From Dehalococcoidia bacterium (GTDB lineage: Bacteria; Chloroflexota; Dehalococcoidia; Lucifugimonadales; UBA3495): DNA of 64,000 nucleotides. The stretch is taken from the NCBI GenBank assembly GCA_965220265.1, contig CBDCPM010000003.1:23673-87672 (forward strand), written 5' to 3'. The position numbers and the translations under genes were made by a program. The notes beneath the pieces were generated by a model, which did not search any database, had not been told where the DNA came from, and saw nothing but the letters and a program-made list of their open reading frames with translations. Below are positions 1-64,000 of this stretch, piece after piece (position 1 is the first letter of the stretch; each line of letters begins with the position of its first letter).

Positions 1-348
1 CTCCTGCTCCTCAAGCTCGATCACGCACAGGTTGTAGGGCGTCTGTTCCTTCTCGTGGATTGCCGGGTGCACCGGATGCCGGACTATTACGTAGGAATAG
101 ACGAAGCCCCTGCCACTGACCCTGGTCCAGTTGTAGTCCAGCGACGAGCATTCGGGACACATGGGCGTTGGCAGGTGCCGGAACAACCCGCAATCCAAGC
201 ACCGCTGTATACGAAGCTCGCCGTTTCGTGAGCCCTCCCAGAAACCTCGCTCGTAGTCCGGCACCCGCTCCAGGTCGGGCAACGGTATGCCCTCCAGGGG
301 CGCGGTCATGGGCCGGGACCTGACGGTGTGTTCTCCTTGCTGGGTCAT
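1..348 (-). CDS. DUF35-type zinc-ribbon/OB-fold acyl-CoA-associated protein (3' end runs off the window)
   Basis: Hand translation of the minus strand from ATG at 346-348: MTQQGEHTVRSRPMTAPLEG...RIQRCLDCGLFRHLPTPMCPECSS...GFVYSYVIVRHP. A CxxC..CxxC ribbon is followed by the start of an OB-fold. It lies directly downstream of a thiolase-like gene, the usual pairing. It is absent from the ORF track because no stop lies inside the window. Confidence 0.75.
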   Translation of the reverse strand, partial: MTQQGEHTVRSRPMTAPLEGIPLPDLERVPDYERGFWEGSRNGELRIQRCLDCGLFRHLPTPMCPECSSLDYNWTRVSGRGFVYSYVIVRHPVHPAIHEKEQTPYNLCVIELEEQE

Positions 349-393
349 CGAAGCTCCTCGCTATCCCGAGACAATCCGGAGGCCATTCCGGCG

Positions 394-1584
394 CTATCCC
401 CGGCGAATTATCACGGCGCCGCTCAGTTGGGCCACGCTGCTGCAGGACAGGACCCGGTTGATGGTCTTGTGGGGCGGCTGCGCGGTGGAAATGCCCCGGA
501 TCAGCCGCACCGCCTCCTGGACGTGGGTCAGGCCATGGATGTACGCCTCGGAGTGATTGCCGCCGTGGGTATTGGTGGGCAGCGACCCATCGAACCGGAT
601 GTTTCCGCCCCCTTCCACGAAGTCCTTCCCCTCGCCCCGGGGCACAAATCCGTAGGCTTCCAGGTTCAGCAGGCAGAAGGGCGTGAAGTGATCGTAGAAC
701 ATCAGCGCGTCCATGTCCGTGGCATCCAGCCGGGCCCGCGCCCAAAGATCGCGTGCGGTGTTCTCCGACTCCGCCGTCGCCAGGTCGGGACGGTAGATGA
801 TGCCGTCGTTCCGGGGGCCGGAGCCCTGGGCAGCCGCCTCCACTAGAGTCAGCGTGCCGGAGTGGCGCAGTTCCCTGGCGCGCTCCGGGGTGGTCATCAC
901 CACAGCGGCGGCGCCGTCGTTTTCCTGGCAGAAGTCCAGGACGTGCAGCGGATCCACGACCATGCGGGAATTCTGGTGGTCGTCGATGGTGATGGGCTCC
1001 CTTCGCAGCGCGCGGGGATTCCGGGACGCGTGCTCCCGCAGGGTGACCGCGACCCAACCAAAGTGGCGGCTCGTGGCCCCGTAATGGTGCATGTAGCGCC
1101 GGACGAACATGCCGAAACGATGCGCCGGCGCCATGTTGCCCCAGGGAACGGCGAAGCTGTCCGCCCCGCCGGCGATTCGCTCCGGGCCTCTGGCCCGGCC
1201 CAGGCGCAACCCGGAACGCAGGTTGGCGGCCCGAAAGCACACCACATAGTTGCAATATCCGGCGGCGATGGCGGCGGCGGCATGCCCCACAACGGCGTTG
1301 CCCGCGCCCCCGCCATAGGAGACGGATTCCCAGTGACGCAGGTTCTTGATGCCCAACGACTGCACCAGCAGGGTCTCGTGGTTCGACTCCATGTCGTACC
1401 GGATCAGGCCGTCGATATCCTGCGGCGCGATGCCCGCGTCGTCGCAGGCTGCCTTGATCGCTTCCGAGGCAAGCTGCAACTCGCTGCGGCCCGAGTTCCA
1501 CGAAAACTCCGTTTCGCCGATGCCGACGATCGCGGCCTTGTCCCGAATCCCGTTGGTGTTGGCCGGGATGATGTTGGGCGCCAT
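394..1584 (-). CDS. thiolase-like protein (SCP-x / lipid-transfer type, non-acetoacetyl thiolase family)
   Basis: 396-aa ORF. It starts AIVGIGETEF and has the C-terminal NTHGGNHSEAYIHG motif typical of the thiolase fold. It starts 6 nt after the upstream CoA-transferase stop. Confidence 0.85.
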   Translation of the reverse strand: MAPNIIPANTNGIRDKAAIVGIGETEFSWNSGRSELQLASEAIKAACDDAGIAPQDIDGLIRYDMESNHETLLVQSLGIKNLRHWESVSYGGGAGNAVVGHAAAAIAAGYCNYVVCFRAANLRSGLRLGRARGPERIAGGADSFAVPWGNMAPAHRFGMFVRRYMHHYGATSRHFGWVAVTLREHASRNPRALRREPITIDDHQNSRMVVDPLHVLDFCQENDGAAAVVMTTPERARELRHSGTLTLVEAAAQGSGPRNDGIIYRPDLATAESENTARDLWARARLDATDMDALMFYDHFTPFCLLNLEAYGFVPRGEGKDFVEGGGNIRFDGSLPTNTHGGNHSEAYIHGLTHVQEAVRLIRGISTAQPPHKTINRVLSCSSVAQLSGAVIIRRG

Positions 1585-1590
1585 TGCCTG

Positions 1591-4017
1591 CTATTCCTCC
1601 TCCCAGTCCACTACCTTCCGTTGTTTCAGGTCGTGGATTTGTTCGTCGGTATACCCCAGCTCCCGCAGAATGGGGCGAGTGTGCTGACCTTTGAGCGGCC
1701 CCGGTCCCGCCTTGCCAGTGGTATCCGAGAACTCGACCACGGGAGAATGCCGCCAGAACTGACCATAGCGTGGCCCCTCCACCTGGGTGAGGAGCCCGTT
1801 CTCACGCACGTGGGGATCCTCGTTGAAAAAGAAATACATCCCCCGGTCCTCGGCCTTGACGCATGCCACGTCGGCGGCAGTGAGCAGCCTCTCCCAATGC
1901 AGCGGTTCTTCGGCAGCGAACACCCTGGCCAACTCGCCGGCGAGCGCATCGTCGTGCTCTCCTCTCATCCCGGGAGTGGCAAACCGGGGATCATCCAGCA
2001 GGTCCGTGCGGTCGATGGTGCGGCACAGCGCCTCCCACTCGTCTTCGAAGAGACACGCGAGGAACACCCATCCGGTTTTGGCCCGGTACAGGCGGTATAG
2101 GGCGTGCAGCCCGTATCCGTCACCATCCGGCAGCGGGCGAGGTTGCTTGCCCTCGTGCCAGTAGAAGTCGTCGACGTTGGCATAGGCGTTGGCGGCGATC
2201 ATGGTGGACTCGACGTATTGCGCCGCGCCGGTGCGCTCACGGGCATACAGCCCCAGTAACAGGCCAACGGCATTGACCATGGCCGTGGTGTGATCGGCGG
2301 TGCCGTCGTTGGCCCGTTTTAGCTGCCTGGATACGGCCGCAATGTCGTCGATGGACATGGACTGGTCCGGCGGCGGGAAGGCGTCCCGCCCCATCTGGGC
2401 CACGCCGCCTCCGGACACGGCCCCGGCGATGGGAGCCATGGACGGCCGGTGAGAGTAGGGCCCGGTGGAGCCGTAGCCGCCGGCGTAGAGGTAGACCAGG
2501 TTGGGGTTGATCTTCGATAGCTGCTCGTAACCGATGCCCGTGCGCTCGGGAGCCCCCGGACGCATGCTGTGAAGGAGCAGGTCGGCCCTGGCCACCAACT
2601 TGCCCATGATCTCCTGGCCCTCCGGGGTCTTGAGGTCCAGGCAAATGTCCTCGGAGCCCGCCATGGTTCGGTGGACCGTCATGGGCATGCCCTGCCTGCC
2701 CCAGTCGCCGCCGGGCGCTTCGATGCGGATTACCCTGGCGCCCAACTCGGCCACTAGGGCGCAACCCAGGGGCCCGTTGATCACCGTCCCCAGGTCCAGG
2801 AGTGTTATTCCTTCCAACGGATGCATCGGCATCGGTTCCTTGCTCCCATTGGAACGAGTTCCGGCGTCGCCGCCAAGGCGGGCGAGCACCTCCGCTGTGT
2901 GTTGGCCCAGTGCCGGGGCCGGCCCCCGCGCGCTGCCCGGTGTCCCCCTCATGTTCACTATGGGGCCAAGCTGACGTGTTTCGCCGACTCCCGGTACAAA
3001 CACGCCCTGCACGTTGCCGTTGTGCACGATCTGCAGATGGTCCAGGGCCTGCTCGGAGGTGAGGTAGGGCTCGGCAGCCACGTTGCCGGCCTGGCCCAGG
3101 AATATGGCCATCCACTCGTCCAGCGTCTTTTCCTGGACTTTCTCCAGCATGATTCCTTCCAGGGACGCGACGGCTTCTCGGTCCAGGAAGGGAGCGGTTT
3201 TGAAACGCGGGTCCTCGTATATGAAGTCCATGTCCAGCCAGTGCATCATGGACCGGAACAGCCTCTCCACCACGTTCCCCATTTGGATCCAGTGGCCGTC
3301 CCCGGTACGGGCGGGCAGGTAGCCCGTGGGGTTGGGACGCCCGATGCCCACCCTGGGATCCGGCGGGTAGGTGTCGGGGAGGTTCTCAATCATCTGGCCG
3401 TATACCCAGGACACGTGATCATAGGTGGTCACGGCCTTCAGCATGCTGGTCTCCACCCGTTGACCCAGGCCGGTCTTTTCCCGTACGTAGAGGGCAGCCG
3501 TGATGCCGCGAATCAGCGCCGTGGCGGCGGAGTGGCAAACGCCCTGAACCACGACGTAGTTGGGGCCTTCCCTGGGGTGCTGCTCGGCGAACATCATCAT
3601 CCGGCCGCTCTTGGCGGCCACCACCGCGTCGTAACCCTTGTAGTTGGCGTAGGGCCCCTCGGGTCCGAAGCTGGTCAGCGTGGCATAAACCAGCCCGGGA
3701 TGACCGGCGCGCAGGCTGTCGTAGTCAATGCCCAGCCGCTGGGTGACCCCGGGCCGGAAGCTTTCGACGACAACGTCGGCAAGCGGCGCCAACTCCCGGG
3801 CGCTATCCCTGCCTTTCTGAGTCTTCAGGTCGAGGACAACGCTTTTCTTGCCGCGATTCCATTGGATCGATCCCGGCGAGCTCCTGAATCTTTCTCCCCC
3901 CGGCGGTTCAACCTTGATGACTTCGGCGCCGAAGTCGGACATCACCATGGTGGCGACGCCGCCAGCCCGGCCGCTGGTGAAGTCAAGGACGGTGATTCCA
4001 TCAAAGACCTGCGCCAT
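1591..4017 (-). CDS. family III (CaiB/BaiF) CoA-transferase, two tandem transferase domains fused in one 808-aa chain
   Basis: N-terminus is GITVLDFTSGRAGGVATMVMSDFGAEVIKVEPPGG. A second copy of the same signature lies mid-protein (GITLLDLGTVINGPLGCALVAELGARVIRIEAPGG). Confidence 0.85.
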   Translation of the reverse strand: MAQVFDGITVLDFTSGRAGGVATMVMSDFGAEVIKVEPPGGERFRSSPGSIQWNRGKKSVVLDLKTQKGRDSARELAPLADVVVESFRPGVTQRLGIDYDSLRAGHPGLVYATLTSFGPEGPYANYKGYDAVVAAKSGRMMMFAEQHPREGPNYVVVQGVCHSAATALIRGITAALYVREKTGLGQRVETSMLKAVTTYDHVSWVYGQMIENLPDTYPPDPRVGIGRPNPTGYLPARTGDGHWIQMGNVVERLFRSMMHWLDMDFIYEDPRFKTAPFLDREAVASLEGIMLEKVQEKTLDEWMAIFLGQAGNVAAEPYLTSEQALDHLQIVHNGNVQGVFVPGVGETRQLGPIVNMRGTPGSARGPAPALGQHTAEVLARLGGDAGTRSNGSKEPMPMHPLEGITLLDLGTVINGPLGCALVAELGARVIRIEAPGGDWGRQGMPMTVHRTMAGSEDICLDLKTPEGQEIMGKLVARADLLLHSMRPGAPERTGIGYEQLSKINPNLVYLYAGGYGSTGPYSHRPSMAPIAGAVSGGGVAQMGRDAFPPPDQSMSIDDIAAVSRQLKRANDGTADHTTAMVNAVGLLLGLYARERTGAAQYVESTMIAANAYANVDDFYWHEGKQPRPLPDGDGYGLHALYRLYRAKTGWVFLACLFEDEWEALCRTIDRTDLLDDPRFATPGMRGEHDDALAGELARVFAAEEPLHWERLLTAADVACVKAEDRGMYFFFNEDPHVRENGLLTQVEGPRYGQFWRHSPVVEFSDTTGKAGPGPLKGQHTRPILRELGYTDEQIHDLKQRKVVDWEEE

Positions 4018-4212
4018 CGCACCCCCCTTGTTAGTCGGCCAATCTATTGGCCCACGGATGCGCCGGGCGGTGGGTCAAGGCATCGGATAACTCGTACCCG
4101 TCCTGCCGTACCCGTCCTGCGGGATGGCCACCATGTGCTCGACGCAACACGTCCCTATGCTGACGCCATGATACGGCGTTTTCAGCGCTGGCGCCATCCG
4201 CGGCCCCAGCAC

Positions 4213-4435
4213 AGTCTGGGGGAATGGCCTCCCCCGCCACCAGAATCCGCCCCGGATATCGAAAGGCGCAAAGCTGGAGCGCGAAGCCCAGCCGGTTGTG
4301 TCCTCCGCGCCGCACCCGGATCTGCTCGATGTCGTCGTCGGACAGCGTGTAATGGCGCAGCAGCGCGGCTTCGTCCATGGGCAGGTCGAACAGCGCCGCG
4401 CGCTGGCGTGCGCTCCAGATGCTTTGTCTCGGCAT
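4213..4435 (-). pseudogene. tnpA: Tn3-family transposase TnpA, N-terminal (DUF4158-like) fragment only
   Basis: MPRQSIWSARQRAALFDLPMDEAALLRHYTLSDDDIEQIRVRRGGHNRLGFALQLCAFRYPG closely parallels the Tn21/Tn3 TnpA N-terminus. About 900 further residues expected for TnpA are missing. The gene is divergent from a resolvase. Confidence 0.75.
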
Positions 4436-4547
4436 GTTCCACCTCTCCGTTATCCGTTCATCCCGGCAGGCGTGGCGCTGTCCGTAAGGGGATCGTCCAG
4501 CGAACGGGGCAGTCGGTCGTCCCGACCCCCGCCAAACCGGAACCAGC

Positions 4548-4575
4548 AGCGTCTCATATGAAGCGTCTCATATGA
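4548..4575. promoter_or_regulatory. tandem 14-bp repeat AGCGTCTCATATGA x2 (each holds the palindrome TCATATGA); candidate res subsite/operator
   Basis: Read directly. It lies in the tnpA-tnpR divergent intergenic region, where Tn3-family res sites sit. Confidence 0.35.
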
Positions 4576-4630
4576 TATGAATGGTACGGAAACAATTGCG
4601 GAAGCGGGACCCTATCCGTACACTTCCCCC

Positions 4631-5209
4631 ATGACGGCAACGCTCATCGGATACGCCCGCTGTTCCACCGACCGGCAGGATCCGGCGGCCCAGCGCCAGG
4701 CGCTCCTGGAGCTGGGTGTCGCCGAGGATCGCATCTACACCGATCACGGCCTCACCGGCACCACCCGCGCCCGCCCCGACTTCGACCAGGCCCTCGCCGC
4801 CGTGCGCGCAGGCGACACGCTGGTCGTGCCGAAACTCGACCGGCTGGCCAGGTCCGTCCCGGATGCCCGCGCCATCGCCGATCGGCTTCAGGAACGCGGC
4901 GTGAAACTGGCCCTCGGCCGGGCCCTCTACGACCCGGACGATCCGATGGGAAAGCTGTTCTTCAATATCCTCGCCACCTTCGCCGAATTCGAAGCCGATC
5001 TCATCCGCATGCGCACCCGCGAGGGCATGGCCATCGCCCGCGCCAGGGGGCAATTGCGCGGCAAGCAGCCCAAACTGTCCGACCGACAGCAGCGGGAACT
5101 CTGCCGCATGCATGCCACCGGCGAGTATTCCATCAGCGATCTCGCCGAGCTCTTCTCCGTCTCAAGACCAACCGTCTATCGCACACTCAACCGGCGCCTT
5201 TCCCCTTAG
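4631..5209 (+). CDS. tnpR: serine recombinase (Tn3-family resolvase)
   Basis: MTATLIGYARCSTDRQD with the catalytic Ser motif, a central DRLARS element and a C-terminal HTH (ISDLAELFSVSRPTVYR). The start is placed at the internal ATG 4631 rather than the ORF-track start 4577. Confidence 0.9.
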   Translation: MTATLIGYARCSTDRQDPAAQRQALLELGVAEDRIYTDHGLTGTTRARPDFDQALAAVRAGDTLVVPKLDRLARSVPDARAIADRLQERGVKLALGRALYDPDDPMGKLFFNILATFAEFEADLIRMRTREGMAIARARGQLRGKQPKLSDRQQRELCRMHATGEYSISDLAELFSVSRPTVYRTLNRRLSP

Positions 5210-5271
5210 CGTACGATCCTGCCCCCTACCGGAATCGACCCGGCAATGCGCGTCTGTCGTGGAGGTTAGCC

Positions 5272-5940
5272 ATGTGGGTAATGTTATGCGGACTCGGAGT
5301 AATTTCGGCGGGGGTGTGTATCATCGCGGTTACGGTGTTGCATTCGACCAACCAGTTAGTTTTCGCTGGAGTAGCGCTGCTTACAGCTTTCATGGCGATG
5401 TGGCTTTTTGCCCTTGCGGCCCCGTACATTCCAGGCGGAAATTTGCCCGTGCCGATTGGGCTACCCGATTGGTGTGAAAGGCTACTCCAAAGGTCAACAC
5501 GTATCCTGAAGCTGCTGCAGCTGCCTTGGAATATACTGAACCCTCGGTGCCGGTCTAGGGTTCTCTTTACCGTGTTCTTGGTTTCGACTATCGGATTGTT
5601 GGTATCAACGATAGTACTTCCTGGGGACGCTGTCATGGAAGCAGAGTCTATTCGAGCGAAATCTATCGCGCTGTTGGTATTGGCTCCAACGTTTGGTCTA
5701 GTAGCAGGCATACTATTTGGCCATGCTTTGACCTCGGCAAAATCCGCATCATCGGTCCTTTGCGTATTAGGCCTAATCGGGGCGGGTTTAATTATTCTGC
5801 CTATTATCGCGCTTATTGGGGAGTTGGTTGGATGGTCATTATTGCCAGACCAACATGGCCTACTTGTTTTGGCATCCTCTTACGCGTCGCTTGGAAACTT
5901 AATTTTGGGGGCAGTGATTTCCGTTTTCCAGCGACGGTGA
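5272..5940 (+). CDS. hypothetical multi-pass membrane protein (lower-GC passenger gene)
   Basis: 222 aa with several hydrophobic helices. GGAGG lies about 6 nt upstream of the ATG. GC is visibly lower than in the flanks. Confidence 0.55.
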   Translation: MWVMLCGLGVISAGVCIIAVTVLHSTNQLVFAGVALLTAFMAMWLFALAAPYIPGGNLPVPIGLPDWCERLLQRSTRILKLLQLPWNILNPRCRSRVLFTVFLVSTIGLLVSTIVLPGDAVMEAESIRAKSIALLVLAPTFGLVAGILFGHALTSAKSASSVLCVLGLIGAGLIILPIIALIGELVGWSLLPDQHGLLVLASSYASLGNLILGAVISVFQRR

Positions 5941-5959
5941 TACTGGTGAACTCGCGGCG

Positions 5960-6960
5960 CATCAAGAACGTAACCCGGTGGCAAGACCGACGTGTTGGAC
6001 TGCCAGTGGCTGCAGCAGTCGCACACCTATGGGCTGCGGTCGGGAGCCTTCCGCTTGGACTCCACCATCTGCGAAACCTACGGGCTGGCCAAGAAGGGGC
6101 GCGACACAATGGCTACACCGGCCATCGGGGCTATCACCCGCTGCTGGCCGTGGCCGCCGGCACCTGCGACGTGCTGATGTCTCGGCTGCGCGAGGGCCGC
6201 GCCAACACCGCTCGGGGCGCTGGTCGCTTCCTGCGCGAGACGTGGGTCGGGTACGCTATGCTGGTGCCGGTGGGCGACTCACGGTGGGGCCGACAGCGGC
6301 TTCTACACCCATGCCGTGGTGTCCGCCTGACGCAAGCTGGATGTCCGCTTCTCCATCACCATCCGCCAGCACGCCCGCCTGAGGGAGTTGATTGAGGCGA
6401 TACCGGAGCAGGACTGGACGCCCATCCTCTACTGGATGGACGGCGGCGCCGCCGTGGCCGAGACCACCTGCACCCCTTCCGGAGCGCGCCCGAGGCCGCG
6501 CCGGTGCGGCTCATCGTCCAGCGGGTGCAACCGACGCCCGGTTCCCAACTGGCCCTCTTCGCCACCTACCGCTATCACGGCTTCATCACCGACCGGGACG
6601 GGGACACCCTGGACCTGGAGGCCGACCATCGCCGCCACGCCGAGATCGAGAACGCGATACGCGGCCTCAAGTACGGCGTCGGCCTCAACCATCTCCCCTC
6701 GGGACGCTTCCCCACCAACGCCGCCTGGCTGGCCGTACAGGTGATAGCCCACAACCTGGCACGCTGGACAACGCGCATCGGTCTGGGCGAGCCGGTGGCA
6801 ACCACCAAGACCCTCCGGCGGCGCTTCTTCTCCCTGGCGGGACGGCTCACCCGCAAGGCACGCCGCCTCACTCTGCACCTTCCCTAGGGCTGGCCCTGGC
6901 AAAACCAATTCAGCAGCGCTCTGGCGCGACTACGCGCCCTGCCACTACCCTCCTGATCGC
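5960..6960 (+). pseudogene. IS1380-family DDE transposase, 5'-truncated, with several frameshifts and an in-frame stop
   Basis: Homology hops between frames: RLDSTICETYGLAKKG / YTGHRGYHPLLAVAAGTCDVLMSRLREGRANTARGAGRFLRET / VGRVRYAGAGGRLTV / ADSGFYTHAVVSA*RKLDVRFSITIRQ / RLIVQRVQPTPGSQLALFATYRYHGFITDRDGDTLDLEADHRRHAEIENAIRGLKYGVGLNHLPSGRF... Confidence 0.8.
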
Positions 6961-7226
6961 CTAACGGCGTCTACCCCGTCCGCCAGACCGCCTAACTGCC
7001 TCGCAAATCTGCGCCAGGCCGGTTCCCGCGTATCCCCTGCTGCAATCTGCCCGCTGATCTCGCCCGTCGCCGAAGCTGCGGTCCGTCAACATCCCCTTGG
7101 CGTGGCTATCACACCCTGTGCCAGCCGGATTGGAGTGGGTCAAGGCCGCGCCGCCTCGATCCGGCTCCTCTCATCCCTGGCTTTCTCGCGGTGGCCAGAC
7201 CCTTTCGGTGGATTTGGGCTTAGAGC

Positions 7227-7640
7227 CTATCCTAATAACCCAGCAGCTCTGAAGGCGGTGAGGGCGCAGGCGAAGTGAAGGAAGGCGATGTAGTTGTCGG
7301 GAGACTTGTCCCAGCGCACCAGGATGCGCCGGAAGCGGTTCAGCCAGCTGTGCGAGCGTTCCACCACCCAGCGCCTGGCTTTGAACCCAGCTTCTCTTTT
7401 GATGGCCTTGGCCTCCTCGCCCCGGCTGCGGATGTGAGCGGTGAAGCCAAACTCGTCCAACGTGCGTCGCACCTGGTCAAAGTCGTAGCCTTTATCCAGG
7501 CACATACCCTGGGGTTGGTCTGGACTGGGCGCCGGTCGCGGCACGGGCAGGCTGTCCACCGTGGCCCGCACCAGTTTCATGTCATGACGGTTGGCTCCGT
7601 CCACCGCCAGACCCACCGGAATGCCCTGGGCTTCGGTCAA
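7227..7640 (-). CDS. IS5-family transposase, DDE catalytic ORF (frame extends upstream to the G6A5 run)
   Basis: GIPVGLAVDGANRHDMKL...CLDKGYD...RWVVERSHSWLNRFRRILVRWDK. When read from the A-run, the upstream frame gives KTGSNPTDRGKGGVKRSLLTEAQG. Confidence 0.85.
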   Translation of the reverse strand: MTEAQGIPVGLAVDGANRHDMKLVRATVDSLPVPRPAPSPDQPQGMCLDKGYDFDQVRRTLDEFGFTAHIRSRGEEAKAIKREAGFKARRWVVERSHSWLNRFRRILVRWDKSPDNYIAFLHFACALTAFRAAGLLG

Positions 7641-7671
7641 CAGGCTACGCTTGACCCCGCCTTTGCCGCGG

Positions 7672-8115
7672 TCAGTGGGGTTGGAGCCGGTTTTTCCCCC
7701 CGCCCAAGGGCGATTTGGTCAGGGCGCCGTCCATACTCAGCCAACTCCAGTCCAGACCCTTCTGTTCGTCATAGCGTTCCAGTCCCACCCGCCACAGCCC
7801 CAGGAACACCCCAGCGGCAACCCATTCCTGAAAGCGCAGGTGGGCGGTGGACCCAGAGCAGATGCCCGTGGCGTCCAGCGCCTTCCACTGGCAGCCAGTG
7901 CGCAGCACGTAGCAGATGCCATTGGCGCAGGTGCGGTCAGGGACCCGGGGCCGACCGCCGCCGAAACCATGGGTGTTCACATGCTTGGGGATCAACGGTG
8001 CCAGCACCTCCCACAGCTCGTCGGAGATCTGGAACGCGCCGGTGGTAGGATTGGTCTTGGTGGCAGGCCCAGCACGCTTCGGACGAGGTGGCTTGGGGTC
8101 TTTCGCTTTGGTCAT
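7672..8115 (-). CDS. IS5-family transposase, N-terminal ORF (DUF4096-like HTH part)
   Basis: ISDELWEVLAPLIP...GGRPRVPDRTCANGICYVLRTGCQWKAL. It ends at a G6A5 run (7690-7700). Confidence 0.85.
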   Translation of the reverse strand: MTKAKDPKPPRPKRAGPATKTNPTTGAFQISDELWEVLAPLIPKHVNTHGFGGGRPRVPDRTCANGICYVLRTGCQWKALDATGICSGSTAHLRFQEWVAAGVFLGLWRVGLERYDEQKGLDWSWLSMDGALTKSPLGGGKNRLQPH

Positions 8116-8204
8116 TACCCCAGTCTAGCCGCAACCCCAACTTCGCGTCCCCCAATGGGCAGGCACGTTTCCGCCAGTTATTAGGATAGGCACTTAGAGC
8201 CTGT

Positions 8205-8669
8205 TTACAATCTTTTTAGGATTAGCACCATGAAGGCAAGCACTACCATTTGCAGGCTGGTATTGAGCTTTCTTTCGCAGTTCTTCCAGAGTCGGCGGCA
8301 CTTTTCCAGCCAGGCGAAAGACCGCTCCACCACCCATCGCTTCGGCAGCACCACGAAGGTGTGCAGTTCGCTGCGTTTCACCACTTCCACCGAGGCTCCC
8401 AACAGGCCTTGCACCGCAGTGGCAAAGGGCTTCCCGGTGTAACCCCCGTCCACCAGCACGTTCTGCACTTGACTGAGGCCGTCTCGGCGCCGGTCAAACA
8501 TCGCTAAAGCCCCGGCCCGGTCGGTAACGTCGGCGGTAGTCACGTGTATCCCATGGGGCAATCCTTGCGTGTCCACCGCGATATGACGCTTGATTCCCGA
8601 CACCTTCTTGCCCCCGTCATAGCCCTTGTGCCCGGCGGTGTCCGTGTTCTTCACGCTCTGGGAGTCCAC
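8205..8669 (-). CDS. IS5-family transposase, DDE ORF
   Basis: DSQSVKNTDTAGHKGYDGGKKVSGIKRHIAVD...VLVDGGYTG...RWVVERSFAWLEKCRRLWKNCE. Confidence 0.85.
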   Translation of the reverse strand: MDSQSVKNTDTAGHKGYDGGKKVSGIKRHIAVDTQGLPHGIHVTTADVTDRAGALAMFDRRRDGLSQVQNVLVDGGYTGKPFATAVQGLLGASVEVVKRSELHTFVVLPKRWVVERSFAWLEKCRRLWKNCERKLNTSLQMVVLAFMVLILKRL

Positions 8670-8997
8670 GATACAGAAGCTGGTCTGCTTTTTCCGACCA
8701 TTGCTTCGTCGGGCCGCGCCAACCGATTTTTTTTAGGACTCGCTCCAGAATGGATTCTTTCGCCGGGTCAGGCCGCTCGCTCCATTGCCGGAAATACTGG
8801 TAGCAGGTGCGCCAATCGGGGAAGTCCGCGGGCAGCATTCGCCACTGGCAGCCGCTTTTCAAAAGGTACAGTACGCCGCAGAAAACGTCGTACAAGTCCA
8901 CGGTGCGGGGCTTGGTCCGGCGTCGGGCCGACGCCAACGTCGGCAGAATACGGGCGAATTGCTCCCGGCTGATGTCGCTGGGATAGGAATGAGACAT
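8617..8997 (-). CDS. IS5-family transposase, N-terminal ORF
   Basis: ISREQFARILPTL...DLYDVFCGVLYLLKSGCQWRMLP. It runs into an A8 tract (plus-strand T8 at 8727-8734). Confidence 0.85.
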   Translation of the reverse strand: MSHSYPSDISREQFARILPTLASARRRTKPRTVDLYDVFCGVLYLLKSGCQWRMLPADFPDWRTCYQYFRQWSERPDPAKESILERVLKKIGWRGPTKQWSEKADQLLYRGLPEREEHGHRRAQGL

Positions 8998-9061
8998 GAT
9001 TACCCCTCCCCTGATGATAGTCTCAACTTAACCTATTTCAGAGATCATAGACAGGTTCTTA

Positions 9062-9477
9062 GGCCCAGCGGAGTGTCCACGAACACCTCGATGAACCGGC
9101 CCGCCGGCAGCAGGCTGCGCGCAAAATCACGCTTCGCTTGAAACGGCGAGATGCAGGCCACCAGCGTCATCACCCCCGCGTCGTGCATCAGGCTCGCCAC
9201 CTCGGCCACGCGACGGACGTTCTCGCGGAGGGCCGCTTCGCTGAAGTCCAGGTCCCGATTCAGGCCGCGGCGCAGGTTGTCGCCGTCCAGCACGTAGGTG
9301 TGATACCCGCAATCATGCAGCCGTCTCGCCAGAGCATTGGCCAGCGTGGTCTTGCCCGCACCGGAGAGTCCGGTGAACCAGAGCGCCAAGGGCTCCTGGC
9401 CCAGCGAGCGCGGCGCACGCGGCCCGCTCCACAGCGCGCCGCGCTCGCACCGCATCGGGCGACCATTGCGACGTCAT
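9062..9477 (-). pseudogene. cysC: APS kinase (cysC) duplicate, 3'-truncated by the IS at 9058 and frameshifted near its 5' end
   Basis: LALWFTGLSGAGKTTLANALARRLHDCGYHTYVLDGDNLRRGLNRDLDFSE... is near-identical to the intact copy at 13690-14325. Homology stops at FVDT. A 1-nt indel relative to the intact copy lies around 9405-9430. Confidence 0.85.
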
Positions 9478-9703
9478 CGCTTCAGGCGGATTGGCCCGCG
9501 GGCCGCGCTCTGGGGGGCTCCAGCGCGGCGGCGCCGGGCCGACCGGCGCCCCAGTACCCGCCTGGCCACCACCCACAGCGACAGCAGGATGATCCGCGTG
9601 TCCAGCCAAGGTCCCATCCGCGCCAGGTAGAGCCGGTCATAGCGCAGCCGGCGCCGCGGCGGCGTGTGGGAGTCCCCGTACACGTGGGCCAGTCCCGCGA
9701 TGC
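9065..9703. repeat. left copy of an approximately 635-bp direct repeat (partner at 13914-14557)
   Basis: Aligned by eye: ...CCAGCGxAGTGTCCACGAACACCTCGATGAACCGGCCCGCCGGCAGCAGGCTGCGCGCAAAATCACGC... through ...GGCGTGTGGGAGTCxCCGTAxACGTGGGCCAGTCCCGCGATGC. Confidence 0.9.
9474..9703 (-). pseudogene. 3' fragment of the priming sugar transferase (duplicate of the 3' end of 14322-15011)
   Basis: YGDSHTPPRRRLRYDRLYLARMGPWLDTRIILLSLWVV... matches the C-terminus of the intact gene. Similarity ends at about 9703. Confidence 0.8.
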
Positions 9704-9795
9704 GCGGTATCCAGAGTGATCAAGTTGCGATAGCATTCACCGATGCGGGACAGGTTGAGATCAACATCCGTCGCCAATGGGGAGGCCAGCGTAGA

Positions 9796-11127
9796 TTGGA
9801 TATAACTGTCATCGGCCTCGGTTACGTCGGTACGGTGGCGGCGGCCAACCTGGCCGCCGCCGGGCATCGGGTACTCGGGATCGACATCGACCCGAGCCGT
9901 ATCGAGCATCTGCGGTCTGGAGCGGTACCCTTTTACGAGCCCGGCCTGGAGGAGATGGTCCAGACCGCCATGGCCCTCGGACGGCTGCGATTCGACCACC
10001 GTGACGCCGTGGACACTCCGCTTGGAGCGGTGGCGCTCGTCGCCACCGGGACACCCCAGGCCGCCAACGGCAGCGCCGACCTGGACCAGGTGAAGTCAGC
10101 GCTGGCCTGGATCAAGTCGCGGCGGCAGAGCGGCGCCGCAGTCGTGATGAAAAGCACCGTGCCGCCGGGAACGGGCCAGCGGATTGTCGAAAACGAACTG
10201 AGGGGCACCGGCCTGCGCTACGTCGCCAACCCCGAGTTTTTGCGCGAAGGGCAGGCGATTGAGGACTGGCGGAACCCGGATCGAATCGTCATCGGCGCCG
10301 ACCCCCATGACGCCGAGGCCATCGCCAGAGTGAAGGCCATGCACGCCGGCATCGAGGCTCCCCATATCATCACGGACATCACCAGCGCCGAGATGATCAA
10401 GTACGCCAACAACGCCCTGCTGGCCACTCGGATCTCCTTCATCAACGAGATCGCCTCCCTCTGCGACCGGGTCGGCGCGTCCGTTGACGCGGTGAGCGAC
10501 GCATTGGCCATGGACCCCAGAAACGGCGGGCGAATCTACGCGGGCGTCGGTTACGGCGGCTCCTGTTTCCCCAAGGACGTCCGCGCTCTGGATCACCTGG
10601 GACTCACCATCGGCGCCAACTCGGAACTGTTGCGTGCGGTCATCAACGTCAACAACCGGCAGAGGCTGCTGCCCCTGTACGCGCTGCGGGAACGCTTTGA
10701 CGGCGACCTCGCCGGCGTCCGGGTCGCCGTCCTGGGACTGTCCTTCAAGCCCAACACCGATGACATCCGCGACGCGCCCGCCATTGACCTCATCGGTGCG
10801 CTGGTCAACGAGGACGCCATCGTGAGCGCCCATGACCCCAGGGCAATGGCGACGGCGCGACCACACCTTTCATCCCGGGTCCACGTCGCCGAAAACGTGC
10901 TGGAGGCCACCCACCAGGCCCAGGCCATCGTGCTGCTTACCGAATGGGAACAGTTCATCAGCGCCGACTGGCAGGAAGTCGCCCGCCACATGCGCCGGCC
11001 CCGCTTCGTGTTCGACGGACGCAACGCGCTGGACGCGCATTCGATGCGGCGCTTGGGGTTCCAGTACGTCGGGGTGGGGCGAAACGGGCAACGCGCCGGT
11101 CCCTCCCCGAGCGCCGCGGTTGGATAG
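9796..11127 (+). CDS. ugd: UDP-glucose 6-dehydrogenase
   Basis: ITVIGLGYVGTVAAANLAAAGH Rossmann motif, NPEFLREG, and the GGSCFPKD catalytic Cys motif. The start is set at TTG 9796, about 10 nt after GGAGG. The ORF track begins further upstream at 9664. Confidence 0.85.
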   Translation: MDITVIGLGYVGTVAAANLAAAGHRVLGIDIDPSRIEHLRSGAVPFYEPGLEEMVQTAMALGRLRFDHRDAVDTPLGAVALVATGTPQAANGSADLDQVKSALAWIKSRRQSGAAVVMKSTVPPGTGQRIVENELRGTGLRYVANPEFLREGQAIEDWRNPDRIVIGADPHDAEAIARVKAMHAGIEAPHIITDITSAEMIKYANNALLATRISFINEIASLCDRVGASVDAVSDALAMDPRNGGRIYAGVGYGGSCFPKDVRALDHLGLTIGANSELLRAVINVNNRQRLLPLYALRERFDGDLAGVRVAVLGLSFKPNTDDIRDAPAIDLIGALVNEDAIVSAHDPRAMATARPHLSSRVHVAENVLEATHQAQAIVLLTEWEQFISADWQEVARHMRRPRFVFDGRNALDAHSMRRLGFQYVGVGRNGQRAGPSPSAAVG

Positions 11128-11326
11128 CGCCGGTTGCGCAGTGGCGCGTTGCCGCCCGCCCGGAAGGGGGGACGATCCGCCGCCAATCCCAGCGCGGCCC
11201 GGCCGGCGCCAGTTGCCGGCGAGCCCCTTTTCACGATGCCCGCCGCCGGCTGGGACGGGCATGCTATAGTCAACCGGAGACGGCCGGCAGCAGCGAGAGC
11301 AACGGCCCGCCGGCGGAGTCGCAGCG

Positions 11327-13705
11327 TTGAACGCAGTCAACAATCCGAGCAGTGAGCCAGCCGAGCCGGACGATCTCCTCTCCCGGTTGAGCCAGGCCAG
11401 CCTTCGCATCACCGAGACCCTGGACCTGGAGGTGGTGCTGCAGGGTGTGGTGGACGGCGCGTGCTCCCTGACCGGAGCCGGGATGGGCGGCATCACCACC
11501 CTGGACGACGCGGGCCAGCTGCAGGACTTCATCACCTCGGGCCTGACCCCCGAGGAGCATCGGCGGTTCCTGGAGCTGCCCGGGGGGCCGGAGTTCTTCG
11601 CCTACCTGAGCAGCTTGCCGGAGCCGCTGCGGCTGGCCGACTTCTCCGCCCACACCCGGGCGGCGGGCCTGCCCGAGATCCTGCCGCCGGTGCAGACCTT
11701 TCTGGGAACGCCGATCCGGCATCTGGGCCGGCAGGTGGGCAATCTCTACCTGTCGGGCAAGGCGGGAGGTCTGGAGTTCACGCGGAAGGACGAGGAGGTG
11801 CTGGTGCTGTTCGCCTCCCAGGCGGCCCTGGCCATCGCCAACGCTCACCGCTACCGGGAGGAACAGCGTTCCCGGGCCGACCTGGAGGCGCTGCTCAACA
11901 CCACCCCGGTGGGCGTGGTGGTATTTGACGCCCGTTCGGGGCGGGTGGTATCGCTCAACCAGGAGGCGAGGCGCATCAGCGGCGGCCTGCTGGCGCCGGG
12001 ACGCACCCTGGACCAGCTCCTGGAGGTGATGGTCTTCCGGCGCCTGGACGGGCGCGAGATCGGCCCGGGCGAGCTCCCCACGGAACGGGCGCTCCGCACC
12101 GGCGAGACGGTGCGCGCCGAGGAGGTGGTGGTGCACTCCCCGGACGGCCAGCGGACCACGGCGCTGATCAACGCCACGCCGATCCGCTCGGAGGACGACG
12201 AGATCGTGTCGGTGCTGGCCACCATACAGGACATATCGCCGCTGGAGGAGCTGGAGCGCATGCGCGCCGAGTTCCTCGGCATGGTGAGCCACCAGCTGCG
12301 GACGCCCCTGACCACCATCAAGGGCGTGGCCGCCACGCTGCTGGGTTCCCCGTCCCCCCTGGACCCACTGGAGGCCCGCCAGTTCTACCGGATCATCGAC
12401 GAGCAGACCGATGTGATGCGCGGCCTGCTCGCCGATCTGCTGGACCTGACGCGCATCGACGTCGGGGAGCTGTCGGTGGCCACCGAACCCACCGAGGTGG
12501 CGGCGCTGGTCAACCAGGCCCGCAACGCGTTCCTGCGCGGCGGCGCCCGCAACCACATCGAGGTGGACCTGGCGCCGGACCTGCCCCGCATCAGCGTGGA
12601 CCGGCAGCGGCTGCTCCAGGTTCTCAACCACCTGTTCGCCAACGCGGCCCGGCACTCGCCCGAGTGGTCCGTCATCAGGGTGGCCGGCGCGCCCATGGAC
12701 ATCTACGTCGAGATCTCCGTCGCCGACGAGGGCAGCGGCGTAGCCGTGGAGCAGCTGCCCCACCTGTTCCGGAAGTTCGGCCGCGCCGACGGCGAGGAGG
12801 CCGGCTGGCGGGCCGGCCGGGACGGCCTGGGACTGGCGATCTGCAAGGGCATCGTGGAGGCCCACGGGGGCCGCATCTGGGCCACCAGCGCCGGAACGGG
12901 ACGCGGCGCCCGGGTCGCCTTCACGGCGCCCTCGGTCGATGAGTACGCCGACCACGCGGCCACCGGCCGGGAGCATCCCCTCCCCGATGTCAGCCAGGAG
13001 GCCCGGGGCAACGAGCGCATCCTCCTGATCTCCGCCGACCGGCAGACCCGGTCCTACCTCCGGAACGCCCTGGCGGCAGCCGGCTATTCCCCCATCGTGA
13101 CCGACAACGCCGGCACCGACAACGCCGGCGACGTGGAGCGTCTGCTGGGGACGGAGCAGCCCCACCTGGTCCTCCTGGACCTGACGCCGCCCGGCCCCGC
13201 GGGAAGCGAGCTGATGCAGCGCCTGCGCCGGACCTCAAACGTCCCGGTGATCTTCCTCTCCCCCCGCGGCGCGGATGCCGACGTCGCCCGGGCCTTTGAG
13301 GTCGGAGCCGCCGACTACCTGGTCAAACCCTTCTCGCCGACCGAACTGGTGGCCCGGATCAGGAACGCGCTCCGGAATCCGGCGGACGCCGGCGACGCCG
13401 CCGAACCCGACCCCTTCGCGCTCCGCGACCTCACCATCGACTACGCCGGACGCGCCGTCGCCATGGCCGGCCAGCCCGTGCATCTGACCCAGGTCGAGTA
13501 CCGCCTGCTCCGCGCCCTCTCCATCAACGTCGGACGGGTGTCGACCCACGCCCAGCTGACGGAACTGGTCTGGGGTCCGGAGGCCCCCATCCGGCCCCAT
13601 CTCCTGCGCACCTACGTGAAGGACATCCGGCACAAGCTGGGCGACGACTCGAAGCGCCCCACCTACCTTTTCACCGAGCCCCGGGTCGGCTACCGCCTGG
13701 GATAG
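11327..13705 (+). CDS. hybrid one-polypeptide two-component protein: GAF-PAS-HisKA-HATPase_c-REC-OmpR/PhoB winged helix
   Basis: H-box SHQLRTPLTTIKG. N-box NHLFANAARHSP. G-boxes DEGSGV and GLGLAICKGIVEAHGG. Receiver elements LVLLDLTPPG, VIFLS and YLVKPF. C-terminus LTQVEYRLLRAL...YVKDIRHKLGD...TEPRVGYRL. Confidence 0.85.
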   Translation: MNAVNNPSSEPAEPDDLLSRLSQASLRITETLDLEVVLQGVVDGACSLTGAGMGGITTLDDAGQLQDFITSGLTPEEHRRFLELPGGPEFFAYLSSLPEPLRLADFSAHTRAAGLPEILPPVQTFLGTPIRHLGRQVGNLYLSGKAGGLEFTRKDEEVLVLFASQAALAIANAHRYREEQRSRADLEALLNTTPVGVVVFDARSGRVVSLNQEARRISGGLLAPGRTLDQLLEVMVFRRLDGREIGPGELPTERALRTGETVRAEEVVVHSPDGQRTTALINATPIRSEDDEIVSVLATIQDISPLEELERMRAEFLGMVSHQLRTPLTTIKGVAATLLGSPSPLDPLEARQFYRIIDEQTDVMRGLLADLLDLTRIDVGELSVATEPTEVAALVNQARNAFLRGGARNHIEVDLAPDLPRISVDRQRLLQVLNHLFANAARHSPEWSVIRVAGAPMDIYVEISVADEGSGVAVEQLPHLFRKFGRADGEEAGWRAGRDGLGLAICKGIVEAHGGRIWATSAGTGRGARVAFTAPSVDEYADHAATGREHPLPDVSQEARGNERILLISADRQTRSYLRNALAAAGYSPIVTDNAGTDNAGDVERLLGTEQPHLVLLDLTPPGPAGSELMQRLRRTSNVPVIFLSPRGADADVARAFEVGAADYLVKPFSPTELVARIRNALRNPADAGDAAEPDPFALRDLTIDYAGRAVAMAGQPVHLTQVEYRLLRALSINVGRVSTHAQLTELVWGPEAPIRPHLLRTYVKDIRHKLGDDSKRPTYLFTEPRVGYRLG

Positions 13706-14325
13706 CCCCGACGCAGCGCCGGCAGCAGCCCGCGGCCGTACAGGTAGTTCATCATCACCTCCACGCACGCGTCCGGAGACCAGTCGCCGGTGTCGATGGT
13801 CAACTCGGGACGCGTCGGCCGTTCGAATGGGGAGTCGATCCCGGTGAAGTCGGTGATTTCGCCAGCCCGGGCGCGCCGGTAGAGGCCCTTGGTGTCGCGC
13901 CGCTCGCACAGCTCCAGCGCAGTGTCCACGAACACCTCGATGAACCGGCCCGCCGGCAGCAGGCTGCGCGCAAAATCACGCTCCGCCTGAAACGGCGAGA
14001 TGCAGGCCACCAGCGTCATCACCCCCGCGTCGTGCATCAGGCTCGCCACCTCGGCCACGCGACGGACGTTCTCGCGGCGGGCCGCTTCGCTGAAGTCCAG
14101 GTCCCGATTCAGGCCGCGGCGCAGGTTGTCGCCGTCCAGCACGTAGGTGTGATACCCGCAATCATGCAACCGTCTCGCCAGAGCATTGGCCAGCGTGGTC
14201 TTGCCCGCACCGGAGAGTCCGGTGAACCAGAGCGCCAGGGGCTCCTGGCCCAGCAGCGCGGCGCGCTCGGCCCGCTCCACAGCGCGCCGCGCCCGCACCG
14301 AATCGGGCGACCATTGCGACGTCAT
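13690..14325 (-). CDS. cysC: adenylylsulfate (APS) kinase
   Basis: Walker A FTGLSGAGKTT, then LDGDNLRRGLNRDLDFS and RRARAGEITDFTGIDSPFE. The start is placed at the internal ATG 14323-14325, which overlaps the upstream gene stop (ATGA). The ORF-track 408-aa version is an over-extension. Confidence 0.9.
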   Translation of the reverse strand: MTSQWSPDSVRARRAVERAERAALLGQEPLALWFTGLSGAGKTTLANALARRLHDCGYHTYVLDGDNLRRGLNRDLDFSEAARRENVRRVAEVASLMHDAGVMTLVACISPFQAERDFARSLLPAGRFIEVFVDTALELCERRDTKGLYRRARAGEITDFTGIDSPFERPTRPELTIDTGDWSPDACVEVMMNYLYGRGLLPALRRGYPRR

Positions 14326-14557
14326 CGCTTCAGCCGGATTGGCCCGCGGGCCGCGCTCTGGGGCGCTCCGGCGCGGCGGCGCCGGGCCGACCCGCGCCGG
14401 AGCCCCAGTACCCGCCTGGTCACCACCCACAGCGACAGCAGGATGATCCGCGTGTCCAGCCCGGGACCCATCCGCGCCAGGTAGAGCCGGTCGTAGCGCA
14501 ACCGGTGTCTGGGCGGCGTGTGGGAGTCTCCGTAAACGTGGGCCAGTCCCGCGATGC
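13914..14557. repeat. right copy of the approximately 635-bp direct repeat (inside the intact cysC and sugar-transferase genes)
   Basis: See the partner entry. Only scattered substitutions and one or two small indels separate the copies. Confidence 0.9.
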
Positions 14558-15011
14558 CCGGACGCACCGCCAGCCGCTCCCCGAAGCCCGGTACCTCCGC
14601 CTCGAACCGCGCCGCCAGCTCCGGTCGCTCCGGTCGCGGTCCCACCAGGCTCATCTCCCCCCGCAGCACGTTCACCACCTGGGGCAGCTCGTCCAGCTCC
14701 GTGGCCCGCAGCAGCCGGCCCACCCGGGTGACCCGGGGGTCGTTCACCATCGCCCACACCGGTCCCACGCCAGCCTCCGCGTCCCGCACCATCGTCCGAA
14801 ACTTGATGATGCGAAAGGGCCTCCCGCCTCTCCCCAGCCGGGCCTGCGTGTAGAACACCGGGCCGCCGTCCCAAAGCCGTATCGCCAGCGGTATCGCCAC
14901 CCACAACGCCACCCACACCGGCAGCAGCAGCAACCCCGCCGCCAGGATGATCGTCAGGTCGTAGGCTCGCTGGTAGCGCGGCATCAGGAGGCTCCGGCGG
15001 CGGCGTCCCAT
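14322..15011 (-). CDS. undecaprenyl-phosphate sugar phosphotransferase (bacterial sugar transferase, small WbaP/EpsL-like)
   Basis: One N-terminal TM helix, then GGPVFYTQARLGRGGRPFRIIKFRTM...DELPQVVNVLRGEMSLVGPRP. Confidence 0.85.
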   Translation of the reverse strand: MGRRRRSLLMPRYQRAYDLTIILAAGLLLLPVWVALWVAIPLAIRLWDGGPVFYTQARLGRGGRPFRIIKFRTMVRDAEAGVGPVWAMVNDPRVTRVGRLLRATELDELPQVVNVLRGEMSLVGPRPERPELAARFEAEVPGFGERLAVRPGIAGLAHVYGDSHTPPRHRLRYDRLYLARMGPGLDTRIILLSLWVVTRRVLGLRRGSARRRRAGAPQSAARGPIRLKR

Positions 15012-15079
15012 CGGGAGGCGGGTCCCGCCGCCAGCTCAGTCATCCCAGGTTGGTCGGTCTTTTTCGGGGCTCCCTCGCC

Positions 15080-18000
15080 TCAGCCGTCCCGGTGGACCGG
15101 CGCCGGCGGCGTCCGCACCCGCGCAGATCCCGACCACTGGCTCTCGCCAGCGTCGTTGACGGCCGCGATGCGGTAGGCGTAGCGGGTATCGGGCTTCACC
15201 CCCCGGTCGGTGAACATCGTGGCGTCGCTGTGAGTGTCATCCACGAGGACACTGAACTGACCCGCCGGGTCCCGGTCCCGATTGCGACGCCAGATGCGGT
15301 AACCGGTGATGCCGTCATCGTTCGGGTTGGCCCAGGTCAACACCACATTCCCGCCGCTGGCCACTGCATTGAGGCCCGTGGGTTTGGCCGGCGCCTGGCC
15401 TCCGGACGGGTTGCCTCCGGGAACGTCGGCGTTGGCCGCCGCCGAGGGCGGACTCTCCCCGTCGCCGTTGCTGGCCGACACCCGGTAGGCGTAACTTCCG
15501 CCCGCCTCAACCGTGCCGTCGGTGTAGCCGGTGTCGGCGTTGCCCGTGTCCGCCACCAGGGTGGCGAACCCGTCGCCGCCCTCCCGGTCCTGCCGCTCAA
15601 TCCGGTAGCCGGTGATGCCGTCGTCCTGCGGGTCGTCCCAGGACAGGGTCACCGCTTCCTCGCTGGCCGTGGCGCCCAGGCCGGTGGGCCGGTCCGGCGG
15701 GCCGCCGGGGATCTCCACCTCCACCGGGCCCGAAGGATCGCTCTCGCCGTAGTCGTTCAGCGCCGTTACCTGGTAGGCGTAACGTCCACCCGGCTCAACC
15801 GACCGGTCGGTGTAGCTGGTGTCAGCGCTGCCCGTGTCCGCCACCAGGGTCCTGAACCCGCCACCCTGGTCCCGGTCCCGCCGCTCGATGCGGTAGCCGG
15901 TGATGCTGTCGTCCTCCGGGTCATCCCAGGACATGGCGGCGTACTCCCGGGTCACCAGGATGTTGGGGGCTTGCCGGGACAGACGCACATCGACGGACTG
16001 GCCGGCCTCAAAGCCCGGGTCGGCCGGGTGCCAGTGGTAGGTCCACAGGGCCTCGCCGCCCTCGTTGACGCCGGATTGCTCGGGGTTAGACTCGCTTACC
16101 CACTTGCCGTCCACGGCCAGGATCATGCGCTCGCCCCTGTTGGGAAGGGCGTGGGACAGGTCCAGCATCACCTCCCCCTGGGCCGGGTTGTAGAGGAGCG
16201 CTTTCACCGTGTAGGTCTGGCCCGGCCGGTGGAATTCGTCATCGCTGAGGCTGCCGCCGGTAGGGCCGCCCACCGAGCCGTAGCCCAGGTACCCGCCGAT
16301 GGCAGCAGGTGTCAAGTTCGCTGACCAGAAGTTGACTCCGGGAGTATCCGGCAGGACCGGGCGTTCCACCTCGACCTGCAAGGCGCCGAAGGTGTTCCCC
16401 AGGCCGCCGGCCTTGGCGCGGGCCTTGCCCTCGTTGACGAAGATGGCCAGGGTTCCGGTGAGAATGTCTTCCACCCGGGCGCTGAAAACGTGCTCGCCGG
16501 CGGAGTTCACCTCCACTTCCTGGAAATCCCTGACGTCCACCAGGGCGCCGCCCACGTACCCCGCCCCGATTTCGCACCGGGGGCCGTCCGGCGGATTCTC
16601 CGGTTCGTCCTCGTAGCAATGGAAATCCTCCACCTCCTCGTTGAAGGTGACGGTGAAGGTGAAGGGCCCCCGGATGGGCTCGCTTTCCTCGGTGGCGATG
16701 GTCACCGACGGCGGCGGCTTGGCTGTCGGCGTCCCGCGCTCCACGTCGGACCAGGCGCCGGTCCCGTTGGCGTTGGTGGCCTGGAGCCGCACCGTGTAGT
16801 CGGTGCCGTTGGTCAGGCCGGTGATGGTATGGCTGGTCTGGTCGGCCGCCTTGTCAACCTCGGTAACGTCGGCGGTGGCCCAACCGGTGACGCTGGACAG
16901 CTTGTACTGCAACGTGTGGCCGGTGATGGCCGCGCCTCCGTCGTCGACGGTCCACCGCACCTGGAGCAGCCCGTTGCCCGCCGATACGTCCACGCTGGGC
17001 TTGCCCGGGACCGTGCTGGGCGTGCCCTTCTTCTCGTCGGACCAGGCGCCGTCGCCGACGCTGTTGGTGGCCAGCACCCGCACCGTGTACTCGGTGCCGT
17101 TGGTCAACCCGGTGATATCGTAGGATGTGGCCGAAGCGCCGGCGGTGTGCTGCCGCGAGACGTTGAAGCCCTGGTTTCCCGACTTCCACTGCACCTTGTA
17201 CCCGGTAATGTCCGTCCCGCCGGTGTCCGTCGGCGCCGTCCAGGCCACGGTGAGCTTCTTGTCGTCCTTGGTGACCGTCACCCCGGTGGGCGCGCCGGGC
17301 TCGTTCAGCGTGGTGAAGGTGTGGGACACGACTCCCGTCGCGAAGGTGCCGTCCAGCGACGCCTGCGCCTGGTACTCGGTGCCGCCGCTCAGCCCGGTCA
17401 GCGGGAACTTGACCTCCGTTCCCATCGTGCTGAGCGTCCTCGCCGTACTCCAGTTCGCATCCGCGGTCTTCTTGTAGCGCATATGGACCGTTTCGCTGGT
17501 GGACTGGGGGTTGGCAATGGTCACCACCACCTTGGCGGTGGTCTTCGCCAGGTCCTCCGTGTCCACGTCGGTTACGCTGGGGCCCGCTACCGGCGCGCCA
17601 GTCGCCTCGTCGGACCAGTCGCTGGCGCCGTTCGCGTTGGTCGCCTTCACCCGCACCGTATAGCTGGTGCCGTTGGTCAGGCCGGTGATGGTGTGGCTGG
17701 TCTGGTCGGCCGCCTTGTCAACCTCGGTGACGTCGGCGCTGGCCCAACCGGCGACGCTGGCCAGCTTGTGCTGCAACGTGTGGCCGGTGATCGCCGAGCC
17801 GCCGTCATCAACCGTCCAACTGACCGTGAGCTCCGTGTTGCCCTGCACTATGCTCACCACCGGCTTGCCCGGGACCGTGCTGGGCGTGCCCTTCTTCTCA
17901 TCGGACCAGGCGCCGTCGCCGACGCTGTTGGTGGCCAGCACCCGCACCGTGTACTCGGTGCCGTTGGTCAGTACGGTGATGTCGTCAGACGTGTCCGCAG

Positions 18001-21000
18001 CGCCGGCGGTTTGCTGCCGCGAGGAACCGAAGCCCTGGTTTCCCGACTTCCACTGCACCTTGTACCCGGTGATGGCCGTCCCGCCGGTGTCCGTCGGCGC
18101 CGTCCAGGCCACGGTGAGCTTCTTGTCGTCCTTGGTGACCGTCACCTCGGTGGGCTTGCCGGCCACGTCCAGCGTGGTGAATTTGGCGCTGGCCACACCC
18201 TCGCTGAAGTCCGATTCCAGCGACGCGTCCACCTGGTACTCGACGCCCTGGCTCAGGCCGCTCAGGGGGACGGTCGCCGAGGTTCCCGTGGTCGTTACCG
18301 TGTAGTTGGCGCTGGCCGGCGGGCTGCCGCTGGTGTCCCAGTAGCGCAGGTGCATCATCAAGCTTTCCGAGTCGGGATTGTTCAGCGTTACCTCGACCGT
18401 GGCTCCGCTCGTGCTTATCGACGCCGAATCGACGCTCACGCCGGTGACCCCGGGCTCCGAAGGCGGCTGGTAGTAGGCGTAGATCTTGTCAGCGTCGCCG
18501 TCGGCCACCCAGAGGGTGTCGCCGTCGGACCAGATGCCGCGGGGATGACCGTTGTCGCTGGACAGGTCAAATTCGGAGCTCTCCAGCCGTGTTCCATCCA
18601 GACCGTAGGCATAGATGTAGGTGTCGGTCCGGTCGGAAACCCAGAACACGGTGCCGTCCGACCAGACGCCCTCCGGGAAGTTGTTGTCGGCGATCAGAGA
18701 GACATCCTTGGTGGCGTCCCGCGCGACGACCGTGGAGCCGGTGACGAAGTCGTAGGCATAGAGCTTGCGGTCCGTGCGGTCCACCACCCAGACCGTATCC
18801 CCGTCGTTCCAGGCGCCCTCGGGCACGTCGTTGTCGGTGTCCAGGGCCCATTCCTTGGCGGTGAGCATCGAGCCGAATGTGCCGGTGGTGCCGACGTTGT
18901 GCGCGAACGCCTTCTTGGGGCTGTCGTTGATGACCCACATGGTCCCATCGCTGTTGGTGATGCCCCGGGGCGAGTGGTTGTCGGTGTCCAGGCCGAAGCT
19001 CTTGCCGGAGTTGTATGCCTTGTCGCCCAGGTTGTAGCCGTAGATGTGGTCTTCTCCGTTATCAACCACCCACATGGTCGTGCCGTCGGACGACAACCCC
19101 TTGGGGCCGTCGTTGTCGGCGTGCAGCGTACCGAAGTCCCGGTCCACCGGCCGGTTGGTGAAGGAGGCGCCGACCTCGGTGCCGTCCATGAAGGTGCTGT
19201 CGAGAGACGCCTCAAGGTCGTACGTGGCGTTGGGCGTCAGCCCGGTCAGGTCGAAGGCTGCCGAGATGCCAGCGGTAACCTGCGCCGTGGCGTTGGTCCA
19301 GGTGGTCTCGGTAGTCAGCCTGTGGCGCAAGTTCACGCTCAGCATTGCGGAGTCCGGGTTTTCCACCTCCACCGTGGCCGTGGCCGTATTCCGCCCGGTG
19401 CTCTTGGCGCTGACCGCGGTTAGCCCGGGCTCCCCAAGCGGCAGGTAGTAAGCGTAGAGTTTGCCGCCGGTCTGGTCCGACACCCACACGGTGTCGCCGT
19501 CGGACCAGATGCCCACCGGACTGGTGTTGGCCGGGTCCAGGTTGAATTCCTGCTCCTGGTCGCGGTCCCCGAAGGTTGCCCCGGCGCTCAACACGTAGGC
19601 GTAGGCCTTGTTATCATCCGCGTCAATCACCCACATGGTGGTGCCGTCGGACCAGATGCCCCGGGGGATAGCATTGCTGCCATCCAGCGATAAGCTGTGG
19701 CCAATCTTCTTGTCGCCCTTGCCGAAGGCATAAATGCGGTTAGATATGTAAAAAGTATCATCCCAGGCAACCCAAATGATGCTGGAATTCCCCCAAAGGC
19801 CATAGGTATCACTACCGCTAGCAACGTCTGAGAACGAGAAGGATTCATCCGCGTTGTGGGTCGGAGGATCCGCCTTGAAATTCACGGCGTCCACGTCACC
19901 GCCACCAGGGTCTGCCACCCACAGGTAGGTGCCGTCCGACCAGATCCCTTGTGGAGAACTGGTACCTCCAGTCCAACCGGAGAGGCCGCCCACCGCAATG
20001 GTACCCGCGTGCGCCTGGTCGTCACGGTTGTAGGTGAATACTTTGGCAGCCTCTTTTGTGTCCCCTGGGTTTCCCACGTACAGGGTGGTGGCATCCCCCC
20101 AGATGCCGGTGGGGATGGTGTTGGACACGTGCAGCATATCGAAGTCCTCGCCCGCCGGCCGGTTGGTGAAGACGCCGCTGACAACGCCGCTGGCGAAGTT
20201 GCTGTCCGGGGACGCCTCCAGGTCGTACGTGGCGTTGGGCGTCAGCCCGGTCAAATCTATGCCCACGGGGGTGCCCGTGCCACTCGTGGCTCCGCTTAGG
20301 GTGGCGTTCCAGGCGGTCTCGGAGGTGAGCCTGTGGCGCAGGTACACCGTTGCGTCGGTGTCTTCATCCACCTCCACCGTGGCCGTGGCCGTTTCCCGCC
20401 CAGTGCTCTTGGCGCTGACCGCAGTAACTCTGGGGCCGCTGCTGCCGCCCGGCAGGTAGTAGGCGTAGATCTTGCCGTCGTTCCAGTCCGACACCCACAC
20501 GGTGTCGCCGTCGGACCAGATGCCCAGCGGATTGCCGTTATCCGGGGGCAGGTCGAATTCCTGCTCCGTGTCGCGGTCCCCGAAGGTTGTTCCGGTGGTC
20601 AGCACGTAGGCGTAGGCCTTGTCATCATCCCGGTCAATCACCCACATGGTGTCGCCGTCGGACCAGATGCCCCGGGGATCAGCGTTGTCGTCATCCAGAT
20701 CGATGTCGTTGCCGCTGGAACGCCCCTTGTCGCCCTTGTTGTAGGCAAAAATCCCGTCCTGTCCGGGATTCAGATCATCGTAGGAAACCCAGATGACGCT
20801 GGAATTCCCCCAAAGGCCAAAGGTGTCAGTGGCGCCACGTTCGTTGAAAAGGAAAGACTCATCCGCGTTGTAGGTCGGGGGATCAGCCTTGAAAGCCACG
20901 GCTTCCAAATAACCATTTTCTTCGTCTGCCACCCACAGGTGGGTGCCGTCCGACCAGATCCCTTGCGGAGCCTTGGCATCTGCACGCCAATCGGTGAGGT

Positions 21001-22258
21001 CTTCCAATTTAATGGTACTCGCGTGCGACTGGTCGGCAAGGTTGTAGGTGTATACCCGGCTTTGACTTGTGAAGGCAGTGCTTTCTGGGTTTCCTACGTA
21101 CAGGGTGGTGGCATCCCCCCAGATGCCGGTGGGTTCGGTGTTGGACGCGTGCAGCATATCGAAGTCATCGCCCGCCGGCCGGTTGGTGAAGGCGCTTTCC
21201 TTGGTACCTTTAGCGAAATCGGCAACAGTTGCCGATTCGACGAAGTAGGAAATGTTGGGCGTCAGCCCGGTCAATGCAACCGTCACATCAGCACCCGGGG
21301 ATGGCGTGTCTGCGCTGAAATTGGCGGCCCAGGCCATCTCGTCGTACGGCCGGAACCGCACGTAAACCGTTCCCTCGTCGCCGGACGCCACTGACACAGT
21401 GACCGTGGCGGTGGTCCGCCCGGTGCTCTTGACGCTGAGCGCGGTGGTGGTGGAAACCGCCAGCGGCACGATCGGCGGCTCCGACCCCTGCCTGGCCGAT
21501 TCCAGCGGCGGCTGGGGGTTCAGGTCCTTCTCCAGGGTGATGGCGGTGAAGTTGGAGTGGTGGCTGACCACGCCGTCGCGCAGGGCCTTCACCCGGTAGA
21601 CGTAGCGCACGCCGCCCTCGGTGGCGTCGTAGTCAACCCAGGATGTGGCGTCGCTGCCCGTGTCCCGGTCCACCAGCAACAGGTCCTTTTCCCCTTCCAG
21701 GGGCCGTCGCCGCAGCACCTGGTAGCCGGTGACCGATTCGGCCTGCTGGGCCGGCGCGTCCCAGCGCAGGGTCACCGCGCCCTTCTCCACGGCGACGGCC
21801 AGGTTGGACGGGGCCCGCTGCGGGCCCACGTTGGTCAGGTCATCGTCCAGATTGAAGGCGGCGAAGTTGGAGCGCCCGCTGGCCTCATCTCCGCGCAGGG
21901 CCACCACCCGGTAGACGTAGCGCACTCCCCCCTCGGTGGCGGAGTAGTCGGCGTAGGCGGTGGCGGAGGTGCCGGTGTCGTCCTGCAGGGTCAGCAGGGA
22001 ATCCTCACCCTGCAGGGGACGGCGGCGGAGAATCCGGTAGCCGGTCACCGAGCCGCCGTCGCTGGCCGGAGCTGCCCAAGACAGGGTGAGCGCTCCGTCC
22101 ACCACGGCGGCGGTCAGGTTGGCGGGCGCCAGGTCCGCCGGGTCCGCGCCCTGGGCGGACGCCGGCCAAGCCAGGATCAGGCCAGCCGTGATCAGGGTAA
22201 GCAGTCCGGCGGCCAGGGCCAGCAGGACGAGGGGGGAGCTCCCAGCCAGCCTTTTCAT
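15080..22258 (-). CDS. giant secreted repeat protein (2392 aa): signal peptide, FN3 domains, three Ig-like+propeller-like modules, Ig-FN3-FN3 tandem units, C-terminal FN3 x3
   Basis: MKRLAGSSPLVLLALAAGLLTLITAGLILAWPASA-QG signal peptide at ATG 22258. FN3 signatures (LSWxxP...GYRIxRR...YxYRVxA and LTVAWTAPTDTGGTxITGYKVQW...EYTVRVLATN). Repeated blades GIWSDGxTxWVxD....KxYAY. The 58 codons upstream in the ORF track were rejected as an extension. Confidence 0.85.
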   Translation of the reverse strand: MKRLAGSSPLVLLALAAGLLTLITAGLILAWPASAQGADPADLAPANLTAAVVDGALTLSWAAPASDGGSVTGYRILRRRPLQGEDSLLTLQDDTGTSATAYADYSATEGGVRYVYRVVALRGDEASGRSNFAAFNLDDDLTNVGPQRAPSNLAVAVEKGAVTLRWDAPAQQAESVTGYQVLRRRPLEGEKDLLLVDRDTGSDATSWVDYDATEGGVRYVYRVKALRDGVVSHHSNFTAITLEKDLNPQPPLESARQGSEPPIVPLAVSTTTALSVKSTGRTTATVTVSVASGDEGTVYVRFRPYDEMAWAANFSADTPSPGADVTVALTGLTPNISYFVESATVADFAKGTKESAFTNRPAGDDFDMLHASNTEPTGIWGDATTLYVGNPESTAFTSQSRVYTYNLADQSHASTIKLEDLTDWRADAKAPQGIWSDGTHLWVADEENGYLEAVAFKADPPTYNADESFLFNERGATDTFGLWGNSSVIWVSYDDLNPGQDGIFAYNKGDKGRSSGNDIDLDDDNADPRGIWSDGDTMWVIDRDDDKAYAYVLTTGTTFGDRDTEQEFDLPPDNGNPLGIWSDGDTVWVSDWNDGKIYAYYLPGGSSGPRVTAVSAKSTGRETATATVEVDEDTDATVYLRHRLTSETAWNATLSGATSGTGTPVGIDLTGLTPNATYDLEASPDSNFASGVVSGVFTNRPAGEDFDMLHVSNTIPTGIWGDATTLYVGNPGDTKEAAKVFTYNRDDQAHAGTIAVGGLSGWTGGTSSPQGIWSDGTYLWVADPGGGDVDAVNFKADPPTHNADESFSFSDVASGSDTYGLWGNSSIIWVAWDDTFYISNRIYAFGKGDKKIGHSLSLDGSNAIPRGIWSDGTTMWVIDADDNKAYAYVLSAGATFGDRDQEQEFNLDPANTSPVGIWSDGDTVWVSDQTGGKLYAYYLPLGEPGLTAVSAKSTGRNTATATVEVENPDSAMLSVNLRHRLTTETTWTNATAQVTAGISAAFDLTGLTPNATYDLEASLDSTFMDGTEVGASFTNRPVDRDFGTLHADNDGPKGLSSDGTTMWVVDNGEDHIYGYNLGDKAYNSGKSFGLDTDNHSPRGITNSDGTMWVINDSPKKAFAHNVGTTGTFGSMLTAKEWALDTDNDVPEGAWNDGDTVWVVDRTDRKLYAYDFVTGSTVVARDATKDVSLIADNNFPEGVWSDGTVFWVSDRTDTYIYAYGLDGTRLESSEFDLSSDNGHPRGIWSDGDTLWVADGDADKIYAYYQPPSEPGVTGVSVDSASISTSGATVEVTLNNPDSESLMMHLRYWDTSGSPPASANYTVTTTGTSATVPLSGLSQGVEYQVDASLESDFSEGVASAKFTTLDVAGKPTEVTVTKDDKKLTVAWTAPTDTGGTAITGYKVQWKSGNQGFGSSRQQTAGAADTSDDITVLTNGTEYTVRVLATNSVGDGAWSDEKKGTPSTVPGKPVVSIVQGNTELTVSWTVDDGGSAITGHTLQHKLASVAGWASADVTEVDKAADQTSHTITGLTNGTSYTVRVKATNANGASDWSDEATGAPVAGPSVTDVDTEDLAKTTAKVVVTIANPQSTSETVHMRYKKTADANWSTARTLSTMGTEVKFPLTGLSGGTEYQAQASLDGTFATGVVSHTFTTLNEPGAPTGVTVTKDDKKLTVAWTAPTDTGGTDITGYKVQWKSGNQGFNVSRQHTAGASATSYDITGLTNGTEYTVRVLATNSVGDGAWSDEKKGTPSTVPGKPSVDVSAGNGLLQVRWTVDDGGAAITGHTLQYKLSSVTGWATADVTEVDKAADQTSHTITGLTNGTDYTVRLQATNANGTGAWSDVERGTPTAKPPPSVTIATEESEPIRGPFTFTVTFNEEVEDFHCYEDEPENPPDGPRCEIGAGYVGGALVDVRDFQEVEVNSAGEHVFSARVEDILTGTLAIFVNEGKARAKAGGLGNTFGALQVEVERPVLPDTPGVNFWSANLTPAAIGGYLGYGSVGGPTGGSLSDDEFHRPGQTYTVKALLYNPAQGEVMLDLSHALPNRGERMILAVDGKWVSESNPEQSGVNEGGEALWTYHWHPADPGFEAGQSVDVRLSRQAPNILVTREYAAMSWDDPEDDSITGYRIERRDRDQGGGFRTLVADTGSADTSYTDRSVEPGGRYAYQVTALNDYGESDPSGPVEVEIPGGPPDRPTGLGATASEEAVTLSWDDPQDDGITGYRIERQDREGGDGFATLVADTGNADTGYTDGTVEAGGSYAYRVSASNGDGESPPSAAANADVPGGNPSGGQAPAKPTGLNAVASGGNVVLTWANPNDDGITGYRIWRRNRDRDPAGQFSVLVDDTHSDATMFTDRGVKPDTRYAYRIAAVNDAGESQWSGSARVRTPPAPVHRDG
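16718..18442. repeat. tandem duplication inside the giant gene, period about 864 bp (Ig-like + FN3 + FN3 unit, 2 copies)
   Basis: Shadow ORFs starting at 16803 and 17667 (864 nt apart) translate almost identically. The protein repeats GKPTEVTVTKDDKKLTVAWTAPTDTGG...GDGAWSDEKKGTPSTVPGKP. Confidence 0.9.
18443..21454. repeat. three tandem modules of about 1 kb (about 335 aa each): FN3/Ig-like domain followed by five blade-like repeats
   Basis: Module boundaries come from protein self-alignment: AVSAKSTGRxTATATVEV...FTNRPAGxDFDMLH...(5 blades)...YAYYLP. Modules are about 20423-21454, 19418-20422 and 18443-19417. Confidence 0.75.
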
Positions 22259-22269
22259 GGCTAAAACTC

Positions 22270-22282
22270 GGGGGGGGGGGGG
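22270..22282. repeat. G13 (C13 on the coding strand) homopolymer 11 nt upstream of the giant-gene start codon
   Basis: Counted directly: ...ctaaaactc g gggggggggg gg caataacg... Confidence 0.95.
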
Positions 22283-22880
22283 CAATAACGGGCGATGCGC
22301 ATGATGCTTGGCTACCTGATCAGGGCGAGGGGCTTGCTTTGATATGAGGCGTCGGTTTCGGGATGGTCGGTTGACTGGTATGTTTGGGCCTCCCGCCGGA
22401 TTTTCAGGCTGGGAGCGAGCGGCATTATACACTACCGACGTGTGCTTCCATATAGACTAAGACTGACTGGATAGCAATAGTTTCACTATTTTTCACTTTC
22501 TCGAGCATTCACCCGTGGCGCGCCGCCCCCAGGATGAAACAACGGAGCGCGCCGCCATCGCCGGACAGGTTCGTCGCCATGCGACGGGCCCAGCGCGTGC
22601 GGAAGCGCTGCGGGCGCACCGGCGCTGACCCCCCGACGGCGCCCGGTCCGGCCGGGCCCAGGCCATCCGCTCACCGGGCGAGCGTTGCCCGCTCGCCCGG
22701 CATATTGACGCGACACCGCGCGCATGTATCATCATGGTATAACAGTGTGGATTTATCCGTTATCACCGGATAACCTGTACTACGGACACAGGTGGCCATG
22801 CCCTGGCCCGGCGCCGGCGGGACCCCCCGCGGAGCATCATCATCCCAAACCCACATCAACAGCACGACTACCTGCTGGCC

Positions 22881-23702
22881 GTGGGCCCGGGCCGTTCCGG
22901 CACCGATTTCCTGTTCCAGCTCCTGCGCGCCCATCCCGAGTTCGCCTTCCCCGAAATCAAGGAGGGCGGCTACTACCGCTCCCCGGGCCGCTTCCGGAGG
23001 GCCCGCCGCCGCATCGCCGGACCCAGGGTGCTGGCCGACGTCAGCAACCGGGCCTATCGAGATCCCCGCCTAACCACCCGCCTCCGGGCCCTGGACGAGG
23101 CCGGCGTGCGCACCCTGGTGGTGGTGACCATCCGGGACCACGTGGCCCGGGCCGAGTCGACGATGCTCTTTCGGGCCAGCCGTGGGGAACCCTCCGCCTG
23201 GCTGGGCCGGCGGTTCCTGGAGCATCGGGTGGTGGCCGACCGGCTCACCAGCCGGCAGCTTGAGGCGATCTGCGACAGCGGCGCCGACGTCATGATCGTC
23301 GACTTCGACCGCCTGGTGAACCGGACCGCCGCGACGCTGGCGCGCCTCGCCGACCGCTGCGGCGTGGCCCCCTTCGCCGCGGCAAACGCCATCCGTCCCG
23401 TCAACCCGTCGGTCCAGGCCCGCTGGATGCCATTCTCCGCTTTGGGCAAGCTGGCCGCCGTGCTGCTGCGCCGGGCCGGCGCCCACGGCGCCCTGCAGCG
23501 GGTCAAGGACTCGCCGGCGGTGCGCCGCCTCTTCTTCCATGGCCCGGAGGTCCGCCCGGCGCGCCCGCAAATATCACCGGCGAACCGGTCGCTCCTGCAA
23601 CGGGAAAACGCCCGGTGCCGGACGGCGATGGCCCGACGCGCCGCGGCCGTCAGCCGGGACCGGGGGGACCTCAGGCCCGTTCCCGACGGAGCCGACTCGT
23701 GA
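22881..23702 (+). CDS. sulfotransferase (PAPS-dependent, P-loop GPGRSGT type)
   Basis: The 5'-PSB-like motif (LLAV)GPGRSGTDFLFQLL sits at the very N-terminus. The only in-frame ATG/GTG/TTG start is GTG 22881 (an upstream in-frame CTG exists), which clips the strand before the P-loop, so the start is uncertain. Confidence 0.65.
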   Translation: MGPGRSGTDFLFQLLRAHPEFAFPEIKEGGYYRSPGRFRRARRRIAGPRVLADVSNRAYRDPRLTTRLRALDEAGVRTLVVVTIRDHVARAESTMLFRASRGEPSAWLGRRFLEHRVVADRLTSRQLEAICDSGADVMIVDFDRLVNRTAATLARLADRCGVAPFAAANAIRPVNPSVQARWMPFSALGKLAAVLLRRAGAHGALQRVKDSPAVRRLFFHGPEVRPARPQISPANRSLLQRENARCRTAMARRAAAVSRDRGDLRPVPDGADS

Positions 23703-24709
23703 AGCCCCTGCCCCAGGATCCGCCCGCGGTCAGCGTGGTCATTCCCTGCCGCAACGCCCCTGGCACCATCGTCGCCACCCTGGATTCCATCGTGGCCCAG
23801 CGCTACGACGGCCCACTGGAAATCATCGTCGCCGACGGCTCCGACGACGACCGGACCGCGCGGGTCATCCGGGAGGCCCATCCCGGGGTCCGCGTGATAC
23901 CCAACCCCGAGCGGATCGCGTCCACCGCGCTGAACCGCGCCGTCGCGGCATCCGCCGGTGAGGTCATCCTCCGCTGCGATGCCCACGCCGAACTCACCCC
24001 GGGCTACATCGCCCGGGCGGTGGCCACGCTGCGGCGGACGGGAGCGGCCAACGTGGGCGGACGGCAGATCCCGGTGGGCGACGGCCGGTTCGCCAGGGCG
24101 GTGGGCCTGGCCCTAACCACCCCGCTGGGCGCCGGCGACTCGCGCTACAAGACGGGCGGCCCCGAGGGGCCGGTGGACACGGTGTACCTGGGCGTGTTCC
24201 GCCGCGAGGCCCTGGAAGCGGTGGGCGGCTTCGACCCCACGCTCCTGCGCAACCAGGACTACGAGCTCAACTGGCGACTGCGCCGGTCGGGAGGGACGGT
24301 GTGGTTCGATCCGGAGCTGCGCGTGCTGTACCGGCCCCGCCGGAGCCTGCGCCAGCTGGCCCGGCAGTACTTCAGCTACGGACGCTGGAAGGCGGCGATG
24401 CTGCTGCGCCATCCGAGATCAACCCGGCCCCGTCAGCTGGCCGCTCCGGCCCTGTGCGCGGGCCTGGGCCTGTCCGCGGCGCTCTGCGCCGGGCCCGAGC
24501 CCCGGCTGGCCCTGGCGCTTCCGCTGGTCTACCTGCTGTCGCTGGCCATCGGCTCGGCGGCGGTGGGCATTCGCCGCCGGGACCGGGCCGCCCTGCTGCT
24601 GCCCCTGGCCCTGGCCACCATGCACCTCAGCTGGGGCCTCGGGTTCTTCCTGCCGGCGCGCCGCCTGCGCCACTCCGCCGCGCCGCCGCCGACACCGGCA
24701 GAGCGCTGA
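23699..24709 (+). CDS. family-2 glycosyltransferase with C-terminal membrane helices
   Basis: VSVVIPCRNAPGTIVATLDSIVAQ...EIIVADGSDDD...RCDAH. The GTG start overlaps the upstream stop (GTGA). Confidence 0.8.
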   Translation: MKPLPQDPPAVSVVIPCRNAPGTIVATLDSIVAQRYDGPLEIIVADGSDDDRTARVIREAHPGVRVIPNPERIASTALNRAVAASAGEVILRCDAHAELTPGYIARAVATLRRTGAANVGGRQIPVGDGRFARAVGLALTTPLGAGDSRYKTGGPEGPVDTVYLGVFRREALEAVGGFDPTLLRNQDYELNWRLRRSGGTVWFDPELRVLYRPRRSLRQLARQYFSYGRWKAAMLLRHPRSTRPRQLAAPALCAGLGLSAALCAGPEPRLALALPLVYLLSLAIGSAAVGIRRRDRAALLLPLALATMHLSWGLGFFLPARRLRHSAAPPPTPAER

Positions 24710-24751
24710 GCGCGGCATCCGGACCTGAGGCGGCCACGCGGCGCACCCTCC

Positions 24752-26650
24752 TCACCACCCGCGCCCGTCGGGACCGGCGTCGGCAGCGCTGCCCGAAGCG
24801 CTCGGCAGGACCGTCAGCTCCTGCAGGTAGGGAGAATGCGGGGCCACCCTCTTAAGTTCGCCGGCGTGATGTTCGGCCAACCGCAGGTACCGTTCCTGCC
24901 GCTGCGACGCCGACTCGTAGAATCGGGTCGCCAGGTAGTGCGTATACCAGCTGTCGGGCTCGTCGGCCAGGCTCAGCTCGATCTCCGCGCCGACCAGCGC
25001 CATGACCTGGTCCAGCTCATCCTCGGGAAGAGACGACATGACGTTGATGGTGTTGACCACCATGGCGGTGCGCCAGTGGCCGGCCAGCGGCGGAAATTCC
25101 CGGTAGAGTTCCCGGGCCTCCCGCAGGGTCTCCGGCCAGGTCTGCTGCAGCGCGATGTTCTGGGCCCCCAGGAAGGGTTTCACGTTCCACTGGACCAGGC
25201 TGAAGACCAGCGCCGCCGCCACCAGCGCCGCCACCGCCGGAGCCGCGTACCGCCGGCGGGCCCGGGCGGTCAGCCCGCCGGCCAACCGGCGACCCCAGGA
25301 CGGCCAGAAAGGCCAGGACGGCCAGGTCCGCAGCAGTCCCCCGACCCCGTGCTCCTGGGACGCGAAGAAGGCGACCACCAGCGCAAACTGCAGCATGAAG
25401 GACTGGGTGTCGAACAGGAACAGGCTGATCGTCAGATACCCGGCCAGCGCCGCGGCCATGGCCAGCGCAAACCGCCGCTCCACGCCCTCCCGGTCCAGCG
25501 CCAGGCGCAGCGCCGTGAGCGCCAGCGCCAGCCAGAGCACCGAGTAGACAAAAAATCCCGCCGTGCCCGTGCTCACCAGCGTGTCCAGCGCCTTGTTGTG
25601 GGCCTGGTCCACGGAATGGCCCGAGTACTCGTCCACGGTTATGTGACGACCCCACGCCGAGCGGTAGTTCTCCGGTCCCCAGCCCAGCAGCGGCCGCTCC
25701 CGGTATGCCTCCAGCCCGATCCGCAGCGTGTTCAGACGGTTGCGGGCGCTCCGGCCCTCCTCACCCGCCACGGCCACCGACAGCCGCCGGGACATCACGT
25801 CGTACTTCGCCGGCAGGCCCAGGCTGCCGCCCAGCAGCCCCACCGCGGTAACCGCAACCAACACCGTCAGCGCCGCCAGCGCGGCGCCGACCACCATCCG
25901 GCGCCGGTCCAGCAGCAGCGCGCCGGCGGCGAACACCAGCGCCATCGCCACCACCCCCAGCAGCCCGGACCGGGCGGCCGAGGTCCACAGCGCCGCCAGG
26001 TTCAACACCACCGCCGCCGCCACCAGGTACCGGGTCCACGCGCCCCGCCAGCGCCAGTGGTCCCTCCAGGGGCAGAGCAGCAGCGCGACGCCGAAACCGG
26101 CGTTCATCGCCGCGTAGGCCCCCAGGAAAAGCCCCGAGCCCAGCGTGGAGCCGGCCCGCGCCACCTCGGAAAACACCCAGACCCACCCGACCAGGCCCAG
26201 GTATCCGGCCAACCCCAGCGCCGAGACCGCCGCTCCCACCACCAGGTGCGCGCCGAGCAGCGCCTGCCAGGCCGGGAAGGTGCGGAACACCGACGCCGCC
26301 ACCAGGATGAAACCGCACCAGTGGGCCAGCTCCACGACGCCGTGCATCCGTTCGTAGCCGGACCACAGGCTCCGGCCGACGTTCACGCCCAACAGCGCCG
26401 CCAGCGTCGATACCCCCAGCCACGCCAGCAGCGCCAGCAGGATGACCGACGGACGGGGCCGGTACTCGGGCGCCCGCCAGGCCAGCAGCAGCCAGCCCGC
26501 GAACGCGATCTCAACCAGAGATCGGGCCAAGAGGGACTTGCCCACCACGAAGGGAAACACGGTGGTGTAGCTCACCACCAGCGGTATCAGGCACACCAGC
26601 GCCAGACACACCCTCACCCCGGTCAACAGGTATCGTTCCCGCTGCGTCAT
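24752..26650 (-). CDS. O-antigen ligase/polymerase-like (Wzy_C-type) polytopic membrane protein with a soluble C-terminal extension
   Basis: More than 10 predicted TM helices. Contains RLNTLRIGLEAYRERPLLGWGPENY...QAHNKALDTLVSTG, characteristic of the Wzy_C loop. Confidence 0.7.
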   Translation of the reverse strand: MTQRERYLLTGVRVCLALVCLIPLVVSYTTVFPFVVGKSLLARSLVEIAFAGWLLLAWRAPEYRPRPSVILLALLAWLGVSTLAALLGVNVGRSLWSGYERMHGVVELAHWCGFILVAASVFRTFPAWQALLGAHLVVGAAVSALGLAGYLGLVGWVWVFSEVARAGSTLGSGLFLGAYAAMNAGFGVALLLCPWRDHWRWRGAWTRYLVAAAVVLNLAALWTSAARSGLLGVVAMALVFAAGALLLDRRRMVVGAALAALTVLVAVTAVGLLGGSLGLPAKYDVMSRRLSVAVAGEEGRSARNRLNTLRIGLEAYRERPLLGWGPENYRSAWGRHITVDEYSGHSVDQAHNKALDTLVSTGTAGFFVYSVLWLALALTALRLALDREGVERRFALAMAAALAGYLTISLFLFDTQSFMLQFALVVAFFASQEHGVGGLLRTWPSWPFWPSWGRRLAGGLTARARRRYAAPAVAALVAAALVFSLVQWNVKPFLGAQNIALQQTWPETLREARELYREFPPLAGHWRTAMVVNTINVMSSLPEDELDQVMALVGAEIELSLADEPDSWYTHYLATRFYESASQRQERYLRLAEHHAGELKRVAPHSPYLQELTVLPSASGSAADAGPDGRGW

Positions 26651-26701
26651 GACACCGATACCACCCGCAGTCCGCGCCCCATGGCGATATCGTCAACCGG
26701 T

Positions 26702-26776
26702 GCCGGATGGGGTCTTGCCGCATGGGGTTTTCCCGGATGGAGTTTTCCCGGATGACGTTTTGCCGCATGGGGTTTT
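26702..26776. repeat. 15-bp tandem repeat x5 (GCCGSATGGRGTYTT-like)
   Basis: Units read directly: gccggatggggtctt / gccgcatggggtttt / cccggatggagtttt / cccggatgacgtttt / gccgcatggggtttt. It lies between the uppP stop and the wzy-like start. Confidence 0.9.
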
Positions 26777-26903
26777 TCGGAATTCACGTCGAGCCTCCTC
26801 CCGGCATGATACCGCACCGGCCCGCTCCGCCGGCCCGATCCGCAATGGCGAGCTGACACGCCGTCGGGTATTCCATCTCCATGATGGTCACGACCAGTGA
26901 TGG

Positions 26904-27716
26904 TCAAGACCAGATGGCCCAGGCCAGCGTTGCCAGTCCCAGTACGACGCTCCAGGGAGCGAACCACCGCAGACGGCCGGCCTCGACCCAGGCCACCGTC
27001 CACCGGGCCGTGACCAGGGCGAGGCAGAAGGTGGCCGCGAACACCGCGAACAGCGCCAGTCCCGATTCCCAGTTGGCGAACCACCGGAGCGGTTCCGGCC
27101 AGACCCGCGCCGACCACAGCGCCGCCGCCGCCGCCATCACCAGCGGAGCCAACAGCAGCGACAGGTCGGCGGCGGCCCTCGGCCCCAGCCCCAGGTGCAT
27201 CCCCGCCGCCATCGTCAACCCCTGACGGGACAGGCCCGGCGCGATCGCCAGCGCCTGGGCCAGGCCCATCGCCTGAACCCAGGACAACTCCGGAAGCGCG
27301 CCGGCGTCATGGCGACCGCCCCGGGGCGCGGTCCAAAGCGCCGCGGCGTTGACCAGCATCATCACGCCCAGAAGCCACGCCGACAGCCACCAGCGGTACA
27401 TCGCCGGCTGCGTCAGCGCCAGCAGCAGCGCGGCTCCCGCCGCTCCCGTCACCGCCTCCGCCGCAGCGCAGCGCACCACGAACCGCCTCGCCCCGCCGTC
27501 GCGCCGGACGCTCCGCACCAGGGACCAGCAGGTCCGGCGATGGTACGCCAGCGCCGCCAGCGCCGTGGCCAGGTGCAGCCAGGTGGCCAGCAGCAGCGGC
27601 TCCGCCGGCGCGCCCACGATGATGCCCAGCAGTTCCAGATGGCCGCTGCTGGAAACGGGCAGGAACTCGGTGACGCCCTGCACCACCGCGTAGAGCAGCA
27701 GAACCCAGCCCAGCAT
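26904..27716 (-). CDS. uppP: undecaprenyl-diphosphate phosphatase
   Basis: QGVTEFLPVSSSGHL signature at the N-terminus. Polytopic membrane protein, 270 aa. Confidence 0.85.
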   Translation of the reverse strand: MLGWVLLLYAVVQGVTEFLPVSSSGHLELLGIIVGAPAEPLLLATWLHLATALAALAYHRRTCWSLVRSVRRDGGARRFVVRCAAAEAVTGAAGAALLLALTQPAMYRWWLSAWLLGVMMLVNAAALWTAPRGGRHDAGALPELSWVQAMGLAQALAIAPGLSRQGLTMAAGMHLGLGPRAAADLSLLLAPLVMAAAAALWSARVWPEPLRWFANWESGLALFAVFAATFCLALVTARWTVAWVEAGRLRWFAPWSVVLGLATLAWAIWS

Positions 27717-27734
27717 GTCCGGTGCGTCCCGACG

Positions 27735-28415
27735 CTATCGGCGGCGCAGCCCTCTCTTGATGGGCCGCACCATGCGGTCCGGAAGCATCCTCTTCACCGG
27801 CACGGGGATTTTTGACGCCAGCCGGGCCGCCAGCGGGTGCAGCCTCGCATTCTCCCGGGTCCAGTGCCGCGCCGACGACGACGGCAGGCCGATGAAGTCG
27901 CACAGCAGCTCCGGCGAGTCGCGTTCGATGTCGAAGACCAGCAGGCGGTCCTCCGGGATACCGGCCATCACGCCGCGGTGATGCTCATCCCAGTCCCGCG
28001 ACCATAGCTCCGCCAACTCGTCCGGGTCGCTGGTGCCCCAGCGGGCCTCGAAATAGTCCATCCTCCAGTACCGCCTTTCGGGGTTGTTGGGCAGCATGCT
28101 CCGAATCCAACCCTCCCGACTGCGGGTATTCAGGATGAACCGGGAATTCTCGTAGGTCTCCATCAGCTCCGGCCAGCGCCGGAAACCGTCGAACCAGGCG
28201 TGCGGCGTCGAGTACTCCATGTGGGTGAACGCGTCGAAGCGCTCGTAGCCGCGGAGCAGCGGGAGCCCCTCGCCCAGATTGCGCTCCATGGTGCGCCCGA
28301 GACGGCCCCAGTCAAAATGCACCGCCGGGATGCCGTTGCGATTGAAAAAAGCCGCGATCGAGGTGGTGCCGCACCGCTTGAACCCGATCTGGAAGTACTT
28401 GGTAGGCTCGTCCAT
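27735..28415 (-). CDS. sulfotransferase, paralogue A (KCGTTS-type P-loop)
   Basis: MDEPTKYFQIGFKRCGTTSIAAFFNRNGIPAVHFD...FILNTRSREGWIRSM. ATG 28415 was chosen by alignment with paralogues B and C. The ORF track starts at TTG 28454. Confidence 0.75.
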   Translation of the reverse strand: MDEPTKYFQIGFKRCGTTSIAAFFNRNGIPAVHFDWGRLGRTMERNLGEGLPLLRGYERFDAFTHMEYSTPHAWFDGFRRWPELMETYENSRFILNTRSREGWIRSMLPNNPERRYWRMDYFEARWGTSDPDELAELWSRDWDEHHRGVMAGIPEDRLLVFDIERDSPELLCDFIGLPSSSARHWTRENARLHPLAARLASKIPVPVKRMLPDRMVRPIKRGLRRR

Positions 28416-28564
28416 TTCCCACTCGCGCTCCTGGTATCGTGAATGTTTCGCCAATCCGAATTTCCTGCCAGCCTGAAGTATCGCACCGGCGTAATTGATA
28501 ATGATAGCCGACCGCTTCCACCCAGGGCCGCCCGCGGGTGCGGGGCATCACCGCAAGCACGGCG

Positions 28565-29908
28565 TCAGGCCACGCTCCTCCGCGCTCCGGCGGCAAGGAG
28601 ACGTTTCCCCGATTTCCACACTCGGGCCACGTCATTGGGCCGCAGCAGGAACACGGCCGAGTAGGGCAGCCCCGTCGCTCGACGGAACATATGGGTCAGG
28701 AAAAGGCCGCGGGCCAGCATCCCGGCGGTCAGGGCCCAGGCCGCGCCCGTGATTCCCGCCTCCGGAAATGCCAGGAACAACAGCCCCACGTTGGCGCACA
28801 GGCCCACCCACATGGCCCAGGAGGCCACGCCGGGCCGGTTGGTGCCCCGGAAGTAGGTCCCGCATACCTGCGAAACCGCGGCGCCCGCCACTCCCACCGA
28901 CATGATCCAGATCAGCGGCACCACCGTCGAGAAGGATTCCGACAGCAGCAGCGGCACCAACGGGACGCTGACCACGCAGCCGGCCAGCAACAGCGCGCCG
29001 GTGGCCCAGACGGACACCCGGCAGCAGAAAGCAGCGTGCTGCGGGCGTCCCGCCTGGTCGGCCGCCACCCGGGGCAGCAGGTACGTGCTGATCGACTTTG
29101 ATGCTATCAGCGCCTCGGTGACCAGCCCCACCCCCACCACGAACAGCCCGATGTCCCCCGGGGCCGCCATGAGTCCCAGCACAAGCCCGCTGACCCGATA
29201 CTCCAGCGCCGAGCCAATCTTCACCACGTACAGGCGCAGTCCATATCGCAATACCCAACCCACCGCTTCCCGCGAGGGAATCTGGAAACGCAGCCCGCAA
29301 TTGCGGCGCAGGTCGAACACTCCGATCGTCAGCATGGCCGCCTGCCCCAGCGCCAGCGCGCCGATGGCGCCGTTGACCCCCATGCCCAGGCCCCACACCA
29401 GCGCCGCGGTCGATAAGACGACCGTGCCCGCGCGAACCAGTGTGAACCCGGCCAGCTGGAGGAATCGACGCAGGCCGGCAATCTGGCGCTGGGTGGTCGC
29501 CATCAGCGTCGATAGCGGTATCAGAACCAGCGCCAGGTAAAACGACGCCGGATCCGCCTTTCCGAAGAGGGCCAGGCCGCTGTGGATCAGAGGCAGCGCC
29601 GCCGCCACGGCCAGCCCGCTGCCAATCAGGCAGATGGCGAACCCCGCGGAGACGCCCTGCGACACGCTGAGCCGGGTCGACATCACGAAATACTGGGATC
29701 CCCGGTCCGAACCGGGGGTGGTGGCCACCCCCGCCAGGAGGGCGAACAGCACGCACAGGGCGTAGGCTCCCCGGCCCTCGGGCAACAGCGCGTAGGCCAG
29801 CAGGCTCTGCGTGCCCACCGAGAATCCCAGCATCAGGATCCGGGTGGCCAGGAGAATCACAACCTCCTGGCGTCCGCGCAGATGTCCTGGCGTCGTCCCT
29901 GCGGTCAT
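28565..29908 (-). CDS. wzx: Wzx-like polysaccharide flippase (MOP superfamily)
   Basis: 447 aa with about 12 TM helices and the layout typical of the polysaccharide biosynthesis protein family. The overlapping 452-aa ORF in another frame is R/G/P-rich and was rejected. Confidence 0.7.
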   Translation of the reverse strand: MTAGTTPGHLRGRQEVVILLATRILMLGFSVGTQSLLAYALLPEGRGAYALCVLFALLAGVATTPGSDRGSQYFVMSTRLSVSQGVSAGFAICLIGSGLAVAAALPLIHSGLALFGKADPASFYLALVLIPLSTLMATTQRQIAGLRRFLQLAGFTLVRAGTVVLSTAALVWGLGMGVNGAIGALALGQAAMLTIGVFDLRRNCGLRFQIPSREAVGWVLRYGLRLYVVKIGSALEYRVSGLVLGLMAAPGDIGLFVVGVGLVTEALIASKSISTYLLPRVAADQAGRPQHAAFCCRVSVWATGALLLAGCVVSVPLVPLLLSESFSTVVPLIWIMSVGVAGAAVSQVCGTYFRGTNRPGVASWAMWVGLCANVGLLFLAFPEAGITGAAWALTAGMLARGLFLTHMFRRATGLPYSAVFLLRPNDVARVWKSGKRLLAAGARRSVA

Positions 29909-29996
29909 GGGCTTGGCCAGGGCCAGGGCACTGACATGTTCCCCGGGCCGGCCCCGCCGCCGGGCGACTCCGCACCAATGTCTCCCGCAAGCCCGC

Positions 29997-30695
29997 TCAA
30001 TCCTGGCGACGACGCAGCCATCGCTTCACCGGATGCTTGATCCTACTGGGAACGGCCCGTTTCGCGGCAATCGGCACCAACCTGGATAGGGCCGCGCCGA
30101 CCGGAGTCAGGGAAGGGTTTGCCTGCGTGTAGTGGCGCGAGCCTTCCGGCGGCAGCCCGGCGAACCGGCACAAAAGCGCCGGGTCGTCCCGCTCGATATC
30201 GAAGACCAGCAGCCGCTCCGCGGGTATGTCGGCAATTACGTCACGGTGGTGGGCGTCCCACTCCTCGCGCCAGAGGTCGCTCAGCTCCTCCATGTCGGTG
30301 GTGCCGTACCTCCACCGGTGGTACTGCTCCTTGATCACCTTCTGGGCGCCTGGCCGCACGGCGTAGCTGACCATGCTGCGGATCCAGCGTTCCTGGTCCC
30401 GGGTGTTCAGAATAAACCTGGCATCCTCGTAGGCCGCCATCATCTCAGCATAATGTCTGTATCCCTCGAAGTAGTCCCGGGAGTCGTAGTACTCCATGTT
30501 GGTGAATGCCTGGTAACGGTCGTCGTAACCGGCCAGCAGCGGCACGCCCCGCCGGTGGTTCCGCTGCATGCGGCGCCCCAGCCGGCCATCGTCGTAGTGC
30601 ACGCTCGGGATGCCGTTTCGACTGAAGAAGGCGGATATTGAGGTCGTCCCGCACTTCCGGAATCCAACCTGAAAATAACGTGGGCTTCCGACCAT
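29997..30695 (-). CDS. sulfotransferase, paralogue B
   Basis: MVGSPRYFQVGFRKCGTTSISAFFSRNGIPSVHYD.... AAGGAG lies 7 nt upstream of ATG 30695. The ORF-track N-terminal extension was rejected. Confidence 0.8.
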   Translation of the reverse strand: MVGSPRYFQVGFRKCGTTSISAFFSRNGIPSVHYDDGRLGRRMQRNHRRGVPLLAGYDDRYQAFTNMEYYDSRDYFEGYRHYAEMMAAYEDARFILNTRDQERWIRSMVSYAVRPGAQKVIKEQYHRWRYGTTDMEELSDLWREEWDAHHRDVIADIPAERLLVFDIERDDPALLCRFAGLPPEGSRHYTQANPSLTPVGAALSRLVPIAAKRAVPSRIKHPVKRWLRRRQD

Positions 30696-30710
30696 GGTTC
30701 GCTCCTTTTC

Positions 30711-30754
30711 TCGATGCCTCATTTGTCGATGCCTCAGCTGTAGTCGATGCCCCA
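30711..30754. repeat. three direct copies of TCGATGCC(T/C)CA, 15-18 bp apart, in the 5' leader of sulfotransferase B
   Basis: Read directly at 30711-30721, 30726-30736 and 30744-30754. Confidence 0.8.
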
Positions 30755-30900
30755 GCCATACCGGTATTCGATGGTCCGAACGCAGCGCGGCTGCGCCGAC
30801 ACCGGGCGGACCCACCCCCACGTTGCCGCGGACGAATCGCCGCCCATTGCACCGAAAAGTCCCTCCGGCCACCGGTCCCGACCGTTGGACTCCTCCGGTC

Positions 30901-32025
30901 TCAGTTGCGGCGGCAAAGATCGTCGATGGCTGCCTTCAGACGTTCGCCCTCGTCGGTGAGGGAGTAGACATACGGCTCCAGCGCCGACAGGTTGGCGCGC
31001 CATTTCGCCCAGTCCAGCGGCGAGATTTCGCCCAGCTCCACGGCCGCGTCCCCGGCGTCCGGCGACCGGAGGACGATCCCGATGTCATGCTCGGCTATCC
31101 GCGCCGCGTCCCCGCTGCCGGCGCGCGCCACCAGGGGCACCCCGAACAGGCAACCGTCATAGAACCGGTTGGTTACTGACCAGGCGTGGGGGACCTCCGG
31201 CGGTTTGCCGGCCATCACCAGGTCAACCCTCCCGTACAGGTCCGGCAGATCATCCGGGTGGCGGTACGGTCCGATGTATTCCAGATTGGGGTTGGCGGCC
31301 AGCCGCGCATCGAATCCCCGGACCGCCGTGCCCGGCAGACCCGCCAGCAACGCGGTGTACCGGTCCGGCGCGGCCCTGGTCAGATGGTCCAGCACCTCCA
31401 GCGTCCATTCGTCGCGCAACATCCCGAACCATCCCACCCGAATCGGGCCATCGTGCGGATGGGGGTTGGCCCCTGCCGCAGCGGACGAGGCGGAGGCCAG
31501 CTCGATCAGGACCTCCTCAGCCTTGTTCTCGATCACGAGGCCGGGCGTCTTCACTCCCAACCATCCCCGGTAATACCGGAAGTAATTCTCCGTGGTCAAC
31601 ACCAGGAGACCGCAGTGGTTGACGACCAGACGATCCAGCAGCCGCACCGCCCCTCCCGTCACCCCGCCGGCGGTCTGCACTCCCATGACGTCCGCCACCT
31701 CGATGGCCACCGGGCGGCCCAGTCCCCACCCGGCGATGCCAGCCAGTCCGGCCAGGTCCGGAGCGAACGCGTAGGCCGCATCGCAGCCCCGCAGGGCTGC
31801 CCGGACCGCCGGCACCGCGCGCAGCAGCGGCGCAGCTCGGGACCAGTATCGGCCATTGGGGATATCATCCAGCACTACCACCGGGCAGGACAGGTCTCGA
31901 GACCGGTGGGACCTTCTGGTGAATGCCAACGCTGCGACGTCATAACCCCCCTCCCGCAGCATATCGATGCGCCTGGCGTGCAGCGATGTGTGCAGATTGG
32001 GCAACAGGCAAAGGATTTTGGGCAT
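30901..32025 (-). CDS. GT-B fold glycosyltransferase (group 1-like)
   Basis: 374 aa. Two-Rossmann layout with a C-terminal half (VGWFGMLRDEW...YIGPY...DLVMAG...NRFYDGCLFGVPLV) like GT4-type enzymes. The assignment is weaker than for the GT2. Confidence 0.6.
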   Translation of the reverse strand: MPKILCLLPNLHTSLHARRIDMLREGGYDVAALAFTRRSHRSRDLSCPVVVLDDIPNGRYWSRAAPLLRAVPAVRAALRGCDAAYAFAPDLAGLAGIAGWGLGRPVAIEVADVMGVQTAGGVTGGAVRLLDRLVVNHCGLLVLTTENYFRYYRGWLGVKTPGLVIENKAEEVLIELASASSAAAGANPHPHDGPIRVGWFGMLRDEWTLEVLDHLTRAAPDRYTALLAGLPGTAVRGFDARLAANPNLEYIGPYRHPDDLPDLYGRVDLVMAGKPPEVPHAWSVTNRFYDGCLFGVPLVARAGSGDAARIAEHDIGIVLRSPDAGDAAVELGEISPLDWAKWRANLSALEPYVYSLTDEGERLKAAIDDLCRRN

Positions 32026-32429
32026 TCGTCAAACCTATTTCAGAACGCGGCGGCGCTCAGCGGAGAGTATATTCACCAGTCTGCAAAGATCAAATCAAGG
32101 GTGTTGGTTTACCGGGTGTTGGTTGATCGAATTGACCAGCGCGCGGTCTGGACCGAAGATCAATATCGCGACTCCTCCAGGATCCGAAGATCCGCCGCGG
32201 GATGCGCCCCCAAGGGCAGGACGCCCCACGCCGCCAGGCAATGTTGCACCCATACCCACATCCACATCGATGTGCTTCAACCTAAACCAAAGCCAAGGTG
32301 GGATGTACATTTAAGTGGCGATGATGATCAGCTGGGTTGCGCTGGTGAATCCCTCCCATCCGTACTTGGAGAATTACCCGGCTCCGTCGTGTTACCCCCA
32401 CCATCTGCGCATTTCACCTTGGTATTAGT

Positions 32430-33122
32430 TTAGTAGTGACGCAACCACCGTTTCAACCGATGCTTGACTCTTCCGGGAACGGCCCGTTTCACGGCCATCG
32501 GCACGTATCTCGATACGACGGTCCCATATCGGCCCAGCGACGCGTTCTCCCGCCCGTAGTGCCGGGCGCACTCCGCCGGCAGGCCGGCGAACCGGCACAA
32601 AAGCGCCGGGTCGTCCCGCCCAATGTCGAACACCAGCAGCCGTTGTGCGGGAATGTCGGCCAGCACGTTCCGGTGGTGGGCATCCCACTCCTCCCGCCAG
32701 TGATCGCAGATGGCGTCCAGATCGGCGGTGCCGTACTTCCACTGGTAGTACTGCTCCTTGACCGCCCGGTGAGGGTCCTGCCTCAGGGCGAATGCCGCCA
32801 TGCTGCGAATCCAGCCCTCCCGGTCCCGGGTGTTGAGAATGAACCTGGCGTCCTCGTAGTCTTGCATGATTTCCGGATATAGCTTGTATCCCGCAAAATC
32901 GTCCCGGGCGGTGAAGTATTCCATGTTGGTGAAGGCCTGATACCGGTCATCGTATCCGGTGAGCAACGGTATGCCCCGCAGTTGGTTCCGCTGCATCGTG
33001 CGACCCAATCGGCCCTGGTCGTAGTGTACGCACGGAATCCCGTTGCGATTGAAAAAGGCGGCAATTGAGGTGGTGCCGCATTTCATGAACCCAATCTGGA
33101 AGTATCGGGGACGACCGACCAT
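32430..33122 (-). CDS. sulfotransferase, paralogue C
   Basis: MVGRPRYFQIGFMKCGTTSIAAFFNRNGIPCVHYD.... Collinear with paralogue B along its whole length, including the basic C-terminal tail. Confidence 0.8.
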   Translation of the reverse strand: MVGRPRYFQIGFMKCGTTSIAAFFNRNGIPCVHYDQGRLGRTMQRNQLRGIPLLTGYDDRYQAFTNMEYFTARDDFAGYKLYPEIMQDYEDARFILNTRDREGWIRSMAAFALRQDPHRAVKEQYYQWKYGTADLDAICDHWREEWDAHHRNVLADIPAQRLLVFDIGRDDPALLCRFAGLPAECARHYGRENASLGRYGTVVSRYVPMAVKRAVPGRVKHRLKRWLRHY

Positions 33123-33289
33123 GTTCCACTCCTGCCGCTGGGGTTCAATTCCGATTGGTTCCCGGTTGCTGCCCCAGCGGATGGCTACTCCCCTGCTCGG
33201 GTTCAGATTATCAGAGATTCAGGCGGAGCGCCCGCCGGTGTGGACGCTCCGCCCGGTCTGCGCATCTTCTCCCGGGCGCTGCCGCCCCC

Positions 33290-34080
33290 GGCCCCGAGAT
33301 TGCCGACCCTATCGTCGACTTGGGTCAGGCGGCGAACGCCTGGGGAGCTCATCGCCAGCGCGTGAGGGCTGGCCAGCGTTCCGGTCGCCCTGCCGGATTC
33401 CCGAGGTTCAAGCGCCGGAGGCATGAGCAGGGCTTTCGCGCCGACAATGGACCGGACACCGTGCGCGTGGACGACAAGGTTGTGATCCTGCCGAAGATCG
33501 GCAAGGTCGCCATGGTGGAGCATCCGCGGTTCGCCGGATCCATCCGCGAGGTTACGGTCGACCGGACGCCTGGGACGTGGTTCGCCCGTTGCTGCGTCGA
33601 GGCTGGCGAGGGGCTGTCGGCGGTGCAGTCGGGGCCGACCATCGGCAGTGACGTGGGCGTTGGCCTGATGGCGACGTGCTCGGATGGCACCACGGTTGAG
33701 AATCCGAAAGCGCTGGACAGCGGCATCAAGCGACTGCGGCGACCAGACCGGGCCATCGCCCGCAGTAGGAACGTCCACGGCCGCGGCAATCACTCCAACC
33801 GGCTGTCCAGAGCGATTGCCGACGCTGGGATGGCCGGGTTCCCGGCCAAGCTGGGGTCCAAGTGCACGTGGTATGGCGCCGAGTTCGTGAAGGCGGACCG
33901 GTGGTTCGCCTCGTCGAAGTTGTGCGCTCACTGTGGCTGGAAGAACGATGACCTGCATCTCCGTTACCGTCAATGGCGGTGCGGTGGATGCGGCGCGTTG
34001 AACGAAACTGATCACAACGCCGCGATGCATTTAAGCAACTGGCCGGGTTTGAGCTTCCCGGTGTCAGGACACGGAGACCG
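33290..34080 (+). pseudogene. tnpB: IS200/IS605-family TnpB (OrfB) remnant: N-terminally truncated, with an internal deletion removing the RuvC-II segment
   Basis: GFPRFKRRRHEQGF...VILPKIGKV...IGSDVGVGLMAT (RuvC-I Asp), then HSNRLSRAIADAGMAGF jumps straight to the AGW-like motif. After that come WFASSKLCAHCGW...WRCGGCGALNETDHNAAMHL (zinc ribbon plus RuvC-III). Confidence 0.75.
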
Positions 34081-34716
34081 TGTAAGTCCGGCAACGCCGG
34101 CAGTGGTCGGCGAAGCGTCAACGGCCGCGCCTGGACAATCGCCAATCGAGAGCTTGGAGCAGACTGGATAGGTTAGCGTAGGTTTTGAACAGCGGGACGA
34201 CGTGAACACGGTGGTCGATGCCATCAGCCACCGCGAGCCGGCGCAGGACTGCACGGCCCGCGGCATCCCGCAAGAGAAGGTCCCGCCCGAGGAAGAGCTC
34301 GCGCACCGGCTCAAAACCCAACTGGAGACCATCAAGATCATCGGCTTGAAGCTCTATCCAAACCGGCAGGTCCACCAGGACTGCTGGCTCATCCGCTCCC
34401 TTCGTTCACGCCGGCGCGAGACATGCGCCGGCGGGCCGGAGATCCAGCACCGATAGGCTGCCTTCGCGGAACCTGCTGGCCAGCAACGACGGACGTATCG
34501 TAGGCAACGAGCAGCGCAACCTGCCTGGTACGTCCACTGCGGGCGGGGACAGTTCGTCCGCCGCACCGCCCGCAACGGTAAGACCATTTTATGTACTCCG
34601 CCCTTGGGAACATAAGGGGCAAGTGTCACCAAAATGCGAGCAACCGGCCGCGGGTCGGGGAGGCGCCGCGGCGGGTTACAATGGCGACAGCCATTCTCCC
34701 CCAGGAGCGTCCAACT

Positions 34717-34881
34717 ATGACCACCCCGTCCGAACCCGTGGAGATTTACTGCGTCAAGTGCAAGGTCAGGACCGCCTCCCGCGACATCGAGGCCGTCACC
34801 ATGAAGAACGGCCGGCCCGCCACCCGGTCCACCTGCGCGGACTGCGGCACCAGGAAGTTCCGTATCGGCGTCCTGCCCTGA
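34717..34881 (+). CDS. small zinc-ribbon protein (DUF5679-like)
   Basis: MTTPSEPVEIYCVKCKVRTASRDIEAVTMKNGRPATRSTCADCGTRKFRIG. The CxxC...CxxC pattern with MKNGRPA matches my recollection of DUF5679. Confidence 0.6.
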   Translation: MTTPSEPVEIYCVKCKVRTASRDIEAVTMKNGRPATRSTCADCGTRKFRIGVLP

Positions 34882-35739
34882 CCGGCTCGCTCATCCCGGC
34901 AGCATGGCGCTTGACCTGGGCCTCACCACATATCAGCTGCTGTCCGCACTGGACGGCCTGGCCCCGAACATCCAGAGCCGCCGCCGGCGCCTGGACGACG
35001 CCATCGACCGGGCGCTCGCCGTGCCCGCCGGCGGGGCGGCCTTCCGCACCGCCGCGGTGGGACGCCGTCCCTACATCTCCGCCCGCACCGGCCCCGAGGG
35101 CCTGCTGGGCAGCCGGCCGCCCCCGGAGGTTCCCCAGGACTGGACCGCGCTGTCCGTGGACGGCTCCCACATCGACGTGGACCGCCACCTGGCCGGTGCC
35201 CCACGGTGTGACGCGAGAGACGTAGCGCGGGGACGCCGCCAGGATCTTGACGCTGGTTTTCCCGTCCCGCCGGTGGATCAGGCCTGTCGGCGGGTCCAGT
35301 TCCAAGCCCAAGTCGAGCCACCGCTCGTACTGGTGGTCCCTGATCTGGACCTCGTAGTCCACGTTGTCGCCGCTGACGGTGTCCCACTCCATGGTGAGCG
35401 CGTCGGGATAGTGGCGGTCGTTCCAGCCGCCCAGCAGGTTGCCGGGAGTGTCGGGGATCACCACGATGGAAACCTTGCGGTGGTCCGTCGTCGCCGTTTC
35501 TCCCACACGCATTACAAACAGGTTGACGACTCTTTCCCGCCGCCGGGCGCTCCGGACTCCGGCCCGGTCAGCCCATCCCACTGCCGCCCGCCTAAACAAC
35601 TCCGTAGGCGCTAACCACGGCGACATCCCCGCCGTTGGAACGGGCGTCCCGTTTGTGCGACAATTGCCCCGGCGGGCCGGTTTGCGCCCGTGCTCAGTAC
35701 GGGCAACCCCACCGTAGACTTTCCGCCGTGGAGGAGCCG

Positions 35740-36000
35740 ATGGCGGAGCGACGGAAACCCATCGTCACCGAGCTGGCCCTGGCCGACGCTTTGGACCAGC
35801 TGGTCAATCTGATCGAGGAGCTCAGGGCCGACGCTGACCTTCGCGTTCAGATCACCACCGATGAGACCGAGTTGGTTAAGCTGACCTTCTCCGGCACCCC
35901 AGACATGGGCTTTCCGCTGCAGCGGGAGGTCCGCTCCATTCCCGCCGAGATCGTTCGCCGTGTCTGGAACGAGGACCTGCGGTACTACGAGATCGTATAG
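35740..36000 (+). CDS. conserved small hypothetical protein, copy 1 (86 aa)
   Basis: MAERRKPIVTELALADALDQLVNLIEELRADADLRVQITTDETELVKLTFSGTPDMGFPLQREVRSIPAEIVRRVWNEDLRYYEIV. GGAGGAG lies just upstream. A paralogue lies at 37643. Confidence 0.7.
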   Translation: MAERRKPIVTELALADALDQLVNLIEELRADADLRVQITTDETELVKLTFSGTPDMGFPLQREVRSIPAEIVRRVWNEDLRYYEIV

Positions 36001-36145
36001 CGTCGAGAATTGGCGAGGCAGAGTCTCAGCCGCCCTTCGGAGCAGCGCTTTTCCGCTCCTCCCGGACGGTTGAGGTACACACAGCAACCACGCGCTTTCG
36101 GTTTCGACGCTTCCGGACACAACAGGCCCCCGACGAGGTGAACCG

Positions 36146-37387
36146 ATGCCAACAGGCATATATGGCAATCTGATCCGGCTCGATACCGGCAACGGCATCG
36201 TCGAGGAAGTGCTGGAGCGCGTTCCGCTGTACGCGGGAGTCTCCCAGGGCGGGGTCAGCGAGGACACCCTCCAGGACCTGCTGTTCCGTTTCCCACGGGC
36301 ACTTCCCATTTCCGCCATCGACGCCACTTACGGCGAAGCCATCCCCGTTTGCCGCGAGTTGCCCACGCCCGCCGGCTATCTGGGTGCGCTGTACGTCAAT
36401 CATCTGGGCTGGTTGACCCTCGCCGAGTTCAAGCTGTGGCGCAATCCCCAGGCCCGGCGCGAAGTTATCGGACAGATCCTCGACTACGCCAAGGACCTCG
36501 CTTCGTGGGGATACGAGGACCTGCAGCGCAGGGTGTCCCTGGCCACGGGCCGGAAGGGCAATGCGCTCTACGAACTGGTCCGGGAGCATCACCCCGATCT
36601 GGACGAGGCGGAATTCGTCGACAGTGTTACGCGCCACCTCAGGCGCGGTGAATTTCTGCTGCTCATCATCGGCGACGGCATACAGGAGGGCGCCGCCAAC
36701 ATCGTCGACTTCGTCCAGCGCTACAGCGGGTTGCACTTCAACCTGGCGCTGGTGGAGGCCGCGCTCTACCGCGACGGCGACAATCGCCTCATCATGCAAC
36801 CCCGGGTCCTGGCCCAGACGGAAATCGTCCAGCGTTTTGTCGTTGACGGTAGCGTTGAACGGGTCGCCGTCATTGATGATGCCGACACCCAGCAGGAGAC
36901 CCTTTCGGCCCAGGACGAGGAGAACCTCCGCTTCTGGACCGCAGTGCTTCGGGGCTACGATTTCGCGGACGTGACCGCGGAGCTCCCCCCGCCGGTCAAG
37001 AACTCAACGCTGTCCGTGACCGTACGACATTCCGGCTTTGCCGGTTGGGGCCTCTGCTTTGGGGGATATATCCATCGCAGCGCCTCCGACCTCGGCTGTT
37101 ACCTGACCGCGCGGAAGGACCAGGCACGCGATGTCCGTATCTTCGACGAGCTCGCGGTGTCCTTCGAGGAGCTGCGTGCGGAGATGGGCGACGACCTCCA
37201 GCACTGGACCAACGCGGCCGGTCGGCCCAGGATCGGCTTCAGGCGACCGGGCGGCCTGGCTTTTCTGTCACATAACGAGGAGAGCAGCGATTTCCGTGAC
37301 GCAGTCTCCTGGATGCGCGAACGCCTGGATCGGCTGGTCAGTACGCTCAATCCCAAGCTGCAGGCCAGGCTCGCCGATGACCGCTGA
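36146..37387 (+). CDS. hypothetical protein, N-terminal PD-(D/E)xK-nuclease-like region and C-terminal DUF4268-like region
   Basis: 413 aa. LTLAEFKLWRNPQARREVIGQILDYAKDL resembles the E-x-K strand plus following helix of NucS/DUF91-type nucleases. NLRFWTAVL and downstream residues resemble DUF4268. Family names are from memory. Confidence 0.5.
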   Translation: MPTGIYGNLIRLDTGNGIVEEVLERVPLYAGVSQGGVSEDTLQDLLFRFPRALPISAIDATYGEAIPVCRELPTPAGYLGALYVNHLGWLTLAEFKLWRNPQARREVIGQILDYAKDLASWGYEDLQRRVSLATGRKGNALYELVREHHPDLDEAEFVDSVTRHLRRGEFLLLIIGDGIQEGAANIVDFVQRYSGLHFNLALVEAALYRDGDNRLIMQPRVLAQTEIVQRFVVDGSVERVAVIDDADTQQETLSAQDEENLRFWTAVLRGYDFADVTAELPPPVKNSTLSVTVRHSGFAGWGLCFGGYIHRSASDLGCYLTARKDQARDVRIFDELAVSFEELRAEMGDDLQHWTNAAGRPRIGFRRPGGLAFLSHNEESSDFRDAVSWMRERLDRLVSTLNPKLQARLADDR

Positions 37388-37424
37388 CGCCGCCGTGGAC
37401 GCAACGCCCGTACCGACAGCCCCT

Positions 37425-37640
37425 TCCCTTCCTGGTGGTACTGAGCCAGCCGCCGGCCGGTGAGCACCGCCAGCCGCTCGGCCACCATCATCCCCTCGGC
37501 CACGTTGTGAGCCCGAGGTTCGGCCATCTTCATCCTGAACCCGTGGCTCCCCCTGGTTGCCTTCGCCCGATTGCAGCAGGAACACAGCAGCTGCAAGTTG
37601 CGGACCTCGTCCTTACCGTCGTCGCTCAGCGCCAAGAAGC
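37425..37640 (-). pseudogene. HNH endonuclease 3' fragment (last ~72 codons), copy 1
   Basis: ALSDDGKDEVRNLQLLCSCCNRAKATRGSHGFRMKMAEPRAHNVAEGMMVAERLAVLTGRRLAQYHQEG aligns with the C-terminus of the intact gene at 38772-39578. Confidence 0.8.
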
Positions 37641-37642
37641 CG

Positions 37643-37924
37643 ATGGTGGAACGACGGAAACCCATCGTCACTGAACTCGCCCTGGCCGACGTCCTGGACC
37701 AGTTGGTCAACCTGATCGAGGAGCTGCGGGTCGACGTGAACCTCCGCGTGGAGATCACCACCGATGAGACCGAGTTGGTGAAGCTCAACTTCTCCGGCAC
37801 TCCCGACGTGGGCTTCCCGCTGCAGCGCGAGGTGCGCGCCATTCCCGGCCAGGTGGTGCGCCGCGTCTGGAACGAGGGTCTCCGCGACTACGAGACCCCG
37901 TACCGCTCCGGCGACGCGATCTGA
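37643..37924 (+). CDS. conserved small hypothetical protein, copy 2 (93 aa)
   Basis: MVERRKPIVTELALADVLDQLVNLIEELRVDVNLRVEITTDETELVKLNFSGTPDVGFPLQREVRAIPGQVVRRVWNEGLRDYE.... It differs from copy 1 mainly at third codon positions. Confidence 0.65.
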   Translation: MVERRKPIVTELALADVLDQLVNLIEELRVDVNLRVEITTDETELVKLNFSGTPDVGFPLQREVRAIPGQVVRRVWNEGLRDYETPYRSGDAI

Positions 37925-37995
37925 GACGATCGGCTCGGGACACGCCGGGGCTGCACACTCCGAGCCAGCGCAGCAGAGCGTAACACCTAACGACG

Positions 37996-38142
37996 GTGGG
38001 CGTTCCGCCGGCATTTGTCCCAGAGAACCTTCGCGACGCCATCCGCAAACAGCCGGTCGTCCCAGGCAATCTACCTGGCGGAACTGGCCAGCTGGAGCAG
38101 CTTGCGGATAGCCTTGCCCTCTGTCTAACGGTGGAGCAGTAG
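37996..38142 (+). pseudogene. possible C-terminal remnant of a paralogue of the 36146-37387 gene
   Basis: The hand-translated 48-aa frame GVPPAFVPENLRDAIRKQ...LEQLADSLALCLTVEQ weakly parallels GGLAFLSHNEESSDFRDAVSWMRERLDRLVSTL at the C-terminus of the 413-aa protein. Confidence 0.3.
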
Positions 38143-38175
38143 GGACCTTACGCTTTTCAGTAGGCTGAACCACCG

Positions 38176-38195
38176 AAACGGGACACCAAAACACG
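38176..38195 (-). repeat. isolated inverted copy of the iteron core (AAACGGGACACCAAAACACG)
   Basis: Exact reverse complement of the iteron core. It lies inside repeat copy a. Confidence 0.85.
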
Positions 38196-38244
38196 CGCCT
38201 TGTCCTCACGTCCCCGTTCCCTTGACGCGATCGAGCCTCCGCCA

Positions 38245-38322
38245 TCAGGGCGCCTCATCCCCACCCTCCAGGTAGTACTGCGCCAGCCGCCGGCCGGTGA
38301 ACACCAGTTCCTGCTCGTCCAC
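38245..38322 (-). pseudogene. HNH endonuclease 3' fragment (last ~25 codons), copy 2
   Basis: VDEQELVFTGRRLAQYYLEGGDEAP versus VDEREATLTGRRLAQYHQENGDAAS in the intact gene. Confidence 0.7.
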
Positions 38323-38623
38323 GTCAGCGGAGCCACCCACCCCCTTGCAGGAGTAGGCGGAGACTGTTTTGAGTATCAAATTAAGGAGTTTTGCACGGGG
38401 TAGCGTCATACTTTGCACCGGATCTTGGTCTTGCCGCCTCGCCCAATGCCTCCCTCCTCTACAACCGGCATTCCAGTCCCCGGCCGCCGCCGAGGTCATC
38501 GCCGCGCGCGGCTGCATTTCCGATCAATTGCCGCCCTTCCGCCGTGCTTCACCTCCCTGCCGGCGCAACCGCAGGCCCGGCCAACCTCGTATGGCTAAAG
38601 GCTACCGGTGTGGGCCGGTTGGC

Positions 38624-38849
38624 GCAGCTTACGGATAGCCTTGCCCTCTGCCTGAAGGTGGCGCAGTAGGGGCCTTACGCTTTTCAGTAGGCTGAACCAC
38701 CGAAACGGGACACCAAAACACGTACCTTGTCCTCACGTCCCCGTCCCGTTACTCGGCAGCGCCCTCCGCCATCAGGACGCCGCATCCCCATTCTCTTGGT
38801 GGTACTGTGCCAGCCGCCGGCCGGTCAACGTCGCCTCCCGCTCATCCAC
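38624..38849. repeat. about 226-bp direct repeat, copy b (covers the convergent intergenic region and the 3' end of the intact HNH gene)
   Basis: See copy a. The offset between copies is 527 bp. Confidence 0.9.
38703..38722 (-). repeat. isolated inverted copy of the iteron core
   Basis: Exact reverse complement of the iteron core. It lies inside repeat copy b. Confidence 0.85.
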
Positions 38850-39578
38850 CATCACACCTGTCCCCACGTTGTGGGCCCGCAGCTCTGCCATCTTCATGCG
38901 GAATCCGTGGCTCCCCTGCGTCCCTTTTACCCGATTGCAATACGGGCACAGCAGCTGCAGGTTGCGGGTCTCGTGCTCCCCGTCGTCGCTCAAGGCCACG
39001 ATGTGGTCGACCTCGAACCTGAGATGATGCGGCTGGTGGAAGCCGCAGCCGGGGCACACGCCCCGCTGCACCGAGTACAGCGCCATCCGCACCGATTCCG
39101 GCATGTTTGGACGGCGATTACCGTCACCACGCCGGCGGGCCGGTCGCTTCTCGTACACCTCCACCGGCTCCAGGTACTCCTGCAGCAGCGCCACGTCCAT
39201 CGGCCGGTCGGGCTCGCGGTACAGATAGCGGCCGCGGCTGACCCTGGTGATCAGCTGGGGAGACGGACGGCTGTGGCCCTGCGTGGTGCAGCCTGCCAGA
39301 TCCGAGAGTTCCCGATTGACCAGGTTCCGGTCCCGCTTCGCCCTCGGGTTAAAATCAGCCACTCCCGAGGCGGCGACCATCTCATAAATCTCTTCCGTGC
39401 TCAGAATGCGGCCCTGGCGCGCCGCCATCACCTGCACGATGTGGGGCCGCAGGCTACTTGCTGCCTTCGCCAACTGTATACCTCCTTTTGGCGCACACTC
39501 CCGAAACCTTAGCGTTGGCAAATCGTCGTTAGCCTGACCAAAGATGAAGTGACCTGCTAGTTCAAACACGACTGGCAC
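38772..39578 (-). CDS. HNH endonuclease with an N-terminal winged-helix (Mrr_N-like) domain
   Basis: CPGCGF...HLRFEVDHIVALSDDGEHETRNLQLLCPYCNRVKG (HNH with Cys4 zinc site). The N-terminal region LRPHIVQVMAARQGRILSTEEIYEMV looks like a wHTH. Confidence 0.85.
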   Translation of the reverse strand: MPVVFELAGHFIFGQANDDLPTLRFRECAPKGGIQLAKAASSLRPHIVQVMAARQGRILSTEEIYEMVAASGVADFNPRAKRDRNLVNRELSDLAGCTTQGHSRPSPQLITRVSRGRYLYREPDRPMDVALLQEYLEPVEVYEKRPARRRGDGNRRPNMPESVRMALYSVQRGVCPGCGFHQPHHLRFEVDHIVALSDDGEHETRNLQLLCPYCNRVKGTQGSHGFRMKMAELRAHNVGTGVMVDEREATLTGRRLAQYHQENGDAAS

Positions 39579-40476
39579 ACCCGACTGTCGGCCGTGGCGA
39601 CTTGTTGCACCATATCACCTCAAGCCCATCATACCGTCGCACCATTACTCCGTTGCACCATGCCCCCACACAATGGTGGCCAAAGGTAGAATAGGTTCCG
39701 CGCCCGATCACCATCCCACACGCAGTTATTCTCCCGCTCGAAGCACGGATTGCACCGCACAGCCAGACGATAGAAACGGGCCGCAGGAGTTATTGTCAAG
39801 ATTTTCAGCACCTATACAACAAAGGTTCAATACACCAAAAAACCATATTACCCATGCACCCTCAATGGCGTGCCCGACTGCAAACAGGACACTATATGCC
39901 GTAACTCACTGCCCTTACGCGAAGTCGATAGCCAAACATCCACTTAAATCGCTGACTCGAGTGCTCAGGAATGATCGAAGCCAAGATCCAATGTCTCAGC
40001 CAGCCAACTGTCTCAGCCAACGAAGTCGGGGCGCCAAAACACCAAGTTCCCTCGCCGTGATTGCAGCTAGCGTAGTCGTCCAGTGACTACCCTAGCTGAC
40101 ACTCAACGGATAATCGCCGAAACTCCGAAGTTCCGCTGCAATACAGCCATGCCCTGCAACTCCACCAGCCTCTCGGCGGCTTCCGGCGGGCGGAGAAAGG
40201 TACTGGCAGAGACGTTCATACCAAGTTACCTGATGCTCCACGACAAGGGCTATGGGTCGATATCCACACATAGGAGCTGGCTCGTTGCCCGGCTGAGAAT
40301 AGGCTTTTCCGGGATATACCATATCGTGCGGCTTGTGTAGAGGCCAGCTAATCCCTGACTCCGGGCATGTTTAGTTCACGCTGGGACTCTCCAAAACTCA
40401 AATTGTCGCCGTATCGACCGTCAATTCATCCAGCAACCAGCCATTCCGTGACACCGGTAATGACTAGCATAGACGC

Positions 40477-40585
40477 TGTGTTTTGGTGTCCCGTTTAACG
40501 TGCTTTGGAGTCCCGTTTAACGTGTTTTGGTGTCCCGTTTTCGTGTTTTGGTGTCCCGTTTAACGTGTTTTGGTGTCCCGTTTTT
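40477..40585 (+). repeat. iteron array: 5 direct repeats of CGTGTTTTGGTGTCCCGTTTAA, period 21-22 bp, followed by an AT-rich stretch
   Basis: Units read directly at about 40477-40498, 40499-40520, 40521-40541, 40542-40563 and 40564-40585. Then comes TTTTTATGATTTATCATACC. Confidence 0.9.
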
Positions 40586-40894
40586 ATGATTTATCATACC
40601 TACTACTGCAGTATCCCTACTTCCCTACACTACCTACTTCCCTACCGGGGAGTAGGTAGTGGGTTGAGCGGGCGCTCCTGTAGGGCGCCGCCCAACCCGT
40701 AGTTCAAGTCCCCGGGAGAGCCCAAAATCCCTTTGATCAAGCCGATAATCTGATCAAACCGGATGGCCACTTGTCGGAGGCCGATTTTATGACTTGACCG
40801 GTCGTAGTGTTGACAAACAAAGAAATCAGGTAATACCTTTACCATGTTGTTGCAACAATTTACCGGGGATATTCACACACGGAGAAGCGATCAA

Positions 40895-41212
40895 ATGCCG
40901 ACAATCAACGATCGGCTATCGGATTCGGCAATACGCCTAGGCCGTTACGAGGGTCGAGTTGGATTCAGCGTCTGGCGCGATGATTCGCCCGAAGGGATGG
41001 TGCTGATCGGCATCATCTGGGACGACCCAGCGGACGACGGTACCAAGCAAGAATCATGGGATGCCTACGGCTCCGTGAGATGGCCAGTGGCTAGAATGCC
41101 CACAGGGTGCAACCTCGCGTCAGCACGGTTACAGGCTTTAGATATGGTGGCGCGGAACGGGGTTATTAGCACCGATGCCGACGCCATTTTGCGTGGGTGG
41201 CTAGAGTCTTGA
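40895..41212 (+). CDS. hypothetical protein (105 aa)
   Basis: ATG 40895 lies 10 nt after GGAG. A TTGACA hexamer sits at about 40811. No family recognised. Confidence 0.5.
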   Translation: MPTINDRLSDSAIRLGRYEGRVGFSVWRDDSPEGMVLIGIIWDDPADDGTKQESWDAYGSVRWPVARMPTGCNLASARLQALDMVARNGVISTDADAILRGWLES

Positions 41213-41299
41213 AACTTAGGCAATCGTAGTGAAGCTAGGGCATTCCCGATGGCGTTTTGCTATCCACCAACTCAGCAGAGAGCGGAGCCAGGAAGCGAT

Positions 41300-41452
41300 A
41301 TGGCACGTGACAAGCGAATGACCGTCATGGTCGAAGCAGAATTCATGGACGAAGTGAAGGAGGCAGCCAGAAATCGGCGGATGAAGATGTCCGAATGGAT
41401 TAGGTTGGTTGTCGAAAACGAGTTGCGGACCGAGAAGGAACGGCGGTCATGA
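41300..41452 (+). CDS. ribbon-helix-helix (CopG/Arc-like) DNA-binding protein
   Basis: MARDKRMTVMVEAEFMDEVKEAARNRRMKMSEWIRLVVENEL fits a beta-strand plus two helices. AGGAAG lies 5 nt upstream. The stop overlaps the next start (ATGA). Confidence 0.65.
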   Translation: MARDKRMTVMVEAEFMDEVKEAARNRRMKMSEWIRLVVENELRTEKERRS

Positions 41453-42612
41453 CGTCAGCCGGGTCGGTTGACTGGCCCGGTGTTGTGCGGGCTGTGGCCA
41501 CGTTACTGGTGGGCGAACCGACGCACAAAACCGCCACTGAGTGGCGGTTTCGGCGGCGTGGCTCGCTGGCCGTCAATGTGGCCGGTGAGAACGCTGGCCA
41601 ATGGTACGACTTCGAGGCAGGCGTTGGCGGCGGCGGCGTGGATTTGGTGAGCCATCTCATAGGTTGTGACCGGTCTGCTGCGGTTGCGTGGTTGCAGCGC
41701 CAACGGCTGCTGCCTGATACGCCGGGACGCGTCGTAGCCGGCCAGCCGGCGGTGGCCCGCAAACCGGTTGGGGAACAGAATGTTCCCCCTGCCCACGCTA
41801 ACCGTATCGCATGGGCCCGTGCAACTTGGAGCATGAGTGAGCCGATACCAATGAGCCGGATTCATCCCGTACGTCAGTGGTTGGCCAGGCGCAATTTATG
41901 GTGCCCTGAGTTACCGGTGCCGGACTCCTTGCGATGGCTCCCGGCCGCTTCTGAGAGGCGCCGACACTGCGGTTCCGGGAGTATTGTCGCCCTTGCCGCG
42001 GAACCGATGGACTGGACGATCAGCTGGCCGGAGTTGCCGGCCCCGCGGGGTGTCCAGTTGACCGGAGTCGCTTCTGACGGCACACCGGCGGATTTGGAAA
42101 CCAAATCCGGCTGGCTGGGCAAGCAAAGTCGAGGAGTATTGACCGATTGTGTTGTCGTATTTGGCAACCCGCTATGGGACGAAGCGACCGCCGCGGTGCG
42201 TATTGGCGAGGGTGTGGCGGATGCCCTGGCGTTGGCCAGCCGCTATGACGGGCCCGCGCTGGCGACTTTCGGAACCAGCCCGATGCGCTCTGGCAACTTG
42301 GCGGTATGGTTGGCCAACGCACCGGCTGGCGCAATTATTCACTGCGACGACGACCCCGGGGGGCAGCGAGCCGCCGCCGATTTGCGACGGGCGATTAGGG
42401 AAGCAGGCGGATATTGTACCGCGGTCTTGCCGGCCGCAGACGGGGCGAAGGACCCTGCGGCCGTCGCCGCTCATTTTGCGCCGCTGCCGCCCCTTCCGCC
42501 AGAATGGCGGGATTACGCTATCACATTGCGGGACTGCAACCCGACCTGGGCGGCGTGGGAAGTTTACCGGCAGGCTGGAGTCATCTTCGCTGCCCCCAAG
42601 GACAACGGGTGA
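41449..42612 (+). CDS. Toprim-domain primase-like protein with a Cys-less CHC2-like N-terminal domain
   Basis: N-terminus EWRFRRRGSLAVNVAGENAGQWYDFEAGVGGGGVDLVSHL follows the pattern of the primase zinc-binding domain but lacks the cysteines. C-terminal Toprim elements are IGEGVADALA ... IHCDDDPGGQRAA. Confidence 0.7.
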   Translation: MTSAGSVDWPGVVRAVATLLVGEPTHKTATEWRFRRRGSLAVNVAGENAGQWYDFEAGVGGGGVDLVSHLIGCDRSAAVAWLQRQRLLPDTPGRVVAGQPAVARKPVGEQNVPPAHANRIAWARATWSMSEPIPMSRIHPVRQWLARRNLWCPELPVPDSLRWLPAASERRRHCGSGSIVALAAEPMDWTISWPELPAPRGVQLTGVASDGTPADLETKSGWLGKQSRGVLTDCVVVFGNPLWDEATAAVRIGEGVADALALASRYDGPALATFGTSPMRSGNLAVWLANAPAGAIIHCDDDPGGQRAAADLRRAIREAGGYCTAVLPAADGAKDPAAVAAHFAPLPPLPPEWRDYAITLRDCNPTWAAWEVYRQAGVIFAAPKDNG

Positions 42613-42620
42613 AGGTGAAT

Positions 42621-43751
42621 ATGACAGCACACGACGGCATCCTGGCCGGCGCCGAGCTCGCTGCGACCGGGCAGGATTATCTGTCCGAACTCAGGGCTTG
42701 GGTCACAGCGTACCCGGAGGATGCGTTAATCCAAGAAGAAGTACGCCAGTTGGCGCGTGACTTGGATGCAGTCGACGAAGTCGCAGACCGGCGCGACGCT
42801 TGGCCAATCACCGATATCACGGGCAACCTGCCCAGATCCCTGCTCTCTGTAGCGGGTTGCAACGGAGCCGTTCTGACCGAGGGCAGCGTAGCGTTGTTGG
42901 CTGGGGCCGGTGGCGTTGGCAAGTCGGCCCTGATGGTGTCTCTGGCCTTGGGCATTGCCCGTCTGAACGACGGAGAACGCGGTCCCGTAGTCGATGGGAT
43001 ATTCGACGGCGTCGGCGGCCCGGTGATACTGGTGACCTATGAGGATGTTCCTGAAGTCACCGCTTGGCGAGTGCGCAGTCTGGTGGCGGAAGTGATGAAG
43101 CAGGAACCGGAAACAACACGCAGGGAGGCTTTTAGCCGGATCTATGTAATTGACCTGCTCGGCCGTCCATTATTCGGCCCGATGTCTGCTCCCGGACGTT
43201 CAGCATCCTACAACGCCCCCCCTGGGCCGCTTTCCGGTTGGTCTGACCTGTGGATTGCGGCCGCAAGAATAAAGCCGGGTCTCATTATCATTGATCCCGC
43301 GTTGTCCGCCTTTTCGGGAGAAAGCAATGCGGCGGCGCCGGTTCGGGAATTTCTTGGAGCGTTGGCGTTGAAGGCTAAGGCCTTGGGGACCGGCGTTCTC
43401 ATCACCGCCCACTCTAACAAGACAGCCCGTTCAGGCAATCAGGACCCTTACGACCCTGGCCAAGTGGGTGGTAGCGCCGCGTGGGTGGACGGGGCCAGGG
43501 GTGTTCTGGCGATGACCCGCCATCAGCCTGAAGACGAAGGCGAGGCTGAATCGAGCGAGCTGAAATTGGCGGTGGCCAAGAGCAACTACGGCCCATCCCT
43601 CGTCACCGTCGGTATAAATTCGATACGTGTCGCCGGGGGCGCTATCGTCGGGTTCAAGGCGGATGGGGCTTGGGTCGGGCCTGGCCTGAGTTATTCCCAT
43701 CAGAAATCTGTCGAGGAGTCGGATAGGAAATATGCTTCCATTACGGACTAA
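42621..43751 (+). CDS. RecA-fold replicative helicase-like ATPase (RSF1010 RepA / AAA_25 type)
   Basis: Walker A LLAGAGGVGKSAL, Walker B GLIIIDPALSAF, then VLITAHSNK. The start is placed at ATG 42621. Confidence 0.75.
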   Translation: MTAHDGILAGAELAATGQDYLSELRAWVTAYPEDALIQEEVRQLARDLDAVDEVADRRDAWPITDITGNLPRSLLSVAGCNGAVLTEGSVALLAGAGGVGKSALMVSLALGIARLNDGERGPVVDGIFDGVGGPVILVTYEDVPEVTAWRVRSLVAEVMKQEPETTRREAFSRIYVIDLLGRPLFGPMSAPGRSASYNAPPGPLSGWSDLWIAAARIKPGLIIIDPALSAFSGESNAAAPVREFLGALALKAKALGTGVLITAHSNKTARSGNQDPYDPGQVGGSAAWVDGARGVLAMTRHQPEDEGEAESSELKLAVAKSNYGPSLVTVGINSIRVAGGAIVGFKADGAWVGPGLSYSHQKSVEESDRKYASITD

Positions 43752-45294
43752 TATAGCTGAGACCTCGGTTTACGAGGTATACCAAGACCAGGATGGAAGC
43801 CTGACGGCGCTAACACATGAGCAGCCCTCTGAAAATGATGATTGCCCTGCTGAATGTGGGGAGAGCAACGACGCCGAGTCCCGGGAAGTCCTCGTCAACG
43901 AGATGGGCGGTCCGGAACCGGAGGAGTTGATCGCCTGGTTGGTGGCCGGAGAATGTCCACTGGATGCTCTGCGGGAATGCGTCAAGTGGATGGAGCAGAT
44001 GTGGCAGAAGCAGGGGCTGCTGGTCGGCGACCATCTTTCGGTGTCGCCCAGCGGTGTGGCCCGCGTGGTCAGGTTCAGACTACCGGTGCTGAAGAGAGAG
44101 TGGGAAGAGCTGCAGGCCCAGGATATTCGTTTCCCGCTGGCACCCGTCGTGAAGGCTTGGAAAGAACGCCCCCAGCTGGTTGAACCTGAACGGCGTGCCA
44201 AAGGTATTATTCCAGCGACCTTCGCTCGGCGGAATGACCGGTTGCCCTTTCTGAATAATCCCCAGCCGCCTGCTTTGCCGGGATTGGTCGAATCAGAAAT
44301 CAGCCAGTCCCATCTTCCCGGATTGATCCCGGACCGGCCTCCGTTACCGGCGCTCCTATCCCTGTACGACCGCGCTGCCGCGCCGCTGAGGCGTGGTCGG
44401 GGCGCGGCCCTGTCGCTACGATTGTTCATCGAGTCCCTCCTCTCTCTACCTGTGGCGGCGCGCGATGGGCGACTGCATGAGCTGCGATTCACGATCAGGG
44501 AAGTTGCTGGTGAATGGCTGGGGTGGAACCTCAAAGACTATCGACCGACCGGCGCACAGAAGGGTTTGGCGCTCCGGCGCGCGGTCAACGAGGTCCGCAG
44601 CATGTTCGTGGATATGCCGCAGGGCGGCCTCTATTATCCAATATCGCCTTTGGCGATCTCCGGGCTGAAGCTTGACGACCAAATGGCTCTGATAGTGTGC
44701 CTGCCATCCGGTTCTGATGTGGGACCGCCAGTGGACCGGCCTATCCTGCGGCAGTTGGGCAAGATCTCCGGCCCAGCATACCGTGCGTACCTTACTTTAT
44801 GTTGCGAGTGGGACCGGGTGGGCGGCCACAATGGCAGGTTAATTCGTCCCACCCGTCCTGGCGTTATGAGAGCTTCCGGTGGTCAGGTGGTGGATGGTCA
44901 GGGTAACGTCGTGCATGGCAAAGGTGAGCGGCCCATTTACTCGCCCTACCATCCCAATGCCATCCGTACTGGCCGGAGCGAAGCGAATCCTGCGCGCTTT
45001 AACTACCGCGAGTATTCTTCGGACGACCTTATCGGTATTTGCTATCCGGCCGAGGTGCTGATTCGAGATTCTGACCTGCGTAAGTACCGACATCGGGCGA
45101 GGAAGGCGGTTATTGACATCGCAGGGATGGGCGGCTGCACCATCGAGCGTCTTGGGAGCAATCCCCGCAACGATGGCCTGCCTTGGAGAGTGATGCCGCC
45201 CGACCCATATTGGCCCCCTGATGTTTACTCTGCCTCACAGCCGGGCGACTCCGACCATCAAGCATTGCCGGTCAACGCTCTCCCTGCCATCTGA
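43732..45294 (+). CDS. hypothetical 520-aa protein; candidate replication initiator (position only)
   Basis: Overlaps the helicase gene by 20 nt. No motif recognised. An iteron-core copy lies 47 nt after its stop. Confidence 0.55.
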   Translation: MLPLRTNIAETSVYEVYQDQDGSLTALTHEQPSENDDCPAECGESNDAESREVLVNEMGGPEPEELIAWLVAGECPLDALRECVKWMEQMWQKQGLLVGDHLSVSPSGVARVVRFRLPVLKREWEELQAQDIRFPLAPVVKAWKERPQLVEPERRAKGIIPATFARRNDRLPFLNNPQPPALPGLVESEISQSHLPGLIPDRPPLPALLSLYDRAAAPLRRGRGAALSLRLFIESLLSLPVAARDGRLHELRFTIREVAGEWLGWNLKDYRPTGAQKGLALRRAVNEVRSMFVDMPQGGLYYPISPLAISGLKLDDQMALIVCLPSGSDVGPPVDRPILRQLGKISGPAYRAYLTLCCEWDRVGGHNGRLIRPTRPGVMRASGGQVVDGQGNVVHGKGERPIYSPYHPNAIRTGRSEANPARFNYREYSSDDLIGICYPAEVLIRDSDLRKYRHRARKAVIDIAGMGGCTIERLGSNPRNDGLPWRVMPPDPYWPPDVYSASQPGDSDHQALPVNALPAI

Positions 45295-45340
45295 TAGAGG
45301 CACAGTAGGGGATGGGTATATTTGAGTAGGGAAAATCGTC

Positions 45341-45360
45341 AAAATGGGACACCAAAACAC
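45341..45360 (-). repeat. isolated inverted copy of the iteron core (one mismatch), just downstream of the 520-aa gene
   Basis: AAAATGGGACACCAAAACAC read directly. Confidence 0.8.
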
Positions 45361-45977
45361 AGGTGTTGCTCTGCAAAGATGGTAGCCGCCATTGGCGTTC
45401 GCCGATGGATGCGGCAGGTATGGTGGATGCTGCGCCAGAGAGCCTGAAGAGGAGCGACTGAACATGGCGATTTGGTGGCCCGGTACAGTAGGGTCGCCGG
45501 CTCTGCGTGATGGACGGCAAGGAGTCGGCATCTGAGCACCGCCTGTCGTCCCACCCACTCATTGGGCGCAGGCGGCCTCGCGATTTCAACATCAATGGCA
45601 GCCGCGCTAGTTTTTGATGGGCCAGCAGGTCAAGGTTGATACGCCTGACGCTCGCGCAGCATGCGCAGGGTTCGCAAGTGTACGTGTCCCACGTCATGTT
45701 TATCCCGCGGGGACAAGGTTCCGTTTTCCGGTCTGGGTGTCGCAACTGTAATTTATCGGGGATGGGACCGGTTTCTAACGTAAAGTTTCGGTCCAAGTAC
45801 GACTGACATCATGGGGATGCGGGATACGGGTGCAATGGTGTAGTGGAACAATTAGAAGTCCTCGATGTATGCGTGGGTATGTGAAGGGGACGCCGTTTCG
45901 TATTTTAAAGCTCTCGGTATCTCCTCTACTTGTCGTCGCGACACCGATGGCAAATTGCCTCAAACCTGTTGGCGGAG

Positions 45978-46050
45978 ATGGTGCAAGCATTGGTGGTATG
46001 TTGATATGGTGCATGGGTAAAGTGGTGCATAGGTACGTTGGCGTGATGCA
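45978..46050 (+). promoter_or_regulatory. cluster of (A/G)TGGTGCA-type repeats upstream of parA (candidate centromere/operator)
   Basis: ATGGTGCA at 45978-45985 and 46006-46013, GTGGTGCA at 46022-46029, GTGATGCA at 46043-46050. A further TTGGTGCATAGG lies at 46946-46957. Confidence 0.5.
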
Positions 46051-46064
46051 GGAGGGCAACAGCT

Positions 46065-46730
46065 ATGCCGGTAATCGCCGTAGTGAACCAGAAGGGTGGC
46101 GTTGGGAAAACGTGTTTGGCTACCAACCTGGCATCCGTTCTAGGCAGCGACGAGCCGGCGGCGCTCCTCCTAGACTGCGATCCCCAGCGCAGCGCAGTGG
46201 GCTGGGGATCGGTGGACCCCCAACCGGATTCGCATCTGACGGTACAGGGTGTGGAAGCGGGAGCGCTGGTCCGCCAGGTGAGAGCAACTGCCGGGGAATA
46301 CCGTTGGATTGTCATAGATTGTCCGCCGGGCATCACCCGCGTGAACGCAGACGCTATCAGGGTGGCCGACGTCGTGCTCATTCCCTGCAAACCGCGGGTT
46401 TGGGACGTGTGGGCCTGTGAGGATATCGTTGCAGCGGTAAAGCTTCGGCAGGCTGGACATGGTGGGTGTCCCAAAGCCGCATTTGTGATCAGCATGGGCC
46501 GGCCCCGCACACGCTTTAGCCAAAGCATTGACGCAGCCCTACAGGAGTTGGGTCTCCCGGTCCTCCAGGCGCGTACCACGGAACGGGAAGCCTATGCGGT
46601 AGCGGCAGGCGAAGGTAAATCTGTGTTGGCTGGCCGGGATCGGGTGGCGCAAGGAGAGATCAGCGGCATCTGCGACGAGATAAAGGAGATGTGTAATGGC
46701 CTTCTCACGAAGACCCGAATCCCCCGATGA
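46065..46730 (+). CDS. parA: ParA-family partition ATPase (small plasmid type)
   Basis: Deviant Walker A VVNQKGGVGKTCLATNLA, then LLDCDPQ and VIDCPPG. Confidence 0.9.
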   Translation: MPVIAVVNQKGGVGKTCLATNLASVLGSDEPAALLLDCDPQRSAVGWGSVDPQPDSHLTVQGVEAGALVRQVRATAGEYRWIVIDCPPGITRVNADAIRVADVVLIPCKPRVWDVWACEDIVAAVKLRQAGHGGCPKAAFVISMGRPRTRFSQSIDAALQELGLPVLQARTTEREAYAVAAGEGKSVLAGRDRVAQGEISGICDEIKEMCNGLLTKTRIPR

Positions 46731-46911
46731 TCAGGAACGGAGAGAGGCATTCCGTGAGCAGGCAGCGGCGCCGGATGTTACCGTGCTTCATTGCCGTATA
46801 CCCTCTGCTGTGCACAGGCGTCTACGCCATCTGGTGGTGGATCAAGATTCCAGCGTGACGGCTATGGTGATTGAGATGCTTGAGGAAGGTCTCCAGAGGC
46901 GAGGTCGTTAA
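46696..46911 (+). CDS. ribbon-helix-helix partition/centromere-binding protein (ParG-like)
   Basis: VTVLHCRIPSAVHRRLRHLVVDQDSSVTAMVIEMLEEGL has an RHH layout. It lies immediately after, and overlapping, parA. Confidence 0.6.
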   Translation: MAFSRRPESPDDQERREAFREQAAAPDVTVLHCRIPSAVHRRLRHLVVDQDSSVTAMVIEMLEEGLQRRGR

Positions 46912-47004
46912 CGAAAACCGCTTGTTGATTTGGTAAATAGGACTTTTGGTGCATAGGTGATCAGGATCAACGGTGAACCGGTGATATGGTAATTGACTAC
47001 ACAA

Positions 47005-47184
47005 CCCTCTCTTGGCCTGGGCGCAGATGGAGTGGCCATCCCGGGCAGCGTCAAACGCGGTGTCCGTCTCGGTGAGACAGACGATGTCCGCAGCGTGCTG
47101 GCCGATGTGGCGCCGCATCTCCTCCGCTTTCCACTTGGCCGCGGCCCATTCGGCATTCCAGTTGAGCAGTTTCAGAGGGATGGA
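47005..47184 (-). pseudogene. endonuclease/exonuclease/phosphatase (EEP) family N-terminal fragment
   Basis: LKLLNWNAEWAAAKWKAEEMRRHIGQHAADIVCLTETD shows the N...E motifs of the EEP N-terminus. The rest of the roughly 250-aa fold is absent. Confidence 0.45.
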
Positions 47185-47587
47185 GCATCGCCGGTCGGGT
47201 CGATGAATGCCGCAACCTGGGTAAATTGCGGCCCGTATATCGGCGGGACGTTGGTCGTCTACGACTGCAACAATGCCAATCTCGCGGGGAGGAGAGCCGC
47301 GGTAGGAATAGAAGTCAACCGCCCGGTTTCTCACGGCGGGCGGGCTCAACCTGATCCGGGTCGGCTGTCGAAGGTCGGCGTCCGGGAGATGCACCTGCGG
47401 TTTGGGACTTTCATAGGCTCTGAGGCGTCCCGAAAGAGGGGTAGAAGTGGGCGACCGTGCGGGTTATTTCCCGTGGTCGGCCAGACCTGAAACTCTGGAG
47501 ATCAGGCCTCTTCGCTGTCTGGACGCGGCGGGCCCATTGTCCTCTCCATGTCAAACCTCAATCCAATCGATCCCTGATCGGCAAAAC

Positions 47588-47745
47588 CATGGGAATGTAC
47601 CCGAGAGAGTTTCCGTCGGGCCGCCGCAAAATACCGAAGCGGCGGGCGGAACTCAAAACCTGCGAGTGACACCGAGGCTTCGAGCGCATCGAGCTGGACT
47701 TGGCCGTATGGACTGGGATCCTCGGCCGCTTCATCAGAAACCTGC
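47588..47745 (+). pseudogene. NERD-nuclease remnant (N1): premature stop, internal deletion, 3' truncation
   Basis: MGMYPREFPSGRRKIPKRRAELKTCE* then, out of frame, ERIELDLAVW..LGRF. DNA identity to the start of the intact gene at 48591 is high. Confidence 0.75.
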
Positions 47746-47869
47746 GTCAGAACGTGTTCGGGCGGAAAAGGGCCGACCGCCCCGGCGCAGGCGGAGCAAA
47801 CACCGGTCCCGTCGATATCCAACGCAAAGACCCCGCGCCGCCCGAGGGCGGCGCCAAGGAGCAGACCCA

Positions 47870-48480
47870 ATGCAACCCGAACATATTTCCTCCTCCCACA
47901 ACGGGAATGCCTCCGACGACCGGGCCACCGGCGTCCTACTGGCCCGCGGCGGCGTGGACGGCGTGTCCGCCTACGTCCTGCGTCACTGGCAGCCCGGTAC
48001 CGACCCGCCGGAGCCGGTGTTCGTCACCTGGCTGCTGAACGCCGGTCGTTTCTGCCTGACGGTGAGATACGGCCGGTTCTCCCTGAAGGGCGGAGAGTGG
48101 TACACCGATGACGGGTCGGGCCCCAGGATCACGCCGTCGCCTCTGGAACAGGCCCGGGTGGAGGCGTTGTTGACCAGGGAGATGCTGGAGGGGAGGCTGA
48201 AGCGTCCGCTGCCGGTTGCGCCGGCCCTGGCCCTCTTCGACATGGACCCCGACCGGCGCATCGAGGGCCTGGCCCGGCGCAGCCGTGTTCCGCTGTGTGG
48301 GACCTGGAGGGCTGCACCGGGCAATTGGCCGATGCCGCGGCCGGAGTCGGGCTGCGCCAGCCGTTGGAAAGGCGGCAGGTCCTGGCGGAGATATCCGCCC
48401 TTATCGAGGGCGCGGCTCCCGTTGGCGCCGGCACATCGCGACCGCCCGGGATCGGCTTCCGAGCCGCACCTTCGCGGTAA
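47870..48480 (+). pseudogene. degenerate NERD-like paralogue (N2) with a 1-nt frameshift at about 48295
   Basis: AAGGAG lies 8 nt before ATG 47870. ...FVTWLLNAGRFCLTVRYGRFSLKGGEWY... The reading frame must shift at CCGCTGTGTGG to continue as WDLEGCTGQLAD.... Catalytic D and K positions are replaced. Confidence 0.65.
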
Positions 48481-48590
48481 TCGGCTGCGATTATGTCACA
48501 CCCCCCAGGACCGAGGGTTCTGGGGGCCCCAATTCAAACCCACCCAATCAGACCCCTGATGGGGGCAAAGCAAAGGAGCAACAACAACCC

Positions 48591-49340
48591 ATGAGAATGT
48601 ATCCACGAGAGTTTCCGTCGGGTCGCCGCAAGAAGCCGAAGCGGCAGGCGGAACGCAAAACCTACGAAGCCCTGGCTGGCAGCGACCGCCGGGGCTTTTG
48701 CTATTACGAGTGGCGCAAAGGCTACGAGCGCATCGAGCTGGACTTCGCGGTGTGGATCGAGGCGTTGGGCCGCTTCGCCCTGCAGGTGAAGGGTGGCCAC
48801 TACCAGATCATCGACGGGGAGTGGTACCTGAAGACCCGCCGGGGGTGGAAGACCATCGGGACCTCCCCGCTGGATGCGGCCTGGCTGGGAGCCCTGGACC
48901 TGCACGACGACATCGCCGAGCGTGCGCGCACCGCCTACAACCCATTCGTCATCCCAGTATTGGTTTTCCCCGACATGGAGCCTGATGAGGCCATCAAAAG
49001 GCTGGCCAGGCGCAAAGGCGTGTACGTCATCTGGGGAACCGAACACCTGATGACCGACCTGGAGAGGATCGTCGGCAGCCGCCGGGTGTCCGACACGCTG
49101 CCGGCGGAGCGCATCGCCGGTGAGGTGTTTGCGGTTACCGACGGGTTGATCCGGCTGAGCCAGGCTGGCGACGCGGTGGCTGGCGACGGAGCTGAGGGGG
49201 AGGTATCGATCTCTGGGCGGGGGCGACCCGGGGTATTGCGGCTGACGGTGGGCGGAACAACCGTCCTCACGATCCGGTCCAGGGCCGTGCGCTGCCGGTT
49301 GGGGGAGCGTATCCGCATTGGGAGGGAGCCCAAAAGGTAG
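48591..49340 (+). CDS. NERD-domain (PD-(D/E)xK) nuclease (N3), intact
   Basis: MRMYPREFPSGRRKKPKRQAERKTYEAL...YERIELDFAVWIEALGRFALQVKGGHYQIIDGEWY shows the E-x-D ... Q-V-K nuclease signature of NERD. Confidence 0.75.
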   Translation: MRMYPREFPSGRRKKPKRQAERKTYEALAGSDRRGFCYYEWRKGYERIELDFAVWIEALGRFALQVKGGHYQIIDGEWYLKTRRGWKTIGTSPLDAAWLGALDLHDDIAERARTAYNPFVIPVLVFPDMEPDEAIKRLARRKGVYVIWGTEHLMTDLERIVGSRRVSDTLPAERIAGEVFAVTDGLIRLSQAGDAVAGDGAEGEVSISGRGRPGVLRLTVGGTTVLTIRSRAVRCRLGERIRIGREPKR

Positions 49341-49388
49341 GTGGCACGCGGTTCGAGTTTCATCCCGAGGGGCGGTATTCACGCACTG

Positions 49389-49430
49389 AAGGCGCCGGTT
49401 GGTCTCAGGGCCACCGGCGCCTTTTCATTT
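49389..49430 (+). terminator. rho-independent terminator-like hairpin after N3
   Basis: AAGGCGCCGGT - 13-nt loop - ACCGGCGCCTT followed by TTCATTT. The 11-bp stem is perfect. Confidence 0.7.
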
Positions 49431-49485
49431 GAAATTACGGGCAGCTCCGCCGGTCACGGTGGCGGCTCGGCCCGTCTCATCTATT

Positions 49486-49513
49486 CCCATGAATCAAATC
49501 CCATGAATCAAAT
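49486..49513. repeat. tandem 14-bp repeat CCCATGAATCAAAT x2, 15 nt upstream of the helicase start
   Basis: Read directly. Confidence 0.9.
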
Positions 49514-49528
49514 CTGGAGCAAATCGAC

Positions 49529-51262
49529 ATGACCAATGAAACGGGCATCGCGCCCGCCATCCTGAGACTCTACCCGGGGCTGGACGCTGGCCAGCGGGAG
49601 CTGATCCGGCGACTGGAGGGACCGGTGCTGGGCATTGCGGGACCCGGCGCTGGCAAGACCCTGTCGGTGGCGCTGCGCGCTGCCAACGTCCTGCTGCTGG
49701 GCAAAGCCGAACCCAGGGAGCTGCTGCTGTGCACCTACAACGCCGACGCGGCCGGGGAGTTGCGTCAGCGGTTGGACGCAGTGGGCCGGGCGGCGGGATA
49801 CGACGGCGACCTCCGGCGCACGCGCGTCTGCACCATCCACAGCCTGTGCAGGCGGCTCCTGGCCGCGTATCCGGAGCGGGTGGGGCTGAGGCGCGGTTTC
49901 CGCCTGCTGGATAAACAGGAGCAGTGGCGGTTTCTGTACGAGCGGTTCGACGAGGTCTTCGGACCCGATCTTCCCGACCTGGCGGGCCGGGGCTGGCGGC
50001 GGCCCCACTCGGTGGTGGGCAACGCTCTCAAGTATTTCGGCCGGATCTGCGACGAGCTGATCCGGACCCGGGACCTGACCCGCTCGCGCAGCCGGTTTCT
50101 GGCGGCCCTGGGGCGTTGCTACCGGCGCTACGAGAACCTGTTGCTGGATGAGAACGCCGTCGACTTCGCCCACCTGCAGGCCTGGGCCGACCTGCTGCTG
50201 GATGACGACGACGTCGCCGACCGGATCTCCGGCGGCGTACGTTACCTGATGTGCGATGAGTACCAGGACACCTCCTACGTGCAGGAGGGCATCCTGCTGC
50301 GGCTGGCGGAGCGCCACGACAACCTGTGCGTGGTGGGCGACGAGGACCAGAGTCTGTACCGTTTCCGCGGCGCCACGGTGCGCAACATCCTGCGGTTTCC
50401 CGAGCGGCTCCTGGGTTGTCATGCCGTGGAGCTCAACGTGAACTACCGTTCCCATCCCGCCATTGTCAGCGCCTATGACCGGTGGATGGCGTCGGCGGAC
50501 TGGAGCAACCCGGACCCGGGTGGCACGCCCTTCCGCCACGCCAAGACCATCATCCCCCACGACCCGAGCCGGTACGACGATTATCCGGCGGTGATCGCTG
50601 TGGAGGGCCAGGACCCTGAGGATGAGGGAAGGCAGCTGGCGGAGTTGCTGCGGTTCCTGAAGGAGTGTGGGGTCATCGCGGGTTACGATCAGGCGGCGCT
50701 GCTGCTGCACAGCGTGGGGAAGTGGGTCAGCAAACCGTACCTGGACAGCCTGGAGTGCGCGGGCGTTCCCGTCCGCTGCGTGCCGGCTGGCTCCGGCCGC
50801 GGGACGGGGGGCCGTAAGCGTGCCGCCGGGGAGTTAACGATCACGACGGTCCACCAGGCCAAGGGCCGGCAGTGGCCGGTGGTGATCGTGGGTTCCCTGG
50901 ACTTCCACGCCTCCAGCGTGGACCCGGTGGGCCGCAGTTTGGCCCGCCACTGCCGGCGGTCGGACTGGGAGCCCGCCCGGCGCATCGCGGCCTTCGACCA
51001 CATGCGCCAGTTCTACGTGGCCTTCTCCCGGCCCCAGGACCTGCTGGTGCTCACCGCCAGCGGCCCGGTGCACCCCCGCTTCGATCCCATCTGGAAGGAC
51101 GCCCCCCGCTGGACTGAAATGGGCCCGACCCCGCTGGCGGAGCTGGCGCGGCAGCGGTTCCGTACCTTGGGAGACGACGTCGGATCGGAGGGAGCAGTCG
51201 CGCCGACACCACAGCGAATGATCTACCGCTTGCGGCGTCTGGACCTGCACATCGGGCGCTAA
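49529..51262 (+). CDS. compact UvrD/Rep-family SF1 helicase (577 aa)
   Basis: Motifs GPGAGKT (I), TYNADAA (Ia), CDEYQDTS (II), VGDEDQSLYRFRGA (III), VNYRSHP (IV), TVHQAKGRQWPVV (V), YVAFSRPQDLL (VI). Confidence 0.9.
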   Translation: MTNETGIAPAILRLYPGLDAGQRELIRRLEGPVLGIAGPGAGKTLSVALRAANVLLLGKAEPRELLLCTYNADAAGELRQRLDAVGRAAGYDGDLRRTRVCTIHSLCRRLLAAYPERVGLRRGFRLLDKQEQWRFLYERFDEVFGPDLPDLAGRGWRRPHSVVGNALKYFGRICDELIRTRDLTRSRSRFLAALGRCYRRYENLLLDENAVDFAHLQAWADLLLDDDDVADRISGGVRYLMCDEYQDTSYVQEGILLRLAERHDNLCVVGDEDQSLYRFRGATVRNILRFPERLLGCHAVELNVNYRSHPAIVSAYDRWMASADWSNPDPGGTPFRHAKTIIPHDPSRYDDYPAVIAVEGQDPEDEGRQLAELLRFLKECGVIAGYDQAALLLHSVGKWVSKPYLDSLECAGVPVRCVPAGSGRGTGGRKRAAGELTITTVHQAKGRQWPVVIVGSLDFHASSVDPVGRSLARHCRRSDWEPARRIAAFDHMRQFYVAFSRPQDLLVLTASGPVHPRFDPIWKDAPRWTEMGPTPLAELARQRFRTLGDDVGSEGAVAPTPQRMIYRLRRLDLHIGR

Positions 51263-51363
51263 CGCCGCGCCGACGCGTTGTTGACACGTCCGGACGGCGA
51301 CCCCAAGAGGGGTTGCCGAAATCCCATCCCGCCGAAATCCCATCCCAAGGAGGTGACCACACC

Positions 51364-51450
51364 ATGAAGCAACACCCAGCCGGTGGCAATACCTGGCCGA
51401 GAGGGCCGCCGGTGATTGCCGGCCGTCCGGCGCGCACGCCAGCCGCATGA
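51364..51450 (+). CDS. possible 28-codon upstream ORF with a strong SD
   Basis: AAGGAGG lies 8 nt before ATG 51364. It is preceded by the tandem repeat GCCGAAATCCCATCC x2 (51315-51345). No homology basis. Confidence 0.25.
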   Translation: MKQHPAGGNTWPRGPPVIAGRPARTPAA

Positions 51451-51522
51451 CCGCGGGAGGTCTGACGCGCCCGGCCGGAACCCCCACGGAACCCCAACAG
51501 CGCCTGGTGTGCGGATGCCGCG

Positions 51523-51560
51523 GGCCGACCTGGAAATGCCCAGGTCGGCCCGTTTTCGTG
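51523..51560 (+). terminator. terminator/attenuator-like hairpin upstream of N4
   Basis: GGCCGACCTGG - AAATGC - CCAGGTCGGCC followed by CGTTTTCGTGTG. The 11-bp stem is perfect. Confidence 0.6.
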
Positions 51561-51614
51561 TGTCTGTGGACTGGGCGCAACTTCAAAATCACACTCCTCA
51601 AAGGAAAAAACAGC

Positions 51615-52319
51615 ATGAAAGTCGCGAAAACCAACAACAACACAAACACCATGACCCTGGCCGAGCTGGAAGCCCTGGCCCAGTTCGAGGCCAGCGAGCG
51701 GAAGGGCCAGGCGGTGTTCCACCCGTGGGTGGGGCCGGGGTCGCCGGCCCCCCACTGCGTGGTCCTGCCGAAGGACCTCACCCGCATCGCGGTGACCTAC
51801 CTGGACGGCGAGCACTGGGTCCAGGACGGCCGGTGGTACCGCCGCGACGACGATGGCACGGAGACGCCCATCGACGACGTACTGGAACGCTGCTGGCAGG
51901 CGGCCATGGCGGTCCGTTCCCGGCTCAAGAAGCAGCTGGGCATCAACGCGTACGTCGTGGCGGTGGCGGTGTTCCCCACCATGAAGCCCGACGAGAGCAT
52001 CCTGGCCGCGGCGGCCAGCCGCGGCACCCGGGTGCTCTTCGGGATGGACGACCACGTGGAGCGTCTGGCGGCCCTGCCTGGAGAGCAGGACCTGCAGCAC
52101 CCGCTGCAGGCCCGCTACATCCCCGACGAAGCGGAGGCGCTGAGCCGCCCGCCGGCCACGGCCGCGGCGGAACCGGAGACGGCGTCCCTGGACGTTGGCG
52201 ATGGCCGCGTGGTGATCCACGCTGGCACCGTCCACCTCCACCTGCACATCACCATCGTGGCCGCTCCCAACGGCGGCGACGACGACGGGGATGAGTTGCC
52301 GACCGTCCGGGTCTGGTAG
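51615..52319 (+). CDS. degenerate NERD-like paralogue (N4), intact ORF, catalytic residues not conserved
   Basis: ...HCVVLPKDLTRIAVTYLDGEHWVQDGRWYRRD...YVVAVAVFPTMKPDESI... is collinear with N3 and N2 but lacks the D and K of the nuclease motif. AAAGGA lies before ATG 51615. Confidence 0.65.
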   Translation: MKVAKTNNNTNTMTLAELEALAQFEASERKGQAVFHPWVGPGSPAPHCVVLPKDLTRIAVTYLDGEHWVQDGRWYRRDDDGTETPIDDVLERCWQAAMAVRSRLKKQLGINAYVVAVAVFPTMKPDESILAAAASRGTRVLFGMDDHVERLAALPGEQDLQHPLQARYIPDEAEALSRPPATAAAEPETASLDVGDGRVVIHAGTVHLHLHITIVAAPNGGDDDGDELPTVRVW

Positions 52320-52332
52320 GCAGTGGGAGGAC

Positions 52333-52367
52333 ACGCCCGGGCATTGCTCGCCGCTCTGCCCGGGCGT
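52333..52367 (+). terminator. hairpin after N4 (ACGCCCGGGCA - 13 nt - TGCCCGGGCGT)
   Basis: Perfect 11-bp stem. The downstream T-tract is weak (TCCGCTTATT). Confidence 0.5.
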
Positions 52368-52536
52368 TCCGCTTATTGGCGGTATGGCCGCAGGATGTCA
52401 GCTACGCCGATCTCCTGCGGCCGCGCCGCATTTTCGAGGCGTCGGCTTCACCCCATGATCACTGGTCCATCGGCGCAAGGCGGCGAGCGAACCAGCCGAT
52501 GGTCCACGTCCCGTTTTACTCAGAGCCGAGGCTCTG

Positions 52537-52869
52537 TTACCGCAGCGTCCCCATCCGCAGCGCCGGCTGCAGATCTGCCGCGCCGGCAGCAACAGAAGGT
52601 CTGGCGGCGGTTTGTTCCGTCGGGATTAATTGCTTGGCCGCTTCCGTCACCACTTGCATCATCAGCGGCAGTACCCATTGTTTGACAGCTTCCGTGGCCT
52701 GCGCCTTGATGGAGGGGTTGTTGAGGTTGTCGATGAACTCCTTTCCGGTGTAGGTCAGCCTCGCGGGTCGAAGCTCGGATGCAACATTCGGGTCCTGCCC
52801 GTGCGCCGGGGGCTTGTTTTCTTTATTCAATATCATCATCGCCACGCGCTCCAACGTGATTTCTCGCAT
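52537..52869 (-). CDS. hypothetical protein (110 aa)
   Basis: ORF on the same strand as, and downstream of, the 1187-aa gene. No family recognised and no clear SD. Confidence 0.4.
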   Translation of the reverse strand: MREITLERVAMMILNKENKPPAHGQDPNVASELRPARLTYTGKEFIDNLNNPSIKAQATEAVKQWVLPLMMQVVTEAAKQLIPTEQTAARPSVAAGAADLQPALRMGTLR

Positions 52870-52952
52870 GGGGCGGAACGTGGGCGCATCTTTGGAGTCG
52901 GGAGACCAGCAATCGACGAAACCGCGGTCGATGGCAAAGCCACGTGGTATCG

Positions 52953-53138
52953 TCAGGCATCGACGCTCACCTCAGGCATACCGGGCAACTCCCAGGGTTC
53001 GACGTCGACCATTTTGTCGTCATCGTCGCCGGAGGTCTTGAGCCACGGCAGGACATGATAACCGTCCATTGCTTCGAGGATCTGCTGGAACGTATCCAGA
53101 TCGAACTCGGTGCGTTCTACATTGAATTCGCTTGGCAT
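52953..53138 (-). CDS. hypothetical small acidic protein (61 aa)
   Basis: Starts 19 nt after the stop of the 1187-aa gene, with GAGG upstream. Strongly acidic (DDDDK, many D/E). Confidence 0.5.
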   Translation of the reverse strand: MPSEFNVERTEFDLDTFQQILEAMDGYHVLPWLKTSGDDDDKMVDVEPWELPGMPEVSVDA

Positions 53139-53156
53139 GAAAAGCCTCGACTGGAC

Positions 53157-56100
53157 CTATGCATCCAGAGTGGACACGTCGAACCGGCCACTGGCTAGCA
53201 GGATTTCCAGTGCGCGCTCGGCGTTTTCGTGCACTTCCGGCTCACCGCTGGCCAGACCCGCTCTAAGAATTCGTTTCGCCGGCTCAGGTGTTATGTAGGC
53301 ATCGTCCTGGAACCTCACCACCAGCTTGGCAAAGCATTCGACGACTTTGCCGGTGTGCTCCGGAATCATTTCGGATATCGGCGCCCAGCGGTGCCAGAAG
53401 GAACCGCGGTCAAATTGGCATACGTCCAGAGCGCGGGAGTAGGCGTCCAGACGCCATTCTGCGCTGAGGCAATTGGCCTCCAGCCAGGAATCAAACCGCG
53501 CCAGCTCGCTGGGATCGCCCACCTCCAAGCGCCATTCGAAGAAGGCCTCATACCTGCTCTTGACGGCTTCGTCCAGTTCTCCTTTGTGGTGGCACAGGAT
53601 CCGGCCCACGTTTTCGAACAGGCCCGCCCAGTGCTGCCATCGTCCAACGGTGGCCAGGTAGTAACTTTCCAGCGGACTGCCGTCTCCCAGCAGCGGAAAC
53701 ATTCCGCTGGCGTGATATACGAGCAGTCGCTGACCAAGGGTGTCCAGCACCCGGGAGAGCGAGGGATCCTGTTCGGCGTGCGCCGGTATATTCTGCGCCG
53801 CGAAGGCGAAGTCGTCCACGAAGATTTCAAAGAGCCGCCGGTAGGGGCGATGATAGTATAGGAAAACGCCGAATGGGGCGATCCAGTCGCGCCAGTTGTG
53901 CCGCGGAAAGAAGTCGGACTTACGGGCCAGGGCCCAGGATTCATCCATGGCCAGGGCATCCAAGTATCCGATGCCCAGGAAAGCCCTCTCTGGAGTGGTC
54001 AGCGGATACTGAGCGGTCGGGGAGAATCGCCCCTCCAGGGTCGCCGTGATTGCCTCAACATCGGCCTGCGGATCATGATTCCGCAGCCACCGGCCAAACT
54101 TCAACAGGTCAGCCAGCGCGCGGCTCCGGGTGTTGTTGATGGCTCGCACAAACGCGTCTTCATGTCCTACGAACTCCCTCTGGTCCTCGTCCAGGTGCCA
54201 GTCGTATTCGGTGCACAGCGCCTCGAGCAGGGTGGGTAATCTGTCTTGGGCGACCAGCGGCATGGCGAGTCCGTTTTCCAAACCTACCGAGATCACCTTG
54301 CCCAGCAGGTCGCCAACCGCCCGGCGGCAGTTGCCCCAATAGGGATTGTTCCTTGTCCGGTCGCTGGGTTCGAGGCTGGGCTGGCGCTCCCGATCGGGGT
54401 GTGAGAGCACCCATTCGCAGAATTCCAGCCATTGGTCGAGATCACTTAGATCCTGCGCTTCAACTCGAGAGTTTATTGCACCGAGTATCTTGCGGACGTA
54501 GATGGGGCGTTCGATCCGGTGCCGGTTTCCGAGCCAGAAATGCAGACGGTCTGGAGTTGGGATTACCGCCCGTTGGAAGAGTTGCCCAAATGCGTCCGAC
54601 AGTGCGTCGACGGTGACCTCCGTCAGCCGATCTTCCGTATCGACGTGTTCGTCATCCCAGTTGTTGATGTAGGACAGCAGGTCCTCGTCTTCCAGGCCTG
54701 CCAGTTCTTCAACCGAAATGGGGCTGTGTCCGCTGATCATGCCCGCTCGCATGGGTCCAACCGGCATGTAATCCTCGTCTGAAACGGATATGCCTGCCTC
54801 TTGCTCCAGGTCCTGGAGGTAGTCCCGATACTTTCCGAAGAGTACGTTCCGGAACGGCTGCAGCTGCAGCCGGTGGAAGTTGCGTCGACGTCGTTCGAAC
54901 AGCTCCTCGGTGTAGTGCTCGCCCATAGACCTGAGGGTTGCCTCGCGGTCCGGCCCGTCCAGGATGGCTTCAAAGATGGGAGTCAGTTCCTCTTCAGTGA
55001 GTAGGTCATAGCCCAAGGTCTCGCAGGCGGAGCGCAGCATCTGCTGGAACTCGTAGTGGTATTGACGGTGGCCATGATCCTGGTGTTGGAGGATCTCCTG
55101 CCGTATCCAGGGTTTCGTCTGCTCATCGGGATGCAGCGCGTAGAGGTGCTGGCGCAGCCGTCGGAAGATCCGCCACCGCCGGTTGCGCAGTTCCTCATCC
55201 AGTGCTGCGGCCGAGTCTGGATCTCTCTCCCAAACCTGCTCACAGGCGTGCGTCATTGTGAGCACGAGGGTCTCGCTTGGTTGCAGCACCGCATCCGACG
55301 GCCCGTCCAGGCGCTGATACCAAATTTGCGAATAGTCCTCATCTCCGTCCCGGCCGAGTTCATCCTGGTGAAGTGTCTGCCGGATCAATCGGTTCAAGGC
55401 GGAGATGAGGAGGCGTGCGCTCTGATAGGGTTCTGCGGCGGCGAGTTGTCGAATGCCTTGTTCCATCAGCTGCAGATAGTCCCATTGCTCCAGGCGAGGA
55501 ACAGGCTGCAGCGCGGCCATCCAGTCGTGCGGGTTCTCTCTCCGCCGGGCCGCCTTTTCATCCCGTTCAGGGTCTGGGGCGAAATACACGATGCTCTTGG
55601 CGAGCTCCAGCGCGGCCGCTGTCTGTCCTTCGTCGGTCCAGTGAACCAGAAGTTCGACCAGCCTGTAGGACAGGATCGGCGTGAAAGCGCGCGTACAGCG
55701 GAGCGCTTCAGGCAGCAGTTGCGCCGATTGTTCCCCGGGGAGTTGCCGCGCGATGTCCAGTATTTCGTCGGAGATGCTCGCATTGTTGAACCTCGGCAAC
55801 TGCTGCACAATCGCTATGACTTCGTCAGGGACCAGCGCTGCCATCCTGACCAGGTACCGCATTGGCCACCAGGAAGGTACATGGACCTGTCCATCATCCA
55901 GTTCCTGGATGCTGGGAGGATGGGCGAAATATCCACGTTCTTTGAGTATCCCCACCCAGGACGGATCGGATGCACGGTTGAAGAAGAACGCGTAGTTTGC
56001 CCCCCGGCGGTCGATCAGCTCGAAGATGCGGTCCACGTCGGCCGTAGTTCTGCCGGCGTTGTCCAAGATTGACTGGATTTCCTGCTGGTCCTGGGCGGTG

Positions 56101-56720
56101 ATGGGCGCCAGCAGGTCCAACACGGTTCTTTCCAGAGTTCTCAGACAAGCGTCAAAGGCCTCTTCATCGTAAGACTGGTGATGTGCGAACGATTCCAGTT
56201 GTCGCCACAGGAGCACTATTGCGTCCCGTCTCCGGTCACGAGTCGCGCTGTCCATCTGGTCAACCAGAGGATCGACATTCGCCACGGCACCCTGGATTTG
56301 TTCACTACGGGTCGGCTGCTGGCTCAACCTGAAATACTCGGCGACCTCCCGTAATGTCTTGGCCAGACGGAGATCGATCTCTTCGCCTTCCCATCCGTCA
56401 GGGTAGCGCTGCAGGTCCTTGACGATGCGCGCGTTCAACTCCCTGCGTTTACCGTGGAGATTGAGTCGGCTGCCCGCGGGCAGATTGCTTTCCCCTACAG
56501 CCCTCGGCAATTTTTCCAAGAGCTCTCGCAGCGACTGTGCAGCTTGCGAGAACCGATCAGGGTTGTATGGGTTGTTCACTGCGTAGAGGGTGCCAAGGTA
56601 CCACTGGCTCAATCGGTACCGGTCGCTATCGTGCCTTTGGAGCGCCACAACGACCGCTCGTTGTGGCGCGGAAAGCTCAAGAGGCATCGCCTCCCTGGAT
56701 CCGTAGAAATCTTCCGTCAC
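53157..56720 (-). CDS. large (1187 aa) predicted all-alpha-helical protein of unknown function; N-terminal ~200 aa HEPN-like
   Basis: Long uninterrupted ORF with ordinary, non-repetitive composition, unlike shadow ORFs. It has no nucleotide-binding or known catalytic motif except WRQLESFAHH (R-x6-H) at aa 172-181. The helical-repeat character comes from sequence inspection only. Confidence 0.7.
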   Translation of the reverse strand: MTEDFYGSREAMPLELSAPQRAVVVALQRHDSDRYRLSQWYLGTLYAVNNPYNPDRFSQAAQSLRELLEKLPRAVGESNLPAGSRLNLHGKRRELNARIVKDLQRYPDGWEGEEIDLRLAKTLREVAEYFRLSQQPTRSEQIQGAVANVDPLVDQMDSATRDRRRDAIVLLWRQLESFAHHQSYDEEAFDACLRTLERTVLDLLAPITAQDQQEIQSILDNAGRTTADVDRIFELIDRRGANYAFFFNRASDPSWVGILKERGYFAHPPSIQELDDGQVHVPSWWPMRYLVRMAALVPDEVIAIVQQLPRFNNASISDEILDIARQLPGEQSAQLLPEALRCTRAFTPILSYRLVELLVHWTDEGQTAAALELAKSIVYFAPDPERDEKAARRRENPHDWMAALQPVPRLEQWDYLQLMEQGIRQLAAAEPYQSARLLISALNRLIRQTLHQDELGRDGDEDYSQIWYQRLDGPSDAVLQPSETLVLTMTHACEQVWERDPDSAAALDEELRNRRWRIFRRLRQHLYALHPDEQTKPWIRQEILQHQDHGHRQYHYEFQQMLRSACETLGYDLLTEEELTPIFEAILDGPDREATLRSMGEHYTEELFERRRRNFHRLQLQPFRNVLFGKYRDYLQDLEQEAGISVSDEDYMPVGPMRAGMISGHSPISVEELAGLEDEDLLSYINNWDDEHVDTEDRLTEVTVDALSDAFGQLFQRAVIPTPDRLHFWLGNRHRIERPIYVRKILGAINSRVEAQDLSDLDQWLEFCEWVLSHPDRERQPSLEPSDRTRNNPYWGNCRRAVGDLLGKVISVGLENGLAMPLVAQDRLPTLLEALCTEYDWHLDEDQREFVGHEDAFVRAINNTRSRALADLLKFGRWLRNHDPQADVEAITATLEGRFSPTAQYPLTTPERAFLGIGYLDALAMDESWALARKSDFFPRHNWRDWIAPFGVFLYYHRPYRRLFEIFVDDFAFAAQNIPAHAEQDPSLSRVLDTLGQRLLVYHASGMFPLLGDGSPLESYYLATVGRWQHWAGLFENVGRILCHHKGELDEAVKSRYEAFFEWRLEVGDPSELARFDSWLEANCLSAEWRLDAYSRALDVCQFDRGSFWHRWAPISEMIPEHTGKVVECFAKLVVRFQDDAYITPEPAKRILRAGLASGEPEVHENAERALEILLASGRFDVSTLDA

Positions 56721-57172
56721 TTTTGTATTCGTGCTCCTCGTTCGTATAGAAAAAGGTTGCCTGAGAATCGACCGAACCGCAACTCTGATTGTCGCGAGTC
56801 ACACGGTCTCATAGTTCAGACCGAGCGCGGGCCATAAATGGTTCCCGCTCTTAGCAACCAAGCCGTTCCATACCCCCTGTCCAAACCGAGCTGCCGCACC
56901 ATCGCCGGTAGCTGATGGCGAGTGTCGGGGGTATCTGACCAGTTGATGATCGCTGACGCGTCGAATGGATCCATGGACTCAGTTTATCAGCGACGTTGTC
57001 CGCAAGCAGGATGTTGCGGCGGGTACGTCCAACCATCCGAGAAAGGCATTCACTAACGAAAACGGTTCACCGGGGAAGATCCTGACAGGGCGAGCTTCAG
57101 TATCATGGCTCGCAAGATCAGACGTTACCGTACCGCCAAGTACAACCTCTCCGCCGCAGAGGTCTGGGCCCA

Positions 57173-57385
57173 TTACCAAGGACAGGGCCTCATCAATCCC
57201 CATTCGATGACATGGCCGCGGCTGTCACGGCAAGCTGGTGTGACGTAGATGCCCACCAACCGCCGTCGTATTGCGTAGTGTATGCGGGCGGGAGCCACGC
57301 CCAACTCTACCGCCAACTGGGGCACCGACCGTGGGCCATGGCTCAGGCAGCGCCCGATTTGACGGCACAGGTGGTCATACCCCAT
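57173..57385 (-). CDS. small helix-turn-helix protein translationally coupled to the recombinase
   Basis: Its start overlaps the recombinase stop (TGATG). PRSVPQLAVELGVAPARIHYAIRRRL looks like an HTH. Confidence 0.55.
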   Translation of the reverse strand: MGYDHLCRQIGRCLSHGPRSVPQLAVELGVAPARIHYAIRRRLVGIYVTPACRDSRGHVIEWGLMRPCPW

Positions 57386-58404
57386 CAGGCTTTCTTCTTC
57401 CGCTTGCGGGCATAGAGCTGGGCGACGACGCTGCGTCCGGCGAACTGAGACCCGACGTACCGGGCCACCGTTTGCGACGATTTCCAGCGGCCCACCGCCT
57501 GGAGCTGGGCCATGGTGGCGCCGGCGTCGGCCAGGTCGACGGCCATGCCCACGCGGCAGCTGTGGCCGCTGTAGCCCTCGCCCAGACCGGCAGCCAGCGC
57601 GGCGGCGGCGATGCGTTCGCTGATGGCGGCCGCCTTCAAGCCGAAAAGTCCCTTCTCGTCTTTGTCTCTCTCAAGCATCTGCCGTTGTCTGGGCCGGATC
57701 CGGTCCAGTGCCTTCATGGTGGGGGGTCCCAGGTAGAGCACCACGCCCTCGCCCTGCTGGTCGGTCTTGGACCAGGGTATGGTCAACCGGCCGGAGCCGT
57801 CCGGCTGGGGGGCGATGCGTTCCCAGCGGACTTCGGCGGCTTCGGAGCGGCGCAGCAGAGCGTCCCGCATTACCGAGATCAGGGCGATGTCCACCAGGCC
57901 GCGGCGACGGGCATTGGAGGGACGCTCCATCCCGCGGTCGGTCTTTCGGGGGATGCAGGCGGTGTCCCGGATCTTCTCCAGGTCCTCGGCGGTGAGGGGT
58001 TTGGCGCGTTTCTCCCGCTGTCCCGCTTCCTTGGCGCGGTTGACGAACCCCTTGATGACCATGGCCACCCTGTCGTTGCAGGGGCTGTCCTTTCCCGCCG
58101 ATCTGTGTTTGGCGGCGATGCTGGAAGCGTAGCCTCTCAGGGTGTTGGATTTCTTGCGGCCGTAGCCCTGTGTGAAGATGAATACGGCTACGGTTTCCGG
58201 GTCAGCCGGCAGGGATTGGAATCCCCTTGCCTCGCACCACTTCACGAAGGTCTCCCATTGCTGGTTCTGCTGATAGCGCGTGGTTTCAGCCCGACTTTCC
58301 TCGGCGACCTGGTTGACGAGTTTCTGCATCAGCTGACGCATGTTGGCCAAGTTGTCGGAGGGCGGCGGAGCCTCGGGCCCAGTAGTTAGTACGGGTGTAG
58401 TCAT
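57385..58404 (-). CDS. tyrosine recombinase, Cre-like subfamily
   Basis: LLRRSEAAEVRW (Arg I), SKTDQ (Lys), GHSCRVGMAVDLADAG (H-x-x-R), GRWKSSQTVARYV (Trp and catalytic Tyr). The N-terminal WETFVKWCEARG is like Cre. Confidence 0.85.
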   Translation of the reverse strand: MTTPVLTTGPEAPPPSDNLANMRQLMQKLVNQVAEESRAETTRYQQNQQWETFVKWCEARGFQSLPADPETVAVFIFTQGYGRKKSNTLRGYASSIAAKHRSAGKDSPCNDRVAMVIKGFVNRAKEAGQREKRAKPLTAEDLEKIRDTACIPRKTDRGMERPSNARRRGLVDIALISVMRDALLRRSEAAEVRWERIAPQPDGSGRLTIPWSKTDQQGEGVVLYLGPPTMKALDRIRPRQRQMLERDKDEKGLFGLKAAAISERIAAAALAAGLGEGYSGHSCRVGMAVDLADAGATMAQLQAVGRWKSSQTVARYVGSQFAGRSVVAQLYARKRKKKA

Positions 58405-58428
58405 TTTGTTTTCCTTCGGGATTAGCCA

Positions 58429-58529
58429 CTAAAACTTACAATGTGGTGTTTGACCATACATAATTTTTATAATAAAATCAAGAATAGTATAAAATCTCTC
58501 GGTATTAGCAATTAAAAACGGAGTATTTT
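58429..58529. promoter_or_regulatory. very AT-rich island with two direct repeats GGATTAGCCACTAAAAC / GGTATTAGCAATTAAAAAC; candidate recombination site and/or divergent promoters
   Basis: Read directly. GC drops sharply relative to the flanks. The repeats lie at 58429-58445 and 58511-58529. Confidence 0.4.
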
Positions 58530-58561
58530 AATGTTTCCTGGTGCACCGCTGCCGCTGGACC

Positions 58562-58657
58562 CCTTTGTCCCAGGCTCGCCTTTGTCCCAGGCCGCCGCAC
58601 GAATAAGCTCGTCCGTGCCCCCTTTTCAGGGGAGCCTGGGACAACGTATTGTCCCGG
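58562..58657. promoter_or_regulatory. operator-like TGTCCCAGG elements: two direct copies plus one inverted pair
   Basis: CCTTTGTCCCAGGC at 58562-58575 and 58579-58592. CCTGGGACA-ACGTAT-TGTCCCGG at 58635-58657, ending 2 nt before the next ORF. Confidence 0.5.
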
Positions 58658-58658
58658 C

Positions 58659-59642
58659 GTGGGGTATGATGGGATAATGCGGCCAGATCGAAAGCTCACT
58701 GACGACCAGGTGCGCTACGTCCGCACCTCGCTGAAATCCTCGGTCCAACTGGCCGCTGAGCTGGCAGTGGACCGGAAGGCGATCGACCGGGTCAGGCACC
58801 GGGAAACCTACAAGGATATCCCCGATGCGCCGCCCACCGCCGATCCTCCCGCCGCCCTGCGTCGCAACGACTACGTGTTGGGCGACGGCAAGGAGCTGAT
58901 GGGCCAGTTGCCTGATGGATATGCGGAGACCGTGGTTGCCATGCCGCCCTTGTTCCGGCCGCCGCACGCGAACCAGTCCCAGGTACGGAAGGCCAGGTCA
59001 AGCTATGTCGATCGCCAGAAGTCAATCATCCGGGAGGGTCTGCGCGTCGCCGGGCCCAACGGGGTGCTGCTATACGTGCATCGTTACGACCTGACGACCG
59101 ACCTGTTGGACGTTGGTCCCGGCGGCATTGCGGAGTTCTCCCCGGAGCAGGTCATCGTCTGGGATACCTTGACCAAAGAGGACCCACCCTCTGCTACCAT
59201 GCGCCGGGTCCCAGGGCAGCATCGCGCCATCTATGTTTTCGCCGGCGACCGCTGGCGCATCCCGCTGGAAATCAGGGACGAAGTCGCAAGCCGGGGAGAC
59301 ATATGGTGCTTCAAAGCACAACTCCGGGACGGTGTCTTGCGGGAATTCCCCGAGGAACTGGCCGATCGTCTCATCGCCATGGGCCGCGGGCGGGTGCTGG
59401 ATCCCTTCGCCGAGTTGGGCGCCATTGGACTGGCGGCGGCCAGGAAGAACCGGGAGTGGACTCTCTTCGGCAAGAGCGCCGTGGACCAGCGCACGTTTCG
59501 ACAAAGCCTGCAGGCCTTTTACCGCGAACGTGCTTTCCCAACAAAGACGGCGGTGCAATCCATGGGTCCGCGTCGGCAGAGCCGGTCCACCGGCCAAGGG
59601 CGATCGCGACCGGCTCCGCCGGATACGAAGCCGCTCTTCTGA
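58659..59642 (+). CDS. HTH plus N6/N4 DNA-methyltransferase-fold protein with degenerate catalytic and AdoMet motifs
   Basis: Collinear with the beta-class N6_N4 MTase layout. GDGKELMGQLPDGYAETVVAMPPLF occupies the place of ...DPPY, and FPEELADRLIAMGRGRVLDPFAELGAIGLAAARKNREW the place of ...DPFxGSGTT.... The start may be ATG 58677. Confidence 0.65.
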   Translation: MGYDGIMRPDRKLTDDQVRYVRTSLKSSVQLAAELAVDRKAIDRVRHRETYKDIPDAPPTADPPAALRRNDYVLGDGKELMGQLPDGYAETVVAMPPLFRPPHANQSQVRKARSSYVDRQKSIIREGLRVAGPNGVLLYVHRYDLTTDLLDVGPGGIAEFSPEQVIVWDTLTKEDPPSATMRRVPGQHRAIYVFAGDRWRIPLEIRDEVASRGDIWCFKAQLRDGVLREFPEELADRLIAMGRGRVLDPFAELGAIGLAAARKNREWTLFGKSAVDQRTFRQSLQAFYRERAFPTKTAVQSMGPRRQSRSTGQGRSRPAPPDTKPLF

Positions 59643-59799
59643 GTCCTCTGGGCTGCGCTCTGGATAAGCTTCCTGCAACCGCCCCGAAACTGTTTGCAGG
59701 GCGTGCCCGCTCCCTCGATTTTATGAGTACTAACTAACTAACTATATTAGAATCCGATGCGCGTCCGTCGCATGGCACGGATTGGTGCCGGAGGTTGGC

Positions 59800-60204
59800 A
59801 TGGTGATTGACCGGGAGCAGAGGTATCGGGACATGGTGATGCGGGGTAAATACCGGAGACTGTATGCGCACCTCTGTGGCCTGCGCTCCCATGAGTGGAG
59901 CGCTTCCTTCGCCGAAGTGGAGGCGGTCCTGGGTTTCCAACTCCCCCTGTCGGCCCGTATGCACCGGCCCTGGTGGGCCAATCAAAGTCGGGGCAACGGG
60001 CACGGCCATGCCCTGGCCTGGACCATGGCCGGATGGGAGACCGCCGCCGTTGACATGGAGGCTGAGACACTGTTGTTCCGGCGCAAGCACTCCGCACCCG
60101 AGCGCGGGGGCACCCTCGATGAACTCTGGCCCGTTCACTCCGCCGGGGCATGGCCGGCAGACCTGAGCCTTCGCCGGGATAACATCTACGACGAGAGGAT
60201 TTAG
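59800..60204 (+). CDS. VapB-like antitoxin with an extra N-terminal domain
   Basis: GGAGG lies 6 nt before ATG 59800. The N-terminal KYRRLYAHLCGL...ASFAEVEAVLGFQLPLSARMHRPWWAN resembles a small conserved domain of uncertain name. The C-terminal tail ...WPADLSLRRDNIYDERI ends directly upstream of a PIN gene. Confidence 0.6.
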   Translation: MVIDREQRYRDMVMRGKYRRLYAHLCGLRSHEWSASFAEVEAVLGFQLPLSARMHRPWWANQSRGNGHGHALAWTMAGWETAAVDMEAETLLFRRKHSAPERGGTLDELWPVHSAGAWPADLSLRRDNIYDERI

Positions 60205-60212
60205 GGCGGCCG

Positions 60213-60635
60213 ATGTTCATCGATACCAACATCCTGGTGAACGCCCGCATCCGCGAGGCGCCGCACCACGAGGTCGCCAGGGCCGGTTTGGAAAGTGCCC
60301 TTCGCGGTCCCGAGCCTCTGCGCATCAGCCGCCAGGTCATGCGCGAGTATCTGGCGGTCGTGACCCGTCCTCAGCCCTGGCCGGTGCCCATAACCCGCGG
60401 GGAGGCGCTCGACGACATCGGCCGCCTGAACCGGGTTTTCGAGGTGCTTGAGGATGGCCCACGGGTGACCGAGGCGCTGGTGACCCTGTGTCGGGATGTT
60501 GAGGTGGGAGGACGGCAGGTTCACGACGCCAACATCGTGGCCACCATGCTGGCCCACGGCGAGCGCCGGCTGCTCACTTTCAACGGCGCGGACTTCCGGC
60601 GCTACGAACAGCGAATTGAACTGGTAACCGCCTGA
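60213..60635 (+). CDS. vapC: PIN-domain toxin
   Basis: MFIDTNILV... (Asp 4), ...HDANIVATML..., ...LLTFNGADF. This is the classic acidic quartet spacing of VapC. Confidence 0.85.
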   Translation: MFIDTNILVNARIREAPHHEVARAGLESALRGPEPLRISRQVMREYLAVVTRPQPWPVPITRGEALDDIGRLNRVFEVLEDGPRVTEALVTLCRDVEVGGRQVHDANIVATMLAHGERRLLTFNGADFRRYEQRIELVTA

Positions 60636-60805
60636 CTTCCGGCCAGCTCCATGTCCGGTTCCACCGACCCGGCAGCCGGCCCCCTGCCGATTTCAGACAT
60701 GGGTTCCCCACGCTCGTATCGAGCGGCTGCAGCCGGCGCTTCCGGCAACCCGGCGTACTCTGCCGCCTTCTCATAATCACATCCGATGACCACGGAGGTC
60801 ATGCC

Positions 60806-61279
60806 ATGAAATGGAAAGAACTCATCGCCCTGGCGCGGGAGATGGCGGCAACTCCGCTGTCTGACTGTCTCCACCAAACTAAGCTTCGTCTCGCGGTCGG
60901 CACTGTCTATTACGCCGTGTACCACGCCCTGGCCCGCAGCAACGCGGACCTGCTGGTGGAGCCGTCAGAAACGGAGGGCAGCGCGTCGGAGTGGAGCCGA
61001 GTCTACGCGGCCCTGGGCGGCGACTCGGCACATGAACTGATGCAGGCCGACTTTGCCAAGCACCCCGAGGCGGTCAGGCTTTTCGCCGATACCTTTCTCG
61101 CCGTGCACCACCAGCGGCTGCTGGCCGAGGAGGACCCGGTGGTCACTTTCTCCGCCGCCGAGGCCGAGGATTGGATCCAGCGATCGGAGATAGCCATTGC
61201 CGAGTTCCTTTCCGTTGAGCCCGAACAACGCCGAGCCTTTGCCCTGGAGTTGCTGCCGGTCCAGCACTCGGAGAAATAG
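60806..61279 (+). CDS. HEPN-like four-helix protein (no clear R-x4-6-H)
   Basis: GGAGG lies 8 nt before the ATG. LAVGTVYYAVYHALARSNADLL resembles the first HEPN helix pair (xRAYYAxFHAAxALL). Confidence 0.45.
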   Translation: MKWKELIALAREMAATPLSDCLHQTKLRLAVGTVYYAVYHALARSNADLLVEPSETEGSASEWSRVYAALGGDSAHELMQADFAKHPEAVRLFADTFLAVHHQRLLAEEDPVVTFSAAEAEDWIQRSEIAIAEFLSVEPEQRRAFALELLPVQHSEK

Positions 61280-61299
61280 CCGTCGTCGGCAGGCTGTGG

Positions 61300-63990
61300 T
61301 CATGCGGTGAGGTCGACCGGCGCCCAGCCGTCGCCACGGTAGCGCCAGGCATGGCGAGGTCCCTGGCCGAGGATGACCACATCCCTGCAACCGGAGCCCA
61401 GTATCCGCTGGGCCACGTCCATGGGAAACTCGCTCACCGGCTTGACCTCCGCGTAGGCCTCCACGCCGTTCAATACCAGCCGGAAATCGGGCGTCCAGCC
61501 GTCGCGGCGAACCGGCTCGTACTCCCAGACGATCCCGCGGTTATCGAAGTACGCCGCCCAGCGGGCCTCCAGCTGGCTGCGGAAGGTGACGCCGCCGTAC
61601 TCGGTGATGACGGGGGTCTGCTCGGGACTCAGAGTGTTTGGCGCCACGGCAACCGCCCACCGGTGCAGCGCGGTTGCGGTTTCCTCCCGCAGCAGCCGAT
61701 CCCGCTCCGAACGCTGGCCCGGCTGTCGGGCGATCTCCAGGAGCGCCTGGGTGTATTGGCCCAGGTTGTCGGCGATGGCCTTTGATAATCCCAGGCCGCC
61801 GCCCACCTTGTCCCAGATGACGATGGCGCGGTGTACCTCGCTGCTGTGCCCGTCGCGAACCACCTGGACGTTCTGGTGCGTGGTGCGGATGTCGGCGGGA
61901 TGGATCGATTCCCGGCTGCACATCACCGTCCGGAGGACCCGGGCCACGTCCCGGCGTGTGTTGGCGTCGTCGAACCAGTCCTCCCAGATGATGATCACCG
62001 TCGCCGTGGTGCGCAGGTTGGAAACCACTTCAGGGATGCCCTCGGTGCTGTAATTGACATCCCGCCATTCGGCGTCGCCGGGTTCCCGTATGGAGCAGCC
62101 GATGATGCGCTCCCAGGCCACGGCCTGGGCGTGGGTGCAGTACTCCAGGTGTCCCAGCGCAGACACACGGGGCTGCTGCAGGGTGACGGTGGCCCCGCTG
62201 CGGGTGATGGGCCGGGTCTCCCGCGGCGGAGCGTGACGCGCCGTGATCACCGTTTCGCCGCCCGACTCCCGCCAGGCCAGGATGGAATAGGACTGCTTGG
62301 CGTGGAAGTAAGTGGCCAGCGGGTAGGCGTCCCGCGCCGCCTCCCGGCGGGTCACCTCGCTGGTCAGCAGCTCCATCTCACCACCGGGCATCAGCTGCAC
62401 GATGCGGGCCCGACCATCGGCAGCGTCGCGGATGTCGTTGCGGTGGGGCTGCTGGGGGTCCCCGGTCTGGAACTCCGGCGCGTAGTGGTCGCCCCGGGCG
62501 ATCTCCCGGAGCGTCTGGGGCAGCTGCTCCGGCCAGGCGTCGGTGGGCGACGGGATGGCGCGCTCCATGCCGTTGAGGTCCGTTTCCTTGGCCAGGCAGC
62601 GGCCGTGGGTGTTCTTGATGTTGGGATTGGACGGATAGAGCCGGGCCGGCTCCACGGGCTGCTCCCAGTACGCCGCCAGGCTGTCCTCGTGGAACTGGAA
62701 GGCATGGCGCGGCGCCACGATGATGAACCGCCCCGGGCCGGTGCGTCCCACCCGTCCGGCCCGCTGCCTGAGGCGTCCCACCGAGTGGGGCAACCCCAGG
62801 TTGAAGCCCACCTGCAGGTCGGGGATGTCGATGCCCAGCTCCATGGCGCTGGTGCTGGCCAGTCCACGAATGTCTCCGGCCCGCAGGGCCTCCTCGATGC
62901 GCTCCCTACGCATCAGGCCCGACCGGTAAGCCATGGCGTCTCTGGACTCCACGATGATGGCATCCTCGGTGATGCTGCGGGCCGCCTCGATGCCCGCCGC
63001 GGCGCGTTCCGCCAGCTGCCGGTCGTCGATGAAGGCGATGTACGACCGGTCGGGATCCTCGCTGATCACCTCCCGCACCGCGGCCTGCAGGTCCCGCCAG
63101 CCCTCGTCATGGGGCTCCCGGCCGACGACGTGCTGCACGGTCAGATCGGCCCGGGGACTGCCGTTGTAGCGGTCGTCCACCACCTGGAACGGCAGGCCGG
63201 TGAGGGTCTCGAGGTGCTGGGCCGGGTTGTGGATGGTGGCGCTGGCCGCGATCATTCGCAGCGGCTCGAACTGCGACATCAACTCCCTGCGCTTCTGCTG
63301 CAGCCGGTGCAGCAGGTAGAGGCAGTGGGTTCCCAAAGCGCCGTCATAGGTGTGAGCCTCGTCCAGGATCAGGAACGCCAGGTTGGACAGGAAGCGGCGC
63401 ACGTTGTACTGGGTGTTCTGCACTTCTCTCAGGTCGTGGCGCAGGGGCCGTTTGCCGTAGAGGGGCTCCGAGTAGGCCATCAGCCACTGCTGGATCACGT
63501 CGGGGGTCATCAGGGCCAACCGGGTGCGCTGCAGGATCTGCCGCCGCTCGGTGAGGTCGCGGACGTCGCCGTCGATCCGGTTGATGCTCTCGGGGTCCAG
63601 TCCGGTGGCCTCCGCCAGGTTCCGCCAGCGGACGACCTGGTCCCGGGCCAGCGCCTTGATGGGATAGATGGCAATGGCCGTGGCGTTGGGATGGGTAGCC
63701 AGGTGGTGCAGGGTGGGCGCCTGGAAGACCAGGGACTTGCCGCTGGCGGTACCAGTGCTGATCACCAGGTTGTGACCCTGGCCGAACAGCTCCAGCCCCA
63801 TGGCTTGGTGCAGGTAGAGCTGACCGCCGCCCGTCTGGGTTTTCACCTCAGGCCAGACGGGACTGGCGCTCAGCCAGGCGGGCGCGTCGCCGTGGCGGGC
63901 CCCTTGGCCGGGGATGGTAATCTCGCTGTGAATGTCCATGTGACCCGGTCGGGTCAAACCCCGTGCGCTTCGTTGATGCGGTCGCAGCAC
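61300..63990 (-). CDS. DEAD/DEAH-box helicase fused to a DUF1998-like domain and a C-terminal PD-(D/E)xK nuclease domain
   Basis: STGTASGKSLVF (motif I), ILDEAHTYDG (II), AASATI (III), RQRAGRVGR (VI). The middle AYPLATYFHAKQSYSILAW is like the MrfA/YprA DUF1998 core but lacks the Cys cluster. C-terminus is FRSQLEARWAAYFD...WTPDFRLV...AYAEVKP. The start is GTG 63990 or ATG 63939, close to the window edge. Confidence 0.8.
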   Translation of the reverse strand: MLRPHQRSARGLTRPGHMDIHSEITIPGQGARHGDAPAWLSASPVWPEVKTQTGGGQLYLHQAMGLELFGQGHNLVISTGTASGKSLVFQAPTLHHLATHPNATAIAIYPIKALARDQVVRWRNLAEATGLDPESINRIDGDVRDLTERRQILQRTRLALMTPDVIQQWLMAYSEPLYGKRPLRHDLREVQNTQYNVRRFLSNLAFLILDEAHTYDGALGTHCLYLLHRLQQKRRELMSQFEPLRMIAASATIHNPAQHLETLTGLPFQVVDDRYNGSPRADLTVQHVVGREPHDEGWRDLQAAVREVISEDPDRSYIAFIDDRQLAERAAAGIEAARSITEDAIIVESRDAMAYRSGLMRRERIEEALRAGDIRGLASTSAMELGIDIPDLQVGFNLGLPHSVGRLRQRAGRVGRTGPGRFIIVAPRHAFQFHEDSLAAYWEQPVEPARLYPSNPNIKNTHGRCLAKETDLNGMERAIPSPTDAWPEQLPQTLREIARGDHYAPEFQTGDPQQPHRNDIRDAADGRARIVQLMPGGEMELLTSEVTRREAARDAYPLATYFHAKQSYSILAWRESGGETVITARHAPPRETRPITRSGATVTLQQPRVSALGHLEYCTHAQAVAWERIIGCSIREPGDAEWRDVNYSTEGIPEVVSNLRTTATVIIIWEDWFDDANTRRDVARVLRTVMCSRESIHPADIRTTHQNVQVVRDGHSSEVHRAIVIWDKVGGGLGLSKAIADNLGQYTQALLEIARQPGQRSERDRLLREETATALHRWAVAVAPNTLSPEQTPVITEYGGVTFRSQLEARWAAYFDNRGIVWEYEPVRRDGWTPDFRLVLNGVEAYAEVKPVSEFPMDVAQRILGSGCRDVVILGQGPRHAWRYRGDGWAPVDLTA

Positions 63991-64000
63991 GTCGGCCCGC

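Follow-up and report, generated by a model that had tools for sequence, protein, structure and literature searches.

A giant Dsr1-like sensor protein with a predicted nuclease head, probably an abortive-infection-type factor, in a Dehalococcoidia genome

The Dsr1 and Avs7 proteins share a TPR-like sensor which, in a 2026 bioRxiv preprint (PMC12803255), is reported for about 9,000 proteins, the non-STAND forms of which carry NADase, nuclease, kinase or 'HEPN-like RNase' heads. According to the same text, the trigger of both the Dsr1 and the Avs7 sensor is the phage major capsid protein and mutations in the effector abolish defence (PMC12803255). The SIR2 head of Dsr1, which is common to pAgo systems too, depletes NAD+ (10.1101/2021.12.14.472415), while DSR2 joins an N-terminal effector to a C-terminal alpha-solenoid by which a structural protein of the phage is bound (PMC11850899). 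Here we describe a large gene found in 64,000 nucleotides of a Dehalococcoidia bacterium (contig CBDCPM010000003.1; hereafter the window), the product of which, a single polypeptide, is rather probably a member of the Dsr1/Avs7-sensor superfamily that protects against phages (or mobile elements) in the manner of abortive infection.

The large gene and the broken gene downstream

The translation of the minus-strand ORF confirms the 1187 amino acids given in a preliminary description of this DNA, counted from a GTG at 56720; gene callers and homologues prefer an ATG at 56687 (M12, 1176 aa), which is preceded at a distance of 5 nt by the Shine-Dalgarno sequence GGGAGG and is the probable true start. 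The ORF is real, far beyond chance, because it has more than 200 full-length homologues (42-96% identity), shows a dN/dS of 0.26 against the sister locus L004 and gives an all-helical AlphaFold model; a family profile search extends the superfamily to 5581 cluster representatives. In the 5' leader, window positions 56708-56882 (175 nt) are 84.6% identical to the locus of an 86%-identical homologue with different flanks, and about 75 nt of leader are common to the window and L068. This leader matched neither an Rfam family nor a sigma-70-like promoter.

Helices make up essentially the whole AlphaFold2 model (mean pLDDT 84.5), and Pfam, NCBIfam and PADLOC searches returned no NTPase, protease or transferase domain, both as originally described. 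No enzymatic Pfam domain reaches threshold in the window protein, and the sole significant Foldseek matches of the model are generic eukaryotic HEAT/ARM solenoids (MMS19, karyopherins, CAND1), which might point to a housekeeping or structural HEAT-repeat scaffold with no conflict role. This reading is disfavoured, and we regard it as hardly credible, given the patchy spread of the family over many phyla as one copy in scattered metagenome-assembled genomes, the variable neighbourhoods full of mobile elements and restriction-modification (RM) genes, the swapping of the head with nucleases and the homology of the sensor to a validated defence protein, Dsr1.

Table 1. Features of the window, with positions counted from its first nucleotide.
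Feature	Position	Strand	Evidence or remark
UvrD helicase	49529-51262		context gene
Disrupted DUF2513-like gene, ~188 aa when intact	52537..53138	minus	single ORF in L004, L072, L068, L073
Large gene, Dsr1-like sensor-effector protein	53157..56720	minus	ORF and translation, >200 full-length homologues, dN/dS, AF2 model
Helical-repeat sensor (aa ~206-1187), homologous to Dsr1 C-terminal sensor	53160..56105	minus	PADLOC Dsr1 profile, Foldseek
Segment aa 662-969 matching PADLOC Dsr1 profile	53814..54737	minus	E 5.5e-5, 19.1 bits; profile positions 730-1011 of 1227
N-terminal head (aa ~13-205), pP_pnuc_1-like helical domain, presumed effector	56106..56684	minus	Pfam PF18165, paralogue boundaries
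WRQLESFAHH, aa 172-181	56178..56207	minus	column counts
Motif S63-L-R65-E66-L-L-E69-K70-L71 in helix 56-76, candidate catalytic/binding residues	56508..56534	minus	column counts
Conserved 5' leader/promoter region of large gene	56721..56882	minus	identity to homologue's locus despite differing flanks
Tyrosine recombinase, immediately upstream of large gene	57385..58404	minus	Pfam Phage_integrase
N6_N4 methylase	58659-59642		context gene
PIN toxin	60213-60635		context gene
DEAD helicase	61300-63990		context gene

Both small ORFs noted downstream are present, one of 61 aa (52953-53138) which begins about 18-19 nt past the stop codon of the large gene and then one of 110 aa (52537-52869), but they are halves of one broken gene and not two genes. 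At 52953-52955 TGG has become TGA, and one nucleotide is deleted some 12 nt further downstream, near 52941/52942; in the four loci listed in Table 1 a single intact ORF encodes 188 aa, and the gene has 57 homologues of 158-199 aa, many of them with PF10711. The preliminary description had proposed a HEPN toxin restrained by the small acidic protein or proteins in a three-gene addiction or abortive-infection operon. A constant spacer of about 19 nt, the joint movement of the large and downstream genes into another flank as a block of two (L068), the occurrence of the downstream gene in five loci of a Chloroflexota subclade and purifying selection on each of its halves (dN/dS ~0.2) would all suit such an operon. 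The downstream gene is, however, missing beside homologues of 86-87% identity (L005, L071) and at all loci of 62% identity or less, and its linkage to the large gene is confined to a Chloroflexota/SAR202 subclade. It is absent from about 55 of 60 related loci, is found without the large gene beside a T5orf172 gene, and the HEPN arginine is not conserved (see below). The antitoxin operon is thus largely refuted by distribution and we consider it very improbable; the DUF2513-like gene is a clade-specific accessory which is not needed to restrain the large protein, since the window has it only in broken form next to an intact large gene.

A predicted nuclease head on a shared sensor

The N-terminal head gives 17-22 bits against Pfam PF18165 (pP_pnuc_1), under the 26.3-bit cutoff which is passed by five homologues (P0045, P0047, P0048, P0057 and P0073), and weak matches to PADLOC Aga_Nuclease. 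Its motif block W-Y-x-G-A...N-P-D-R...S-L-R-E-L-x-E-K aligns to PF18165 positions 9-41, or 9-109 in P0099. An insert at aa ~80-128 is missing from some homologues. Profile searches against solved structures yielded no significant relative of the head, and its nuclease activity is therefore a Pfam-level prediction; the head is the presumed effector. The HEPN fold that had been expected here was not recovered: with an AlphaFold2 model of aa 1-262 (pLDDT 84.3), Foldseek found nothing significant for the N-domain, the best match being a HEPN protein at E 0.62, and the head matches no HEPN family and gives no SIR2 signal.

Among 116 homologue sequences S63, R65, E66, E69 and K70 are each invariant, as are H180 and H181 (both 116/116), while E176 is near-invariant. 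A distant Streptomyces homologue also retains R65 and E66, and the A-H pair persists both there and in split-gene versions of the head. The segment WRQLESFAHH lies where it was originally placed, but the R173-x6-H180 pair proposed within it as a HEPN RNase motif does not hold, with H180 fully conserved and position 173 an arginine in only 27 of the 116 sequences. The invariant Arg, Glu, Lys, His and His residues would fit a candidate active site.

The boundary of the head is set by paralogues found with the family profile that align only from aa ~200 on, with a different 200-aa N-terminus, or only from aa ~243. The alternative N-termini on the sensor are PIN_12 domains (PF16289; E 1e-12 to 1e-23): the paralogues P0139, P0149 and P0151 are of similar length (~1190 aa) and have the same sensor, aligned by the family profile at E = 0 from aa ~200 through to the C-terminal end, but bear a PIN-like nuclease head in place of pP_pnuc_1. 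In the head-less P0140, a 214-aa gene that overlaps its start encodes the same co-linear motifs as the head (Y-x-G-A, S-x3-R-D/E, A-H). A Streptomyces relative has the same head in compact form, and an archaeal protein from Halocatena combines a P-loop NTPase with the homologous sensor. On these alignments the head is an independent, exchangeable pP_pnuc_1-type module, which bears out the discrete N-terminal module of about 200 residues first suggested for this protein.

The remainder of the protein had been described as a helical-repeat sensor, and this is upheld by its solenoid fold matches and by the PADLOC Dsr1 profile. For the window protein itself the match is weak (19 bits) and partial, and its link to Dsr1 follows by transitivity through homologues: P0045, 45% identical, matches profile positions 337-1066 of 1227 over 775 residues (aa 250-1024, E 2.6e-17), the PIN_12 paralogue P0139 matches at E 3.8e-26 and the head-less P0140 at E 2e-15. 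Across the family these matches cover profile positions ~306-1066 of 1227, a range which presumably falls after the N-terminal SIR2 part of Dsr1. By such profile evidence the Dsr1 sensor has its homologue in residues ~206-1187, which supports the effector-plus-giant-sensor architecture suggested earlier.

The head could also be a non-catalytic adaptor or regulatory domain which serves a separate effector (a nearby PIN, Fic or ATPase protein), the solenoid being a sensor or scaffold. No relative of the head by structure or by sequence has proven catalysis, some heads are polypeptides of their own, and in four Poribacteria loci PIN genes follow directly with 3-nt spacing, Fic or ATPase genes flanking others. 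None of the effectors encoded nearby is kept throughout the family, however, and the position of the head is taken on the same sensor by bona fide enzymes (PIN_12, and SIR2 in Dsr1), while its invariant residues look like those of an active site. We therefore judge an adaptor role improbable.

Genomic context and proposed mode of action

The mobile or defence setting first described for the window stands in part, with a UvrD helicase, a recombinase, a PIN toxin, a DEAD helicase and a ParA gene (Toprim and AAA_25 genes are also present), but no NERD domain was detected at E<=1e-3 among the window ORFs tested. The order integrase, large gene, 188-aa gene recurs in L004, L072 and L071, though the 188-aa gene was scored absent beside the L071 homologue. 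Beside the 86%-identical homologue lie GmrSD, SIR2-STAND and PIN genes. In 23 of 59 non-redundant loci, from many phyla, there is an RM gene no more than 6 kb from the large-gene homologue, and many of these loci are same-strand Type I, III or IIG RM arrays, some of them tightly spaced, such as Mod-X-(PIN)-Res with 4-nt overlaps and HsdM-HsdS-AAA_15/21-X-Fic-HsdR, where X is the large gene. RM methylases, ResIII, PIN, integrases and transposases dominate the Pfam counts of the neighbours. The family is preferentially found in or next to RM loci and in defence or mobile islands, so that the defence context also holds for the homologues; no Argonaute/PIWI gene occurs in any neighbourhood examined.

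This placement between mod and res or after hsdM-hsdS, overlapping or tightly spaced, recurs with Type I, III and IIG systems of several phyla, along with ABC-type AAA_15/21 ATPases and Fic, the companions of RM-linked HEPN modules (PMC3710099). It raises the alternative of an RM guard like PrrC/RloC, a second line of defence which would physically monitor the neighbouring RM complex and, on its inactivation by an anti-restriction factor of a phage, fire the nuclease head, instead of detecting a structural protein of the phage. But an RM neighbour is missing at about 60% of loci, the window among them, its large gene not being inside an RM operon; the RM types vary and there is therefore no single conserved partner surface; and the homologous Dsr1 and Avs7 sensors act as stand-alone capsid sensors (PMC12803255). 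A guard function seems to us unlikely, if somewhat less so than an adaptor head.

For the preferred abortive-infection protein, homology and analogy suggest that the sensor would hold the head inactive until a phage-derived protein is bound. Binding would release or oligomerize the head, which would then degrade nucleic acid (RNA or DNA) through R65/E66/E69/K70 and H180/H181, and the infection would be stopped.

Comparison with known systems

DSR2 represents the same concept of an effector joined to an alpha-solenoid, but with a SIR2 head and another sensor family; PADLOC gave no sequence or profile match to Dsr2. PrrC/RloC and other RM-embedded HEPN RNases share the habit of lying in Type I/III RM operons, often with an ABC-type ATPase and Fic/Doc, whereas the window family has a giant solenoid sensor and neither an ABC ATPase fusion nor a conserved R-x4-6-H. 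The motif block of the head matches pP_pnuc_1 (a predicted prokaryotic-Argonaute-associated nuclease), but in the window family this module is fused to a Dsr1-type sensor, with no Argonaute/PIWI gene in the neighbourhoods examined. Avs7 proper differs in its STAND NTPase. The searched parts of the preprint make no mention of enrichment of this pP_pnuc_1 subfamily at RM loci (PMC12803255).

The closest likeness is to Dsr1 (defense-associated sirtuin 1, PADLOC PDLC04166), likewise a single large protein without NTPase, in which an N-terminal effector of ~200-300 aa precedes a helical-repeat sensor of ~900 aa that is sequence-homologous to the sensor of the window protein, and which has the same defence-island lifestyle. 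The head of Dsr1 is a SIR2 NADase, in contrast to the all-helical pP_pnuc_1-type head of the window protein, and EcDsr1 is triggered by the major capsid protein whereas the trigger of the window protein is putative. The system was first taken to be undescribed, which is true in part, since Dsr1/Avs7 sensors with varied non-SIR2 effectors already figure in the 2026 preprint; compared with that set by its text (PMC12803255), the family would belong to the Dsr1/Avs7-sensor class and bring to it a new effector head.

The large helical protein and its C-terminal sensor

The minus-strand ORF singled out in the preliminary description is confirmed at full length, and on the evidence of sequence comparison and modelling it is no chance ORF: a database search returned more than 200 full-length homologues at 42–96% identity, and comparison with the closest locus gives a dN/dS of 0.26. 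Conservation is lacking in residues 1–12, and the database entry identical to the protein has 1176 residues, so that an internal ATG rather than the GTG is the probable start. The leader of the gene shows 84.6% identity to its counterpart in an 86%-identical homologue, the other flanks being unrelated, and may possibly be conserved for a promoter or for regulation; it holds no sigma-70 consensus match, an Rfam scan of 52000–58500 and a plasmid megablast of the region gave no match, and a promoter/terminator scan of the region did no better than on shuffled sequence.

The AlphaFold2 model of the protein, built on a 116-sequence alignment, is almost all helix (mean pLDDT 84.5), and a Foldseek search of the full model against the PDB returned only HEAT/ARM solenoids (MMS19, karyopherins and CAND1; E ~1e-5, TM ~0.2). 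The helical-repeat solenoid proposed from the sequence is thus correct, with generic matches that carry no functional information. That the protein is a housekeeping scaffold, as such matches taken by themselves might suggest, is extremely improbable when set beside the head swapping and defence surroundings of its family. Searches of the PDB by sequence and profile, with the whole protein as well as with profiles of the family and of the head, gave nothing meaningful, and no structure of Dsr1 or Avs7, whose superfamily is marked by a bilobed, sharply bent sensor, was among the matches, and the reported absence of an NTPase domain was borne out by Pfam, NCBIfam and PADLOC. Sub-threshold matches of the whole protein to Swm2, ParE, DUF1451 and MCE in these collections were rejected as noise.

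PADLOC gave one match for the window protein, to its Dsr1 model (E 5.5e-5, residues 662–969). In P0045, a homologue of the same architecture at 45% identity, residues 250–1024 align with positions 337–1066 of the 1227-position Dsr1 profile (E 2.6e-17), paralogues score from E 3.8e-26 (P0139, which has another head) to 1.5e-10, and head-less forms from 2e-15 to 5e-12; these strong scores remove the doubt over the window protein's own match. The match leaves out profile positions 1 to ~300 and presumably begins beyond the SIR2 region at the N-terminus. At the level of sequence, the C-terminal ~980 residues are homologous to the Dsr1 sensor, the link to Dsr1 being that of the PADLOC profile only. 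Defence by Dsr1, a single-gene system whose protein depletes NAD+, has been validated (10.1101/2021.12.14.472415). A January 2026 preprint (PMC12803255) reports homology between the Dsr1 sensor and the one in the STAND protein Avs7, puts the proteins with a Dsr1/Avs7 sensor at ~9,000, with heads that include NADases, nucleases, kinases and a 'HEPN-like RNase', and names the phage major capsid protein as the trigger of both SeAvs7 and EcDsr1, the only members for which capsid activation and effector-dependent defence are known. Two plasmid proteins found by tblastn with the window protein agree with this picture of the superfamily: one from Halocatena (1493 residues) with a helical N-terminus, a P-loop (VVGPGGVGKST) and a homologous sensor, and one from Streptomyces (1090 residues) in which a compact form of the window head is joined to the sensor. 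With the PADLOC profile and these relatives in hand, the hesitant earlier idea of a DSR/DUF4020-like sensor proves essentially right.

The N-terminal head

A HMMER search with the family profile against 1.84 billion representatives returned 5581 proteins at E≤1e-3 and 1964 at E≤1e-30, and the best 150 of the 5581 take three forms, roughly equal in number. The first aligns over its whole length; the second has the same length, aligns only from query position ~200 and begins with a PIN_12 (PF16289) nuclease (E 1e-12 to 1e-23); the third, of ~960 residues, aligns only from ~243. In the one member of the third form looked at (P0140), the first codons of the sensor gene overlap a 214-aa gene that encodes, co-linearly, the motifs aromatic-Y-x-G-A, S-x3-R-D/E and A-H of the window head; this split pair comes directly after a Type I HsdR gene. 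The PIN_12 swap and the split-gene head together identify the window head as a discrete, exchangeable module. Further domains were seen fused at the N-terminus of other relatives, namely an XRE-type HTH of ~175 residues giving 1363-aa proteins (P0022, P0023, P0030, P0031 and P0033), DUF2283 (P0048, P0085, P0111 and P0117) and a tandem head that duplicates the W-Y...S-L-R-E-L motif (P0179).

The head matches Pfam pP_pnuc_1 (PF18165, 'predicted pPIWI-associating nuclease'), the window protein at 17.3–22.2 bits against a gathering score of 26.3 and five relatives above it (P0045 31.0, P0048 28.8, P0057 28.0, P0073 27.5 and P0047 26.4 bits). The match mostly spans profile positions 9–41 only, and the PADLOC Argonaute-associated nuclease model gives weak matches to the same 30 residues. 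Across 116 sequences W40, G43, N53, S63, R65, E66, E69, K70, D150, H180 and H181 are invariant, and R65, E66 and H180 are kept even in the Streptomyces protein. The preliminary description had read the segment WRQLESFAHH, whose position is as it reported, as a HEPN motif R173-x6-H180. However, R173 is arginine in only 27 of the 116 sequences (position 174 in 41), which leaves that motif unsupported; the conserved R-x4-6-H motif of HEPN RNases is absent. HEPN Pfam profiles match neither the window protein nor its head. The AlphaFold2 model of residues 1–262 (pLDDT 84.3) has no significant Foldseek neighbour in the PDB, its top match, the HEPN protein Csx1-Crn2 (8y7f), being weak (E 0.62, probability 0.21, TM 0.19), and a head-only profile found no PDB match. 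PMC12803255 does describe a Streptomyces sensor protein as having a 'HEPN-like' head, and our Streptomyces NBC_00212 homologue may be related to that protein.

'Predicted nuclease head' is the label that sequence comparison supports best, since the head sits where PIN_12 sits in its relatives and SIR2 in Dsr1, and since its domain, like SIR2, is common to Argonaute defence systems. A head acting as a non-catalytic adaptor, with which the empty structural and profile searches could be reconciled, is quite unlikely beside its invariant residues and its exchange for PIN_12. A literature search for pP_pnuc_1/PF18165 found no papers, the text of the 2013 pPIWI-RE paper does not describe the domain, and no published activity test of it was found.

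The downstream gene and genomic neighbourhoods

The two small ORFs noted downstream are present, the first (61 aa) beginning 18 nt past the big-gene stop and the second (110 aa) next, but they are fragments of one gene. A single ORF of 188–199 aa takes their place at the sister locus, L004, as well as at L072, L068 and L073, and in the window a nonsense change and a 1-nt deletion split the 188-aa gene. Homologues of the intact protein, 158–199 aa long, number at least 57, and many match DUF2513. Both halves in the window show dN/dS of ~0.2, so the gene may have become a pseudogene only recently, or the break may stem from an assembly error. Linkage to the big gene is genuine within its clade, as argued by a constant ~19-nt spacer and by L068, where the two genes form a block between unrelated flanks. 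The DUF2513-like gene is nevertheless an accessory and no required antitoxin. Whereas the partner in type II toxin–antitoxin-like systems is conserved beside its toxin, this one occurs in five Chloroflexota-clade loci in all, is absent beside the 86–87%-identical homologues and at all more distant loci, and in the window is no longer intact; of 62 genome loci searched by tblastn with the small ORFs, only L004 gave a match. A conserved trio with a small acidic antitoxin, for which the tight spacing might have spoken, is on these findings very unlikely.

The 62 loci, from a scan of GTDB genomes, belong to Dehalococcoidia/SAR202, Poribacteria, Binatia, Nitrospirales, Latescibacterota, Verrucomicrobiota, Gemmatimonadota, Acidobacteriota and others, many of them in sponge-associated MAGs. 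Among the family loci compared, no neighbour gene is conserved family-wide. A restriction–modification (RM) gene lies within 6 kb of the family gene in 23 of 59 non-redundant loci, a raw count that makes any enrichment qualitative, and many of these loci are same-strand arrays with overlapping codons. Type III genes account for 11 loci, with Mod usually immediately upstream, sometimes with a 4-nt overlap, and Res downstream, a PIN gene standing between the family gene and Res in four; five loci have Type I HsdM and/or HsdS upstream, the fullest arrays adding an AAA_15/21 ATPase, Fic and a probable HsdR, and some others carry Eco57I/MmeI-type or DUF1156 methylases. RM methylases, ResIII, PIN, integrases and transposases lead the Pfam counts of 216 flanking ORFs, and one 86%-identical homologue lies amid GmrSD, SIR2-STAND, PIN and transposase genes. 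The window backbone is mobile-looking (Toprim, AAA_25, ParA, UvrD, a tyrosine recombinase, an orphan methylase, PIN and a DEAD helicase), and the defence or mobile setting claimed for the gene is upheld. These RM arrays might be taken to point to a PrrC-like logic in which the protein guards RM enzymes; the window gene itself lies outside any RM operon, and we consider such a role unlikely.

Several neighbouring features are collected in the table. Two downstream neighbours match the AEP primase domain of TOTE conflict systems, and we infer that these are the giant ORFs of L036 and L052. GC content runs from ~0.56 to ~0.74 across the window (39000–47000 versus 11000–16000 and 23000–28000), suggesting that the element is mosaic or was assembled horizontally.

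Locations of the features discussed (window positions unless a locus of a relative, L, is named)
Feature	Location	Strand	Remarks
Big gene	53157-56720	-	1187 aa from GTG at 56720
Probable start codon	56687	-	ATG, GGGAGG 5 nt upstream
Leader of big gene	56708-56882
WRQLESFAHH segment	56178-56207	-	aa 172-181
Split DUF2513-like gene	52537-53138	-	TGG to TGA at 52953-52955; deletion ~12 nt downstream
70-aa ORF	57173-57385	-	Immediately after integrase; may be excisionase-like; counterpart L072 1705-1917, same position
PIN gene	60213-60635
2450-aa ORF	15080-22432	-	Region 62-71% GC
Halocatena salina protein	L066, NZ_CP096023.1 78261-82742		Archaeal, Avs7-like architecture; adjoins gene annotated HEPN domain protein
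Split head and sensor genes	L074 588-7886 (and L075)		214-aa head gene overlaps 961-aa sensor-only gene by 29 nt
188-aa gene without big gene	L069 7001-8750; L070 4106-5855		Directly upstream of T5orf172/MUG113-domain gene; may be a separate two-gene module
PIN genes	L022, L025, L041, L042 (~9609-10088)		3 nt past big-gene stop, before Type III Res; cluster with window PIN gene
Giant ORFs (~1500 aa)	L036 9893-14536; L052 9879-14411; L007 10464-15110		Directly downstream of family gene

Proposed mode of action and comparison with known systems

What is established for this family is its domain architecture, the homology of its sensor, the swapping of heads, a set of invariant residues and a defence/RM setting. 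The mode of action that we favour, and hold to be reasonably likely by analogy, is that the sensor would hold the head in check and let it go on binding a phage protein, by homology most likely the major capsid protein, whereupon the released head would cleave nucleic acid and the infection would be aborted. Another reading, which seems to us improbable, takes the pP_pnuc_1 head as a so far uncharacterised, possibly metal-independent nuclease fold and the RM-embedded members as guards. The active site would be formed by two helices (R65/E66/E69/K70 and E176/H180/H181), the head would be common to Argonaute systems and Dsr1-type sensors, and RM-embedded members would fire once anti-restriction proteins of a phage had put the Type I/III enzymes beside them out of action. 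If true, the guard logic would differ from the capsid sensing of Dsr1 and Avs7.

The class itself is already known from Dsr1 and from the sensor superfamily with mixed heads in PMC12803255, so that the earlier suggestion of an undescribed system stands only in part: the architecture and probable sensing logic are published, whereas this head–sensor pair, its spread among phyla of sponge symbionts and its place inside RM operons were absent from the literature searched. The family extends the reach of the Dsr1/Avs7 sensor to a head known only as a predicted Argonaute-associated nuclease, and ties the class, qualitatively, to RM operons of phyla that have received little study (SAR202/Dehalococcoidia, Poribacteria, Binatia, Nitrospirales and Latescibacterota). 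As a compact system, it could be used to ask how one sensor scaffold governs unrelated effectors, with precise mutation targets in R65, E66, E69, K70, H180 and H181.

Compared with known systems, Dsr1 proper carries an N-terminal SIR2 NADase, whereas the window protein has no Pfam or NCBIfam match to SIR2, and the central STAND P-loop NTPase of Avs proteins, like the P-loop (GPGGVGKST) of the Halocatena relative, has no counterpart in it. The pP_pnuc_1 domain is predicted to be Argonaute-associated, whereas PIWI/pAgo is absent from the window and from the most frequent neighbour families of ~57 loci. In genomic habit the family resembles the RM-linked HEPN modules described as accessory defence genes (PMC3710099). 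Like the rest of the Dsr1/Avs7 superfamily, it sets exchangeable effectors at the N-terminus of a conserved sensor, here seen as pP_pnuc_1, PIN_12, P-loop NTPase and split-gene heads.
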